Part shown: in pieces, positions 1-64,000 of the stretch | Position numbering within the stretch: the stretch's first letter is position 1 | Layout: each line of letters opens with the position of its first letter | Assembly: GCA_964016885.1 (NCBI GenBank) | Contig: OZ024742.1 | Span: 179,366,001 to 179,430,000 of the forward strand | Source: Eledone cirrhosa | Lineage: Eukaryota | Length of the DNA stretch: 64,000 nucleotides | Direction of reading: 5' to 3' | Translations under genes and position numbers: made by a program | The notes under the pieces: generated by a model | Database searches by the model: none | Seen by the model: the letters and a program-made list of their open reading frames with translations, nothing else | Told to the model about the DNA's origin: nothing

Positions 1-29
1 TTCATACTGATAGCGTATGGTCTTGTAAA

Positions 30-486
30 TCTTAACTATAATAAAGAAAGGAGTGCGGGACTGCATCCAGAATATATTGTTTTACCCCCTTTGAATAAAT
101 AATGAATGAATATTACATAATTTATCTACTAAATTGCGTGGCTGTTGAATAAATATATTTTATAGCTTATTTAAAGATTCACTTCTTTAAAATTGTCAAA
201 TGCCAACACTTCCGGTTAGCGGCCGTTATATTATAACACGTATAATCGCATATATTTCCGTCGTTAATTTTCTCCTAATGCAGTTTATATATAATATCGT
301 CTTTTTTAAAATGTATCCTGGATTACGTTACTGATTACAGAAGACAGTGTAACACAGTCTTCGTTCAATTTCTGTGTATATTGTCAATTACGATTTTATT
401 TACATGCATATATATTTGTGTATAATATCAATATACACACTACACATGCTAACAGAAAACCACCCGGCGGGTGGTTTTTCTGCTAG
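30..486 (+). mobile_element. Non-autonomous Helitron-like element
   Basis: Starts A|TC at 30; ends with hairpin accacccggcgggtggt, then CTAG|T at 483-487. Diverged inverted copy at 55110-55601 has the same termini. Confidence 0.75.
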
Positions 487-1171
487 TGTTAAACATACGG
501 TATATTGCCAAATATACTATACATACATTCATGTGTACATCGTTATTTCAGAGCATATATATATATATATATACAACAAAGGAATTATAGTAAGGAACCA
601 GATGGACCATAATGCACCAGGTAGTAGAGTGGGAAATAGGGAAAAGTATAACCCCGACGACAGGGCTCAAGCCGTTTCGACGGCTATTTCTGGACGGGTC
701 ATACTTTTTCATATATATATATATAACGGCGATGAATTAGTTTTGCGAGGTTTTTTTATATGAAATCGTGTGTCGAAACGTGGAGTCAGCAATAGTCAGT
801 CCTTGTATTAACATTGAACTAAAACCTGTTGAGAAAGTGGCTTCCTTGTTCAATCATCTTACCAGAAGCCTGACATTATTTATGTAAGCGAACGGTACTT
901 GATTTAGGAGCCGCAGAAACCCAAATACTGGATTTTACCAACCTTCCAGGGGTCCGGGTAAATTTTCCATACCCGAATTACTTGATCGTTTTTTTGGCTA
1001 TGCGAATTCTTGTTTAACCATCGTCAGAGTGTGTTTAGCGTTTAACGTTTGTTATAGCTCTGGATCATCTGAACCATTGAGCACTTGCCTCACATCTCGG
1101 AAGTTGTTTTTCGTTATTTCGTGGGCCGAAATGCGAATCTCGATAATTTATGTTTGTATATATATATATGT

Positions 1172-1261
<90 letters not shown>

Positions 1262-1266
<5 letters not shown>

Positions 1267-2085
1267 AAAAATAATAAATAAAAACAAAGAAACAGTTCCT
1301 TATATTAAAAAGTTCATCATTTTACGATCGTTTCTAGGATATATATGTTAGTGTTGGTATGTATATCATATAGATCTATGTAAAAAATTTTACAAACTAT
1401 CAGAGGGAATATACATACCTACACATATATATGCTGTCTTCAGAAATAATGATATTTGTTTATTGAAGAAAACCAACAAGGATTTAATATAATAGGTCTG
1501 TTTGGGAACAGGTTTTGAATTGACCAATAGAAATGTAGTAAAGGTCAAGATGGTGAAATAGTAGTAATAGAACTTTAATTTAGGGGTAGAGGAAGGTAGA
1601 TTTCAGTTTTGGATGGAAAGCGTATGATGAATGAAAGATTATTTTATTATTCATTCATCATACTCTTTCCATCCAAAACTGAAATCTACCTTCCTCTACC
1701 CCTAAATTAAAGTTCTATTACTACTATTTTACCATCTTGACCTTTACTACATTTCTATTGGTCAATTCAAAACCTGTTCCCAAACAGACCTATTATATTA
1801 AATCCTTGTTGGTTTTCTTCAATAAACAAATATCATTATTTCTAAAGTACCAGTAATGCACTGGATAATTGCTGGCCTTGTGCCTAACGTAGAAACAATT
1901 ATTTCTGAAGACAGCATATATATGTGTAGGTATGTATATTCCCTCTGATAGTTTGTAAAAATTTTGACATAGATCTATATGATATACATACCAACACTAA
2001 CATATATATCCTAGAAACGATCGTAAAATGATGAACTTTTTAATATAAGGAACTGTTTCTTTGTTTTTATTCATTATTTTTTTAA
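1262..2085. repeat. Long near-perfect inverted repeat (foldback), arms about 380 bp
   Basis: 1262-1645 is the reverse complement of about 1650-2085; the right arm has an extra SINE-tail piece at about 1845-1900. Confidence 0.9.
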
Positions 2086-2222
2086 TTTATCTTGACTCTG
2101 TTTTCCTGTATTTTTCATCGAAAGAAAATGTTTGAATACATCTTCTCTTTTCATGATATTCGGATTACATTGAGTTCTTCATACGGATTGGACACTACCG
2201 TATATTTTGGTAGATTTATCTA

Positions 2223-2323
<101 letters not shown>

Positions 2324-2355
2324 ATACATATACATATACATATATATATAAATAC

Positions 2356-2434
<79 letters not shown>

Positions 2435-2497
2435 GTCCCAATGGTCTGATACCATCAACACTATAAACACAGAGCTGGCATATCTAAGAACTGACTA

Positions 2498-2553
2498 ACT
2501 GCCTGATGAGGTCATAGCCATTCAATGGCTATCATCGAAATATATATAGCAGT
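2498..2553 (+). ncRNA. Type I hammerhead ribozyme motif, palindromic stem III
   Basis: actgc-CTGATGA-ggtcatagcca(ttcaa)tggctatcatc-GAAA-tatata-TA-gcagt; stem I actgc/gcagt. Confidence 0.8.
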
Positions 2554-2594
2554 AAATAAAGGATTATGAGTTCATGCAATTGACTTATGTTTCG

Positions 2595-2649
<55 letters not shown>

Positions 2650-3082
2650 GGAAATCAGTAAAATCGAATCTCTGGCGGTTTGCAAGTGAATTCGGCCTAC
2701 TTATATGAAATGATGAGTTAGCAAAGCACTCGATAAGATAGGTCCTTAGAGTAATAACATACGTTTAAAAAGCTTGACAAATCGAACATTGTGGTAGGCT
2801 AAACTAACACACAATATATATACCAGAGCAACGATAGCACTAATCAGGTTGAGAAAAAGTACACCTGGACAAATTAGACGAATAGACGTTTAAGACAAAT
2901 TAGACGAATAGACGTTTAAAGTGTTTCTTTGAATCCCAAATCAAATATCCGACTTACTTGAAAGGCAAGCTCCTGGCAATTGATGACCGAACGTTTTAAA
3001 AGGTACACAGAAATAACAACACAATAGGTACAGTATATGAAAGGAATATATCAGGTTAATGCTTGAAATAGCAGGAAGAGGG

Positions 3083-3118
3083 TCTTAACCTTTCGGACGC
3101 TAGTCCTTCATCAGAAGA
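3083..3118 (-). ncRNA. Minimal hammerhead motif (weak stem III)
   Basis: Reverse complement: tctt-CTGATGA-a-ggac(tagc)gtcc-GAAA-gg-TT-aaga. Confidence 0.55.
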
Positions 3119-3304
3119 AAGAATGAGAAATTAGATAGATTGAAGGGACGGGCGGAGTGGAATTGGAAAAAATGGTTTTAGAGAAAAATAACAGGTCCAT
3201 TCAGGTTGCCATATCATAATGTAATTTACAATTGTTTCATCCTCGTGCTGATATAACTCTTTCACCTAAACCATTCCAGTTTTTTTATATTTCCAAACGA
3301 ATTT

Positions 3305-3350
<46 letters not shown>

Positions 3351-3352
<2 letters not shown>

Positions 3353-3630
3353 GTGGGAAAGTAAAAAAATCGGGGAATAGACCGTTAAAACATGTTTATT
3401 TAAAACAGCACCTACGTACGTTTCGCCCAGTTGGGCTTCTCAAGGGCATAAATAATCACAAGTGTTCCTTATATTGCTCGGAAAACACCCAAAATTCTTT
3501 CCGAGCAATATAAGGAACACTTGTGATTATTTATGCCCTTGAGAAGCCCAACTGGGCGAAACGTACGTAGGTGCTGTTTTAAATAAACATGTTTTAACGG
3601 TCTATTCCCCGATTTTTTACTTTCCCACGT
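3351..3630. repeat. Near-perfect inverted repeat with a U3:A8-variant hammerhead in each arm (3408-3447 minus, 3535-3574 plus)
   Basis: gccc-TTGAGAA-gccca(ac)tgggc-GAAA-cgtacg-TA-ggtgc; the arms are reverse complements. Confidence 0.8.
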
Positions 3631-3789
3631 GCTTACGCTCTGCTCACTCTCTAGCCCACTAAATATTAACACTTCGAATATTTAATACTTCCGGCACTAG
3701 TATCGAGCACCTTTGGCATACGCTACTTGGCAAATAACTATATGTATCACCTATCCTCCCCTTTTTTTCTCTTTCTCTATACGTAAATA

Positions 3790-3829
<40 letters not shown>

Positions 3830-4074
3830 CGAAAGTCAGCAAATTTATTTTAGTGACCTCCTGCCATAGTACACGCGCTCATTGAGATAAAAATTGTGCT
3901 GTTGATTAGTTACACATTGCATTACTGAGCAGACACATAGAGAGTTTTATGGCGGTATTCAAGTATTATTAGTAACACTAATACGTTTGTATACGTTTGT
4001 GTATGAGTATTTGTGTGTGAATGTGAACTTTGTATTTTATCTTTATCATTGTGTTATTGTGTATACGATGACAG

Positions 4075-4290
4075 AGTAGCGGATTGGCAGTATCAGTAGG
4101 GCGTCGGACAACATGCTTTGCGGCATAGAGTTACCGGTCATTTGGTTCTGAGTTCAAATCCTGCCAAGTTTACCATTGCCTTTCATCCTTACGGGGTCGA
4201 TGAAATAAAGTACCAGTAATGCACTGAGGTCAATTTGATCGGTTTTCCCCTCACCCAATTGTTGGTCTTGTGCCTAAATCAGAAAACATT
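4075..4290 (+). mobile_element. tRNA-derived SINE (other copies approx. 35320-35505 -, 38353-38570 +, 38605-38795 +, 50775-50935 -, 51622-51880 +, 53898-54090 +)
   Basis: A-box-like ggattggcagtatcagtagg, B-box-like gagttcaaatcc, shared body gcctttcatccttacggggtcgat..aaataa(a)gtaccagt, (att)n tail; many copies in the window. Confidence 0.85.
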
Positions 4291-4856
4291 ATTGTGTATA
4301 TACAAATAGTTTTTTCAAACAATCCCTGTTCTTTAAAATCGCTTGGTCAATGATCTCCACCCGCCCCACAAATCACTACCTTCCTCAATCACCAGAAACC
4401 ATGTGAATACAACTGATTTACAAGGACAGTTGGCTTTTCCGATGATTTCTTTTGAATGAAATAGTTCTAGTCCTGTAGAAACCATTTTTATATTAAACAT
4501 ATTACCCTATACTAATGTATAGAGTACCTTACTTACTGTAGTTGCACCCGATTGAACATGGGGCTCATATATATATATATGTATGTATGTAAAAGGTAAA
4601 CACAATCGTTACAGGAGGTATATATATATATATATATATAGTAATAATAATAAATGTGAAGACTAAAATCCGAAGAGGGTTCGATAAGGATAAATATATA
4701 TATCAAATATATAAGAACCATAGAGCAAATATTTATTAAAATAGATTAAAGTTTAAGCAAAGTTTCAGAATATCCCGTTAAGGGTGAAGGAAGCGATTCT
4801 TTGTTTAATTTGTTATTTTAATAAATAAATAAATAAATAAGTAAATAAATAAATGA

Positions 4857-4899
<43 letters not shown>

Positions 4900-5091
4900 G
4901 TATAGGATTATCCTAGATGCAGTAATGGTTAATTACTACACTGGATATGGTTGACGTACGGTGAGAGGTTACTCAACGAGTTATGGAAGAATTGTTGAAG
5001 AAACTTAGTTCCTGATCCTTCTGTATTCCGGAGTGTAGATAAAGAATAAATAATAACAGGTAGACATCATAAAAAGGTAATTTATTCTGTG

Positions 5092-5203
5092 TGCTTACAA
5101 ATGTTTCCACGGTGGTTATACAGCCTAGTTATGCTATGTGCAAATTATTACCTATTTGCAAAACTCAATTATCAAATGCTGTGACCACTGTATCATCAGA
5201 GCA
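5092..5203 (-). ncRNA. Type I hammerhead motif with very long stem-loop II
   Basis: Reverse complement: tgct-CTGATGA-tacagtggt...(long loop)...accaccgtg-GAAA-catttg-TA-agca. Confidence 0.7.
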
Positions 5204-5290
5204 GATGGTTAAAATGTACAATGTAAATACCCTTAAGTGAGGTTATTGGGGAAGATAGAGTAGAAAAGGAAGAGAGAAAAGAAGGGAAGA

Positions 5291-5366
<76 letters not shown>

Positions 5367-5447
5367 GGGGTTGGTGAAATGGGAGAGAGTGGTTTGTAGA
5401 TATCTTAATCAAAATGTTGTGGTAGGGGTTTTATTATACTGGTTACT

Positions 5448-5902
5448 CTTAAAGCGACCACCTTAAGCGATGCGTTGATAGTCAAGGTTGGAATTATTTA
5501 TTGCCCCAGAGGGCAGGTTCATAGATGTGGAGAGGGAGGAAGGTAGACATAGGGCGAGAGAGAGAGAGTGGAATGGATAGAGAGGGAGAGATAGAGAGGG
5601 GACAGACGAAAGCTAAGGGGTGGGTGAACATTGGGTTCATAGTAGTAATCTACGAATTGCACTATGTTCCCATTTATAGTGATAAGCAGGGTATTTTCTT
5701 GTAGTGTGGGGGAAGAGAAAGTGGTTAGCTAGAAAGCAACGTTATAGTTACGGGTTCTATCTCTCCCTCTCTATCCATTCCACACGCTCTCTCTCGCCCT
5801 AGGTCTACCTCCCTCCCTCTCCACATCTATGAACCTGCCCTCTGGGGCAATAAATAATTCCAACCTTGACTATCTACGCATCGCTTAAGGTGGTCGCTTT
5901 AA
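5448..5902. repeat. Inverted repeat, arms about 150 bp
   Basis: 5448-5600 is the reverse complement of 5757-5902. Confidence 0.85.
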
Positions 5903-6009
5903 GGTTCATCCTTGGCAGTGTATTCGGCAGAATTGCCAGAAGTACAACACTATGGGTGTTGTCATATTAATATTTAACTAATGAAAGTCGTAAAAAATAA
6001 ATAATTTAA

Positions 6010-6759
6010 ACATTCCGATTCATATGTCTATAGCATTAATCTGTTCTATGAAGTGTTATTTTGCAGTTAGTTATTTGCAATAAGCCGATTTTAAATATCC
6101 CAGAAAAGCCCTATGTCAACACGGACCTCCAATGACTCCCCCAGCAGTTAAATTATAGAGAGGCGGAATAATCTATAATAGAGAGAGGGGAGAGCGATGG
6201 AGAGAGTAAAGCTAAGAAACTATAGGGAGTTGTGTAAAACAGTGTTGTCATATAGAGAGTGAAGAGCGACAGAGAGAGTAAAACAGTATTATTATAGAGA
6301 GGGGAAATAATCTATTATAGAGAAAGGGAAGAGCGACGGGGAGAGTAAAGCTAAGAAACAACAGGGAGGTGTGTTAAACATCAAAGCATGAAGAGAGTAA
6401 AGCAGTTAAATTATAGAGAGAGGGAAGAGCGACGGAGAGAACGTTATGACTATGTTTGTTGTATAAAATGATGTGTTGCTTAGTTTTCAAAGATTATGTC
6501 GCGTTCCTGAACGAAGTTTTGTCGCTGTTGGGTAGTAGAGAGAGTGAATAAGCGTGTAAGAGAGAGGGTTACAGCATATATTTAGTTTTATCGATTTTTT
6601 TTCATAGAAGCAGGAAATCTTTGGCAAAGTTTATTACGAGTCGACCATCCTTGGTAAATTTGGAGCACATTGGAAAAAAATAATCAAAATTGGTAGAGAA
6701 ATGTGGAAATCCATAAAAATCATACACACACACATACACACACAGACATACATCTTCCG

Positions 6760-6760
<1 letters not shown>
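6010..6760 (-). mobile_element. Second copy of the Helitron 5' region
   Basis: Similar to 12465-13260 (acattccgattcatatgtc...; catagaagcaggaaatctttggc...acagacat). Confidence 0.75.
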
Positions 6761-6834
<74 letters not shown>

Positions 6835-7311
6835 TTGCAAGGTTTTTGATATGTCGAAACAAATATTGTTATACCTGCGGAATAAAAATGGCGTAGACAT
6901 ACACTACGCTACAATACAATAGGAGGAAACATAATAGTACCACTGATGACGTTGCAGATGTGCAACGAAAGAAGTTTGATAGACTATATATATATACTAG
7001 CAGTTTAGCCCGGCGTTGCTCGGGTTTGTTCATTTGCTTTGAAAAGTTACAAACAGGTAAACGTAGCTTGAAAGCGCATAAGCTTATCAATTAAGTGCAT
7101 AAAGCAGTTGAAACGTTTATTAATAGTTACGAACCAATTAGCATTTTGGACAATCAATGATGGGTTAATAATCTTCCAATAGCGATTTAGTAGACCAAAG
7201 TTGCAAGATGGTGGCCCTGATGCCGCTGGGTGTCAGATCTGTCCGCTATGGGTGACCCTACCAGTTTTCCAGACGGCATAGCTCCAACACCTCCAACACC
7301 TGCACGAACAT

Positions 7312-9010
7312 CTATAGCACCTCTTTGTAGACGATATTGCGTGTCATCCCTTGAGGAGTGTAAGCAAAAAGTCCATTTCTGCTCCCTACGCGGGAACAGG
7401 CAACATAAAGTTGGCCATGGGAGAAGCATGGCTCCCCCAAATGGATGCCCGCCACCGACAATGTTTGCCCTTGTGACTTGTTAATGGACATGGCAAAACA
7501 TGGTCTCACCGGAAATTAGGATCACCGGAAATCGAACGGGATATCTGACGCCGAGGGGAAAAGGTTCATCCTTGGAATGAAAACATTATCCCCTCTCCCG
7601 CACCCCGTTACAATGGTGATCTCAATCAAGTGGGGCGTCAGTGACTTGACGACCATGCGAGTACCGTTGCACTGCTTTGGTGGACGCAAGTTCCTTATTA
7701 GCATAATGGGACAGCCAACCCTGAGCTTAAGAATATGAGGTGGGAGCCCTGGGGGCTCAAGAGAATTTAATAACTCAACAGGATAATTAACGATATCGTC
7801 GGGGTCTGACGTCCGGTCGATAGATTTGAAGATGTGTTCTTTACCGGGAATTTTCTAAATCAGCTGCTCGTTAATAAAATTAACCATGGTATTTTTCGGA
7901 GCAAGCATGGCCCTTTCGCTGAGCCAATCGAGGTTTTTAAAGTTAGATGAGACATTAGGAAAAACTGCTTCCCAAAGGTGCGAAGGGCTGCTCACAATGT
8001 TGCACAGGGAGTCGATTGCTATGCCAACCTTGTCATCCGCAGGGACCTTGCCTTCACCAAGTGCTAAAATATTCTGAGCAAATGCTGCAGACATGTTGTC
8101 ACCATACAAATGAGCACGCTTATTTGTGCTCAGGTACAAACTCTTCACCTGGAGCCACAACATGGACGACTTAAGACAGGCACGCACTTCATCAGCTCTT
8201 TCCCTTTGGGGATGACAGTCAGCGTTTGCCGAAAATCCCCTGATAGCAGAAGGGTTACGCAACTCCTAGCAGCCGTAGAATCCCTAATGTCTTTCAGGGT
8301 CCTGTCCAATGCCTGAAGGGCACCCTTGTGTGCCATTGCGCACTCATCCCAAACAATGAGGCAACATTTTTTGAGAACCAGAGCTTCGTGTGAACTCTTG
8401 CTTATATTGCATGTTGGTGTCTCAGTTTTTACTAAATCAAAGGGGAGTTTAAAACGTTGAATGTGCTGTCCTGCCTCTCGGCAGCAAAGTAGTAGCGATC
8501 CCGGACGATGCTACGGCCAACGCAATTTTTTTCTCCTGACGAATCTTAGCGAGAATCAATTTCGTTACATAAGTTTTTCCGGTACCTCCAGGAACATCGA
8601 GAAAGTAAATATCCCCAGTCTGATTTTGAACCGCGTCAATGATAGTTAAATAGGCCAACCTTTGGTCTGACAGAAGTTTGGGCTCATTTTCATCTAAGTA
8701 TTGGGTAAGAGATTCGATGTCATATACTGTTTCCCGGAACAAATCCGGGGCCAACGTGTTAGCTTCCTCTCTGCCGGTTGACGGCAAGCCATACGTCGCC
8801 AACTCACTCCCATCCATGTCGAGGAGGGCGTCCTCGATATCAATGAGTGCCCTGTTGTAGATAATGTCGCTGTAACCAACTTCCACTCAAGTATACTGTA
8901 GATGAGCCAGGCGCAGGAAGTCCTCAGACATGAAGTTTCTGTACTTGACCCATAAAGATTTGGGATCACCCAATTCACACTTTTGAAGCAAAATAGCAAA
9001 GAGTTCCCGC
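7312..9010 (-). pseudogene. Helitron PIF1-family helicase, frameshifted
   Basis: Motifs [79 protein letters not shown], split over several ORFs. Confidence 0.93.
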
Positions 9011-11570
9011 ATGAGGCAATCATAGTGTTCCATCGCGTTCGGTCAGCAGCCAGTTGCACAGCGTCCCGCCATTGTCTGTTTGTCGCTCGCAGGTCCCTCT
9101 CAACTGTCTGGCACCAGTTCATATTGGGTCGCCCTCTCCGTCTGCTTCCCTGCGGGCTCCATTTAAGTACTTGGTTCGCTAGTCTCTCCGGGGGAAGTCT
9201 CAAAGCGTGTCCAAACCAGCCCAGGCGTCGCTTGCAGATGGTAGAAGAGACTAGCTGCTGGTTGGTGCGGTTCCTGACTTCTTGGTTTGTTACATGGTCA
9301 CTCCATTTAATTCCCAGGATCTTTCGCAGTCACATGGAATCGAATGCGTCCAACTTCTTCTCTTGGCTGGTCTTAAGGTGCCATGTTTCACTTTCGTACA
9401 AGAGTGTGGACCGCACGTTGCTGTTGTAGAATCTCATCTTTGTTTTGAGGGGGAATTTCCTGCTCTTCCAGATCTTGTCAAGCTGGTTAAATGCTGCTGA
9501 AGCCTTTCCCATTCTACATTGCAGTTCACTGTCCATGGTGCCCTCATTGTTAATGGAGCTTCCTTGGTAGGTGAAGTTGTCCACTATCTCCACCTCCCCC
9601 TGTTCAATGAAGACACTAGTTGGTGATGGGTGTGTCCCAGATAACATGCTTTTGGTCTTCTCGGCACTGATATTGAGACCTAAGCTTCCTGCTTCGACAT
9701 TGCTATTGTTAACAATGATTTGCAGGTCAGCTGTGCTCTCTGCAAGTGCAGCAATATCGTCCGCAAAGTCCAGGTCAGACAACTTTTGCTCTCCCACCCA
9801 AGATATTCCCTGGTCTTTAGACGTTCTTCTTAATACCCAGTCAATGGCTATGGCAAAGAGAATTGGAGAGAGCGAGCAACCTTGACGCACGCCAGTAACC
9901 ATCTCAAACCAGTGACTGTAACCATCCTCTGTCCGTATGCAGCACTTGGAGTTTGTGTAAATCTGTTTGATAGCCGAAATGACTTTCTGCGGCAGACCAT
10001 ACTCATGCATGATGCTCCAGAGTGACGTCGATGAATGCTATCGAATGCTTTGGAGAAATAGATGAAGCTGATGACGAGGGGCCTCTGGAATTCGTTGTAC
10101 CTCTCAATGATGCGGCGTAGCGTAAAGATCTGCTCTGCACAGCAACGTTTTGGTCGGAACCCTGCTTGTTGTTCTCGCAGTTCCCGGTCTACCATGCCAC
10201 GTATGCGGTTCAGGATCACCAGACAATAGACCTTCCCTGGTATGGAGAGAAGCGTCACTCCCCTCCAGTTGTCACAATCGGCAAGGTTGCCCTTCTTGGG
10301 GATACAGACAACTGCTCCGTTTCTCCAGTCTTCTGGGACTTCACCCGTGTTCCACACAAGATTACATAAGTGGCCCATCCACTTGACCATGCTTTCGCCT
10401 CCTGACTTCAGCATTTCAGCAGAAATGCTATCCATACCTGGTGACTTGTTATTCTTAAGGGTTTTGATGGCCATGCTGACTTCCTTCTCGGTGAAGTCAT
10501 CAGTATTGATAGGTAACAAACTAGTAGGTTCCTTAGTGTCTGCTGGCATACGTGGCTCCGATCGGTTGAGGACTTCCTTGAAATGTTCAGCCCATCTGAC
10601 TAACTTTTCTTCACCCTTGGAAAGCAGAGTACCATCTTTCGCTTTCACCGGGCCTGAGTTAGCTCTAGAGCTGCCGGTGATTTTCTTGGCAATTTGGTAC
10701 ACAGAGCGCATGTCATTGCGTGCCGCAGCTGCTTCTGCCTCCTCTGCCTTACTCTCAAGCCACATTCGTGTGTCCTTTTGGGCGCTGCGTTTCACCTCCT
10801 TGTCCTTCTAAACATACTGCTGATATACTTTGATGGCCGCTGGGTTAGTGGCATGCCTCTGCTAGTGTAGGGCTTTCCTTTCATTAATCAGCTGCCAGGT
10901 GTTGTCGCTGACCCAAGCTTCTCTGAGGGACTTCCTGTAGCCCAGGATTTCTTTCCCTGCAGCTTCCATGGTCTTATTCATTTCCTCCCACCAATTGACC
11001 GAGCCTGGTGCAGACTCCTCAAGGACAGCAAATCTGTTCCTCAAAGCAGCCTCGAACCGTTCTTCAGCTTGGTAGTGTCAAAACGCCTTGTAGTGGGTGC
11101 TTTCTTCTTCTGCTTCCTCAGTCTGATTTTAACTTTGGTAACAGACAGATCGTAGTCACTGCAGACATCTGCGCCTCGGTAGACTCGGACGTCCTGCAGG
11201 CAAGGAGTTCTCAATCTTGGGCCAATTGCGTCTTGGTCCTGTGGTCGTTCGAAGCCCATGTGACCTTGTGGATGTTCTTGTGGTCAAATAGTGACGAGCC
11301 GATTTTCATATTGTTCATGGCACAGAACTGGACAAACCTGTCCCCGTTGTCCGTGCGGTTTCCATAAGCATGGGGGCCAAGGCCATATTCAAAGCCAACC
11401 CTGCTTCCCCCGATCTGTGCGTTCATGTCTCCCATGATGATCAGGATGTCATGACGTGGGGTTTTATTGACAACATCTGGTAGTTGCTGGTAGAAAGCGT
11501 CCTTGTCATCGTCGTTATGTTCGTTGGTTGGAGCATAGCACTGAGCTATGGTGACCTTTGCATGTGATGG
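9010..11570 (-). mobile_element. RTE-clade LINE fragment (APE endonuclease + RT), decayed
   Basis: QCYAPTN, MGDMNAQIG, KKGNLADCDNWRGVTLLS, QAGFR, GVRQGCSLSPILF, DLDFADDI, RRRGRP; stops and frameshifts. Confidence 0.93.
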
Positions 11571-12445
11571 AACCTGGGAGTACACAATTGTTTGCGCAAA
11601 TGTATCGAACTGGCAAAGTTTGAAGAAACCCGATCTTTCGGATCGGTGGTCAACTTGGCGGCGGTTTGGTCCGTAAAGTAAACCCTTTGTCCATTTTCCA
11701 AATGTACCGCAAGCTGTACGATGGCGGGGTGACGTTGGTGTAGGGGTAAACCAAATAGGCGCCAAAAAGCTACATTGCTACTGATGTACCGCGTGCCAGG
11801 TATTCTGTGACCTCGTCCCTGCTATTTTCAGCTTGAAATGCGAACATTGTGGCATCAGTGCCCTTATTTACATATATGCATATGTATTTTATCGACTTGA
11901 CGGAGTTGCACAACTCAACGTAGATGTGGGCGTTGAACATCTTCAAGAGAAGCGGGGCAGTAAGGGACCACCCATCTATTGTCGACTTGACTTCCCTTTA
12001 CTGTTGTGGTGAAGCCACCGTTCTCGGGCCGTCTCCGCCTGTACAGGGGGTACCCGTCGCCACCAGTCTGAGTCTGGTCAACAAATTTTTAGGGCTATCC
12101 ATTATTGCACGACCCCCCTTTCAGACACGCATGATGCTCATTAGGACCCGACGCACACGGACCATGAATCATCTTACCTTTGACGATGTCATGTAATTCC
12201 TGGTCAGTTGCTGGGTTAGGGATTTCAGCCGAAATGAAGCTGTCTATGGCATTTGAATTGATTTTATCAGCTAACCAAATCAAAATGTGAGCATGTGGCA
12301 GTTTTCGTTTTTGCTATTCGACGGTGAACATGTCACATTTTACAGCCCCAAATACCTGACCTTTTTGATTAAAGCCATGAGTTTAGCCAGTTTCAGTCTC
12401 AACACTCTAGCAATGAGGTCATGTCTGTTCGAATAATTTTGCCTA
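11570..12445 (-). pseudogene. Helitron Rep (HUH endonuclease) remnant
   Basis: Minus-strand translation includes LPHAHILIWL, IDSFISAEIPNP, MIHGPC, FNAHIYVELCNSVKSIKYICIYVNKGTD, YSQVP. Confidence 0.88.
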
Positions 12446-13327
12446 CGAAAAAGTTCACGGGTTACATTCCGATTCATATGTCTACAGCATTAATATGTTA
12501 TATGAAGTGTTATTTTGCGGGTTGTTATTTGCAATAAGCCGATTATGACTGTTTGTTGTTGTATAAAATGATGTGTTGCTTAGTTATCAAAGTTTTTTTC
12601 GCGTTCCCGAACGAATAGGGGGAATGATCTATTATATATAGAGAGAAGAGCGACGGATAGAGTGAAGCTAGTTATAAACCTCGAAGCATGAAAAGAGTAA
12701 AGCAGTTAAATTATAGAGAAAGGGAATAATCTATTGTAGAGAGAGGGAAGAGCGACGGAGAGAGTAAAGCTATGGTTGTTGTGTTGCTTAGGTTTCAAAG
12801 TTTGTGTCGCGTTCCTTCAAAAGAAGTTTTGTCGTTGTTCTAAATTGTAATGGTGATAGAGTAGTAGACGGAGGCAGTAACCTTTTAAAGAGAGTTGCAG
12901 AGGAGATTGAGGGGGGGTAGAGAGAGTGATGAACCTTTTAAAGAGAGTTGCAGAGGAGATTGAGAGTGGAGTAGAGAAAAGGATGAACCTTTTAAAGAGA
13001 GTTGCAACATGTATGTAGTTTCATATATTTTTGATGGTAGTAGTGAGAGGAATGAATCGTGTAAGAGAGAGGGTTACAGCATGTATTTAGCTTTATCGAT
13101 TTTTTCTCATAGAAGCAGAAAATCTTTGGCAAAAATAATTACGTGTTGACCTGCCCTGGTAAATTTGGAGCACATTGGAAAAAAATCATCAAAATCGGTA
13201 GAGAAATGTGGAAATGCATAAAAAATCATACACACACACAGACAGACATCTACTGTTTTATATATAGAGAGATATTTATATCTGTATTTGTAACCGCTGG
13301 TCAATCAATGATAAACATTGATTGCCA

Positions 13328-13393
<66 letters not shown>

Positions 13394-13436
13394 AAAGAAT
13401 ATGTAGTTTATTTGAAGCATTGTATATAGTATAAAG

Positions 13437-15811
13437 CAGGCATGTCAAACTAAGGGTCCCCCAAGGGCCGCATGGGTCACACATATGTTGTCTGAGGGTG
13501 GCACACGACAACTAATTCTGCACATTACAACTAATTAAAGTCATTTAATAAAATTTATTGCAGAAAAATTTGTTACTTGAATTTAGAAACATACAATGTA
13601 CATACAAATGTGTTAGCATCATTCATGAATACAAAGTAATGAAGTGGTTTGACAAAAAAATAAAATGTTAAATGGTGACATATACTTGCAGCTTGCAACA
13701 GCAACAAATGCATTGTACAAAAATTATAACAGTTCAAACCTGAACATTTATTTGCTACTATTCAACCATTTTTAATGTTTTGCTATGAGGCTTGACACCT
13801 CTTTTTGTTGACAGATTTTGGTGTCTGGCTGAAATGTCTGTACAGTTCCGACTTTGATCAGAGATGACAAGTGTTGATCAATCAGCCTTGTTCTCAGAAG
13901 TTTTTGTTAATTTCATGAAGGAAAATAACTTATCACACACATAGGTAGAACCAAACATTGCCATAATCTTTGCGGCAAACTTTCTGAAGTTTTTTAACTT
14001 TTGAGGAAGCTATAAAAAGAAACCAGGTATCCCCACTTCAAGATACTTTACTCTGAGTGTAGAATCCGCCTGCATTTCCAATAATTCCATCTGCAGGCTT
14101 TCTTCTGCCTTGGCAACATCATATGTGAATGGTGCTAAGAATAATGCAAACTAATGTTCAAAAGATGAGAAATCACAAAATCTTTCCTGAAATTCCTTTG
14201 ACAACAATTCTAGGTGACTATCATACTTAGCAAAGCTAAGTACAGAATCAGTATTGGCAGTGTTTTTCAGCTCTTTGCACGTAGTAAAATGAACTAAGTT
14301 TTCATTTGAAATCTGTGACTTCCATAAGTTTAGTGTTCTAATGAAGCACTTTATATCATCATGCAACTGAGTGATGAGTTTGTTTTTAACCTTGTAATTT
14401 CAAATTAAGATCAGTTAATTGTGCAGTAATATCCACAACAAAAGCCAGATCTTGGAGCCAACTTTCATCTTTTATTTCATCTGCGTTTTGAACTTTCGAC
14501 TCCAAAAACAATTATTTCTTGTCTCAACAAATAGAATATTTTCAGCATTTTGTGACATGGCAACCATCAGACTTCTGTGTAGAATGGAACATCGGGAAAC
14601 TGATTATCCAGATATGATTATCCAACAAATGGCTGATCTGACGGCGGTTGAGAGCATGGTCTCTGATATAGTTCACTGTTTTTGTGGCCAAACTTGGCAT
14701 CAAACTGATGCGATTTTCAAATCTTTGAACACAAATTTTGCTGATGAATAATACAGTGAAAATGTGCAAATGGTGAATCTGGATGTGAGTTTTCTATTTT
14801 TGTTCGTAACTTGGTAGCAACACCATCATGTTTGCCAACGATATTCGCAGCACCGTCAAGTTTACTCAAATCAAAACCATAGTCATGCAGAACCTGCTCG
14901 ACCTTCTCAAAGATATCCTGGCTTGTTATAGTGTCATGCATGGGGACCAGTTCAATCAGTTCTTCATAAATATTAAATTCATTGTCACAGGCTCTAATGA
15001 AGAATGCAAGCTGTGCTATTCCAGTGATGTCAACGGTCTCATCAATAGCAATATAAAAATGTTCAAACAGTGATGATAACAGTCTTCAACTGTTGTTTCA
15101 GATCACCTGACATTTCATCAATCCGTTCAGCAACAGTGTTCCTGGTTAATGAAATGTCTATGAATAACTGTTCTTTCTCTGAACATAAAATTTCAGCTGT
15201 TTTTAGAGGGCATTGCTTTACAAAATCTTCTTCACTGTAAGATTTCCCACTCATGGCAATCATTCAGCTGAGTTCAGTAATAGAAGCGACTTTCTCTTCC
15301 TGAATTTTCATAATACAGGTTTCTCAAGTTAGCCTTCAATTCCTTGAGTCTTGAAGAACGCATTGGGCCTTCATATTTATCGTAAGATCGATGGTTCGTT
15401 TCATAATGTCTTTTCAAATTGTACTCTTTTGGCGTGGCGATGCAAATTAAACAGTGGATCTTTCCGTTCACCGTTATGCAAAAATAATGTAATTCCCTCT
15501 TTTTTTTAAACACTCGCTCTTCTTCGTTCAATTTCGTTTTTCTCTTAGCCGGAGGAGCACTAGCAATTTTAAAAGCAAAAACTTTTGAAATTTTGAAAGA
15601 AAGTTTTCTGTTTACAACTCTTAATGAGGTGTGCGAGATTCGTCGAAAGTTAAAAATAGTTGTCAAAAATCGCACAAAAAACAAAGACAAAACAATCGTA
15701 TCGAAATTTCTTTTTAATTTTATATTACGAAGATAAAACATGCTCACGCTCTAAAAACTTTTGTGCGGGTCGTAGGTGTGCTTGCAAATGGCCGCATATA
15801 TATCTTGCCTG
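13437..15811 (-). mobile_element. hAT DNA transposon, Buster/SPIN/GTF2IRD2-like, decayed
   Basis: Left TIR caggcatgtcaaact; degenerate right end ..cttgcctg; 8-bp TSD gtataaag/gtataaac (nnnTAnnn). Transposase remnants CLIC..KEYNLKRHYETNH, SLTRNTVAERI, HCIIHQQNLC, MFGSTYVC. Confidence 0.88.
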
Positions 15812-16019
15812 GTATAAACAATTCGAAGTTAGAAAGCCACGACAATGCGGGTTTGGACGGAAAATAATTATATCGTAAGGAACAGTGGTTGTTTTTTTTA
15901 ACCTTAATTTATGTCCTGATATTTCGAGATAAATATGGTATTGCAAGCCACATCGGACACTGCAATAATTCCTTTAGTTTCCCCGGAAGAAGAGGTATTA
16001 ATCTCGAAATATCAGGACA

Positions 16020-16620
16020 TAAGGTAAAAAAACATTTTTTGGTCCTTTTAGATAGACACAAATACCATCTTAGGTCACAAATACCATCTTTAACAGACAC
16101 AAAGTAAAATTAGGGTACTCCTGCGCTAAGAATATGAAGGCCCACATCACCAACAGCCCTAAGAAAAACACCCCACTAGGGGGCTCTTGCCGAAAGCCTG
16201 AAGCTTGTTCCCTTCAACAGCAATGCAACACACCCGCTGTAGTTTATGAAGCTGTGGTCACTTCCAACCGACCAAATCAACCACATGATGTCAAATCCTA
16301 TGTGGGTATGGCGGAGGGCTGAATTAAGGAACGCTTCCTGAACCATCAGTTGAACTTTAGGTACACGGACAAACGATCATCCACGAAATTCGCAAACCAC
16401 GTATGGTCCCTCAAGGACTCCAGTATAGACTACTCCATTCAATGGAAAGCCATTACTAAGTCCAAGCCATACGCAAGGGTCTTGTTGACTATGTATTGAT
16501 GAAAGGATAAATATTCTAAAGAGATTACGCAATAGCGATTGCCTAAACTTAAGAAATGAAATCTTCACACGTTGTCCACATGTCTGGAAACACCTTTTAC
16601 ATAACTACAAAGCTCCGAAT
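16020..16620 (+). pseudogene. Penelope-like GIY-YIG endonuclease 3' fragment
   Basis: SCRKPEACSLQQQCNTPAVVYEAVV..YVGMAEG*IKERF; homologous to 22186-22977; decayed HHR downstream at 16791-16829. Confidence 0.85.
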
Positions 16621-16924
16621 TGAATAAGAACAAATCATAATTTTCTTATCAACTAGAACCTTTCGGACTTTCGCAGTTATCTCCCTTACAACTCTCGCCC
16701 GCAGTTTTGTATTGCCTGGTTAAAGTGACCTTTTCTACACTTCCGCGTTCATACGGTTGTCCTTCCTCTTCCGTATAACCATGATCATTACAAGCTGAGA
16801 ATCCGCTATGGTGAAACAATTGTTCTCAGTATAGTCAACTAACTGTTGTGTTACCACTTCTACCTAACTCGTCCCATGGACTGAGTGGTCTATCACTACG
16901 GATATTACCTTCTAGTGTTCTACT

Positions 16925-16960
<36 letters not shown>

Positions 16961-17159
16961 GCGAGGGAAAAGTGGTAAGGAACCAGGTGGACCATAACGC
17001 ACCAAAGTACTCAATATTTATGGTAGTAGAGTGGGTAATAGGAGTAAGTAAGACCCCGACGGCTGAGCTCAAGCCGTTTCGACGGCTAATTCAGTACAGA
17101 ATTAGCCGTCGAAACGGCTTGAGCTCAGCCGTCGGGGTCTTACATACTCCTATTATCTA

Positions 17160-17204
<45 letters not shown>

Positions 17205-17209
<5 letters not shown>

Positions 17210-17388
17210 TGTAATAAACAACATAAGGTAATTATTTCATTTACCAGTGGTTTCTTGAAAGGAAACACATTTCGCTTTCAATCATGAGAATGAAAAAATC
17301 CTGGTGTATTTATTGACGTTTGATTTTAAAAACAAAAGTATAATCTATATGAAAGTGAGGCTGGAAAAGGAAGACGGAAAGGAAAAAT

Positions 17389-17427
<39 letters not shown>

Positions 17428-17625
17428 TACACACACACATAAACATACACATATATATATACATACATATATATACATATATACATACATACACACACAC
17501 ATAGACGTACAAATACACATACATATACATATACATACATACACATATATATATCCACATATCCATACATACACATACGCACAAATACACAAACACACAC
17601 ACACACATGTATATATATATATATC

Positions 17626-17659
<34 letters not shown>

Positions 17660-18028
17660 CATCTATATATATATATATATATACACACACATAATCATAG
17701 ATATATACACACGTACATACGCACACATACATACACACATATATACACGCATATATACGCACACACAAATATAGATATATGTACACACACCTACAAACGC
17801 ACACACACAAAAAATATAATAGACAGCCATATAGGCCGTCAGAAGAATAAAGATAAATGTAAAAATTATTATAAAGTTGACAGCGATACAGGAAACAAAT
17901 AAATGAACAAACACACGTGGTAAGCAATACACACAATTACACATACACATACATACATATAAATAAATAAATACACACACACACATATAAACATACATAT
18001 ACACATACATATACATACACATATACAT

Positions 18029-18050
<22 letters not shown>
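17205..18050 (-). repeat. Left arm of long-range inverted repeat (partner 26345-27187), with core-mutated HHR at 17235-17295
   Basis: Unique spacers between the microsatellites match the reverse complement of 26345-27187; HHR core reads CTCATGA. Confidence 0.85.
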
Positions 18051-18127
<77 letters not shown>

Positions 18128-18137
18128 TATATATATA

Positions 18138-18189
<52 letters not shown>

Positions 18190-18312
18190 CATACATATAC
18201 ACACACACATACAAATAAATACATACACACACATGTATGTGTGTAAAACTCATTCTTAGATGTATTCAATGAACCTTGTTTAACTCTTAAATACATACAT
18301 ATATATACACAC

Positions 18313-18430
<118 letters not shown>

Positions 18431-18654
18431 ATGTAGTAAGAAACACAGTAAACCGTGTGTCTAATATTACGAGGGTTAAAAGACCACATTTATATTTCGG
18501 CTCCCTCATGAGGTGAGCTTATTAAGTTGCGTGTGTTGGACTGTTGTTTCTAACCAATGCACTCATACCACTTTTGACTTGCGGCGCACGAGGTGTTAAA
18601 TTCATCTTTCTGTGTGAACGTTGGTACTATTGTGTTTGTCGCATTTAATCAGAT

Positions 18655-18730
18655 TCTCTCGCTGATGATGCCCTGGATTATCTGTTGCAAACACACTCTG
18701 GGCGAAACAGATTCTAATCTGTCCGAGAGA
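18655..18730 (+). ncRNA. Canonical type I hammerhead motif (GUC site)
   Basis: tctctcg-CTGATGA-t-gccc...gggc-GAAA-cagatt(ct)aatctg-TC-cgagaga; 7-bp stem I. Confidence 0.88.
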
Positions 18731-18968
18731 TGTAATTGTTATTGAGGAGGCTGTTTGTATAATATCATTTTATTTTATTTTATCATTCTGTCTGTTTCAT
18801 GGTTAAATTTTTCAAACAAATGTGGTCTTTCAACCATCGTAATATTAGACACACGGTTTACTGTGTTTCTTACTACATATATATTATTATTATAATGCTC
18901 AGTATCTATGCTTGGAGCTTATTCATTACAAGGTTTCAGTAAGAGTTATTAACTCTAACTTTCATTTA

Positions 18969-19016
<48 letters not shown>

Positions 19017-19278
19017 AAAACACATAAATATTATATATATATATATATAAGAAAACACACAAATATTATATATATATATATATATAAATAAAAATGTGAA
19101 AGGGGTAAACAAATAGTTCGGAATACGGCATTAATAATAAATAAATAAATAAATAAATAGATAAGGGTATAAATGTTTATAGCTGATTTAGAGCAGTCAA
19201 CAAGTTCCTGGAGCAAATAATCAATGAAAATAAGCATTAAATCACTCTGTATGTAATTATGCATAATTACATACACAT

Positions 19279-19384
<106 letters not shown>

Positions 19385-19433
19385 CACAACCATACAAATA
19401 CACACATATATACATACATATACATACATATAC

Positions 19434-19476
<43 letters not shown>

Positions 19477-20029
19477 GGGAAAAATATGACCCCGACGGCA
19501 GACCTCAAGCCGTTTCTGAGGCTATTATATATATACACACAAACATATATAATATAAAAATACACATATACACACACACACACATGTATCTACAAAAAGT
19601 TACGTCACCACCTTAATAAAAATACACACACACACATATATATACACACACACACACAATTACAACAGATACATATAAAAAATACAATTATATACACACA
19701 CATATATACATACAGATATATATAATTATATATACATATACATATGCATACATATCCATATATATACATATATACACATATACACAACACAGACACACAC
19801 ACACAGAAATAAATATCTAAAGATAAAAAGGTGGGTATGTAAAGGGTAAGGTAGAAAGTAGGGGGAATAAAGAAAATAAATGACATAGGAAAAAGTTTAA
19901 ATATAAGGGGAGATAAGGGAGAAAATGAATATAAGAGTACAGAAAGTGAGTTCAAAAATTAATAAAAATCGTAGTGGATGTAAGTCGTAGAGAGCAGAGA
20001 AGAAGTTCAATGGTGTTAAGACATCGTAG

Positions 20030-21290
20030 GAATGTCAATCCAGTTACAGATCAGATGTGATTTCAGGTGTGGACAACATCTGAAGATCTCGGTCTTGGAG
20101 TTCAGGCAGGTTGAAGTGGCTTTCAAGTTTTGTAAAATCCTAAATTTTTCAGTGGTACACAAAGAACAATTCTTTGTGCCCCTTTGGTACTCCCTCGAGT
20201 GGTCTTAAATAGATCAGTTGATAGAGTGCGAGATGTTTTTATCCTTGAATTCCCACACCTTATTTGCGAGAGCCGTTGCAGTTCTTTTATCGGAGTGTTT
20301 AAAAGAAGCGACATGTGCATAAAACCTGGTTTTAAACCTGTCCTGAGTCATGCCAACATATCGTTAACTGCTGGCTGGCTGGTTGTTAATTAAAGGTGTT
20401 GATTAAATCTTTACGGAATTTATCAAGGTTATGGCAGTTGGTGGTATGAGAAACTGCCAATCCGTCGTCACGGTATAAACCGATATTATGGGAAGGAAAT
20501 TTCTCTTTAAGGGTGTGGAGAAGGAATAATCCTACTAAGTCACACACATCCGCACGGTCATATGAACCCATTGCAACATCAAAAGAGTTTTCAGGGTTTG
20601 ACTTTTTAACCCAAATACTTTCATTAGTAAAGAGTAGAGTTTTTCTAGCATGAAAGATAATGTCTTCTTCTAATTTAGAAATATTAATGAAGGGTCTTGC
20701 AAAATCTAAGGCTTTAGTTAATAAGGAAACAGTAATAGAGGGTTAAAAATCAACAATATCAAATTGGGTAAATCTACACTTATTTTTACCTTGTATATTA
20801 TTAAACCAAGAAATAACAGAGAATGTATTTAACCATTGTGATAAGTCAGTCTTAGTTCTAATTTGGAGAATTATTTTTCTTAAGATTCTTTTACTTGCAA
20901 GGCCAACTTCGGATTTAGCCGGGTTAATCAGTCTACAACTAGGTCGATTAGTAAAGTCTAATTTATGGTCTTTAAGGGTAATATATTCTTTACATTTAGC
21001 TAGGCTTTCAATCCGGTTGACTATTTTTAAAGAACTAGCTAGTTCTTTAGCTTCTTTATTAATAGTATTGTAGGTGTTATTATTAGTTAATTGATATTTG
21101 TTGGTGATACTATTAGTTAAAAGTTGGTTATACAAAATACTATTATCTTCAAAGCGATTTTTAGTTTTATTGGAAAGAACAAAAGTGTTTGTAGAATTTT
21201 TAAAATGAGAAATATCGTTAGACAGTTTAGTTTGAAAATTATTATTGTACTTACAAAATTTGATATCACTAATTAAATTAACAAGGTCTA
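20030..21290 (-). pseudogene. Penelope-like element RT/GIY-YIG, inverted copy with internal deletion
   Basis: YITLKDHK..CRLINPAKSEVG, QFDIVDF, MGSYDRADVCDLVG, GLYRDDGL; lacks the equivalent of about 22040-22595. Confidence 0.9.
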
Positions 21291-21309
21291 ATTCCCCAAC
21301 AAATATCAA

Positions 21310-22977
21310 TTAACTAATAATAACACCTACAATGCTATTAATAAGAAGCTAAATACTATTAATAAAGAAGCTAAATTAATAAAGAAGCTAAAGAACTAGC
21401 TAGTTCTTTAAAAATAGACAACCGGTTTGAAAGCCTAGCTAAACTTAAAGGATATATTACCCTTAAAGACCATAAATTAGACTTTACTAATCGACCTAGT
21501 TGTAGACTGATTAACCCGGCTGAATCCGAAGTTGACCTTGCAAGTAAAAAAATCTTAAGAAAAATAATTCTCCAAATTAGAACTAAGACTGACTTATCAC
21601 AATGGTTAAATACATCCTCTGTTATTTCTTGGTTTAATAATATACAAGGTAAAAATAAGTGTAGATTTACCCAATTTGATATTGTTGATTTTTACCTCTC
21701 TATTACTGTTTCCTTATTAACTAAAGCCTTAGATTTTGCAAGACCCTTCATTAATATTTCTAAATTAGAAGAAGACATTACCTTTCATGCTAGAAAAACT
21801 CTACTCTTTACTAATGAAAGTATTTGGGTTAAAAATCAAACCCTGAAAACTCTTTTGATGCTGCAATGGATTCATATGACCGTGCGGATGTGTGTGACTT
21901 AGTAGGATTATTCCTTCTCCACACCCTTAAAGAGAAATTTCCTTCCCATAATATCGGTTTATACCGTGACGACGGATTGGCAGTTTCTCATACCACCAAC
22001 GGACATAACCTTGATAAATTTCGTAAAGATTTAATCAATACTCTTTCTAGTCTTAACCTTAAAATTACTATAGATACGAACCTTACCAATGCTAACTTTC
22101 TTGACATTAATCTGGATCAACTTACTGCCTCTTTTAAACCTTATCATAAACCTAACGAAAATCTTGGATATATACACAAAGAGTCTTGCCATCCCCTATA
22201 GTTTTTAAAAATTTTATTCCCAACATTAGCCGTAGGATTTCTAGCTTATCTTCGTTTCTAGACATTTTTAACAAAGCCGCTCCTTATTATAATAAAACCC
22301 TTAATAACAGCGGATTTACAGAACACATTAATAATTTACCTACTGTCAAAACTAATGTAGGAAGGAAATTCCTTGACCTCTTAGACAAACATTTTCCTCC
22401 TAATCATAGATATCATAAGATATTTAATAGAAATGTAGTTAAAATCAGTTACTCTTACTGCCCATCAATGAGTTCTAAAGTCACCAATTCTAATCGTACG
22501 AGAATAAATCCAGGATGCAGTTGCAGGAAGCCGGATGAATGCCCATTGCAGGGCAAATGTAACACCAAATCCGTTGTATATGAGGCCAAAGTGACACCTT
22601 TAATTAACAACCAGCCAGCCAGCAGTGAACGATATGTTGGCATGACTCAGGACAGGTTTAAAACCAGGTTTTATGCACATGTCGCTTCTTTTAAACACTC
22701 CGATAAAAGAACAGCAACGGCTCTCGCAAATAAGGTGTGGGAATTCAAGGATAAAAACATCACGTACTCTATCGATTGGTCTATTTTAGACCATTCGTGG
22801 GAGTACCAAAGGGGCACAAAGAATTGTTCTTTGTGTACCACTGAAAAATTTAGGATTTTACAAAACTTGAAAGCCACTTCAACTTGCCTGAACTCCAAGA
22901 CCGAGATCTTCAGATGTTGTCCTCACCTGAAATCACATCTGATCTGTAACTGGATTGACATTCCTACGATGACTTAA
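21310..22977 (+). pseudogene. Penelope-like element RT + C-terminal GIY-YIG, 5'-truncated (possibly Hydra-type; clade is inference)
   Basis: GLYRDDGL, NFLDINL, CSCRKPDECPLQGKC, VVYEAKV..YVGMT, CSLCTTEK, CCPH; frameshifts. Confidence 0.92.
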
Positions 22978-23330
22978 CACCATTGAACTTCTTCTCTGCT
23001 CTCTACGACTTACATCCACTACGATTTTTATTATTTTTTTAACTCACTTTCTGTACTCTTATATTATTTTTCTCCCTTATCTCCCCTTATATTTAAACTT
23101 TTTCCTATGTCATTTATTTTCTTTATTCCCCCTACTTTCTACCTTACCCTTTACATTCCCACTTTTTTATTTTTAGATATTTATTTCTGTGTGTGTGTGT
23201 GTTGTGTATATGTGTATATATGTATATATATGTATATGTATGTATATGTATATATAATTATATAAATCTGTATGTATATATGGGTGTGTATATAATTGTA
23301 TTTTTTATATGTATCTGTTGTAATTGTGTG

Positions 23331-23413
<83 letters not shown>

Positions 23414-23652
23414 ATATGTGTGTGTGTATTTTTATTATGGTGGTGACGTAACTTTTTGTAGATATGTGTGTGTGTGTGTATATGTGTATTTGTTTATATA
23501 CATATATGTTTGTGTGTATATATATAATAGCCTCAGAAACGGCTTGAGCTCTGCCGTCGGGGCCATACTTTTTCCTATATATATATATATATATATGTAT
23601 ATGTATGTATATGTATGTATATATGTGTGTATTTGTATGGTTGTGTGTGTGC

Positions 23653-23696
<44 letters not shown>

Positions 23697-24055
23697 GTAT
23701 GTCTATGTATATGCATAATTACATACAGAGTGATTTAATGCTTATTTTCATTGATTATTTGCTCCGGGAACTTGTTGAGTGCTCTAAATCAGCTATAAAC
23801 ATTTATACTCTTATCTCTTTATTTATTTATTTATTTATTTATTATTTGCCGTATTCCCAACTATTTGTTTATCCCTTTCACCTTTTTATTTTTTTATATA
23901 TATATATATATCATATTTATATGTAGAGGTTATATTTAATTTGTTGGGATACAACAAGAAAAATATTTTTATAGCTGATATAAAGCAGTCAACAAATTAT
24001 TGGAGTAAATATACAATATAATAGCAAATGGAAACTATATTTATAAAACCATATT

Positions 24056-24121
24056 TATTTCATTATACATATTTCAAGGGCCACCAGAGCAAACTATGGT
24101 GCGCTTTCATCAGATAAAATA
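24056..24121 (-). ncRNA. Type I hammerhead motif (family shared with 27363-27427, 27546-27610, 44233-44297)
   Basis: Reverse complement: tattttat-CTGATGA-aagcgcacca...tggtggccctt-GAAA-tatgta-TA-atgaa. Confidence 0.7.
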
Positions 24122-25292
24122 CAATATAGGTTAGTTTTATAAATAAATATTGACATACCCTTAAAAGAATGCAAACATTCTGGTTGGAATCTCCTGGATA
24201 GTAGAGTTATTATATTTATTGTTGGTTTATTATACAAATTAGTGTTGGAAAGGTTTAAAAACAGTATATTTAAATTAAGCCGTTGGAATAGGGAAACAAA
24301 GAGAAAAGAAAGAGAAAAAAATGAAAGAAAGAAAGAGAGAAACCTGAGTATATTTTAATGAGAGAGAATAGCGTAATTTTGAGAGAAGAGGCGAAGAAAT
24401 AAATATAGGGTGGATGAATACCGTAAGATGGATAAACAATAATTGTTTCTACTTTAGGCACAAGGCCAGTAATTATCCAGTACAATAACCAATAACAGAT
24501 ACTACTAAAGATGGATAAACAATAATAAAGCTAATTTGAAGAATTTATCTAATGTTTAATTAATAAATTTGATTAAATGTTTAATTAATAATTTATCAAT
24601 TCAATCCGTAGTTTAAATGTTTAAATGTGTATGTTATATTATTAAAGTTGAGACCTATATATTATTATTAAAGAATATATATTATTAAAAATATGTTATT
24701 TTTACAAAACCATATATAATTTTATTATTTATTATTAAGTAATTATTTAAAAAAAAAATTGTAAGTTTAAAATATCCGAATATTTCTAAGCTCATGGAAT
24801 TTCCGAGTGTTTACCGAAGAATAATACCTTATTTGTAATAGCAGTAGAGCGTAAAGGAAATTGCTTGCGATTTATTAATAATTTAGATAGCTCTAAGGAT
24901 TAAATGTTATAAAGTTAAATGTTATAAAGTTAAGATGTTAAAAAATCTTGATTATCCATCTTAATAGTGTAATTAGAGTATGAATTTTATGTTATTTTAT
25001 AGAAGGTTATAAATTCTCTGGTGGCCCTTGAAATATATATAATGAAATAAATAAGGTTTTATAAATATAGTTTCCATTTGCTAATATATTGTATATATAA
25101 TATTTATGTTTTCTTATATATATATATATATATATATATTGTTATACTTTGGGAGGGTCATGTTGCCAATAAGAAACACACGCACCGGATGCTTTCACTT
25201 CAATTTATTATAATAAATTTATAATAAATTTATAAATTTATAAATTTCTGGTTGGTTGGTTGGTTCCACGACCAGATAGTTGTTTATATATT

Positions 25293-25335
25293 GTCATAGT
25301 TCTTTCGTCACACACTCTGTGACCTCTTCAGTGAC
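25293..25335 (-). ncRNA. Minimal hammerhead motif downstream of GIY-YIG fragment
   Basis: Reverse complement: gtca-CTGAAGA-g-gtcaca(gagtg)tgtgac-GAAA-gaac-TA-tgac. Confidence 0.75.
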
Positions 25336-25536
25336 TGGGGATTCCTTTCTTTGTTTCTGTGCCTCTCCTTTGTTCTGTCCTACGCCATTTTGTTTCTGTG
25401 TGTGTGTTGTGTGCTCAGCCTGCGCATGCGCCACATCCGGGTGTCTGTGTGTGTTTATGTTCATTTATTTATTTGTTTATTTACATGTTGCTGGTTGGTT
25501 GTTTGTTCTATGTGTGTGTGTGTTTTCATTTTGTCC

Positions 25537-25870
25537 TTAATTGTAAGTTGTGATGTTGCTGTTCCACTCATATTTTCTATTTAATTTTGGTTGTAATTCT
25601 TTTATGTTTATTGCCTCTGTAATTTGTCTAAACATTGCGTCTTTTCTGTGTGTAGATTCTATTTTTATTTCTATGTTCTCTAATTTACCCTTGTGTTCTA
25701 TTTTAGCATGTTGGTAGAGTACAGATGATTCTTTACTATCTTGAAGGTCTCGCCAGTGTTCATTTATCCGTTCCCCTACACTACGAGCTGTCTCACCTAT
25801 GTACACTATATTTTTGTCTCTACATTGTCCTTCAGTACATCTTATGCTATACACTACATTTCTAGTTTTA
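25537..25870 (-). pseudogene. Penelope-like GIY-YIG endonuclease C-terminal fragment
   Basis: YSIRC..C...IVYIGETARSVGERINEH, RQITEAINI..PKLNRKYEW. Confidence 0.85.
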
Positions 25871-26030
25871 CAGTTAATATGGGGGCTTATTTTACAGGTT
25901 ATACATTTCTTATCTATACATGCGGGTCTTTGAAAAGGGTATGGCGATATGCAAATTAGGCTGCTCAGCCGTTAATATGCATAAGGAAAGTATATACTTT
26001 CAGACGTTCAACCATCTGGCAGGAAGGTAT

Positions 26031-26073
26031 ACGATGCTGACGATAGCTAATAAGCTTGAAACTAGTACATCGT
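26031..26073 (+). ncRNA. Minimal type I hammerhead (palindromic ACTAGT stem III)
   Basis: acgatg-CTGACGA-t-agct(aata)agct-t-GAAA-ctag-TA-catcgt. Confidence 0.85.
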
Positions 26074-26288
26074 TCCTATGTCAGTGTTGAACAAAAAGGT
26101 GACGTGGTTACCTAAACACTGTACGGCGTAATTCAGGCTGTTTGTTTGTTTATATATAAACAAACCGAGCATTATAATAAATGTTCGGTAAACCGATACG
26201 TGCATATATATATGTGTGCATGTATGTATATATATACATACTACTGTACGTCTGTATACATATATGTATGTACGTATACATACATACT

Positions 26289-26349
<61 letters not shown>

Positions 26350-26710
26350 ATATATGTATGTATGTGTATGTGTATGTATATGTGTATGTATATGTATGTG
26401 TATGTGTGTGTGTGTGTATGTATTTATTTTTATGTATGTATGTGTAATTGTGTGTATTGCTTACCACGTGTGTTTGTTCATTTATTTGTTTCCTGTATCG
26501 CTGTCAACTTTATAATAATTTTTACATTTATCTTTATTCTTCTGACGGCCTATATGGCCGTCCATTATATTTTTTGTGTGTGTGCGTATGTAGGTGTGTG
26601 TACATATATCTATATTTGTGTGTGCGTATGTATGCGTGTATATATGTGTGTATGTATGTGTGCGTATGTACGTCTGTATATATGTATGATTATGTGTGTA
26701 TATATATATA

Positions 26711-26750
<40 letters not shown>

Positions 26751-26870
26751 CATGTGTGTGTGTGTGTGTGTTTGTGTATTTATGCGTATGTGTATGTATG
26801 GATATGTGGATATATATGTGTGTATATATGTATATCTTTGTGTATTTGTACGTGTATGTATGTGTGTATG

Positions 26871-26901
<31 letters not shown>

Positions 26902-26917
26902 GTATGTATATATATAT

Positions 26918-26991
<74 letters not shown>

Positions 26992-27094
26992 ATGTATGTT
27001 TATTTTTCCTTTCCTTCTTCCTTTTCCAGCCTCACCTTCATATAGATTATATTTTTGTTTTTAAAATCCAATGTCAATAAATACACCAGGATTT

Positions 27095-27155
27095 TTTCAT
27101 TCTGATGATTGAAAGCAAAATTTGTTTGCTTTCAAGAAACCACTGGTAAATGAAA
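27095..27155 (+). ncRNA. Type I hammerhead motif, long stem II
   Basis: tttcatt-CTGATGA-ttgaaagcaaa..tttgctttcaa-GAAA-ccactgg-TA-aatgaaa. Confidence 0.85.
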
Positions 27156-27247
27156 TAATTGCCTTATGTTTTTTATTACATAACTATTAAGCTCTGTCAC
27201 CTACATAGAGCACTCTTTTTTTCTGGACCTTTCCGACGGATTACTTC

Positions 27248-27318
<71 letters not shown>

Positions 27319-27323
<5 letters not shown>

Positions 27324-27655
27324 GATATTAACAAATGGAAACTATATTTATAAAACGATATCTATTTCATTATACATATTTCAAGGATACCAAGTTAAAT
27401 TATGGTATGTCTTCATCAGACAAAATACAATATATATCAGTTTTATAAATAAGCATTGACGTACCTTTTCAAAATGCGACCATTACTTTTGGAGGACATC
27501 AGGATAGGGTACGTCAATGCTTATTTATAAAACTGATATAGATTGTATTTTGTCTGATGAAGGCATACCATAATTTAACTTGGTATCCTTGAAATATTTA
27601 TAATGAAATAGATATGGTTTTATAAATATAGTTTCCATTTGTTAATATCGTATAT
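27319..27655. repeat. Inverted repeat with a hammerhead in each arm (27363-27427 minus, 27546-27610 plus)
   Basis: tattttgt-CTGATGA-aggcatacca..tggtatcctt-GAAA-tattta-TA-atgaaata; arms are reverse complements. Confidence 0.82.
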
Positions 27656-27758
27656 CTACTCCAAATACTTGTCGAGTGCTTTATATCAGTTATAAAAATA
27701 TTTACTTGTTGTATCCCAACAATTTAAATAGAACTTTTGCATATATATATATATATTT

Positions 27759-27789
<31 letters not shown>

Positions 27790-28179
27790 GAGAGAGAGTG
27801 AGAGAGAGAGAGAGAGAGTGAGAGAGAGAAGTCATTTGGTAATGTTAGTTAATTAACGTAAGTAGCAACGATATGGGCACTCAATGATGCTACTTGAACA
27901 AGGTGAATCCAGTTCAACGCGGGATCTTCGCATGGTATTAATGTATTCTTTATTTCTAGTCAGCAGAGTGTTTACATTGTGTACGAAAGAGTTTCAATTT
28001 AAAATATTTTAATTCATTATTGAACGTGAAGCGTGTTTCACAGATTATCGGCTTCGAAATGCTTTGATGTAAATCTATATGTCTGATGCGCAGATCGATG
28101 CTGGTGTCAGGTCTATCTTATTGATTGACCCGATCATCACCGAAACATGTGTCACGTTCGTTTTCTTGTACATAATTCC

Positions 28180-28216
<37 letters not shown>

Positions 28217-28550
28217 GGCATATATGGGGGCTCATTCTAGTGACATGGCTTTAAAAATGAGGCTTGTCTGCATAATTGCAAACGAATTGAATATTATTAT
28301 TAATATTCGAAAAACTCAGATTACACTTATTGAATTCAGCCATGTAGACCGAACATTTTTTTTTTTAATATACAGAAAACTGACTGGCCAGTCTGCTGAT
28401 ATGTAAATCTGGCTGATCAGTGGATCTGCTAATAGGCAGATATGACTGATCAGCCAGTCTGCTAGTATGCAAATCAGGCCGATAAGTCACTGTATATTTT
28501 AGAAAATATCATATATTTTCACTAGCTCTGACAGTTGGCAGGTGAACAGT

Positions 28551-28600
28551 GAACTGTACTGATGAAGGGTAATACCCAGAAACATTAGTGTCTGCAATTC
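28551..28600 (+). ncRNA. Type I hammerhead motif between direct repeats 28224-28330 and 28629-28730
   Basis: gaactgta-CTGATGA-a-gggt(aat)accc-a-GAAA-cattagtg-TC-tgcaattc. Confidence 0.8.
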
Positions 28601-28729
28601 TGTTTACATGCCAACACAAGAGCAAGAATGAGGGGTTCATTCTACTGACATGGCTTTAAAAATGAGGCTTGTTTGCATAATTACAAACGAATTGTATATT
28701 ATTATTAATATTCGAAAATCTCAGATTAC

Positions 28730-28792
<63 letters not shown>

Positions 28793-28867
28793 GTGTGTGT
28801 GTGTGTATGCATGTATATATGTATGTGTGTGTATGTATGTATATATGTATGTATGTATGTATGTATG

Positions 28868-31360
28868 TCAGGTCACCAGTTGGTGCTACTGGTAACATGT
28901 ATCCCAGTACAACCTGTCTCATGGTCGGGCCGTTGGCGACTAAACTGGCAACCCCACCAAGGTTTCTTGCTGAGGAGGGTGACTTTGGACATCCTGCAGG
29001 ACTAAAAACAAAACCTATCAAAGGGCAAAGGAACTCTTAAGAGTTAATGGCCATCCAAAATCACCGGGAGAGATGACCCCTTAGCCTTTGTCAAGGCAGA
29101 ATTCTAGGAGAATATTTTGGTAAATATCATCTTGGTTAAGAGAGTGGAACTGGCTTTGTGCAGTGCCTTTGCTCACTATAAAAGCTTCACGGCACAGGCA
29201 TTGCTTTACATCTGGAGATCTCTCTGCACTGGTCATCACATGGTACCATGGACCCAGCACTATGTGTCAGTAATTGTCAATAGTGTAGTGTTTGTACCAG
29301 AGCTTTCAAGTCGCTGGCTGGACTAAAAAGTCACACTCGTTCAGCGCATCGGTAGGGGTTCTCCTACATGGATATAAAGTAGTGGCCGTACTCGAAAACG
29401 AGTTGGCAGCCACCATGTATGTATGTATGTATGTATGTATGTATGTATGTATGTATGTATGTATGTCAGGTCACCAGTTGGTGCTACTGGTAACATGTAT
29501 CCCAGTACAACCTGTTCCATGGTCGGGTCGTTGGCGACTAAACTGGCAACCCCACCAAGGTTTCTTTGTGAGAAGGGTGACTTTGGACATCCTGCAGGAC
29601 TAAAAACAAAACCTGTCAAAGGGCAAAGGAACTCTTAAGAGTCAATGGCCATCCAAAATCACCGGGAGAGATGACCCATTAGCCTTTGTCAAGGCAGAAT
29701 TCTAGGAGAACGAAAACTCTGATATAACACCTGCAACCCTGATGATATCCAATGATGTTGACTTGTTCTTCTTTTTGGTAAATATCATCTTGGTTAAGAG
29801 AGTGGGATGGCTTTGTGCAGTGCCTTTGCTCACTATAAAAGCTTCACTGCACAGGCATTGCTTTATATCTGGAGATCTTTCTGCACTTGTCGTCACATGG
29901 TACCATAGGCCCAGCACTATGCGTCAATAATTGTCACAAGTGTAGTGTTTGTACCAAAGTTTTCAAGTCGCTGGCCGGACTGAAAAGTCACACTCGTTCA
30001 GCGCATCGGTAGGGGTTCTCCTACATGGATATAAAGTAGTGGCCGTACTCGAAAACGAGTTGGCAGTCACCATGTATGTATGTATGTATGTATATATGTC
30101 AGGTCACCAGTTGGTGCTACTGGTAACATGTATCCCAGTACAACCTGTCCCATGGTCGGGTCGTTGGCGACTAAACTGGCAACCCCACCAAGGTTTTTTG
30201 GTGAGGAGGGTGACTTTGGACATCCTGCAGGACAAAAAAAAAACCTGTCAAAGGCCAAAGGAGCTCTTAAGAGTCAATGGCCATCCAAAATCACCAGGAG
30301 AGTAGACCCCTTAGCTTTTGTCAAGGCAGAATTCTAGGAGAAGGAAAACTCTGACATAACACCTGCAACCCTGATGGTATCTAATGATGTTAACTTGTTC
30401 TTCTTTTTGGTAAATATCATCTTGGTTAAGAGAGTGGGACTGGCTTTGTGCAGTGCCTTTGCTCACTATAAAAGCTTCACGGCACAGGCATTGCTTTATA
30501 TCTGGAGATCTCTCTACACTTGTCGTCATATGGTAACATGAGCCCAGCACTATGTGTCAATAATTGTCACAAGTGCAGTGTTTGTACCAGAGTTTTCAAG
30601 TCCCTGGCTGGACTAAAACGTCACACTCGTTCAGCGTATCGGTAGGGCTTCTCTTACATGGATATAAAGTAGTGGCCGTACTCGAAAACGAGTTGGCAGC
30701 CACCATGTATGTATGTATGTATGCATGCATGTTTGTATATATGTATGCATGCATGTATGCATGAATGCATGCTTGTATGTATGCATGTATGTATGTATGT
30801 ATGCATGTTTGTATGTATGTATGTATGTATGTATGTATGTATGTATGTATGTATGTATGTATGTATGTATTCCGGGAGAGATGACCCCTTAGCCTTTGTC
30901 AAGGCAGAATTCTAGAAGGAAAACTCTGATATAACACCTGCAACCCTGATGGTATCCAATGATGTTGACTTGTTCTTCTTTTTGGTAAATAGCATCTTGG
31001 TTAAGAGAGTGGGACTGGCTTTGTGCAGTGCCTTTGCTCACTATAAAAGCTTCATGGCACAGGCATTGCTTTATATCTGGAGATATCTCTGCACTTGTCG
31101 TCACATGGTACCATGGACCCAGCACTATGTGTCAATAATTGTCACAGGTGTAGTGTTAGTACCAGAGTTTTCAAGTCGCTGGCTGGACTAAAAAGTCACA
31201 CTCGTTCAGCGCATCGGTAGGAGTTCTCCTACATGGATATAAAGTAGGGGCCGTACTCGAAAACGAGTTGGCAGCCACCATGTATGTATGTATGTATGTA
31301 TGTATGTATGTATGTATGTATGTATGTATGTATGTATGTATGTATGTATGTATGTATGCA
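28868..31360. repeat. Tandem array of about 550-600 bp units (3 full + 1 partial) separated by (ATGT)n
   Basis: Units start caggtcaccagttggtgctact at about 28869, 29467 and 30100, and end gagttggcag(c/t)cacc-(atgt)n; the fourth starts internally at about 30871. Confidence 0.92.
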
Positions 31361-31924
31361 TGTATGTATGTATGTTTGTTGTTTTGGATCCTTTATAACT
31401 GCAGAAATATCACAAATCCCACCTGACTACTAATCGCATTTTAATGATTTTAATGGTGTCGGTCATTTTGTTTTTGTTTTTCCCCCGATTTTGTTTATTT
31501 GTTTATCTGGTTTGGGTTTTTTTCCAATTGTTCCTAGTTTGCACTCAGACCGAATGTATCGTTCGCCTTTCTTTTACTTGTACTCTTTTAATCTTTTACT
31601 GGTTTTAATATTAAACTTCGGCTGTGCTTTAGACCCACCCTGAAGAGATTTACTCAGTTATATCGAATCCTATACTTACATTTTTAAGTATGCTACTTAT
31701 TTATTTAACTTTTGTCGAAATGCAAGGTTATTAGATATAATTAAACAGTAAACGCAAGCGCAGTCACGGTAACAAACAAACAAACACACACACATACATA
31801 CATATATATATATATATATATGTGTGTGTATATATATATGTGTGTATGTATGTATATATATATATATATATGTATATATACAATTGAATATATGATATAT
31901 ATTTATATATATCATATATTCAAT

Positions 31925-31958
<34 letters not shown>

Positions 31959-32202
31959 CATACATACATATATATATATACACACACATATATATATATA
32001 TATGTGTATGTATGTGTGTGTGTTTGTTTGTTTGTTTGTTTGTTTGTTTGTTTGTTTGTTATGTGTGTATGTATGTATATATATATATATATGTATATAT
32101 ACAATTGAATATATGATATATATATATATATATATATATCATATATTCAATTGTATATATACACATATATATATATATATACATACATACACATATATAT
32201 AT

Positions 32203-32450
<248 letters not shown>

Positions 32451-32661
32451 ACATGTATATATATACAATTTATATAGATATGTATGAATGTGTGCCCTGG
32501 TTATTTTAAACCTGATGGAGCCTATTTTTTTCTAGGTCTAGACACAACCGACTTATTCCAGAAATGGGAGACAGAGACAGAGAGAGTGGGGGCAAGTGAG
32601 AGAAAGAGAGAAAGATTGTATGTGTGTAAGTGTGTATGTGTGCTTGTGTGTGTGTGTGTGT

Positions 32662-32745
<84 letters not shown>

Positions 32746-33129
32746 TAGAGAATAAGTGAGAAAGAGATATAGAGGAAGAATCAGCCCGAGTACTAGTCTA
32801 TTACATTTTTTATCGACCTCAAAAATTGAAGTCGGTCGGATTTTAACTCAGAGTGCTGAGTGCTGGAATGGATACCGCATAACATACAAGACATTCTAAC
32901 GACTCTGTCAGTTCGACCCTTGGTTTATGTTTTAGTTGAACACCGAAGTGTTGCATAAAACTGTTGGAGCACCCTCACTGCTTCATTTCTAATGTTTACG
33001 TTTTTACATTCATTTAGACCTAAATGGTAGATTCGATATTTGCATGGGAAATATATGTATCACATTATTTTGAATTCCGATAAAGTGTTCTTGAAATTAA
33101 ATCATTTTAACAAATAAAGCTGGTTTATT

Positions 33130-33700
33130 CAGTTCAAGCTTAAAGGGGAAATGTATGTTTCGAATCTAAAGCATAAAAAGGAGAAGTCGGGTTAAATAAT
33201 AGAAAATTGATAATAAAAAAAATACACTTATATTACGATTAATGAGGAAACAGGAGTAAATGAATTAGACAAAGTACATACTTAACAAACACTAAGGAGT
33301 CAATAAACTAGACACACTAAAATACACACTAATGAAAGAAAAAGTTGGGAAGGAATATTTAAGCGCCTTAGATCAATAAGTGAAGAAAAGCTAAATAAAG
33401 ATGTATACATCATTAGGAGTAATAAGTTACGGTTATAAGATTTTAGCTGTCCAAGTAACAGTTAGAGTTATAATATTCTTAACTGAACGCTAAATGAACG
33501 ATCAGGACTATATTAGAGAAATAGCGACTGCATTTATAATACAGCAACCGGAATCTGACATAGAAACACTATAGTTGCCAGGAACACACTGGGACAGGGG
33601 CTTTATACAACTGGTAAACTATTATAAAATATTTACTGTAAAACTACAATAACAATGAAAAACTAATAGCAATAGCTAAAAATATATGAACAAAAATAAA
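33130..33700 (+). pseudogene. Highly decayed R4/Dong-like LINE RT fragment
   Basis: MKEKVGKEY..LRSI and DIETL*LP....RGFIQL resemble MRERIRKEYYRRVRAI and DRIYLPRKEGGRGLFQL in 52659-53531. Confidence 0.5.
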
Positions 33701-34852
33701 ACTGACTTCTGTTTTCAAGGAAGCCAATAACTACAAAACGTACTGAAATAAAGGCACCCTTATCTTAAGGTGTTTTTCTTTTCTTGCCATTACAGCTGTC
33801 TCAATGTGCCTACCATCTATGTTCACTTTTTATCACCTTGTCATTAAAACAAGATATAGCCGGTTGAAAAATTTCGTCGGTTTCCTGGTCGGCTCTTCAA
33901 ACGCAAGATGGGTTATATGATTTTACGTTTGAGGAGCTGCATTTGATGGGCCCTGGAAACTGTTGTGGTTTTAGCTTGTCTAGCTCTTTTGAGAAGAAAG
34001 ACCTTAAATGACCTTTACTACCACATATGCAGCAGTTGGACCTTTTAACATAATGCTTGGTTATAAAGATTTTCTCTCAGCACACACTACAGGGTACAAT
34101 TCTCAAGTGGTTTTCTGAGCTTGTGGGATCATCAAGACTTGTAAGTTTTTAGCTAGCCCAATTGAATATATATCGCTAAAACTCGTGCTAGTACTGACCC
34201 ATGCACACATTGTGCTACGAAATTACCTATAAACTAAGAGCCAAGGTCATCACCGATGCCTTTTATCAAAGTCACTCACATATTTCTTCGTCCAATCTAC
34301 AATTGTCTATACTCCTAACTGAGGTTGTCTCTTCGTCCGTCTTCAATTTTAGTTTTAAAAACAAGTCGGATAGTACCATATACTTTTCTTCGCCTAGTGT
34401 AGAACATCCCTTTCTACATATCGGCAACAAAAAAAAAACAACAGCAGCAGCAATAATAATAATAATAATGCTTTCTTTATTAGCCAAAGGCACTTATATA
34501 TATATTGCAAAACATGTCAGAGAGAAGGGTCAAATCATAGACAACGAAGGAGGTGGTAGAGAAACGTGATGCAATATGTAAATCAAGTTGGAAATTAAAT
34601 ACAACATAAATATATAAACGAATGACGCAATTCACAAGAATTACAAAATAGAGTTCTCAAATGAATAAGAACGAAATTCGAGAAACTAGCTTTACTATAT
34701 AGATAAACACAACAGGAGCAACCGCGCGGTTTCGCGTTCAATCCCACTGAGTGGTATCTTGGGTAAGTGTCTTCTACTATATTACCATAAGATGAATTCA
34801 CTAATGCCTTGTAAATAAAATTTGGTAGACGGAAACTTAGTAGAAGCCCATC

Positions 34853-34888
<36 letters not shown>

Positions 34889-35619
34889 CGAAGGAAATGT
34901 GGTAAGGAACCAGGTGGACCATAACGCACCAAAGTACTCAATACTTAGGGTAGTAGAGTGGGTAATGGGAACGAGTAGGACCCCGACGGCTGAGCTCAAG
35001 CCGTTTCGACATATATATATATGGGCTTCAACTCAGTTTCCGTCTACCAAATTTCATTTACAAGGCAATAGTGAATTCATCTTATGGTAATATAGTAGAA
35101 GACACTTACCCAAGATACCACTCAGTGAGATTAATAGTTATTGAAACGGTTAGTACTTTATATTTTTTATCTTGTATTTTCCATTTGTTTCAGTTTAAAT
35201 CTGTCAAACCAACGTGGTCTTTCAACCCTTGTAAATTTAAACACACAATTTACTGTATTTATTTCTATATATATTATATATATTACATATATATATATAT
35301 AGATATATTGTAATATAATTGTTTCTACTTTAGGCACAAGGCCAGCAATTATCCAGTGCATTACTGGTACTTTATTTTATCGACCCCGTAAGGATGAAAG
35401 GCAAAGTCAACCTCGGCGGGATTTGAACTCAGATCGTAAAGGGACGTAACTATGCTGGAAAGCATGGCGTCCGACCCTCTACCGATACTGCCAATCCACC
35501 GCCCCATTATATTGTAATATAATGAAACGAAATTTCATTTCTCACTCTTAGTACGGGCCGTTAATTTTCATAAGGAAAGTATATACTTTCGAACGTTCAA
35601 CTATCTGGCAGAAGGGTAT

Positions 35620-35662
35620 ACGGTGCTGATGATAGCTAACAAGCTTGAAACTAGTACATCGT
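35620..35662 (+). ncRNA. Minimal hammerhead, first of a tandem pair
   Basis: acggtg-CTGATGA-t-agct(aaca)agct-t-GAAA-ctag-TA-catcgt. Confidence 0.85.
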
Positions 35663-35811
35663 TCCTGTGTCAGTGTTGAACAAAAAGGTGACGTGGTTGC
35701 CTTAACACCGTATGGCATAAATCAGGCTGTTCGCTTGTTTACAAACGAACAAAGCGGGCGTTATAATAAACGTTCGCTAAACTGATACGTACATATATAT
35801 ATGTGTACCTG

Positions 35812-35848
<37 letters not shown>

Positions 35849-36181
35849 TCTTTTACTTTTATACTCTTTTACCTGTTTCAGCCATCCGGCTGAGGCCATG
35901 CTGGGGCACCGCCCTTGATATATATATATATATATATATATATGCATGCTACTGTACGTCTGTATACATATATGTATGTACGTATACATACATACTTAGA
36001 TTTAAGTAAGTGCCGAACTAAGAGTGAGAAATGAAATTTCGTTTCATTATATTACAACTTATCGTTTTCGGTACGCCTGGCCGACTTAACTCACTCGATA
36101 TGCAAATTAGGCTGCTCAGCCGTTAATTTTCATAAGGAAAGTATATACTTTCGAACGTTCAACTATCTGGCAGAAGGGTAT

Positions 36182-36224
36182 ACGGTGCTGATGATAGCTA
36201 ACAAGCTTGAAACTAGTACATCGT
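36182..36224 (+). ncRNA. Minimal hammerhead, second of the tandem pair
   Basis: Identical to 35620-35662, 562 nt downstream. Confidence 0.85.
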
Positions 36225-36373
36225 TCCTGTGTCAGTGTTGAACAAAAAGGTGACGTGGTTGCCTTATCACCGTATGGCATAAATCAAGCTGTTCGCTTGT
36301 TTACAAACGAACAAAGCGGGCGTTATAATAAACGTTCGCTAAACTGATACGTACATATATATATGTGTACCTG

Positions 36374-36433
<60 letters not shown>

Positions 36434-36507
36434 TGCTACTGTACGTCTGTATACATATATGTATGTACGTATACATACATACTTACATATATAGATATAG
36501 ATATATA

Positions 36508-37312
36508 CAAAAAGTTATGAAACGAAAGGAGCTGGGTGGTTACTAAAAACAAGGTTTAGGATGGTGGTTAGGACGGAACAGGAGGAGAAAGGAATTTCCA
36601 TCTTCAGCTGTAAATGTATCCCGAACCGATGTTTCGGCGCTGAATTACAGGACATCGGTGTAGTTCGGGTGTGCCTGAGGCCTTTTATTGATCAAAAGGC
36701 CAGGTGGAAAAGAAGAGAGAAAAAAGGAGAGAGAAAAGGAAAGAGAGGAAAAGGAGGAAGAACAGGGGGGAAAAGATGAGGAGAGAAGAAGAAGGGGGAA
36801 AATAGGAAAGGAATAGAAGAAAAAAAAGTGTACAGATCCCATCGTGGGAAGACACAGGTGAAAGAAACATGCAAAAAAGTAACCGTGGAAAAATAGGGAA
36901 AGTAAGTTGTGGCCAACCTGGGAGACTTTAGCCTGGTGGTCAGCTACCACTCAGAGCTTGTATAATCGTGCTGCCTCTCGCATAGACAGGAGCAAGTGAG
37001 AGAGAGACACGGGCAACAAAAAGTGAGGAGGCGAAGGGAAAGGGAGATAATCCACGACGGTGGTTAAAACGTGCCGCAAAGATTGCGGACAGAGAGGCCA
37101 GTATGGCACGTGTAAACATGTCAACAATCAAAACCGAACGAACGGATAGAGAGAGAGAGGGAGAGAGAAAAAAAACGAGAATGAGGAGGAGAAGGGAAGA
37201 GAGAAGGGAGGGTCGATGCGAAAGTGTGGAGGGTACACAGATCGACCAAAGCAGGTAGGGTCACAGCGGTAAATAAAAAAAGTTATGAAACGAAAGGAGC
37301 TGTGTGGTTACT
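36508..37312 (-). mobile_element. Non-coding Penelope-style repeat with short terminal direct repeats; second copy 47650-48217 (+)
   Basis: aaaaagttatgaaacgaaaggagctg.gtggttact at both ends, flanked by (TA)n; no ORF. Confidence 0.7.
36598..36659 (-). ncRNA. Candidate non-circularly permuted hammerhead (family 1)
   Basis: Reverse complement: accgatg-TC-ctgtaa-ttcAGCGcc-GAAA-catcggt-tcgggatacat-ttacag-CTGAAGA-tgg. Confidence 0.7.
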
Positions 37313-37318
37313 ATATAT

Positions 37319-37424
<106 letters not shown>

Positions 37425-37670
37425 TTACGGGGTCGATAAAATAAAGTACCAGTAATGCATTGGGTAATTGCTGGCCTTATGCCTAAAGTAGAAACAATTA
37501 TATATATTAGAATTGTGCTCTGAAATAGCGATGTATACATGAATGTATGTATAGTATATCTGGCAATATACCGTATGTTTAATTAAAAACATTTTGAAGA
37601 CCTTGCGCTATTATGTTAAAGTAGTGACTATGTCACTTACTTCTTTTTTTCAGCAAAGGAAGAGAGATAA

Positions 37671-37711
37671 GCTGACAGATTCTGTTTCACACTGTTGGTG
37701 TTCCTCAGAGC
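37671..37711 (-). ncRNA. Type I hammerhead motif within complex inverted repeat 37510-38160
   Basis: Reverse complement: gct-CTGAGGA-acac(caaca)gtgt-GAAA-cagaatctg-TC-agc; the plus-arm copy at 37991-38031 has GC instead of TC. Confidence 0.75.
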
Positions 37712-38291
37712 AACGTACTCCCCGACCTCTGCCGAAAAAGAAGTAACTGACATAGTCACTACTTTAAAATAATAGCGCCAGGTCTTCAAAATGCTTTTAA
37801 TTAAATATACGGTATATTACGAAATATACTATACATACATTCATGTATACATCGCTATTTCAGAGCACCAATCCTAATTTTTAATTTTTGCTGGACCGGC
37901 AACCGCTCTGTTTAATCAGTTCATGAATATTACTGGAATTCTATAAGAATCTAGCCTCTATAATTTTCGGCAGAGGTCGGGGAGTACGTTGCTCTGAGGA
38001 ACACCAACAGTGTGAAACAGAATCTGGCAGGTTATCTCCCTTCCTTTGCCGAAAAAAGAAGTAAGTAACATAGTCACTACTTTAAAATAATAGGGCAAGG
38101 TCTTCAAAAGGTTTTTAATTAAACATACGGTATATTACCAAATATACTATACATACATTCATATATATATATATATATATATAGGAAACTAGTACATCAT
38201 ACTTTTTCCTATTTCCCACTCTACTACCCTAAGTATTGAGTACTCTGGTGCGTTATGGTCCATCTGGTTCCTTACAACAATTCCTTTGTTT

Positions 38292-38331
<40 letters not shown>

Positions 38332-38956
38332 TAATTATTATTATTATTAGAAAGGCAGTGGATTGGTAGTATTTGTAGGGCGTCGGACAACATGCTTTGC
38401 GGTATCGAGTTACGGTCATTTACAGTCTGAGTTCAAATCCGCTGAGGTTAACTTTGCCTTTCATCATTACGGGGTCAATGAAATAAAGTACCAGTAACGT
38501 ACTGGGGTCGATTTAATTGACTTTCTCCTCCCCAAAATTGCTGATCTTGTGCCTCATCAGAAACAATTATTTATAGTGCCAAAAGTAGAAACAATTATTT
38601 ATAGTGCGGTGGATTGGCAGTATCGGTAGAGGGTCGGACGACATTCTTTGTAGCATAGAGTTACGGCCCTTGCCATTCTGAGTTCAAATCCCGCCAAGGT
38701 TAACTTTGCGTTTCATCCTTACGGGGTCGATAAAATAAAGTACCAGTAATGCACTGAATAATTGCTGGCCTTGTGCCAAAAGTAGAAACCATTATTTATA
38801 GTGCGTCGGATAAAATGCCGTTGTGGTATTTTTCTGAACCTTTAGAATCTGATTTCAAATCACACAAAGTTCTACTTTGCTTTTCATCCTTCCGAGGTCA
38901 ATAAAGTAAAGTACTAAATAAAACTGGGCTGGACTTTCCCCTCTCTAAAATTGCTA

Positions 38957-38993
<37 letters not shown>

Positions 38994-38998
<5 letters not shown>

Positions 38999-39272
38999 AA
39001 AAAGAGATGAAATCGAAAATGCAACTGGAGTCTTATTTTTTTTTTAAATATATATATTTATTTGGTTCCTTTACCGGTTTCGCAGTTCTTCTGCTTTTCA
39101 AAAGGTGAGTTGAGATGGAGGGTCTGTGAGAAAAACCACAGACGCTCCATCTCAACTCACCTTTTGAAAAGCAGAAGAACTGCGAAACCGGTAAAGGAAC
39201 TAAATAAATATATATATTTTCTTTTAAAATATGATTCCAGTTGCATTTTCGATTTCATCTCTTTTTCTTTAT
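38994..39272. repeat. Inverted repeat with U3:A8 hammerheads (39068-39105 minus, 39160-39197 plus)
   Basis: cctt-TTGAAAA-gcag(aagaa)ctgc-GAAA-ccgg-TA-aagg. Confidence 0.85.
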
Positions 39273-39328
39273 ACTTCCACTCGTGTAGGACACCTCGGTT
39301 ATTTTTCATTTTGTAAAAAAAACCTCAC

Positions 39329-39419
<91 letters not shown>

Positions 39420-40290
39420 GTAGGAAAGTAACACACTAGTTGATATATATATATATCTACAACAAGAACAACAGCACCAATATAATTTGCTCCTGTTATC
39501 TCACTTATATTTCTCAAAATATTTCGTTTAGTCATGATTTATGACATTTTGTTTAACCTCTTCTTATTATCAGTTGATGAAAACTTAAGCGGATTTTTTT
39601 GGTTTTATCTGAATACCGTTAGAGATATGGAATGGAATGGACCTCAGGCTGTTTTAACGATGACTGTTCGAGTTGTCCAGTCAATGAACAGCCTGTATGT
39701 GGAATCACCTGTAAGCAGCTCATTATTCTACAGATCTGTATATGTAATTTAATTCTCAAAGAAATTCAGGCTTGTGTTATAGAATTAATGGCTGAGGATT
39801 CCACAGGCACGTGTACAAATAAATTACTTAATTCTCAGGTAGATTCAGCGTGACATAGGAACTGGTCCTTTGAATTACGGGTAGAATTAGAATGATAGAT
39901 AGATAGATAGATAGATATATTTCTTTATTAGCCACAGGGGCACAAAAGAAGGGGACAAATACAAAGGGGGAAGTTTACATACAATAAAAACGTGTAAAAT
40001 GTTATCACAGATGGAATTTAAAAGTTAGTCGATTTTCCCCAATAGAGGGAGACAGTTTATATGGGTAACACAGACCCCCGAAAAAAATGTGCAACCCTCA
40101 TCTCCAGGAGGACGAAGAGCTTGTACTCCTTTCCTCTCCTCCTCCTTTTCCTCAACCTACAGGCTGATATAAAGAGAAGGCCCATTCACTCGGGCCATTC
40201 TCGCCACTTTCACCCACCTTTCATAAAACTTGCTGGGGTACAGCACCTCTCTCTCCATCCTGATTCTTCTTCCAAAGTGGTATTTGAAAA

Positions 40291-40341
<51 letters not shown>

Positions 40342-40546
40342 TGTTTCTTTTATTTGCCACCAGGGCATCAAAAGTGGGACAAGTACAATGGGGGGAGTTT
40401 ACAAAACAAGGCGTCATCAATAAGGAGGAGGCAATAACAAAATATAAAAATAAAATAAAATATAACAAAAAATAAAATTTATAACGAAGTCCTCAAGGGG
40501 GTCGCACACACCCCCGAAAAAAAGTGTGCAACCCTTAGATAGGTAA

Positions 40547-40578
<32 letters not shown>

Positions 40579-40761
40579 TATAGTATAGTGCAGTATAGTA
40601 CAGTTTCAAATGAGGGCACAATCCGTTTCAGCTGCCTGGCAGCCAACAACTATTTGAGCGAGAGTACAGTGTAACACTGATCTGTGGTTTTCCCGGTTTC
40701 CGAACCGTGTTGATTTCAGACACACACACTCACAAATATATATATATACACACCCACACAT

Positions 40762-40908
<147 letters not shown>

Positions 40909-40989
40909 CATATACATATATATATGTATATATATATATATATATGTATAGTTAAAAGAATAGAGGTGTGACACACAAGTTATTATATA

Positions 40990-41595
40990 TTGGTAAACGG
41001 AATAGAAAATGCTGACAAATTGTTCACAGTTGAAAAATGGTTTAATTAGGAATAAAAGAGTATTAGTGATTGTATGGGTTAGTATTCAGTTGTGGTTTTA
41101 AGTTTTTAAGTTTTTACCGGTTGCGCATTTCTAAATGCTTTTCAAAAATAATTTTGAGATAGAGTGTCCGTGTTGTTTGCTCTGATCTGATTAGTTTTGG
41201 GAATTCTACCTGTTTTTATGTTAAAAAAGTGGCTCCAGCGTTACTTTGGTGTTGCAAAAATTCTTGTGGTCAAAACAATTTTGATTGGTCGGTAGAGGTC
41301 ATGTGAATGTAAAAAATTGATTTTGCGCCAAGACTGTTTTTATGTTAAAAAAATGGCTCCAGCGCTATTTGGTGTTTGCAAAAATTCTTGTGGTCAAAAC
41401 AATTTTGATTGGTCGGTAGAGGTCATGTGAATAAAAAATTGGTTTTGCGCCAAGATTGAGAAATGACTCTTTCACAACAAATATGTGTGTGTGTGTGTGT
41501 GTGTGTGTAGTAGTAGTAGTAAGGTGTTCGATGTTGTGATAATGGTTAGCAGGGATGTGTGTCAAATGGCTATTAAGATAAGTGTGTGTGTGTGT

Positions 41596-41671
<76 letters not shown>

Positions 41672-41847
41672 CAGAGTAATTCGTGGTGGCAGGGATGGTC
41701 AGTAAGAATGTGTCTGAAAGCAATGGGGGGTATTTGAACATGTCAAAAGATATTTTTCAGCTTTTGTCTTATACGGAGAAGTGCGTGTGTGTGTGTGTGT
41801 GTATAAGTCTCTTTGTATGTTAATGTACGCGTGCGTGTGTGTGTGTG

Positions 41848-41912
<65 letters not shown>

Positions 41913-42058
41913 ACCAGTATTTTTTCCCCCTGGTAAAATGGTGTACATTATTCGATCTTTTCAGTAAAATCGGTTCTCTTAATAGAACATCAAAAATCTT
42001 AACAATAAAAGGTGTGAAATGATAGTCACTACATATATATACACATACATATATTCAC

Positions 42059-42148
<90 letters not shown>

Positions 42149-43690
42149 TATATATATACACATATATTTTTCTGTGTTGCACCATAGAGCATGTGTGTTT
42201 ACGTATGTCATTGTGTTTATATGTGGGTGGAGATGTGTGCTGATGTAGGTATGTATGTTAACGTGTGTATGTTGTGGGTTCGTCTTAGGGAGAAGTGTTT
42301 AGACGGGGTCCGTATTTGTTAATGAAGTAAGATTCCTTGCTGATGCGCTGGGTGTGGGTGGCATTATCTTTAAATTTGTAGAGGGGAAAGATTCTGAAGT
42401 TGGGATGATTTTGGGCGGCACAGGTGTCAATGTGTTCACTCAGTGGTATTTTCCTGTATTCCCGTATTTTAATTTGGGATCTATGGACAGTCATGCGTTG
42501 GCGGAGGCTGGTATTTGGTCTGGCCTATGTATTGTTCTCGACAACCTGAGCAAGTTAATACATATATTAGATTTTCCGATGCACATGTGAAATTGTGTTT
42601 TACTATAAAACGTTGTCCATCTTTGAAATAGAATTCCGAACCCTCTATTAGGTTGATGCAAATGCCACAGTTGGGTCTATCGCATTTTTTTACTGTGGGT
42701 TTCGTTGTTGTGGTTGGCAGTACTTTGGCATGTGTTAGGATGTTTTTCATTGACTTGGATTGTCTTTTGCTCTTTATGATATCGTGTGTTCGTAGAATTT
42801 GGTTCATTCTATGGTCCTTTTTCAACACAGGGATGTTCTGGAGGATGGTGTCAAAGGCCTCATTGTTGAGAGGGTTGTGTGTGGAGATGTATGGAAGAGC
42901 TTTTAGTTTCGGTTGATTTACTTTAGGGTGTCTAAGGTCTTGGGTACTGAGTTTTAGGGCACGTTGGATTCCATTGTCAATTAGTGATGCAGGGTAGTCC
43001 CTGCCTATGAGTGTGTCCTTTAGTTCTTGTAGCCGTATGTAGCAGATGTTTTTATTGGAGACTATAGTACAGATTCTCTTGGCTAAGTTGTAGGGAATAT
43101 TAATTTTAACGTGTCTAGGGTGGCAAGAGTTGAAGGGGAGATATTGCTTGGAGTCTGTGGGCTTGTAGTATATGTCTGTTTCTATTTTTTTGTTATGGAT
43201 CTTAATGAGGATGTCGAGGAAGGGGAGTTGTTGATGGCTGTATTCCATCGTGAAGTTAATATTTGTGTTGAGCCCATTTGTAAGGGTGTGAAATTCTTTA
43301 AGTTTTTCGATGTTTTCGTGCCAAAGGATGAAGCAGTCATCTAGATATCGCTTCCAGTTCCTTTCAATTTTACATTCACATGACCTCTACCGACCAATCA
43401 AAATTGTTTTGACCACAAGAATTTTTGCAACACCAAAGTAACGCTGGAGCCACTTTTTTAACATAAAAACAGGTAGAATTCCCAAAACTAATCAGATCAG
43501 AGCAAACAACACGGACACTCTATCTCAAAATTATTTTTGAAAAGCATTTAGAAATGCGCAACCGGTAAAAACTTAAAAACTTAAAACCACAACTGAATAC
43601 TAACCCATACAATCACTAATACTCTTTTATTCCTAATTAAACCATTTTTCAACTGTGAACAATTTGTCAGCATTTTCTATTCCGTTTACC
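40990..43690 (-). mobile_element. Penelope-like (Neptune-type, inferred) 5'-truncated insertion with inverted pseudo-LTR
   Basis: 42285-43370 encodes WKRYLDDCFILW, LPFLDI, YYKPTDSKQYL.FNSCHP, LIYVLTCSGCREQYIGQT. 40990-41320 is the inverted copy of 43370-43690; both carry TTGAAAA..GCAA-ccgg-TA (decayed HHR). Confidence 0.9.
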
Positions 43691-43694
43691 AACA

Positions 43695-43849
<155 letters not shown>

Positions 43850-43856
43850 GTATATA

Positions 43857-43890
<34 letters not shown>

Positions 43891-43902
43891 CATATGTATA
43901 TA

Positions 43903-43979
<77 letters not shown>

Positions 43980-43986
43980 GTATATA

Positions 43987-44077
<91 letters not shown>

Positions 44078-44094
44078 GTGTATATATATATATA

Positions 44095-44136
<42 letters not shown>

Positions 44137-44232
44137 AAAGTTCTATTTAAAATTGTTGGGATACAGCCTCCAAAAGTAATGGTTGTATTTTAAAGGGTAC
44201 GTCAAACCTATTTGTAAAACTGCTATAATTTG

Positions 44233-44297
44233 TATTTTGTCTGATGAAGGCATACCATAATTTAATGTGGTATCCTTGAAATATGTATAATGAAATA
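44233..44297 (+). ncRNA. Type I hammerhead motif
   Basis: tattttgt-CTGATGA-aggcatacca..tggtatcctt-GAAA-tatgta-TA-atgaaata. Confidence 0.8.
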
Positions 44298-44699
44298 AAT
44301 ATGGTTTTATAAATATAGTTTCCATTTATTAATATCGTATATATATATATATATATATATAATACATACACACACGCACATGTATGTGTCTGTCCGTGTG
44401 TACGAACCGGATAGCAACTGGCATGAGGCAACAGGAAACCACAGCTGTATGAATCCCGTGTAAAAACATGAATCAGACTAAATTGCGGCGTGAATATATA
44501 GGTATGAATACAGAATTTAGTGTAAGAAAGTGGCAAGAAGGCAACAACCGCAATCCAGTAGATTAAATATCGTACGAGATGGAGAGACACGGTCGGTTAC
44601 ACTTAAATTTGAGTCATTATATATATCTCTTTTACTCTTTTACCTTTTCCAGCCATCCGGCTGAGGCCATGCTCCGGCACCGCCCTTGTTGCTACACAT

Positions 44700-47222
44700 T
44701 TTATCTGCAGCCTATATTGGTTGACCACTGGTGGGAGTTTGTTGCTGCTGCCCTTAGGTTTCCCTTGTGCCTTGCTGTGGGCTCATCTGGTATCCTAGAT
44801 AGCAAGGTGTCGAGATGTTTCTTGAAGACATCCACCTCCACACAATGCAAATCTCTCAGATCCCTCGGCAGCTTGTTGAAGAGTTGAGGGCCCTTGAATC
44901 CCAGGCTATTGTAATATCTGCTCCTTATTCTAGATGTGGAAGACGGGACCTTTGGCATCACACAGTGACGTCCTGTTCGACGGTTGGTCCAGCCCCCAAT
45001 GCCAAAGTTTGGTGCTAGTCCCTCCAGGATTTTCCGCATGTAGATCACTGTGTATCTCTCCCGTCTACATTCCAAGGAGTAGAGTTTCAGTTCTTTTAGC
45101 CTCTCCCAGTAGCTTATCTCCTTCATTGTGGTAATCCTCTTGGTGTAGCTTCGCTGGATTGCCTCGAGCTCCGTGGTTAGTTTGACACTATGGGGTGACC
45201 ACAACTGGGAGCAATAGTCCTGGCGGCTTAGGACAAATGTCCTCCCTCCATAGTGTCAACATGGTGTCTCGGTCTCTTGTCCGGAAAGTCCTCAAGATCC
45301 ATCCAGCTAGTCGTCTGCACATTGTCGCCACTTTCATGATGTGTGAGGAAAAAGATGCATCATCGCTCAGGTTTATATCCAGGTCTCGTATCGATTTTGA
45401 CACGGGGATATCGGTCCCTCCTGGTCCTGCGTAACTGCGTGTATTGTAGGGTTTGGAATTTTCCAGCATTAAACAGCATGTTGTTTTCTTCCGCCCATTT
45501 GTATATGGTATCCAGATCTTGTTGTAAAAGGGCAGCGTCAGTCGGGTTTTTGATTGCCTGTACTACCTTAGTGTCATCGGCATAGCTAGTGAGGGATGTT
45601 ATTGTATGTCCTACAGAGGGCATGTCTGAGAGAGCCACCAAAAACAGTAGTGGTCCCAGGACTGTTCCTTGGGGCACCCGACTTGTTATTAGTGTTTCCT
45701 TTGAGAGGACCCCGTTTGCTGCGACTGTCTGGCTTCTGTCCTTTAGGAAGTCATGCAGTCACTCACCTACTTTTCCAATTAAGCCGAGTCCGTGTAGTTT
45801 GTGACATATTATTCCGTGGTCGACATTGTCAAAGGCCTTCGCAAAGTCAAGGTATATCACGTCCACATGTGAGCTGTCAAGCAGTTGTTTCAGTACCCAG
45901 TCGTAGTGATGTAGCAGCTGTGTAAGGCAGCTTGTTCCTGGGTGGAAGCCATGCTGCGTGCTAGTCAGGCGGTCATTTTCCTCGAGGAAAGTGATCAATT
46001 TCTTTCTGACGACTCGCTCCAAGACCTAACTTATATGCGATGTCAGGGAGACTGGCCTATTGGTTTTGGCCTCCGCTCTGCTACCTCCTTTATGGATAGG
46101 GCATATTGTGCCTTCTTTCAGCTCCCTGGGTAGTATACCGCTAGCCAAGGAGCTTCTGAAGAGCATCTTCAGTGGAGTTGCTAAGGCACGCTTACATGTT
46201 TTTAAGAGGGCTGCTGGGAATCCATCAGGTCCAGCAGCTGAGTCTGTTCTAATTTCATCTAGGGCGTACACCACATCCTCCTCCGTTATGTCCATGTGGT
46301 TGATGGTCGCCATTTCTTCGTGTAGTGTTGTGGCATCAAATAATTCCCCTGGCTTTGTTATTTGCATGTGCCTCAATGGACATGTGAACACACTTTTGTA
46401 CTGTTCGTTCAGTATTTCACTTATCTCTTGGGGATTCTCGGTTAATGAACCGTCTGTATGGAAGAGTGGGCCAATCTTGCAGTGTACCGAGGCAGTTTCT
46501 TTTGCAAATTTAAAGAAGGCCTTAGGGTTTCTTTTAATATTTTCTATGGCCCTGCTTTCTTTCGTTGCCCTCTCATTTTCATGGGAAAGTTTGAGTGCAA
46601 TCTCGGTGCCGAGTAGTGCAAGTTTCAAATAGGATTTCTTCTTGTTTTTGTTTTCTTGTTGTGCATTTAACTGGTTTGAGAGCTTGGTTCTACGTCTCAT
46701 AAGGTTTTTCCTATCTCTGGGAATAAGATTTTTGTGTCTGTTTGCCTTTTTCTCCGGGACAAACTTCTTGCATATAGTGTGTATCGTTGTCATGAAGTGT
46801 TGTGTGTTGGTGTCTTGTGTGGCGGTGTTTTCGCTCCATGTTTGCTTCCGGATTTCTCTCTTGATCTTCTTCCAGTTAGCCTTGTAGAAGTTAAAGCTGG
46901 ATAACGTCCCGGTGCTTCTTATGGTTTTGTCTCTGTTGGTTCTCTCGGACCACATATCATTAGTTTCTACTAAGTTATGATCCGAGAAAATTGTTGGTGT
47001 TACCTTTACATTGTGGACGAGCACTTCGTTGTTTGTAAAACAGAGGTCCAGGGATTTTCGCCTCTTGTTGGGAGGAGTATTGCTTGGTCCATGAACAGCC
47101 TGTGTGTGAGGGCCAACAGGGATTCCTTCTGTCTTTGTTCTATTGACGTCATTCCAGGGAGGAAGTGGCCCTCAGGCCATTTGACCTTTGACAGGTTGAA
47201 GTCTCCCAGCAGTAGAATGTTG
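44700..47222 (-). mobile_element. CR1/L2-group LINE fragment (APE end + RT), decayed
   Basis: FSDHNL, AAGPDG, PIHKGG..NRPVSLTS, QHGF, VIYLDFAKAFD, PQGTVLGPLLF, YADDTK, YWERLKELKLYSLE.RRER. Confidence 0.92.
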
Positions 47223-47224
47223 AA

Positions 47225-47266
<42 letters not shown>

Positions 47267-47444
47267 GTTGAATATACAGGAGAGATAAACTCAAATATAA
47301 ACATGCATGTGTTCGATTTGCAAAGGACCAGTTTTGCTAGGGTGAAAAAGTATTAACTATAACAATATAGTTTGCCATTTAAAGTAGTAAGTGGTTTGTA
47401 AGTGAGTATTTTCAATCAGTGAATCTTAGATTAGCAACAGTGGT

Positions 47445-47477
<33 letters not shown>

Positions 47478-48058
47478 CTAAGGCGGGTAAAATTCCCGAG
47501 ATCCATGGACGAGTTCTCTCCAGCGGTCTCTGTCCCTCATTATCGCTGCCATGTTCTGCGTCTCCAACAGACCAGTGTCTGTCCTTAGGGCATCAACATA
47601 CGTTAACCTTGGTCTTCCTCTTCTAGTGTGTCCCTTCTCCCCCCCCCCCACACTTTTGGTTGCCCGTGTCTCTCTCTCACTTTCTCCTGTCTATGTGAGA
47701 GGCAGCACGATTATACAAGCTCTGAGTCGTAGCTGACCACTAGGCTAAAGTCCCCCAGGTTGGCCACAACTTACTTTCCCTATTTTCCACGGTTACTATT
47801 TTGCATGTTTCTTTCACCTGTCTTCCCACGATGGGACCTGTACACTTTTTTTCTCCTATTCCTTTACTATTTTTTCCCATTTTCCCATTTTCCCTTCCCC
47901 CTTCTTCCTCTCTCCTCATCTTTTCCCCCCTGTTATTCCTCCTTTCCCTCTCTTTCCTTTTCTCTCTCCTTTTTTTCCCCTTTTTTCTCTCTCTCTTTCT
48001 CTCTCCTTTTCCACCTGGCCTTTTGATTAATAAAAGGCCTCGGGCGTACCCGAAATAT

Positions 48059-48120
48059 ACCGATGTCCTGTAATTCAGCGCCGAAACATCGGTTCGGGAA
48101 ACATTTACAGCTGACGATGG
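48059..48120 (+). ncRNA. Candidate non-circularly permuted hammerhead (family 1)
   Basis: accgatg-TC-ctgtaa-ttcAGCGcc-GAAA-catcggt-tcgggaaacat-ttacag-CTGACGA-tgg; stem III accgatg/catcggt, stem I ttacag/ctgtaa. Confidence 0.72.
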
Positions 48121-48276
48121 AAGCTCCTTTCTTCCTTTCTCCTTCTGTTCCGTCCTAACCACCATCCTAAACCTTGTTTTTAGTAACCACACAGCTCCTT
48201 TCGTTTCATAACTTTTTATATAAGAAAAATGGAGTGCTGCGTGGTTGCACATGGGTTACATATGAATATAATTAGT

Positions 48277-48335
48277 CCTTCATCAGTGATCTTCCAGCCT
48301 TCATTGGTATTTCATCGCTTTAAAAATCATATACC
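48277..48335 (-). ncRNA. Candidate non-circularly permuted hammerhead (family 2)
   Basis: Reverse complement: ggta-TA-tgattttt-aaAGCGat-GAAA-tacc-aatgaaggctg-gaagatca-CTGATGA-agg; stem III ggta/tacc, stem I gaagatca/tgattttt. Confidence 0.68.
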
Positions 48336-48791
48336 TCTGGTTGGTGCGAGCAATAACTAAATACAGTTATTGGAACAAGTAAAATAAGGGTGAAGCGAGC
48401 GAGATATGTAAACAAACAAAGAAGGTATTGCAACGGAAAGATAGGAGGAGACAAGTACATGATATCTATAAGCTTAAGCTTGGTGAAATCATGGACGAGA
48501 GATACAGACCATCCGACATGGGTGAGATGTGAGCGAGAAAAGGATTTCACACAAGTCAAACGGGAGGAAGTGAGAGAGGGAAGAAGCAGAGAGTGGGTGA
48601 GTGGAAGTGTGAGGAAGAGGCCAGCTGAGAGAGAGTGTGACTGGCAGAGGGGGTAAAAATATGGTGAGAGATACAGAGAGAGGGGAAGCAGTAAGAAGGA
48701 AACAGACAATCGCAGCTGAGGAAAAAACATAAATATAAGAAAAATGGAGTGCTGCTTGGTTGCACATGGGTTACATATGAATAAAATTAGT

Positions 48792-48850
48792 CCTTCATCA
48801 GTGATCTTCCAACCTTCATTGGTATTTCATCGCTTTAAAAATCATATACC
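48792..48850 (-). ncRNA. Candidate non-circularly permuted hammerhead (family 2, second copy)
   Basis: Same as 48277-48335 except one linker base; 515 nt apart. Confidence 0.68.
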
Positions 48851-51800
48851 TCTGGTTGGTGCGAGCAATAACTAAATACACTTATTGGGACAAGTAAAAT
48901 AGGGTGAAGCGAGCGAGATATATACATATATATATATACATATATATATACCAGATAGAAAAATGCGTACAGCAAAAAAAAGTAATATTGCTGGAATATA
49001 AACCTTTAAAAATACAGGACAAGAAACTAAAATAAAACTTTAAAAGAATAGGACAAGAAACTAAGGTAAAACTTTAAAGAATTGGACAAGAAATAAAAAA
49101 ATTTACAATAATTGCTAGTGGCAACATTTTTATTGGTAAAAAATCGAGTTCCACATTCATGGGCTCTGGGTTCCACATTCAGAGGTCGTCGTCAGACCGG
49201 GAGGATCATTTGATCCTGGTTTGAACACCAATTGGGCCATAACCATACCCCTATTTCATCATTCGGCGACACGCCTCATGTGTCATGCATAATGTGAATG
49301 GACCCATGGCCCCATGAGCACAGATCTTGAGCAGCAGCGGACGGTCTTGTCGTCCCGCTCATCCTTGATCTTGACCAACTCGTCCATCTTCTCCTTGCAT
49401 CTTGTCCTTGAGTTCAAGTCCGGCAGTCCAGATGAATGCGTGCCACAGCTTTCTGGTACAGGAAGGGGGAGCAGGATGACTGGAGGGATGACGGGACAGA
49501 GGGAGGGAGGACCGATGGTTGAGGGAGGTGCCGTAGTCGGTGGTCAGAGTCGACATCTTGTCCCGGTCGTCTTCTCCATCTTCGTCTGGTGTTGCGGGAC
49601 CAGAAGTGCATTCTTGGAGGAGACCTGCAGCTGCATCGGCCAATTCTTCTTGCAATGGTCATTCTGACGGAGCAGAACTGCTCAGCCAACCAACCCCAAC
49701 CAGAACCAACCGCTCAGGGGCAACGCACAATGAGAGCATGACAATTATTATGCACTAATCAAGAAGATACAAGCAACAACTATCTAATAATTAAATGAAC
49801 ATAGTGAATTACTGACAAGTGATTGACATTTTAAAGTTCTTTTGAGTATAATTGCAATCTAGTTGAGGCAACTGGCTTAATGACAAAGCTAGTAAATCAT
49901 GAATGCATTTGAGATGATTAGTGCATAATAGTGAATTGGTGAAACTTGTGCATCTCAATGGTGTTACAACAATAGATGTAAGTTATATCGTAGTAATACT
50001 TTATCATTTTAACTTTTTAGAATGGACAAAAACCCATGCAAAGAAATGACTTTGACTGCAGTGATTCTCTCCAATTTACTTACAAAGCAAACGTCATTTC
50101 TGGATTACCTCCCCTAGCGTCACGCTTACTACTCACTCACTTGAACACAAGATTTATCAGCAAACTTTGATTATAAACTTTTTCCCGCTGGACCAAATTT
50201 CTAGATTTTTAAGCCAAAAGATGCTCATATAAGTTTTATCTCAGTTAAATAAAGTAGAGCCGCGCTGTACTGTCGTAAACAGACGATTGCCAACGAAAAC
50301 ACGACCACAACAATATTACTAAACGGACTACCGTCCGTTTAGGATATATTTATATTTACCGTCCGTTTAGGATATATTTATATTTATACTCGGAATTTTT
50401 TCATAGAGTGCTTAAAATTATTTGTGAAGGATGAGTATTTAAACTTTATTTTTATTCAGAGTTAAGGCTCTATTGATTTTTTGCTGAATTTCACAAAATT
50501 CTATGGATAAATCTATATCTTGATTTTTTTAAAATTGAGTTTGAATTATTTTCCCACATCTTACGTTAATTATTTTCCATTTTGACGTTATAGTCACTTA
50601 TATATTACTGTTGAAATACTGTTGGATCCTTGCTCACAATAATTTCTATACTTTCATTTATATATATATAGGGAATGTAACGTCCAGTTACTGTAGGTTC
50701 ACCAGAGTGAGCACCCGATGCGTAGTTTCCAGTCGGTATAGAGGTGTAGAACTAAGCAGAGTGTAATAATAATAATTGTTTCTACTTTTGGCACAAGGCC
50801 AGCAATTACCTAGTGCATTACTGGTACTTTATTTTATCGACCCCGTAAGGATGAAAGGCAAAGTTAACCTCGGCGGGATTTGAACTCAGACTGGCAAGGG
50901 CCGTAACTCTATGCGTCAAAGCATGGCGTCCGAACCAGGACGATTTGCTATGTCTTCATTACGCTTATTGAGTAGTGACAGTGTTCGATCTGTATTGATC
51001 TAGCCTCAACTCTGGAATCAAACGATCGTCGGACCTCTGCTGTGGTAATGACAGATTGAACCTTTAGAGCGTAGAGAGGTCTATAATGATTCACATTAAT
51101 TTATGGTGATCAGTTAATGTTCGTTATGATTGGTGGTTTTGCTATAAGGAATGTTTTGGTATGTATGATAAGTGGGGGAAGGATTATAATGAAGAATTGG
51201 TGGTGGTTGGCGATGGTAGGTGTGAGTTACGGGGGTGTGGTGTTTTAGCTGCTTCATAGACATTATGGCGTGTATGTGGTGAGGCGAAGGTGCTGTGTGT
51301 GCGTGTGGAGGTGGTTATGAGATATACGTGATGGGAGATGAAAGAGTGTGGTGCTGTACTAATGGGGGGGGGGGTGTCAAAGAAGAATAAAAGAAAATAA
51401 ATAAAAGTAAATTAAACCTGGGTTAAGGATGAAGCGTTATAGACCTTTCTACGCACTACAGGCTCGTTCTGTGATTACCACAGTAGAGGTCCGACGAGCC
51501 TTTAATTCCAGAATCGGGCTAGACCGATACAGATCGAACCTTGAGCTGATCAATAGCGAAACGCGCATCACTACTCAATAAACGTAATGAAGACATAACA
51601 AATTGTCCTTTTTATTATCATTTGGATTGGCAGTATCGGTAGAAGGCCGGACGCCATGCTTTGACGCATAGAGTTACTGTCCTTTATGATCTGAGCTCAA
51701 ATCTCGCCGAGGTTAACTTTGCCTTTCATCCTTACGGGGTCGATAAAATAAAGTACCAGTCATGCACTGGGGTCGATTTAATCGACTTTCCCCTCCCCCA

Positions 51801-51899
51801 AAATTGCTGGCATTGTGCCTATATAAGAAACAATTATTAGTACTGGGTAATTGCTGGCCTTGTGCCAAAAGTAGAAACAATTATTATTATTATTATTAT

Positions 51900-53875
51900 T
51901 CATTTATCTTGGTTTATGTTCATACGAGTTATCTCCAAGTCACAACCAGTGAAGGTCCGCCATGTTCAAGAAAGAACACATACACACATACATATATCTT
52001 TAGGTGTTTAGACCTGTGATGTATTTATATTGAGAGAATCTTCCTTAGTATATGGGCAGTTCCCATTAGTACTATCTTTTGTATTTCTTCTATACGCGGG
52101 TTTCCTGGGATTTGGGATAAGTAATCATTAGACCCCTTTGGTATCATTCCTGAGCGCCTACAACCCCTGGTATTGTTTTAGTTCTCAACTTCCACATTTT
52201 TCCAATTTCTAACTCCAGGTTTTTATACTTGCTCAATTTTTCAAATGTTTTATAGATACATTCTTGTCTATTGGAACAGACATATCAATTAGCAGGCATA
52301 CCCTCTTTTTAAAGTCCTTCAGTATTATATCAGGTCTATTTGCATTTATTTTTCGGTCTGTTTGGATGCTAAAGTTCCACAAGATGAGATGTGATCTTTT
52401 TCAAGTACAGGAGGTGGTTGATGCTCCACCAATTCTTTTGATGTGGCAGGTCAAAATGTTTTCACATTATCCAATGTATGTATTGTGCAGCTCTGTCGTG
52501 CCTGTTTAGGTATTCTGTTGGAGCTATAGGACTGCACATTGAAATTATATGATCAATGGTCTCTGGTTGTTTTTTTTACATACACGGCATAATGGGTTGC
52601 ATCCATTTTTTATTATGTTGGCTTGATAATTTTTTGTTGGCAGCCACCGATCTTGTGCTTATATAATCAGTCCTCCAGTCTCCAATTTCAGTCCAGAGGA
52701 TGCCAACCACTGATGGGTTAAAGTTTTGTCAACATCAGGATTATTAGCTTTTTCTGGGTATTTTCCATACAGAGGCTTTTCTTGCCATTTCTTAGCCAGT
52801 TTCTGTAGCAGTTCTTTCTTTGCAGTTACTTTTATCTGCTTTGCTTTTTCTGTGTTTTTCATTTCAGCAGTAAAGGGAACTTCTGAAATTTGTAGTCCAT
52901 TACTGTATCTTTGTGCATCTTTTGTAATGGAATATGATCTTTTGATGCTTTCATGTTTCAAAACGAGTTTGATCATCCAATCATGTGCCTCCCTTAGATA
53001 TGTAGATAATCCAATTGTTGCAGTTTTCAAATCAATATCTAACTGGAATAATCCACGTCCTCCTTCTTTCCTAGGGAGATATATTCTATCTGTATCTGCC
53101 TTAGGGTGATGCATTCTGTGCATGGTTAAAAATTTTCTAATTTTTGTATCGAGCCTACGGATCTCAGTGCTTGACCAATTGATGACATTGAAACTGTAGG
53201 TTACTACTGGTATGGCAAGCGTGTTTATGGCATCGATCATATTCCTTGCATTCAACTCCGTTCTTAAGATTGCTCTTACTCTGCGGTAATATTCCTTTCT
53301 TATCCTTTCCCTCATTGTCAAGTGCTTGATTCCGTCTCCTTCACAAATACCTAGATATTTGTAAGTTTCCTCTTGATCAAGTTCTCTTATCACATTCCCC
53401 CGATCAAGATTAATGTCTGAACTTCTCAGCAGCTTTCCTCTGGTGAACGTTGCTTTGGCGCATTTATCTAGTCCAAACTCCATTTTAATATCATCACTGA
53501 ACTGCTTCACAGTGGATAATAGCCCTTGCAATTGTTCATCATTTTATGCAAATAGTTTCAGGTCATTCATGTAGAACAAATGATTAATGGTTTTGTCATA
53601 GACTTTATATCCATGTTTTGTTTCATTGAGCCTTTTACTTAATGGTATAAGTGCGATGCAGAATAAAAGCGTTGATAAAGACTCATTCTGAAAAATTCCA
53701 CAATTAATATTAACTTCTTCAGCTTCCAGTGAATTTTTTTCACTATTCAAAAGGTGTGTTGTTTTCTATGTTTTCATACTGAATGATAGGTACCTCCTGA
53801 CAACGGGAGATATTTTGAAAATCTCTAAACACTTTTCAATCCAACTGTGTGGCAAACTATCGAATACTTTTTTGT
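51900..53875 (-). mobile_element. R4/Dong-like LINE (RT + restriction-like endonuclease), 5'-truncated
   Basis: HLFYMNDLKLFA, FGLDKCAK, YKYLG, LPRKEGGRGL; C-terminal NRPDII..LIDMSVP..KLSKYKNLE..MWKL; (TAA)n at both junctions. Confidence 0.9.
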
Positions 53876-54139
53876 AATATTATTATTATTATTATTATGG
53901 ACGGTGAATTGGCAGTATCGGTAGAGGGTCGGACGCCATGCTTTGACGCATAGAGTTACGGCACTTGCCATTCTGAGTTCAAATTCCGCCGAGGTTAACT
54001 TTGCCTTTCATCCTTACGGGGTCGATAAAATAAAGTACCAGTAATGTACTGGGTAATTGCTGGCCTTGTGCCTAAAGTAGAAACAATTATTATTATTATT
54101 ATTATATGTATGTATATATATATATGAATATATGTATAT

Positions 54140-54175
<36 letters not shown>

Positions 54176-54650
54176 GAGGGTGTTAAAGTTTGCTTGAAGC
54201 ATTGTGAAATGTGTAAAATATATAGTTTAGAAAGCCACAACAATGCAGATGGGAAATCTCGAGGTAAGAAGTGAGTGAGAAATAGGAGAAAAGTGAAAAT
54301 GAAAATGAAAACAAAACAAAGGTAGAAGGGTTACCGTATATATATATATATATTACATTCAAAGTTATGGATGTCATGATTGAGATAATATCGAACATGT
54401 ATCCTATCTCCCAAAATCAGCTCATAGAAAAAATTCAAAGAATAAATCCGAGCATTTAATCATTATAAATACTGAATGACATATATATATATATACGTAA
54501 ATATCCAATGATATAACTGTATAAGACATATCAAACTTTAACAAAAGATAATCTGTATAGAATGTAAGAATACATAGTTCGTTAGAGTATCATATTAAAC
54601 ATTAACAAAAATTTAAAACATAGATACCTGATAAAAATCATATATATCTC

Positions 54651-54735
54651 CCTCATATGTATCCTTCATAAAACATGAATACATTTCACCAAATATCGGT
54701 GAAGTCAGATAATCGATTTTGGTTCGTCAGTGAGG
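54651..54735 (-). ncRNA. Full-size type I hammerhead motif with three well-paired stems
   Basis: Reverse complement: cctca-CTGACGA-accaaaatcg..cgatatttggt-GAAA-tgtatt..ggataca-TA-tgagg. Confidence 0.85.
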
Positions 54736-54923
54736 TAAAGCGATCTATCTAAATTTACACCCGTTAACATACAGAACTGAAGGTGACGAGAAAAGCACAT
54801 GGTATTATTAAAAAAACCAATGCACGCAGTTAATGCCCGCAATTACATGAAAGGGTTCGGGCCAACTAGAAATAGCAGACCAGACTTGCAACATATTGAA
54901 CAGCTCAAACAAATAGGAGCATA

Positions 54924-55092
54924 CCGTATTTCCCGGCCTCGAAGACGCTACTTTTTTTCCTAAAACAAGTCTGAAAATTCTACCATGCGTCCTGAGGCCG
55001 AAGGTTGTTTATTATTTATTTTTCAAATTTCTTGTTGTCAAAATTAGGGTGCGTCTCCGAGGACGAAGCGTCTTCGGCACCCGGAAATACGG
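54924..55092. mobile_element. Tc1/pogo-type MITE
   Basis: TA|ccgtatttcccggcctcgaagacgct ... agcgtcttcggcacccggaaatacgg|TA. Confidence 0.8.
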
Positions 55093-55109
55093 TAAATATA
55101 TTATATATA

Positions 55110-55601
55110 CTAGCAGAAAAACAACCCTTCGGGTGGTTTTCTGCTATCGTGTGTAGTGTGTATATTGTTATTATACGCAAATATATATATATGCATGTAG
55201 ATATGATACATCAAATACAATCGTAAATGACAATATACACAGAAATTGAACGAAGACTGTGTTACACTGTCTTCTGTAATCAGTAACGTATTCCATGATA
55301 CATAAAAAAAAGACGATATTATATATAAACTGCATTAGGAGAAAATTAGTGACGGAAATATATGAATGTTTATTTAAGCGATCGCTAACCGGAAGTGTTG
55401 ACATTTGAAAATTTTAAAGAAGTGAATCTTAAAATAAGCAACAAAATTATTTATATTTAATCAAGAATAACGAAATTTAGTAGATAAATTATGCAATATT
55501 CATTCATTATTTATTCAAAGTAATCCAACTTATTTTACAAACGGGCTAAACAAATATATTCTGGACACAGTCCCGCACTCATTACTTTATTATAGTTTAG
55601 A
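55110..55601 (-). mobile_element. Non-autonomous Helitron-like element (copy of 30-486)
   Basis: Reverse-complement similarity to 30-486; A|TC and hairpin-CTAG|T termini. Confidence 0.75.
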
Positions 55602-56009
55602 TTACATTCAAAGATATAGATGTCATGATTGAGATACTCTCGAACATGTGTCCTGTCTATATATAAATATATATCTCCTCCCCCTTTTTTCATCCTTTCC
55701 ACCCCCCCCCCCTCCCTAAATAAAATATTTTTTCCTCGTTAATTTTCAAATTCTTTTAATTTATACATTATCTTCCAACGGTTTTCAACCTCTCTATGTA
55801 AAACAATATATCTCCTCTCAGTTATAAAAACTATCTCTTTCTCTCTATCACCCATCTCTCCCTCTCATCTCCTCCCCTTTTTAATCCTTTCCACCCCCCC
55901 CTTTTCTAAATAAAATATTTTTCCCACATCAATCTAAAACCACTTTTCATATGTTGATTTAAAACTGCACTATCCACAAGTGTTTTTTAGCCTTCATATC
56001 ATGTTCTCC

Positions 56010-56080
56010 TGTTTTATCTGATGAAAACACAAATATTATTGCATGATGATGTTTGTTTTTGAAATGCGCATAATAAAATA
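56010..56080 (+). ncRNA. Type I hammerhead motif (palindromic ATGCGCAT stem III)
   Basis: tgttttat-CTGATGA-aaacacaaata..tgtttgttttt-GAAA-tgcgca-TA-ataaaata. Confidence 0.78.
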
Positions 56081-56110
56081 CATGGAACTCCTTTAACCAT
56101 CTTTTGATCT

Positions 56111-56160
<50 letters not shown>

Positions 56161-56684
56161 ATAATAATAAATGTGAAGACTAAAATCTGAAGAGGGCTCG
56201 ATAAGGATAATATATATATTATATATATAGTTACAGAAGATCCCGTTAAGGGTGAAAGCACCGATTCTTTGCTTAAACTTTAATCTGTTATTGTTATAAA
56301 TGAATAAATAAATAAATATATATATATATATAAATTATGGTGTGTATGTATGCGAGGATCTGTGAAATGATAGTGTCCCAAAGCAGAAATGGCGATAACT
56401 GTCGATAATTGCAAACAATAGCTGAGAAAATCGAGTAAAGTCCCAGTGGGGACGTGAAGAATTATACAGAAGCCCCTGCGAGGAGCCGAACACGCATCTG
56501 CTCCAGACCGGCCGAGATATTTCTGTGAATAGCAGATTCCGTCGTTTTATATTACTAGAGGCATGTCGCTAGAAATTTAAACAAACATTTTGAATTACGC
56601 AACATTACATAGACACATTCTTACAAACTTGCATACATGTGTACGTCTGTGTGTATATATATATATATATATAGGTATATATAT

Positions 56685-56779
<95 letters not shown>

Positions 56780-56900
56780 TATATGTATATGTATGTATGT
56801 ATATATATATATATACGTATGTATGCGCGCGTGCGTGTGTATGTATATATCTTGGCATCTATGTATGTCTGCATGTACACAAACACACACACACATAAAC

Positions 56901-57087
<187 letters not shown>

Positions 57088-57637
57088 CATACACACATAT
57101 ATATATATATATGTATATATATTTGAAAGTCAATGTGGGCGCTGATTGTAAATGATTTCTTTCGTCGGGTCGTCTTGTATGGGTTTATAACATGTTTACT
57201 AAGATGTTGGTTTCCTTTTTTATTTTTTTTTCCGTGTCATCTATCTTGAAAGCAAATAATGTGTGGGTATTGAGGAAGAAAGGGAACACGAGACGGGTGT
57301 AAGCTCAATGTTCTACATATAGGAAATACTCGTTGTTCGATATGAGGAATTTGTCAAATAAGCCTCATTCAACACATGGCCTTTTGATTCCGTGTGCGGG
57401 GGTTAGCATAGAATGAAGGCGTCATATAGCTAAATCTTACACCACCACGCCCGACAGAGTCATTCGGAAAACAGCTTGTAAGATCGTTCGGTCTGTCGCC
57501 CTACCATTTGCTTCCTTTCATTTCAAGTGTTTTTTCTATTCTGTTAATATTAATGGCTAGTATATAAGCGCGCACATATACATACATAGACACCTGCGCG
57601 CACGCACACACGCACGCATGCGCACACAGATACACAT

Positions 57638-57720
<83 letters not shown>

Positions 57721-57776
57721 AATTGCTATACATGCGCCTACCCTACGAAAGAGCATCCGGGATATGTATGTATGTG

Positions 57777-57823
<47 letters not shown>

Positions 57824-58219
57824 TTGTGTGTGTGTGTGTGTGTATTATTTATTGAGAGAATGACTTCTACAGGACTAGAACTGTTTCGTTCGTATGAAGT
57901 TATCAGTAATGCTTATTTTCTACTAACGTAATGTGTACCTTATTTAACAGAGGTTATTTCCCGTTCCCCTTCGAGATATCATTCATATATAAAAATAAAT
58001 ACATATATATGTGATTGTGTATGTATTAAGTTTTGCGCTAAACAGTCGAAGTATACCGTAAATTTCTATTTGTATATAGAATATATATATTATATAGAGT
58101 TAACCAAGACTGCGTAAATGTGTAAAAAACAGTTACCCATTAACTATGTAAACATGTAAACATGCCAAACGTATTTCCCTTTAAATTATAGCAAATTACA
58201 AATACTTTTAATCGATTTT

Positions 58220-58300
<81 letters not shown>

Positions 58301-58316
58301 ACACACACACACACAC

Positions 58317-58384
<68 letters not shown>

Positions 58385-58389
<5 letters not shown>

Positions 58390-58582
58390 TAGTTCCACAA
58401 CAGTTAGTTCACCATACCGAGACCAAATGTTTCACCTTATGCGGATCTTCAGCTCGGTCTGAATGAAGTTGTACAGGAAAGGAAAAACAACCGTACAATT
58501 TTACTCAGATCGAGTTGAAGATCCGCATAAGGTGAAACATTCGTTCTCGGTATGGTGAACTAACTGTTGTGGAACTACTTAT
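58385..58582. repeat. Inverted repeat with slightly decayed hammerheads (58416-58458 minus, 58509-58551 plus); family of 16791-16920
   Basis: accgag-CTGAAGA-tcc(gcataa)ggt-GAAA-catttg-GT-ctcggt versus atcgag-TTGAAGA-..GAAA-cattcg-TT-ctcggt. Confidence 0.7.
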
Positions 58583-60253
58583 ACTAAACTCGTCCCATGG
58601 ACTGAGTGCTCTACTACTATGGATATAACCCTACAGTGTTCTACTATTATATATATATATAGTATTAAGGATACTATTTATGGTTATGTATATACTAAAA
58701 CTTTTTATAGTTATAGTTATATATATTTTAAACCCTAAACAGTGAAAGACAGTAATTTATTACTACCTTATTACCAGTAAGATAAATAGCTCAATGTAAT
58801 AACATCAGTTGTTCTACAGAGCAGTTTTATAGAATTCACATGAATCAAAGTTCTGTTCAAACCATTTATTAGCTTACAATTGTTTCGTCCAAACCGAGGT
58901 TTGGAGTCTCGCGAGCAATTTTTCAATGATTGTTTACATACATGACCTCCTTTCCAACACAAGAGACATACAGATACATATGAATATATGTAAACTTTAA
59001 ACACTGAATTATTTGTGCAAATGTTGTTGTATGTATGGAGTGCTATCATTAGATAAATAGAAGATTAATTTATTAACATAAAAGAGCTATATAACCTATA
59101 TGTTGAGTACAATGAATTATGTACAAGTGGTATATGAGTTATACATACATGTATAACTTGATAGACAGATTAATAACATTGTAAGTGAGAATTGCTCTTT
59201 GGTCTACCCTAGAGATATTTAACTTTGCCATGCAATCAGCTATGCGCTGACCCAGAGCTTACCAGGGGTTATATATAGACGTGGTTCTATTAAGACTCTG
59301 TCAGGTTCTGTGAGTAGACTACATTTACAAAGAACATTGATATGGAGATCTGACTCTTCGTATGGATTATTGAGTTGTAGCACTCTATGATAGGGAGTAA
59401 TCATCCTAATATAGATACCTTTAGTACTTCTTGATAGAGTAGACTGTAATTTAAAGATAGGATACTTAAATTTGGAAACTGTATATAACCATATATATAA
59501 GGGACTCAATTGAGACACATTTTAATGTACATTGGAATAATAAATTTAGTTATAGAAATCAGCTAGTTACCTCCCCTCACGCATTAACTCCCCTTAATCA
59601 CATACATACTTCCGGAAAATAAAACGATGTAAATTCTCGCAACAAAAACAACCTACTCTATAAAATTGGATTAAAGAACACTGAGCCGCAACAAGCTGTT
59701 ATAATTTAACTTAATACATCAAACATCCAATACTGAATCATCGTTAATTATGTGAAGGACATATAAACTATATATTACGTTTCCTAGATTGTGAAAATGA
59801 TGGTGTATACAAAAACCATAACATTATTTTGCTTCTCATTTATAATATTTCTCTGCACACAAGCTTCTTTACCATACACAAAAAATACTTTACCACTACA
59901 ACCTCCATAATACTCTTGATTACCCGCTTAAAGTGCTTGTATTGCATATAATACCTTGCCGCACAATAATCTTATATAAATAAGACACCCGCGCATGCCC
60001 CACGTGTAACTATTGCATGCACTAACTACTTCAACTAACTAACAAACTATCCTCTTGCATTATCTTCGTAAACTGCCGGTGTTGTATTTTAACTTTAATT
60101 TTGTTTTAATATGATTTTAATTTTTGAATTTAAATTGCCATACAAAAATATTATAATCGATGTCACCCCACTGTGCATCGATATATACATATGTATCTGT
60201 ATGTCTCTTGTGTTGGAAAGGAGGTCATGTATGTAAACAATCATTGAAAAATT

Positions 60254-60298
60254 GCTCCGAAGACTCCAAACCTCGGTTTGGACGAAACAATTGTAAGC
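60254..60298 (+). ncRNA. Hammerhead motif with U4C core, in arm of inverted repeat 58834-58990/60185-60338
   Basis: gct-CCGAAGA-c-tccaaac(ctcg)gtttgga-c-GAAA-caattg-TA-agc. Confidence 0.65.
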
Positions 60299-60333
60299 TA
60301 ATAAATGGTTTGAACAGAACTTTGATTCATGTG

Positions 60334-60377
<44 letters not shown>

Positions 60378-60652
60378 GATAACAAAATATTGTTATAGGT
60401 AATCCAGTTAGGGCTTGTGAATAGTTCTTATTATGGATAGTTTTAGCGTACGGCGTTGTTTGATTCAACAAGAGGTTTACGTAGGTGGCGAGTTAAGGAT
60501 TTCACTTGTATTCCTATGTAAGGTTATCTTGGAGCAATAAAATTGAAAAAGTGAAGAAAAACATACTCAACAGTACAAAAAAAAGGGATGTATTTACAGT
60601 CTGACAATTGTTTCACTGATTAAATTGTCTGAAAATTGCCGAACACTAGAAG

Positions 60653-63187
60653 CGGCTGGAAATTATCTCCCCTTGGCCGACTGGAAATTATCTCACCTTG
60701 GCCGGCTGGAAATTATCTCCCCTTGGTCGGCTGGAAATTATCTCCCCTTGGCCGGCTGGAAATTATCTCCCCTTGGCCGTTTGGAAATTGTCTCCCCTTG
60801 GCCGGCTGGAAATTATCTCCCCTTGGCCGGTTGGAAATTATCTCCACGTGGCCGGTTGGAAATTATCTCCCCTTGGCAGGCTGGAAATTATCTCCCCTAA
60901 ATTAAATTAAATTAAATTAAATTAAATTACATTAAATTAAATTAAATTAAATTAAATTAAATTGAAATAAAATGAATTAACATAATTAATTAATTAATTA
61001 ATAAAGTAATTAATAAAAAAAAATAAAAATAAATAAAATAAGAAAAATATAATTAATTAATTAATTAAATAATTAATTTAATTAATTTGATTTGATTTAA
61101 TTTAATTTAATTTAATTTAATTTAATTTAATTTAATTTAATTTAATTCAATTTAATTTAAAAAACGAAACGAAACCGGGGTACCTAAAAAAAACAAATGG
61201 AGAGAAACCGGGGAACCTAAAAAATCAAACGAAACGAAATTATCTCCCCTTGGCCGACTGCAAATTATCTTCCCTTGGCCGGCTGGAAATTATCTTCCCT
61301 TGGCCGGCTGGAAATTATCTCGCTTTGGCCGGCCGGAAATTATCTCCCCTTGGCCGGCTGGAAGTTATCTCCCCTTGGCCGGCTGGAAATTATCTCCCCG
61401 TGGCCGGTTGGAAATTATCTCCCCTTGGCCAGCTGGAAATTATATCCCCTTGGCCGGCTGGAAATTATCTCCCCTAAATTAAATTAAATTAAATTAAATT
61501 AAATTAAATTAAAATAAACTAAATTAAATTAAATTAAATTAAATTAAATTAAATTAAATTAAACTAAATTAAATTAAATTAAATTAAATTAAATTAAATT
61601 AAATTAAATTAAATTAAATTAAATTAAATTAAATTAAATTAAATTAAATTAAATTAAATTAAATTAAATTAAATTAAATTAAATTAAATTAAATTAAATT
61701 AAATTAAATTAAATTAAATTAAATTAAATTAAATTAAATTAAATTAAATTAAATTAAATTAAATTAAATTAAATTAAATTAAATTAAATTAAATTAAATT
61801 AAATTAAATTAAATTAAATTAAATTAAATTAAATTAAATTAAATTAAATTAAATTAAATTAAATTAAATTAAATTAAATTAAATTAAATTAAATTAAATT
61901 AAATTAAATTAAATTAAATTAAATTAAATTAAATTAAATTAAATTAAATTAAATTAAATTAAATTAAATTAAATTAAATTAAATTAAATTAAATTAAATT
62001 AAATTAAATTAAATTAAATTAAATTAAATTAAATTAAATTAAATTAAATTAAATTAAATTAAATTAAATTAAATTAAATTAAATTAAATTAAATTAAATT
62101 AAATTAAATTAAATTAAATTAAATTAAATTAAATTAAATTAAATTAAATTAAATTAAATTAAATTAAATTAAATTAAATTAAATTAAATTAAATTAAATT
62201 AAATTAAATTAAATTAAATTAAATTAAATTAAATTAAATTAAATTAAATTAAATTAAATTAAATTAAATTAAATTAAATTAAATTAAATTAAATTAAATT
62301 AAATTAAATTAAATTAAATTCAATTCAATTCAATTCAATTCAATTCAATTCAATTCAATTACATTACATTACATTACATTACATTACATTACATTACATT
62401 ACATTAAATTAATTAAATTAAATTAAATTAAATTAAATTAAATTAAATTAAATTAAATTAAATTAAATTAAATTAAATTAAATTAAATTAAATTAAATTA
62501 AATATTTAATTAATTAATTAATTATATTTTTTTATTTTATTTTTTTATTTTTTATTAATTACTTTATTAATTAATTAATTATCTTAGTTCATTTTATTTC
62601 AATTTAATTTAATTCAATTTAATTTAATTTAATTTAATTTAATTTAATTTTATTTTATTTTATTTTATTTTATTTTATTTTATTTTATTTTATTTTATTT
62701 TATTTTATTTTATTTTAGTTAAAAAACGAAACCGGGGTAGCTAAAAAAACAAAAGTAAAGAAAACCGGTAACCTAAAAAATCAAACGAAACGAAATTATC
62801 TCCCCTGGGCCGGCTGGAAATTATCTCCCCTTGGCCGGCTGGGTATTATCTCCTCTTTGCCGGCTGGAAATTATCTCCCCTTGGCCGGCTGGATAGTATC
62901 TCCCCTTGGCCGGCTGGAAGTTATCTCCCCTTGGCCGGCTGGAAAATATCTCCCCTTGGCCGGCTGGAAAATATCTCCCCTTGGCCGGCTGGAAATTATC
63001 TCCCCTTGGACGGCTGGAAAATATCTCCCCTTGGCCGACTGGAAATTATCTCCCCTTGGCCGGCTGGAAATTATCTCCCCTTGGCCGGCTGGAAATTATC
63101 TCCCTTTGGCCGTCTGGAAATTGTCTCCTCTTGGCCGGCTGGAAATTATCTCGCTTTCGCCGGCTGGAAATTATCTCCATTTGGCCG
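60653..63187. repeat. Composite satellite: 25-bp unit arrays interleaved with (TTAAA)n/(TTTAA)n
   Basis: ggccggctggaaattatctcccctt arrays at about 60653-60898, 61238-61474 and 62793-63187; about 1 kb of (TTAAA)n at 61475-62500. Confidence 0.95.
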
Positions 63188-64000
63188 GGGCACCCAAATA
63201 AAAAACGGGGCACCCAAATAAAAAACGGAACCCCCCATAAAAAAACGGGACACCCAAATAAAGAACGGGGCACCCAAATAAAAAACGGGGCACCCAAATA
63301 AAAAACGGTCCCCCCCAAATAAAAAACGGGGCACCCAAATAAAAAAACGGACCCCCCCATAAAAAACTGGAAACCCAAATAAGAAACGGACCGCCCCATA
63401 AAAAACGGTGCACCCAAATAAAAATTGCACCCCCCATAAAAAAGGGGCACCCAAATTAAAAAAAGGACCGCCCCATTAAAAAAACGGGTCACCCAAATAA
63501 AAAACGGACCCCTACATAAAAAAACGGGGCACCTAAATAAAAAACGGACCCCCCCATAAAATAACGGGGCACCCAAATAAAAAACGGGTCACCCAAATAA
63601 AAAGCGGAGCCCCCCCCCCATAAAAAAACGGGGCACCCAAATAAAAAACGGACCCCCATAAAAAACGGAGCACCCAAATAAAAAACGGCGCACCAAAATA
63701 ACAAACGGACCCCCCCCATAAAAAACGGTGCACCCAAATAAAAAATGGACCCCCCCATAAAAAAACGGGGCACGGAAATGAAAAACGGACCCCCCCCCAT
63801 AAAAAAATGGGGCACCCAAATAAAAAACGGCCCCCCTCATAAAAAAAACGGTGCACCCAAATAAAAAATGGACGCCCCATAAAAAAACGGGACACCCAAA
63901 TAAAGAACGGACCCCCCATAAAAAAACGGGGCACCCAAATAAAAACCGGACCCCCCCATAAAAAAACTGGGCACCCAAATAAAGAACGGGGCACCCAAAT
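63187..64000. repeat. 20-21 bp minisatellite/satellite, running off the window end
   Basis: Alternating ggggcacccaaataaaaaac and ggacccccccataaaaaaac variants. Confidence 0.95.

Follow-up and report, generated by a model that had tools for sequence, protein, structure and literature searches.

The window analysed here (64,000 nt of the 3.0-Gb, microsatellite-rich genome of an animal, Eledone cirrhosa) carries hammerhead folds in a scrambled, type-SGC strand order, borne by two families (A and B) of non-coding repeats that end at (TA)n. We consider it probable that stem II of these hammerheads is made mainly by the 5' flank, the AGCG motif common to both families being likely an ordinary paired strand of this stem, and that the chain likely enters and leaves the core at the A9/10.1 corner. 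With confidence only a little better than even we also favor a broader reading, namely that this would be a hammerhead topology occurring in nature beyond the six block orders and the ribozyme so far missing from Naiad retroelements, from ctenophores and corals to cephalopods, with a type-CSG sister in nematode and spider Naiads, and self-cleaving in more than 15,000 copies of the present genome.

Both families consist of tandem non-coding units with one hammerhead per unit (Table 1). The spacing of the units is 746-787 nt in A, 509-516 nt in B, ~630-760 nt in other B subfamilies and 426 nt in a further family, D, which carries UGCGAA. First-look candidates in the genome numbered 894 for A, 1,578 for B and 2,551 for D. 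Families D and E are homologous to B (B-D identity 69-81%), while blastn matches between the A and B monomers are CT-rich only and their tails share, by eye, a short motif. The copies of A, B and D are young (92-98% identity), and a TA run directly follows 25 of 30 A copies, 26 of 30 B copies and 42 of 45 D copies. By eye, the repeats of the window look like published cephalopod elements. Within the family B element of the window, a 172-nt direct repeat with a spacing of 515 nt holds two ribozymes at the same distance; the further family A copy has one mismatch in the flank strand of stem II. Elsewhere in the genome, at loci L094 and L095 (C1 ~43.92 Mb and ~25.33 Mb), the B3 subfamily is repeated in tandem at least 8-9 times with units of ~720-800 nt, and loci L002, L038, L042, L076, L358 and L407 show short inverted copies with head-to-head joins near the ribozyme, an arrangement described for Penelope-like insertions.

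Table 1. Features of the two repeat families in the window (positions and strand refer to the 64,000-nt stretch; cut sites and P4 are predicted).
Feature	Position	Strand	Basis
Family A: further copy, core CUGAAGA, predicted cut after 36651	36502..37313	-	blastn, sequence
Family A: element, 5'-truncated copy of ~750-790 nt non-coding monomer, (TA)n end	47645..48221	+	blastn to tandem copy
A: 5' flank strand of predicted closing helix P4 (AAAGG + CC; partners 48126-30, 48119-20)	48033..48039	+	
A: 5' flank strand pairing GCGCC into stem II, one G-U in window copy	48043..48047	+	95.3% of cells paired
A: P3b 5' strand (48049-53), 5-nt bulge, proximal stem III (48059-65), U16.1	48049..48066	+	sequence; both helices in centroid fold
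A: predicted cut after C17 (48067), stem I 5' strand	48067..48073	+	sequence, analogy to type SGC
A: AGCGCC (stem II strand 11.6-11.1; AGCG 48077-80), GAAA (48083-86)	48077..48086	+	sequence
A: stem III 3' (48087-93), P3b 3' (48094-98, part of the "11-nt linker"), stem I 3' (48105-10)	48087..48110	+	
A: CUGACGA core, UGG	48111..48120	+	sequence
Short TA run where A and B 3' ends meet; shared target, no functional pair	48213..48221		
Family B: element, one 515-nt monomer and ribozyme-bearing end of preceding unit	48218..48918	-	blastn
B: CUGAUGA-AGG (48286-77): CUGAUGA (48286-80), A10.1 (48279, pairs U11.1), then GG-A-CUAA tail strand of predicted P4	48272..48286	-	
B: stem III 3' (48309-06), bulged kink-turn strand (48305-00), P3b 3' (48299-94; one A-C mismatch in window copy), stem I 3' (48293-87)	48287..48309	-	
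B: AGCGAU (stem II strand), GAAA (48313-10)	48310..48319	-	sequence
B: P3b 5' (48344-39), kink-turn AGA (48338-36), stem III 5' (48335-31)	48323..48344	-	double changes in P3b, P3a, P1
B: predicted cut after A17 (48330), stem I 5' strand (48329-23)	within 48323..48344	-	
B: 5' flank strands UCGC (48349-46, pairs GCGA) and UUAGUU (48360-55, P4)	48346..48360	-	4/4 flank pairs in 67/77 copies
B: second ribozyme, P3b intact, predicted cut after 48845	48787..48875	-	sequence

The elements expected of a hammerhead core, CUGANGA, GAAA and a UH site with the U16.1-A15.1 pair, are present in the motifs of both families, with stems I and III flanking the site. In B, stems I and III contain 4 and 1 pairs with double changes, respectively; in A, they are 92-94% paired with no double change, and the stems of A and B are wholly different in sequence. 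The blocks run in the order S-G-C, which is none of the canonical CGS, GSC and SCG orders; neither family belongs to type I, and Rfam at gathering score gave no match anywhere in the window. Restoration of the canonical order in tandem or circular RNA was considered and rejected, as rotations of SGC give only GCS and CSG. The pattern AGCG-NN-GAAA-N18-34-CUGANGA-NGG matched the 3-Gb genome 9,842 times, versus 7 matches for the reversed-pattern control. When metagenomes were scanned with the AGCG-NN-GAAA...CUGANGA-NGG pattern, 115 matches were obtained and 0 of the 115 had stems I and III, as expected by chance; thus the genome matches are not a property of the pattern itself.

An earlier note on this DNA had placed AGCG 2 nt ahead of GAAA and 9-10 nt past the cleavage site in both families, and this is indeed what the sequence contains (9 nt in A, 10 nt in B). 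NGG after CUGANGA, taken there as a shared signature, is present in both families of the window, but is not fixed, since family E has G-GA at this place. The tail-to-tail arrangement of the two elements at the TA run, given as about 160 nt, is correct as geometry (the cores end 162 nt apart, facing the run near 48217), but not as a feature: of the 60 loci compared (30 A, 30 B), it is seen at the locus of the window alone, so a functional A-B pair was discarded. The convergence is that of two insertions at one microsatellite by chance, A and B meeting tail to tail because both families end at (TA)n.

The central proposal of the same note was that AGCG replaces stem-loop II as a new tertiary element, stabilising a nearly stem-II-less core and so defining a distinct hammerhead subclass. 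The subclass is unusual indeed, but its cause is a different one. The strand order is that of published type SGC, and therefore there is no loop II for AGCG to replace. Besides, the motif itself is not fixed: the pattern with any base other than A at the first AGCG position gave 7,938 further matches (114 in the control), mostly UGCG, and of the first 100 listed, 87 belonged to the B clade (almost all UGCG) and 13 to a family of canonical type I. Abundant families of the same order lack AGCG (UGCGAA in D, UGCGAC in E, UGCGAU in B4, GGGGUC in the old family C), an outcome which the earlier note had itself named as refuting its proposal, and AGCG is absent from all 13 readable tails of published Naiads described below. 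AGCG-N is likely a Watson-Crick strand of stem II, judging from its complementarity to the 5' flank outside the span considered in the earlier note. The strand 3' of CUGANGA can form only 2 bp with the strand before GAAA in A, 1 bp in B and 0 in C, and to that extent a stem II of at most 1-2 bp was described correctly; its near absence was not, as the partner strand likely lies in the 5' flank. In both families CGC occurs just outside that span, 1 nt before the second helix, and the complementarity of each stem II strand to its own flank is GGCGC/GCGCC in A and UCGC/GCGA in B.

A helix of at least 4 bp with the own flank was found in 96% of 26 A1 copies, 85% of 27 A2-4 copies, 100% of 53 B copies and 96% of 26 D copies, as compared with 34-44% in control windows (37% for the A1 comparison). 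In nine decayed copies of family C the flank helix was no better than in controls (67% vs 65%), and in a cross-family matrix the six-mers of C and D scored higher on the flanks of other families than on their own. Within the B clade, the flank pairs all of 11.2-11.5 in 67 of 77 distinct copies with intact flank, while the pair 10.1-11.1 is made by the base right after CUGANGA in 72 of the 77 and by the flank in 3, being A-U, G-U, U-A or G-C depending on the subfamily. Since 11.1 pairs with the base after CUGANGA, the N of NGG is position 10.1 in the B clade and the GG is free to pair with the flank; the base opposite G there is C or U, with one-sided changes only. The flank-made stem II of B showed no double change within the 49 of 55 copies aligned. 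The family A alignment (34 of 54 copies) was 91% paired, with no double change and with shuffles as good or better; the flank pairing in A thus rests on conservation and on the comparison between families, and for the two core-proximal pairs family A alone does not separate pairing with the flank from pairing of CC with the 3' GG. Alternative distal pairings of stem II with the 3' tail (AG/CU, AAAG/CUUU) were inspected by eye and rejected, being not kept across subfamilies.

Across lineages, the flank tracks the stem II strand. To the pairs of A and B are added GACCCC/GGGGUC in the majority of C copies, GACAC/GUGUC in locus L393 and in Octopus Naiads, GGCUCC/GGAGCC in Acropora Naiads, and GGCCCC/GGGGCC and GACGCC/GGCGUC in two other Naiad tails. 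Old same-order copies with other stem II strands occur at loci L392, L393, L396, L401, L404 and L405, and L393 and L404 have GGUGUC with a matching flank, as in Octopus Naiads. Families A, B, C, D and E, as well as 12 of the 13 readable Naiad tails, all have G at positions 11.3 and 11.5; such conservation may reflect a tertiary contact, which is the residue of the idea discussed above.

The stretch between stems III and I, which the earlier note had counted as an 11-nt linker, has this length if stems III and I are set at 7 and 6 bp in A and at 4 and 8 bp in B, but it is not unpaired. Its partner is the 5' flank, with which it lengthens stem III distally by a helix designated P3b; in the 49 of 55 B-clade copies aligned, P3b was 96.9% paired and had 2 double changes. 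Over the same alignment, the six-helix model had 96.6% of cells paired and 8 pairs with double changes, none of 500 shuffles scoring as high and slid controls reaching 29-47%, although these statistics are inflated by the related copies which the alignment takes in. The closing helix P4 was 93% paired in B, with one-sided changes only, and weak or ambiguous in D and E; in A, its CC/GG pairs were formed in 33 and 32 of 34 copies with no double change, the distal part being drawn by eye.

A kink-turn consists of a 3-nt bulge followed by tandem G-A/A-G pairs between the C and NC helices. The loop between P3b and stem III has a 3-nt bulge and tandem G-A/A-G pairs between two helices in 71 of 77 B-clade copies, in which the bulge position L1 and the 3b/3n pair vary while the tandem GA/GA is kept. 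This junction matches the kink-turn consensus, and a kinked geometry is predicted for it; family A1 differs in having a 5-nt bulge of another pattern. ViennaRNA recovered P3b and stem III in three of four window copies, with z-scores of -0.17 to -0.40, and never predicted the flank-made stem II; as the program handles no pseudoknots, such folding was set aside as uninformative for a pseudoknotted fold.

Among the closest known ribozymes is type SGC (HRIMA-1 and a variant), which is known from metatranscriptomes only, according to the parts consulted of Eckert et al. (2023, PMC10085705). Shared with it are the order site-GAAA-CUGANGA, a short linker between stems I and II, an extra base after CUGANGA and a fourth helix at a distance of 1 nt from stem II. 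The published SGC alignments regularly show CUGAUGA-U-G, so that CUGANGA-N-G has already been in print. In type SGC, however, the strand following CUGANGA forms the 5-bp stem II and the 3' flank takes part in helix 'I', while in the window form stem II comes from the 5' flank, which breaks Block C, and the linker pairs with the 5' flank too; the SGC alignments seen contain no AGCG, and the window form is present in ~10^4 genomic copies. Type CSG, represented by two metagenomic sequences in the same paper, has the same circle of strands, but it is opened after stem III, whereas the window ribozymes are opened between A9 and stem II and, unlike CSG, join stem III to helix 'I' on both strands via a kink or bulge. 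In the crystallised PK hammerhead, helix II is one pair plus a helix with a foreign strand, the core being unchanged (Zhan et al., 2024, PMC11300833, as far as consulted). Similarly, helix II of the B clade uses a foreign strand beyond 10.1-11.1, and an extra helix precedes helix I; the PK ribozyme differs in its canonical order, in taking the foreign strand from the loop of hairpin IV and in its A-minor triplex, as opposed to the 5' flank and SGC order here. For Penelope hammerheads, stem II has been described as starting with an unpaired base on its 5' side (PMC4209133, in part). Animal non-LTR retrozymes derive from Penelope-like ends and resemble A and B as non-coding tandem monomers (the latter within the retrozyme range of 51-972 bp) with one hammerhead per unit, but their hammerheads are of type I and often have a tiny stem III and work as dimers, in contrast to the long stem III and non-circular order of the window form (bioRxiv 10.64898/2026.07.22.740005 and PMC4209133, in the portions seen).

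Naiads are described as elements preferring (TA)n, with tandem and inverted copies and no canonical hammerhead; eight of them carry an 'HHR_half_core' whose other half lies 35-50 nt away 'on either side', and those of cephalopods are reported as remnants (Craig et al., 2021, PMC8557442, text and supplement seen in part). In that part, the half-core tails were not folded. We compared by eye 16 of the 54 consensus tails in the supplement, 13 of which were readable and three unreadable; the tails were located by CTGATGA only (60 of 62 places seen) and named from the following header and the order of the table, four headers being unseen. Eight of the 16 have the SGC order and a flank-made stem II of 5-6 bp, i.e., the split-core layout of A and B: two from Octopus, three near-identical ones from Acropora, and the entries in supplement parts 8, 12 and 19, of which the part-8 entry has a stem I of only 2 bp. 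The kink-turn pattern, too, is seen in the Octopus tails. In the Acropora and part-19 Naiads, the strand after CUGAUGA cannot pair with stem II and pairs with the flank by 8 and 5 bp around a hairpin, which, as drawn by eye, would produce a four-way junction at A9/10.1. The Euprymna tail has the SGC order with four of five flank pairs. Four more of the 16 tails fit, by eye, an intact type CSG with full stems I-III and helix 'I' (Nbra-3, Hpol, Smim and the part-15 entry); in this way type CSG, earlier known from two metagenomic sequences, would occur in nematode and spider Naiad tails. By eye, the 5' flank of B and D looks similar to the Octopus Naiad 3' UTR, and their ribozyme layout to the Octopus Naiad tails.

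Considering these data, we propose a topology in which the chain would run, 5' to 3', through P4', stem II', 1 nt, P3b', a bend, stem III', the UH cut, stem I' and 3-4 nt into the second half, that is stem II (AGCG-NN), GAAA, stem III, the bend, P3b, stem I, CUGANGA, (10.1) and P4. Type CSG, type SGC and the Naiad-like form of the window would then be one circle of strands opened at three places, here inside Block C, and P3b would correspond to helix 'I' of Eckert et al., which is likewise separated from stem II by 1 nt. Pair 10.1-11.1 would be made in B, D and E by the base following A9, and the next four pairs by the flank, as in the crystallised pseudoknot hammerhead, whereas in the coral and two other Naiad tails the flank would make all six pairs of stem II. 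The extended stem III is likely bent back to stem I, by a kink-turn in the B clade and the Octopus Naiads and by a bulge in A1. Entry of the chain at A9/10.1 is likely the very break which the SGC paper (PMC10085705, in the part seen) assumed impossible, CUGANGA and the stem II strand being regarded there as inseparable. Cleavage would require both flanks; RNA read through the tandem would be cut into unit monomers (515 nt for B), which may circularise and would be copied and reinserted at (TA)n by a Penelope-like reverse transcriptase/endonuclease, most likely of the Naiad type. This scheme for A and B monomers is modelled on proposals for retrozymes.

The 5' ends of truncated copies were compared with the predicted cut. 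Twenty-two B-clade copies had less than 45 nt of upstream homology, and six of these were set aside because of indels or subfamily differences. The remaining 16 end between -11 and +16 of the predicted cut, three of them at 0 or +1 (~1.7 expected) and none at +17 to +36; the ends thus lie near the cut with no sharp peak. In family A, such ends are confounded by subfamily differences.

The mobilising partner is the weakest step of the model, as the copies are young and only decayed Naiad-like reverse transcriptases were found. Naiads encode protein, whereas A and B encode none; an ORF with N-terminal GIY-YIG and C-terminal RT is absent from their non-coding monomers. In the PF01541 search, 150 of 10,596 candidates were scored, and in the 20 long-ORF loci examined every long GIY-YIG ORF has its endonuclease at the C-terminus; no A/B-type ribozyme is tied to these loci, and three B-type copies there look like separate insertions. 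The Naiad RT motif gave three genome matches versus three in the control, two of them decayed Naiad-like RTs with no readable ribozyme, so that an intact Naiad was not found among the genome matches to PF01541 and this motif. A pattern like the Octopus Naiad had one genome match, leading to the old family C. Two 3.66-kb inverted B pairs contained a Neptune-like endonuclease fragment and no Naiad. A CUGAAGA repeat, similar by eye to the Octopus Naiad tail in its upstream part but with no clear GAAA, was observed at 1443 (-) and 1905 (+) of the window and at 6686 (-) and 8210 (+) of locus L205.

The possibility that the fold is as modelled but its partner is not a Naiad, being for example an intact Neptune-like element, deserves serious though minority weight. 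The 92-98% identity of A, B and D copies contrasts with cephalopod Naiads, which are remnants in the published data seen and decayed here, and long-ORF elements with a C-terminal endonuclease are at hand; on the other hand, the flank of B and D looks, by eye, like the Octopus Naiad 3' UTR, old copies of this genome bear stem II strands like those of Ovul, and the 20 long-ORF loci have no such ribozyme of their own. As this alternative concerns the partner alone, it is compatible with the structural model. The three others concern the ribozyme itself. That AGCG is a sequence-specific tertiary element of a core with a 1-2 bp stem II is very unlikely: its occurrence in A and B despite monomers with CT-rich matches only, and the almost universal G at 11.3 and 11.5, would fit, but the thousands of matches without A, mostly B-clade where listed, and the exchange of the motif together with its flank in other lineages speak against it.

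An ordinary type SGC with a short stem II made by the 3' strand, the flank pairing being an inhibitory fold which keeps the monomer or circle from cutting, is unlikely. Two base pairs can indeed form with the 3' GG in A and the Octopus Naiads, A shows no covariation that would distinguish the two folds, and Eckert et al. mention, in the part of PMC10085705 consulted, a need to disable ribozymes. Yet in B, D and E the 3' strand can supply only 1 bp, at the very position where the flank is mismatched, the Acropora, part-12 and part-19 Naiad tails, as seen in the supplement, allow no 3'-strand stem II, and stem II is necessary for the published SGC ribozymes (Eckert et al., 2023, PMC10085705, in part). 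Quite unlikely is also a fold kept as a recognition element for a retroelement protein, with no cutting or with cutting only in the presence of the protein. Weak cutting of Penelope hammerheads in vitro (PMC4209133, as far as seen), eight of nine tested retrozyme dimers which did not cut according to the literature at hand, and the lack of a sharp peak of truncated 5' ends at the predicted cut are consistent with it; against this, families in which the stems turn over have all retained CUGANGA, GAAA, the U-A pair and a base other than G at the site. The split-core hammerhead with a flank-made stem II is the reading we favor.

In the openly accessible literature searched, animal genomes are not described as containing SGC or CSG hammerheads, Naiads are not described as having a permuted one, and no hammerhead with its core opened at A9/10.1 came to light; 'type-SGC' is used there only in PMC10085705, and non-circular hammerheads are known, in the sources seen, from environmental contigs and one bacterial candidate only. 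The split-core fold, predicted from sequence to self-cut, would also end several Naiads reported as having no normal hammerhead. The kink-turn offers an answer to the geometric puzzle of type SGC, i.e., how stem III is joined to the distant helix 'I', and a ribozyme which receives stem II from outside is a natural design for a switch.

Several other repeats of the window contain related motifs. Canonical-order (type I-like) CUGANGA-stem II-GAAA motifs, with no Rfam match at gathering score, are located at 3114 (-), 6943 (+), 18662 (+), 25331 (-), 37708 (-), 37994 (+), 54730 (-) and 58452 (-); loop II of the one at 3114 contains AGCG, and its core is followed by AGG. A further family with CUGAUGA, a long imperfect hairpin and GAAA is found at 24113 (-), 27419 (-), 27554 (+) and 44241 (+). 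ORF fragments at 42484-43386 (-), 20389-22974, 25540-25971 (-), 7525-8886 (-), 9333-11777 (-), 44704-47171 (-) and 52662-53543 (-) are presumably Penelope-like (RT/GIY-YIG), Helitron-like and LINE-like, these labels being motif-based. At the end of the window (60653-64000), tandem arrays with 25-nt and 5-nt units alternate and then give way to a 20/40-nt satellite.
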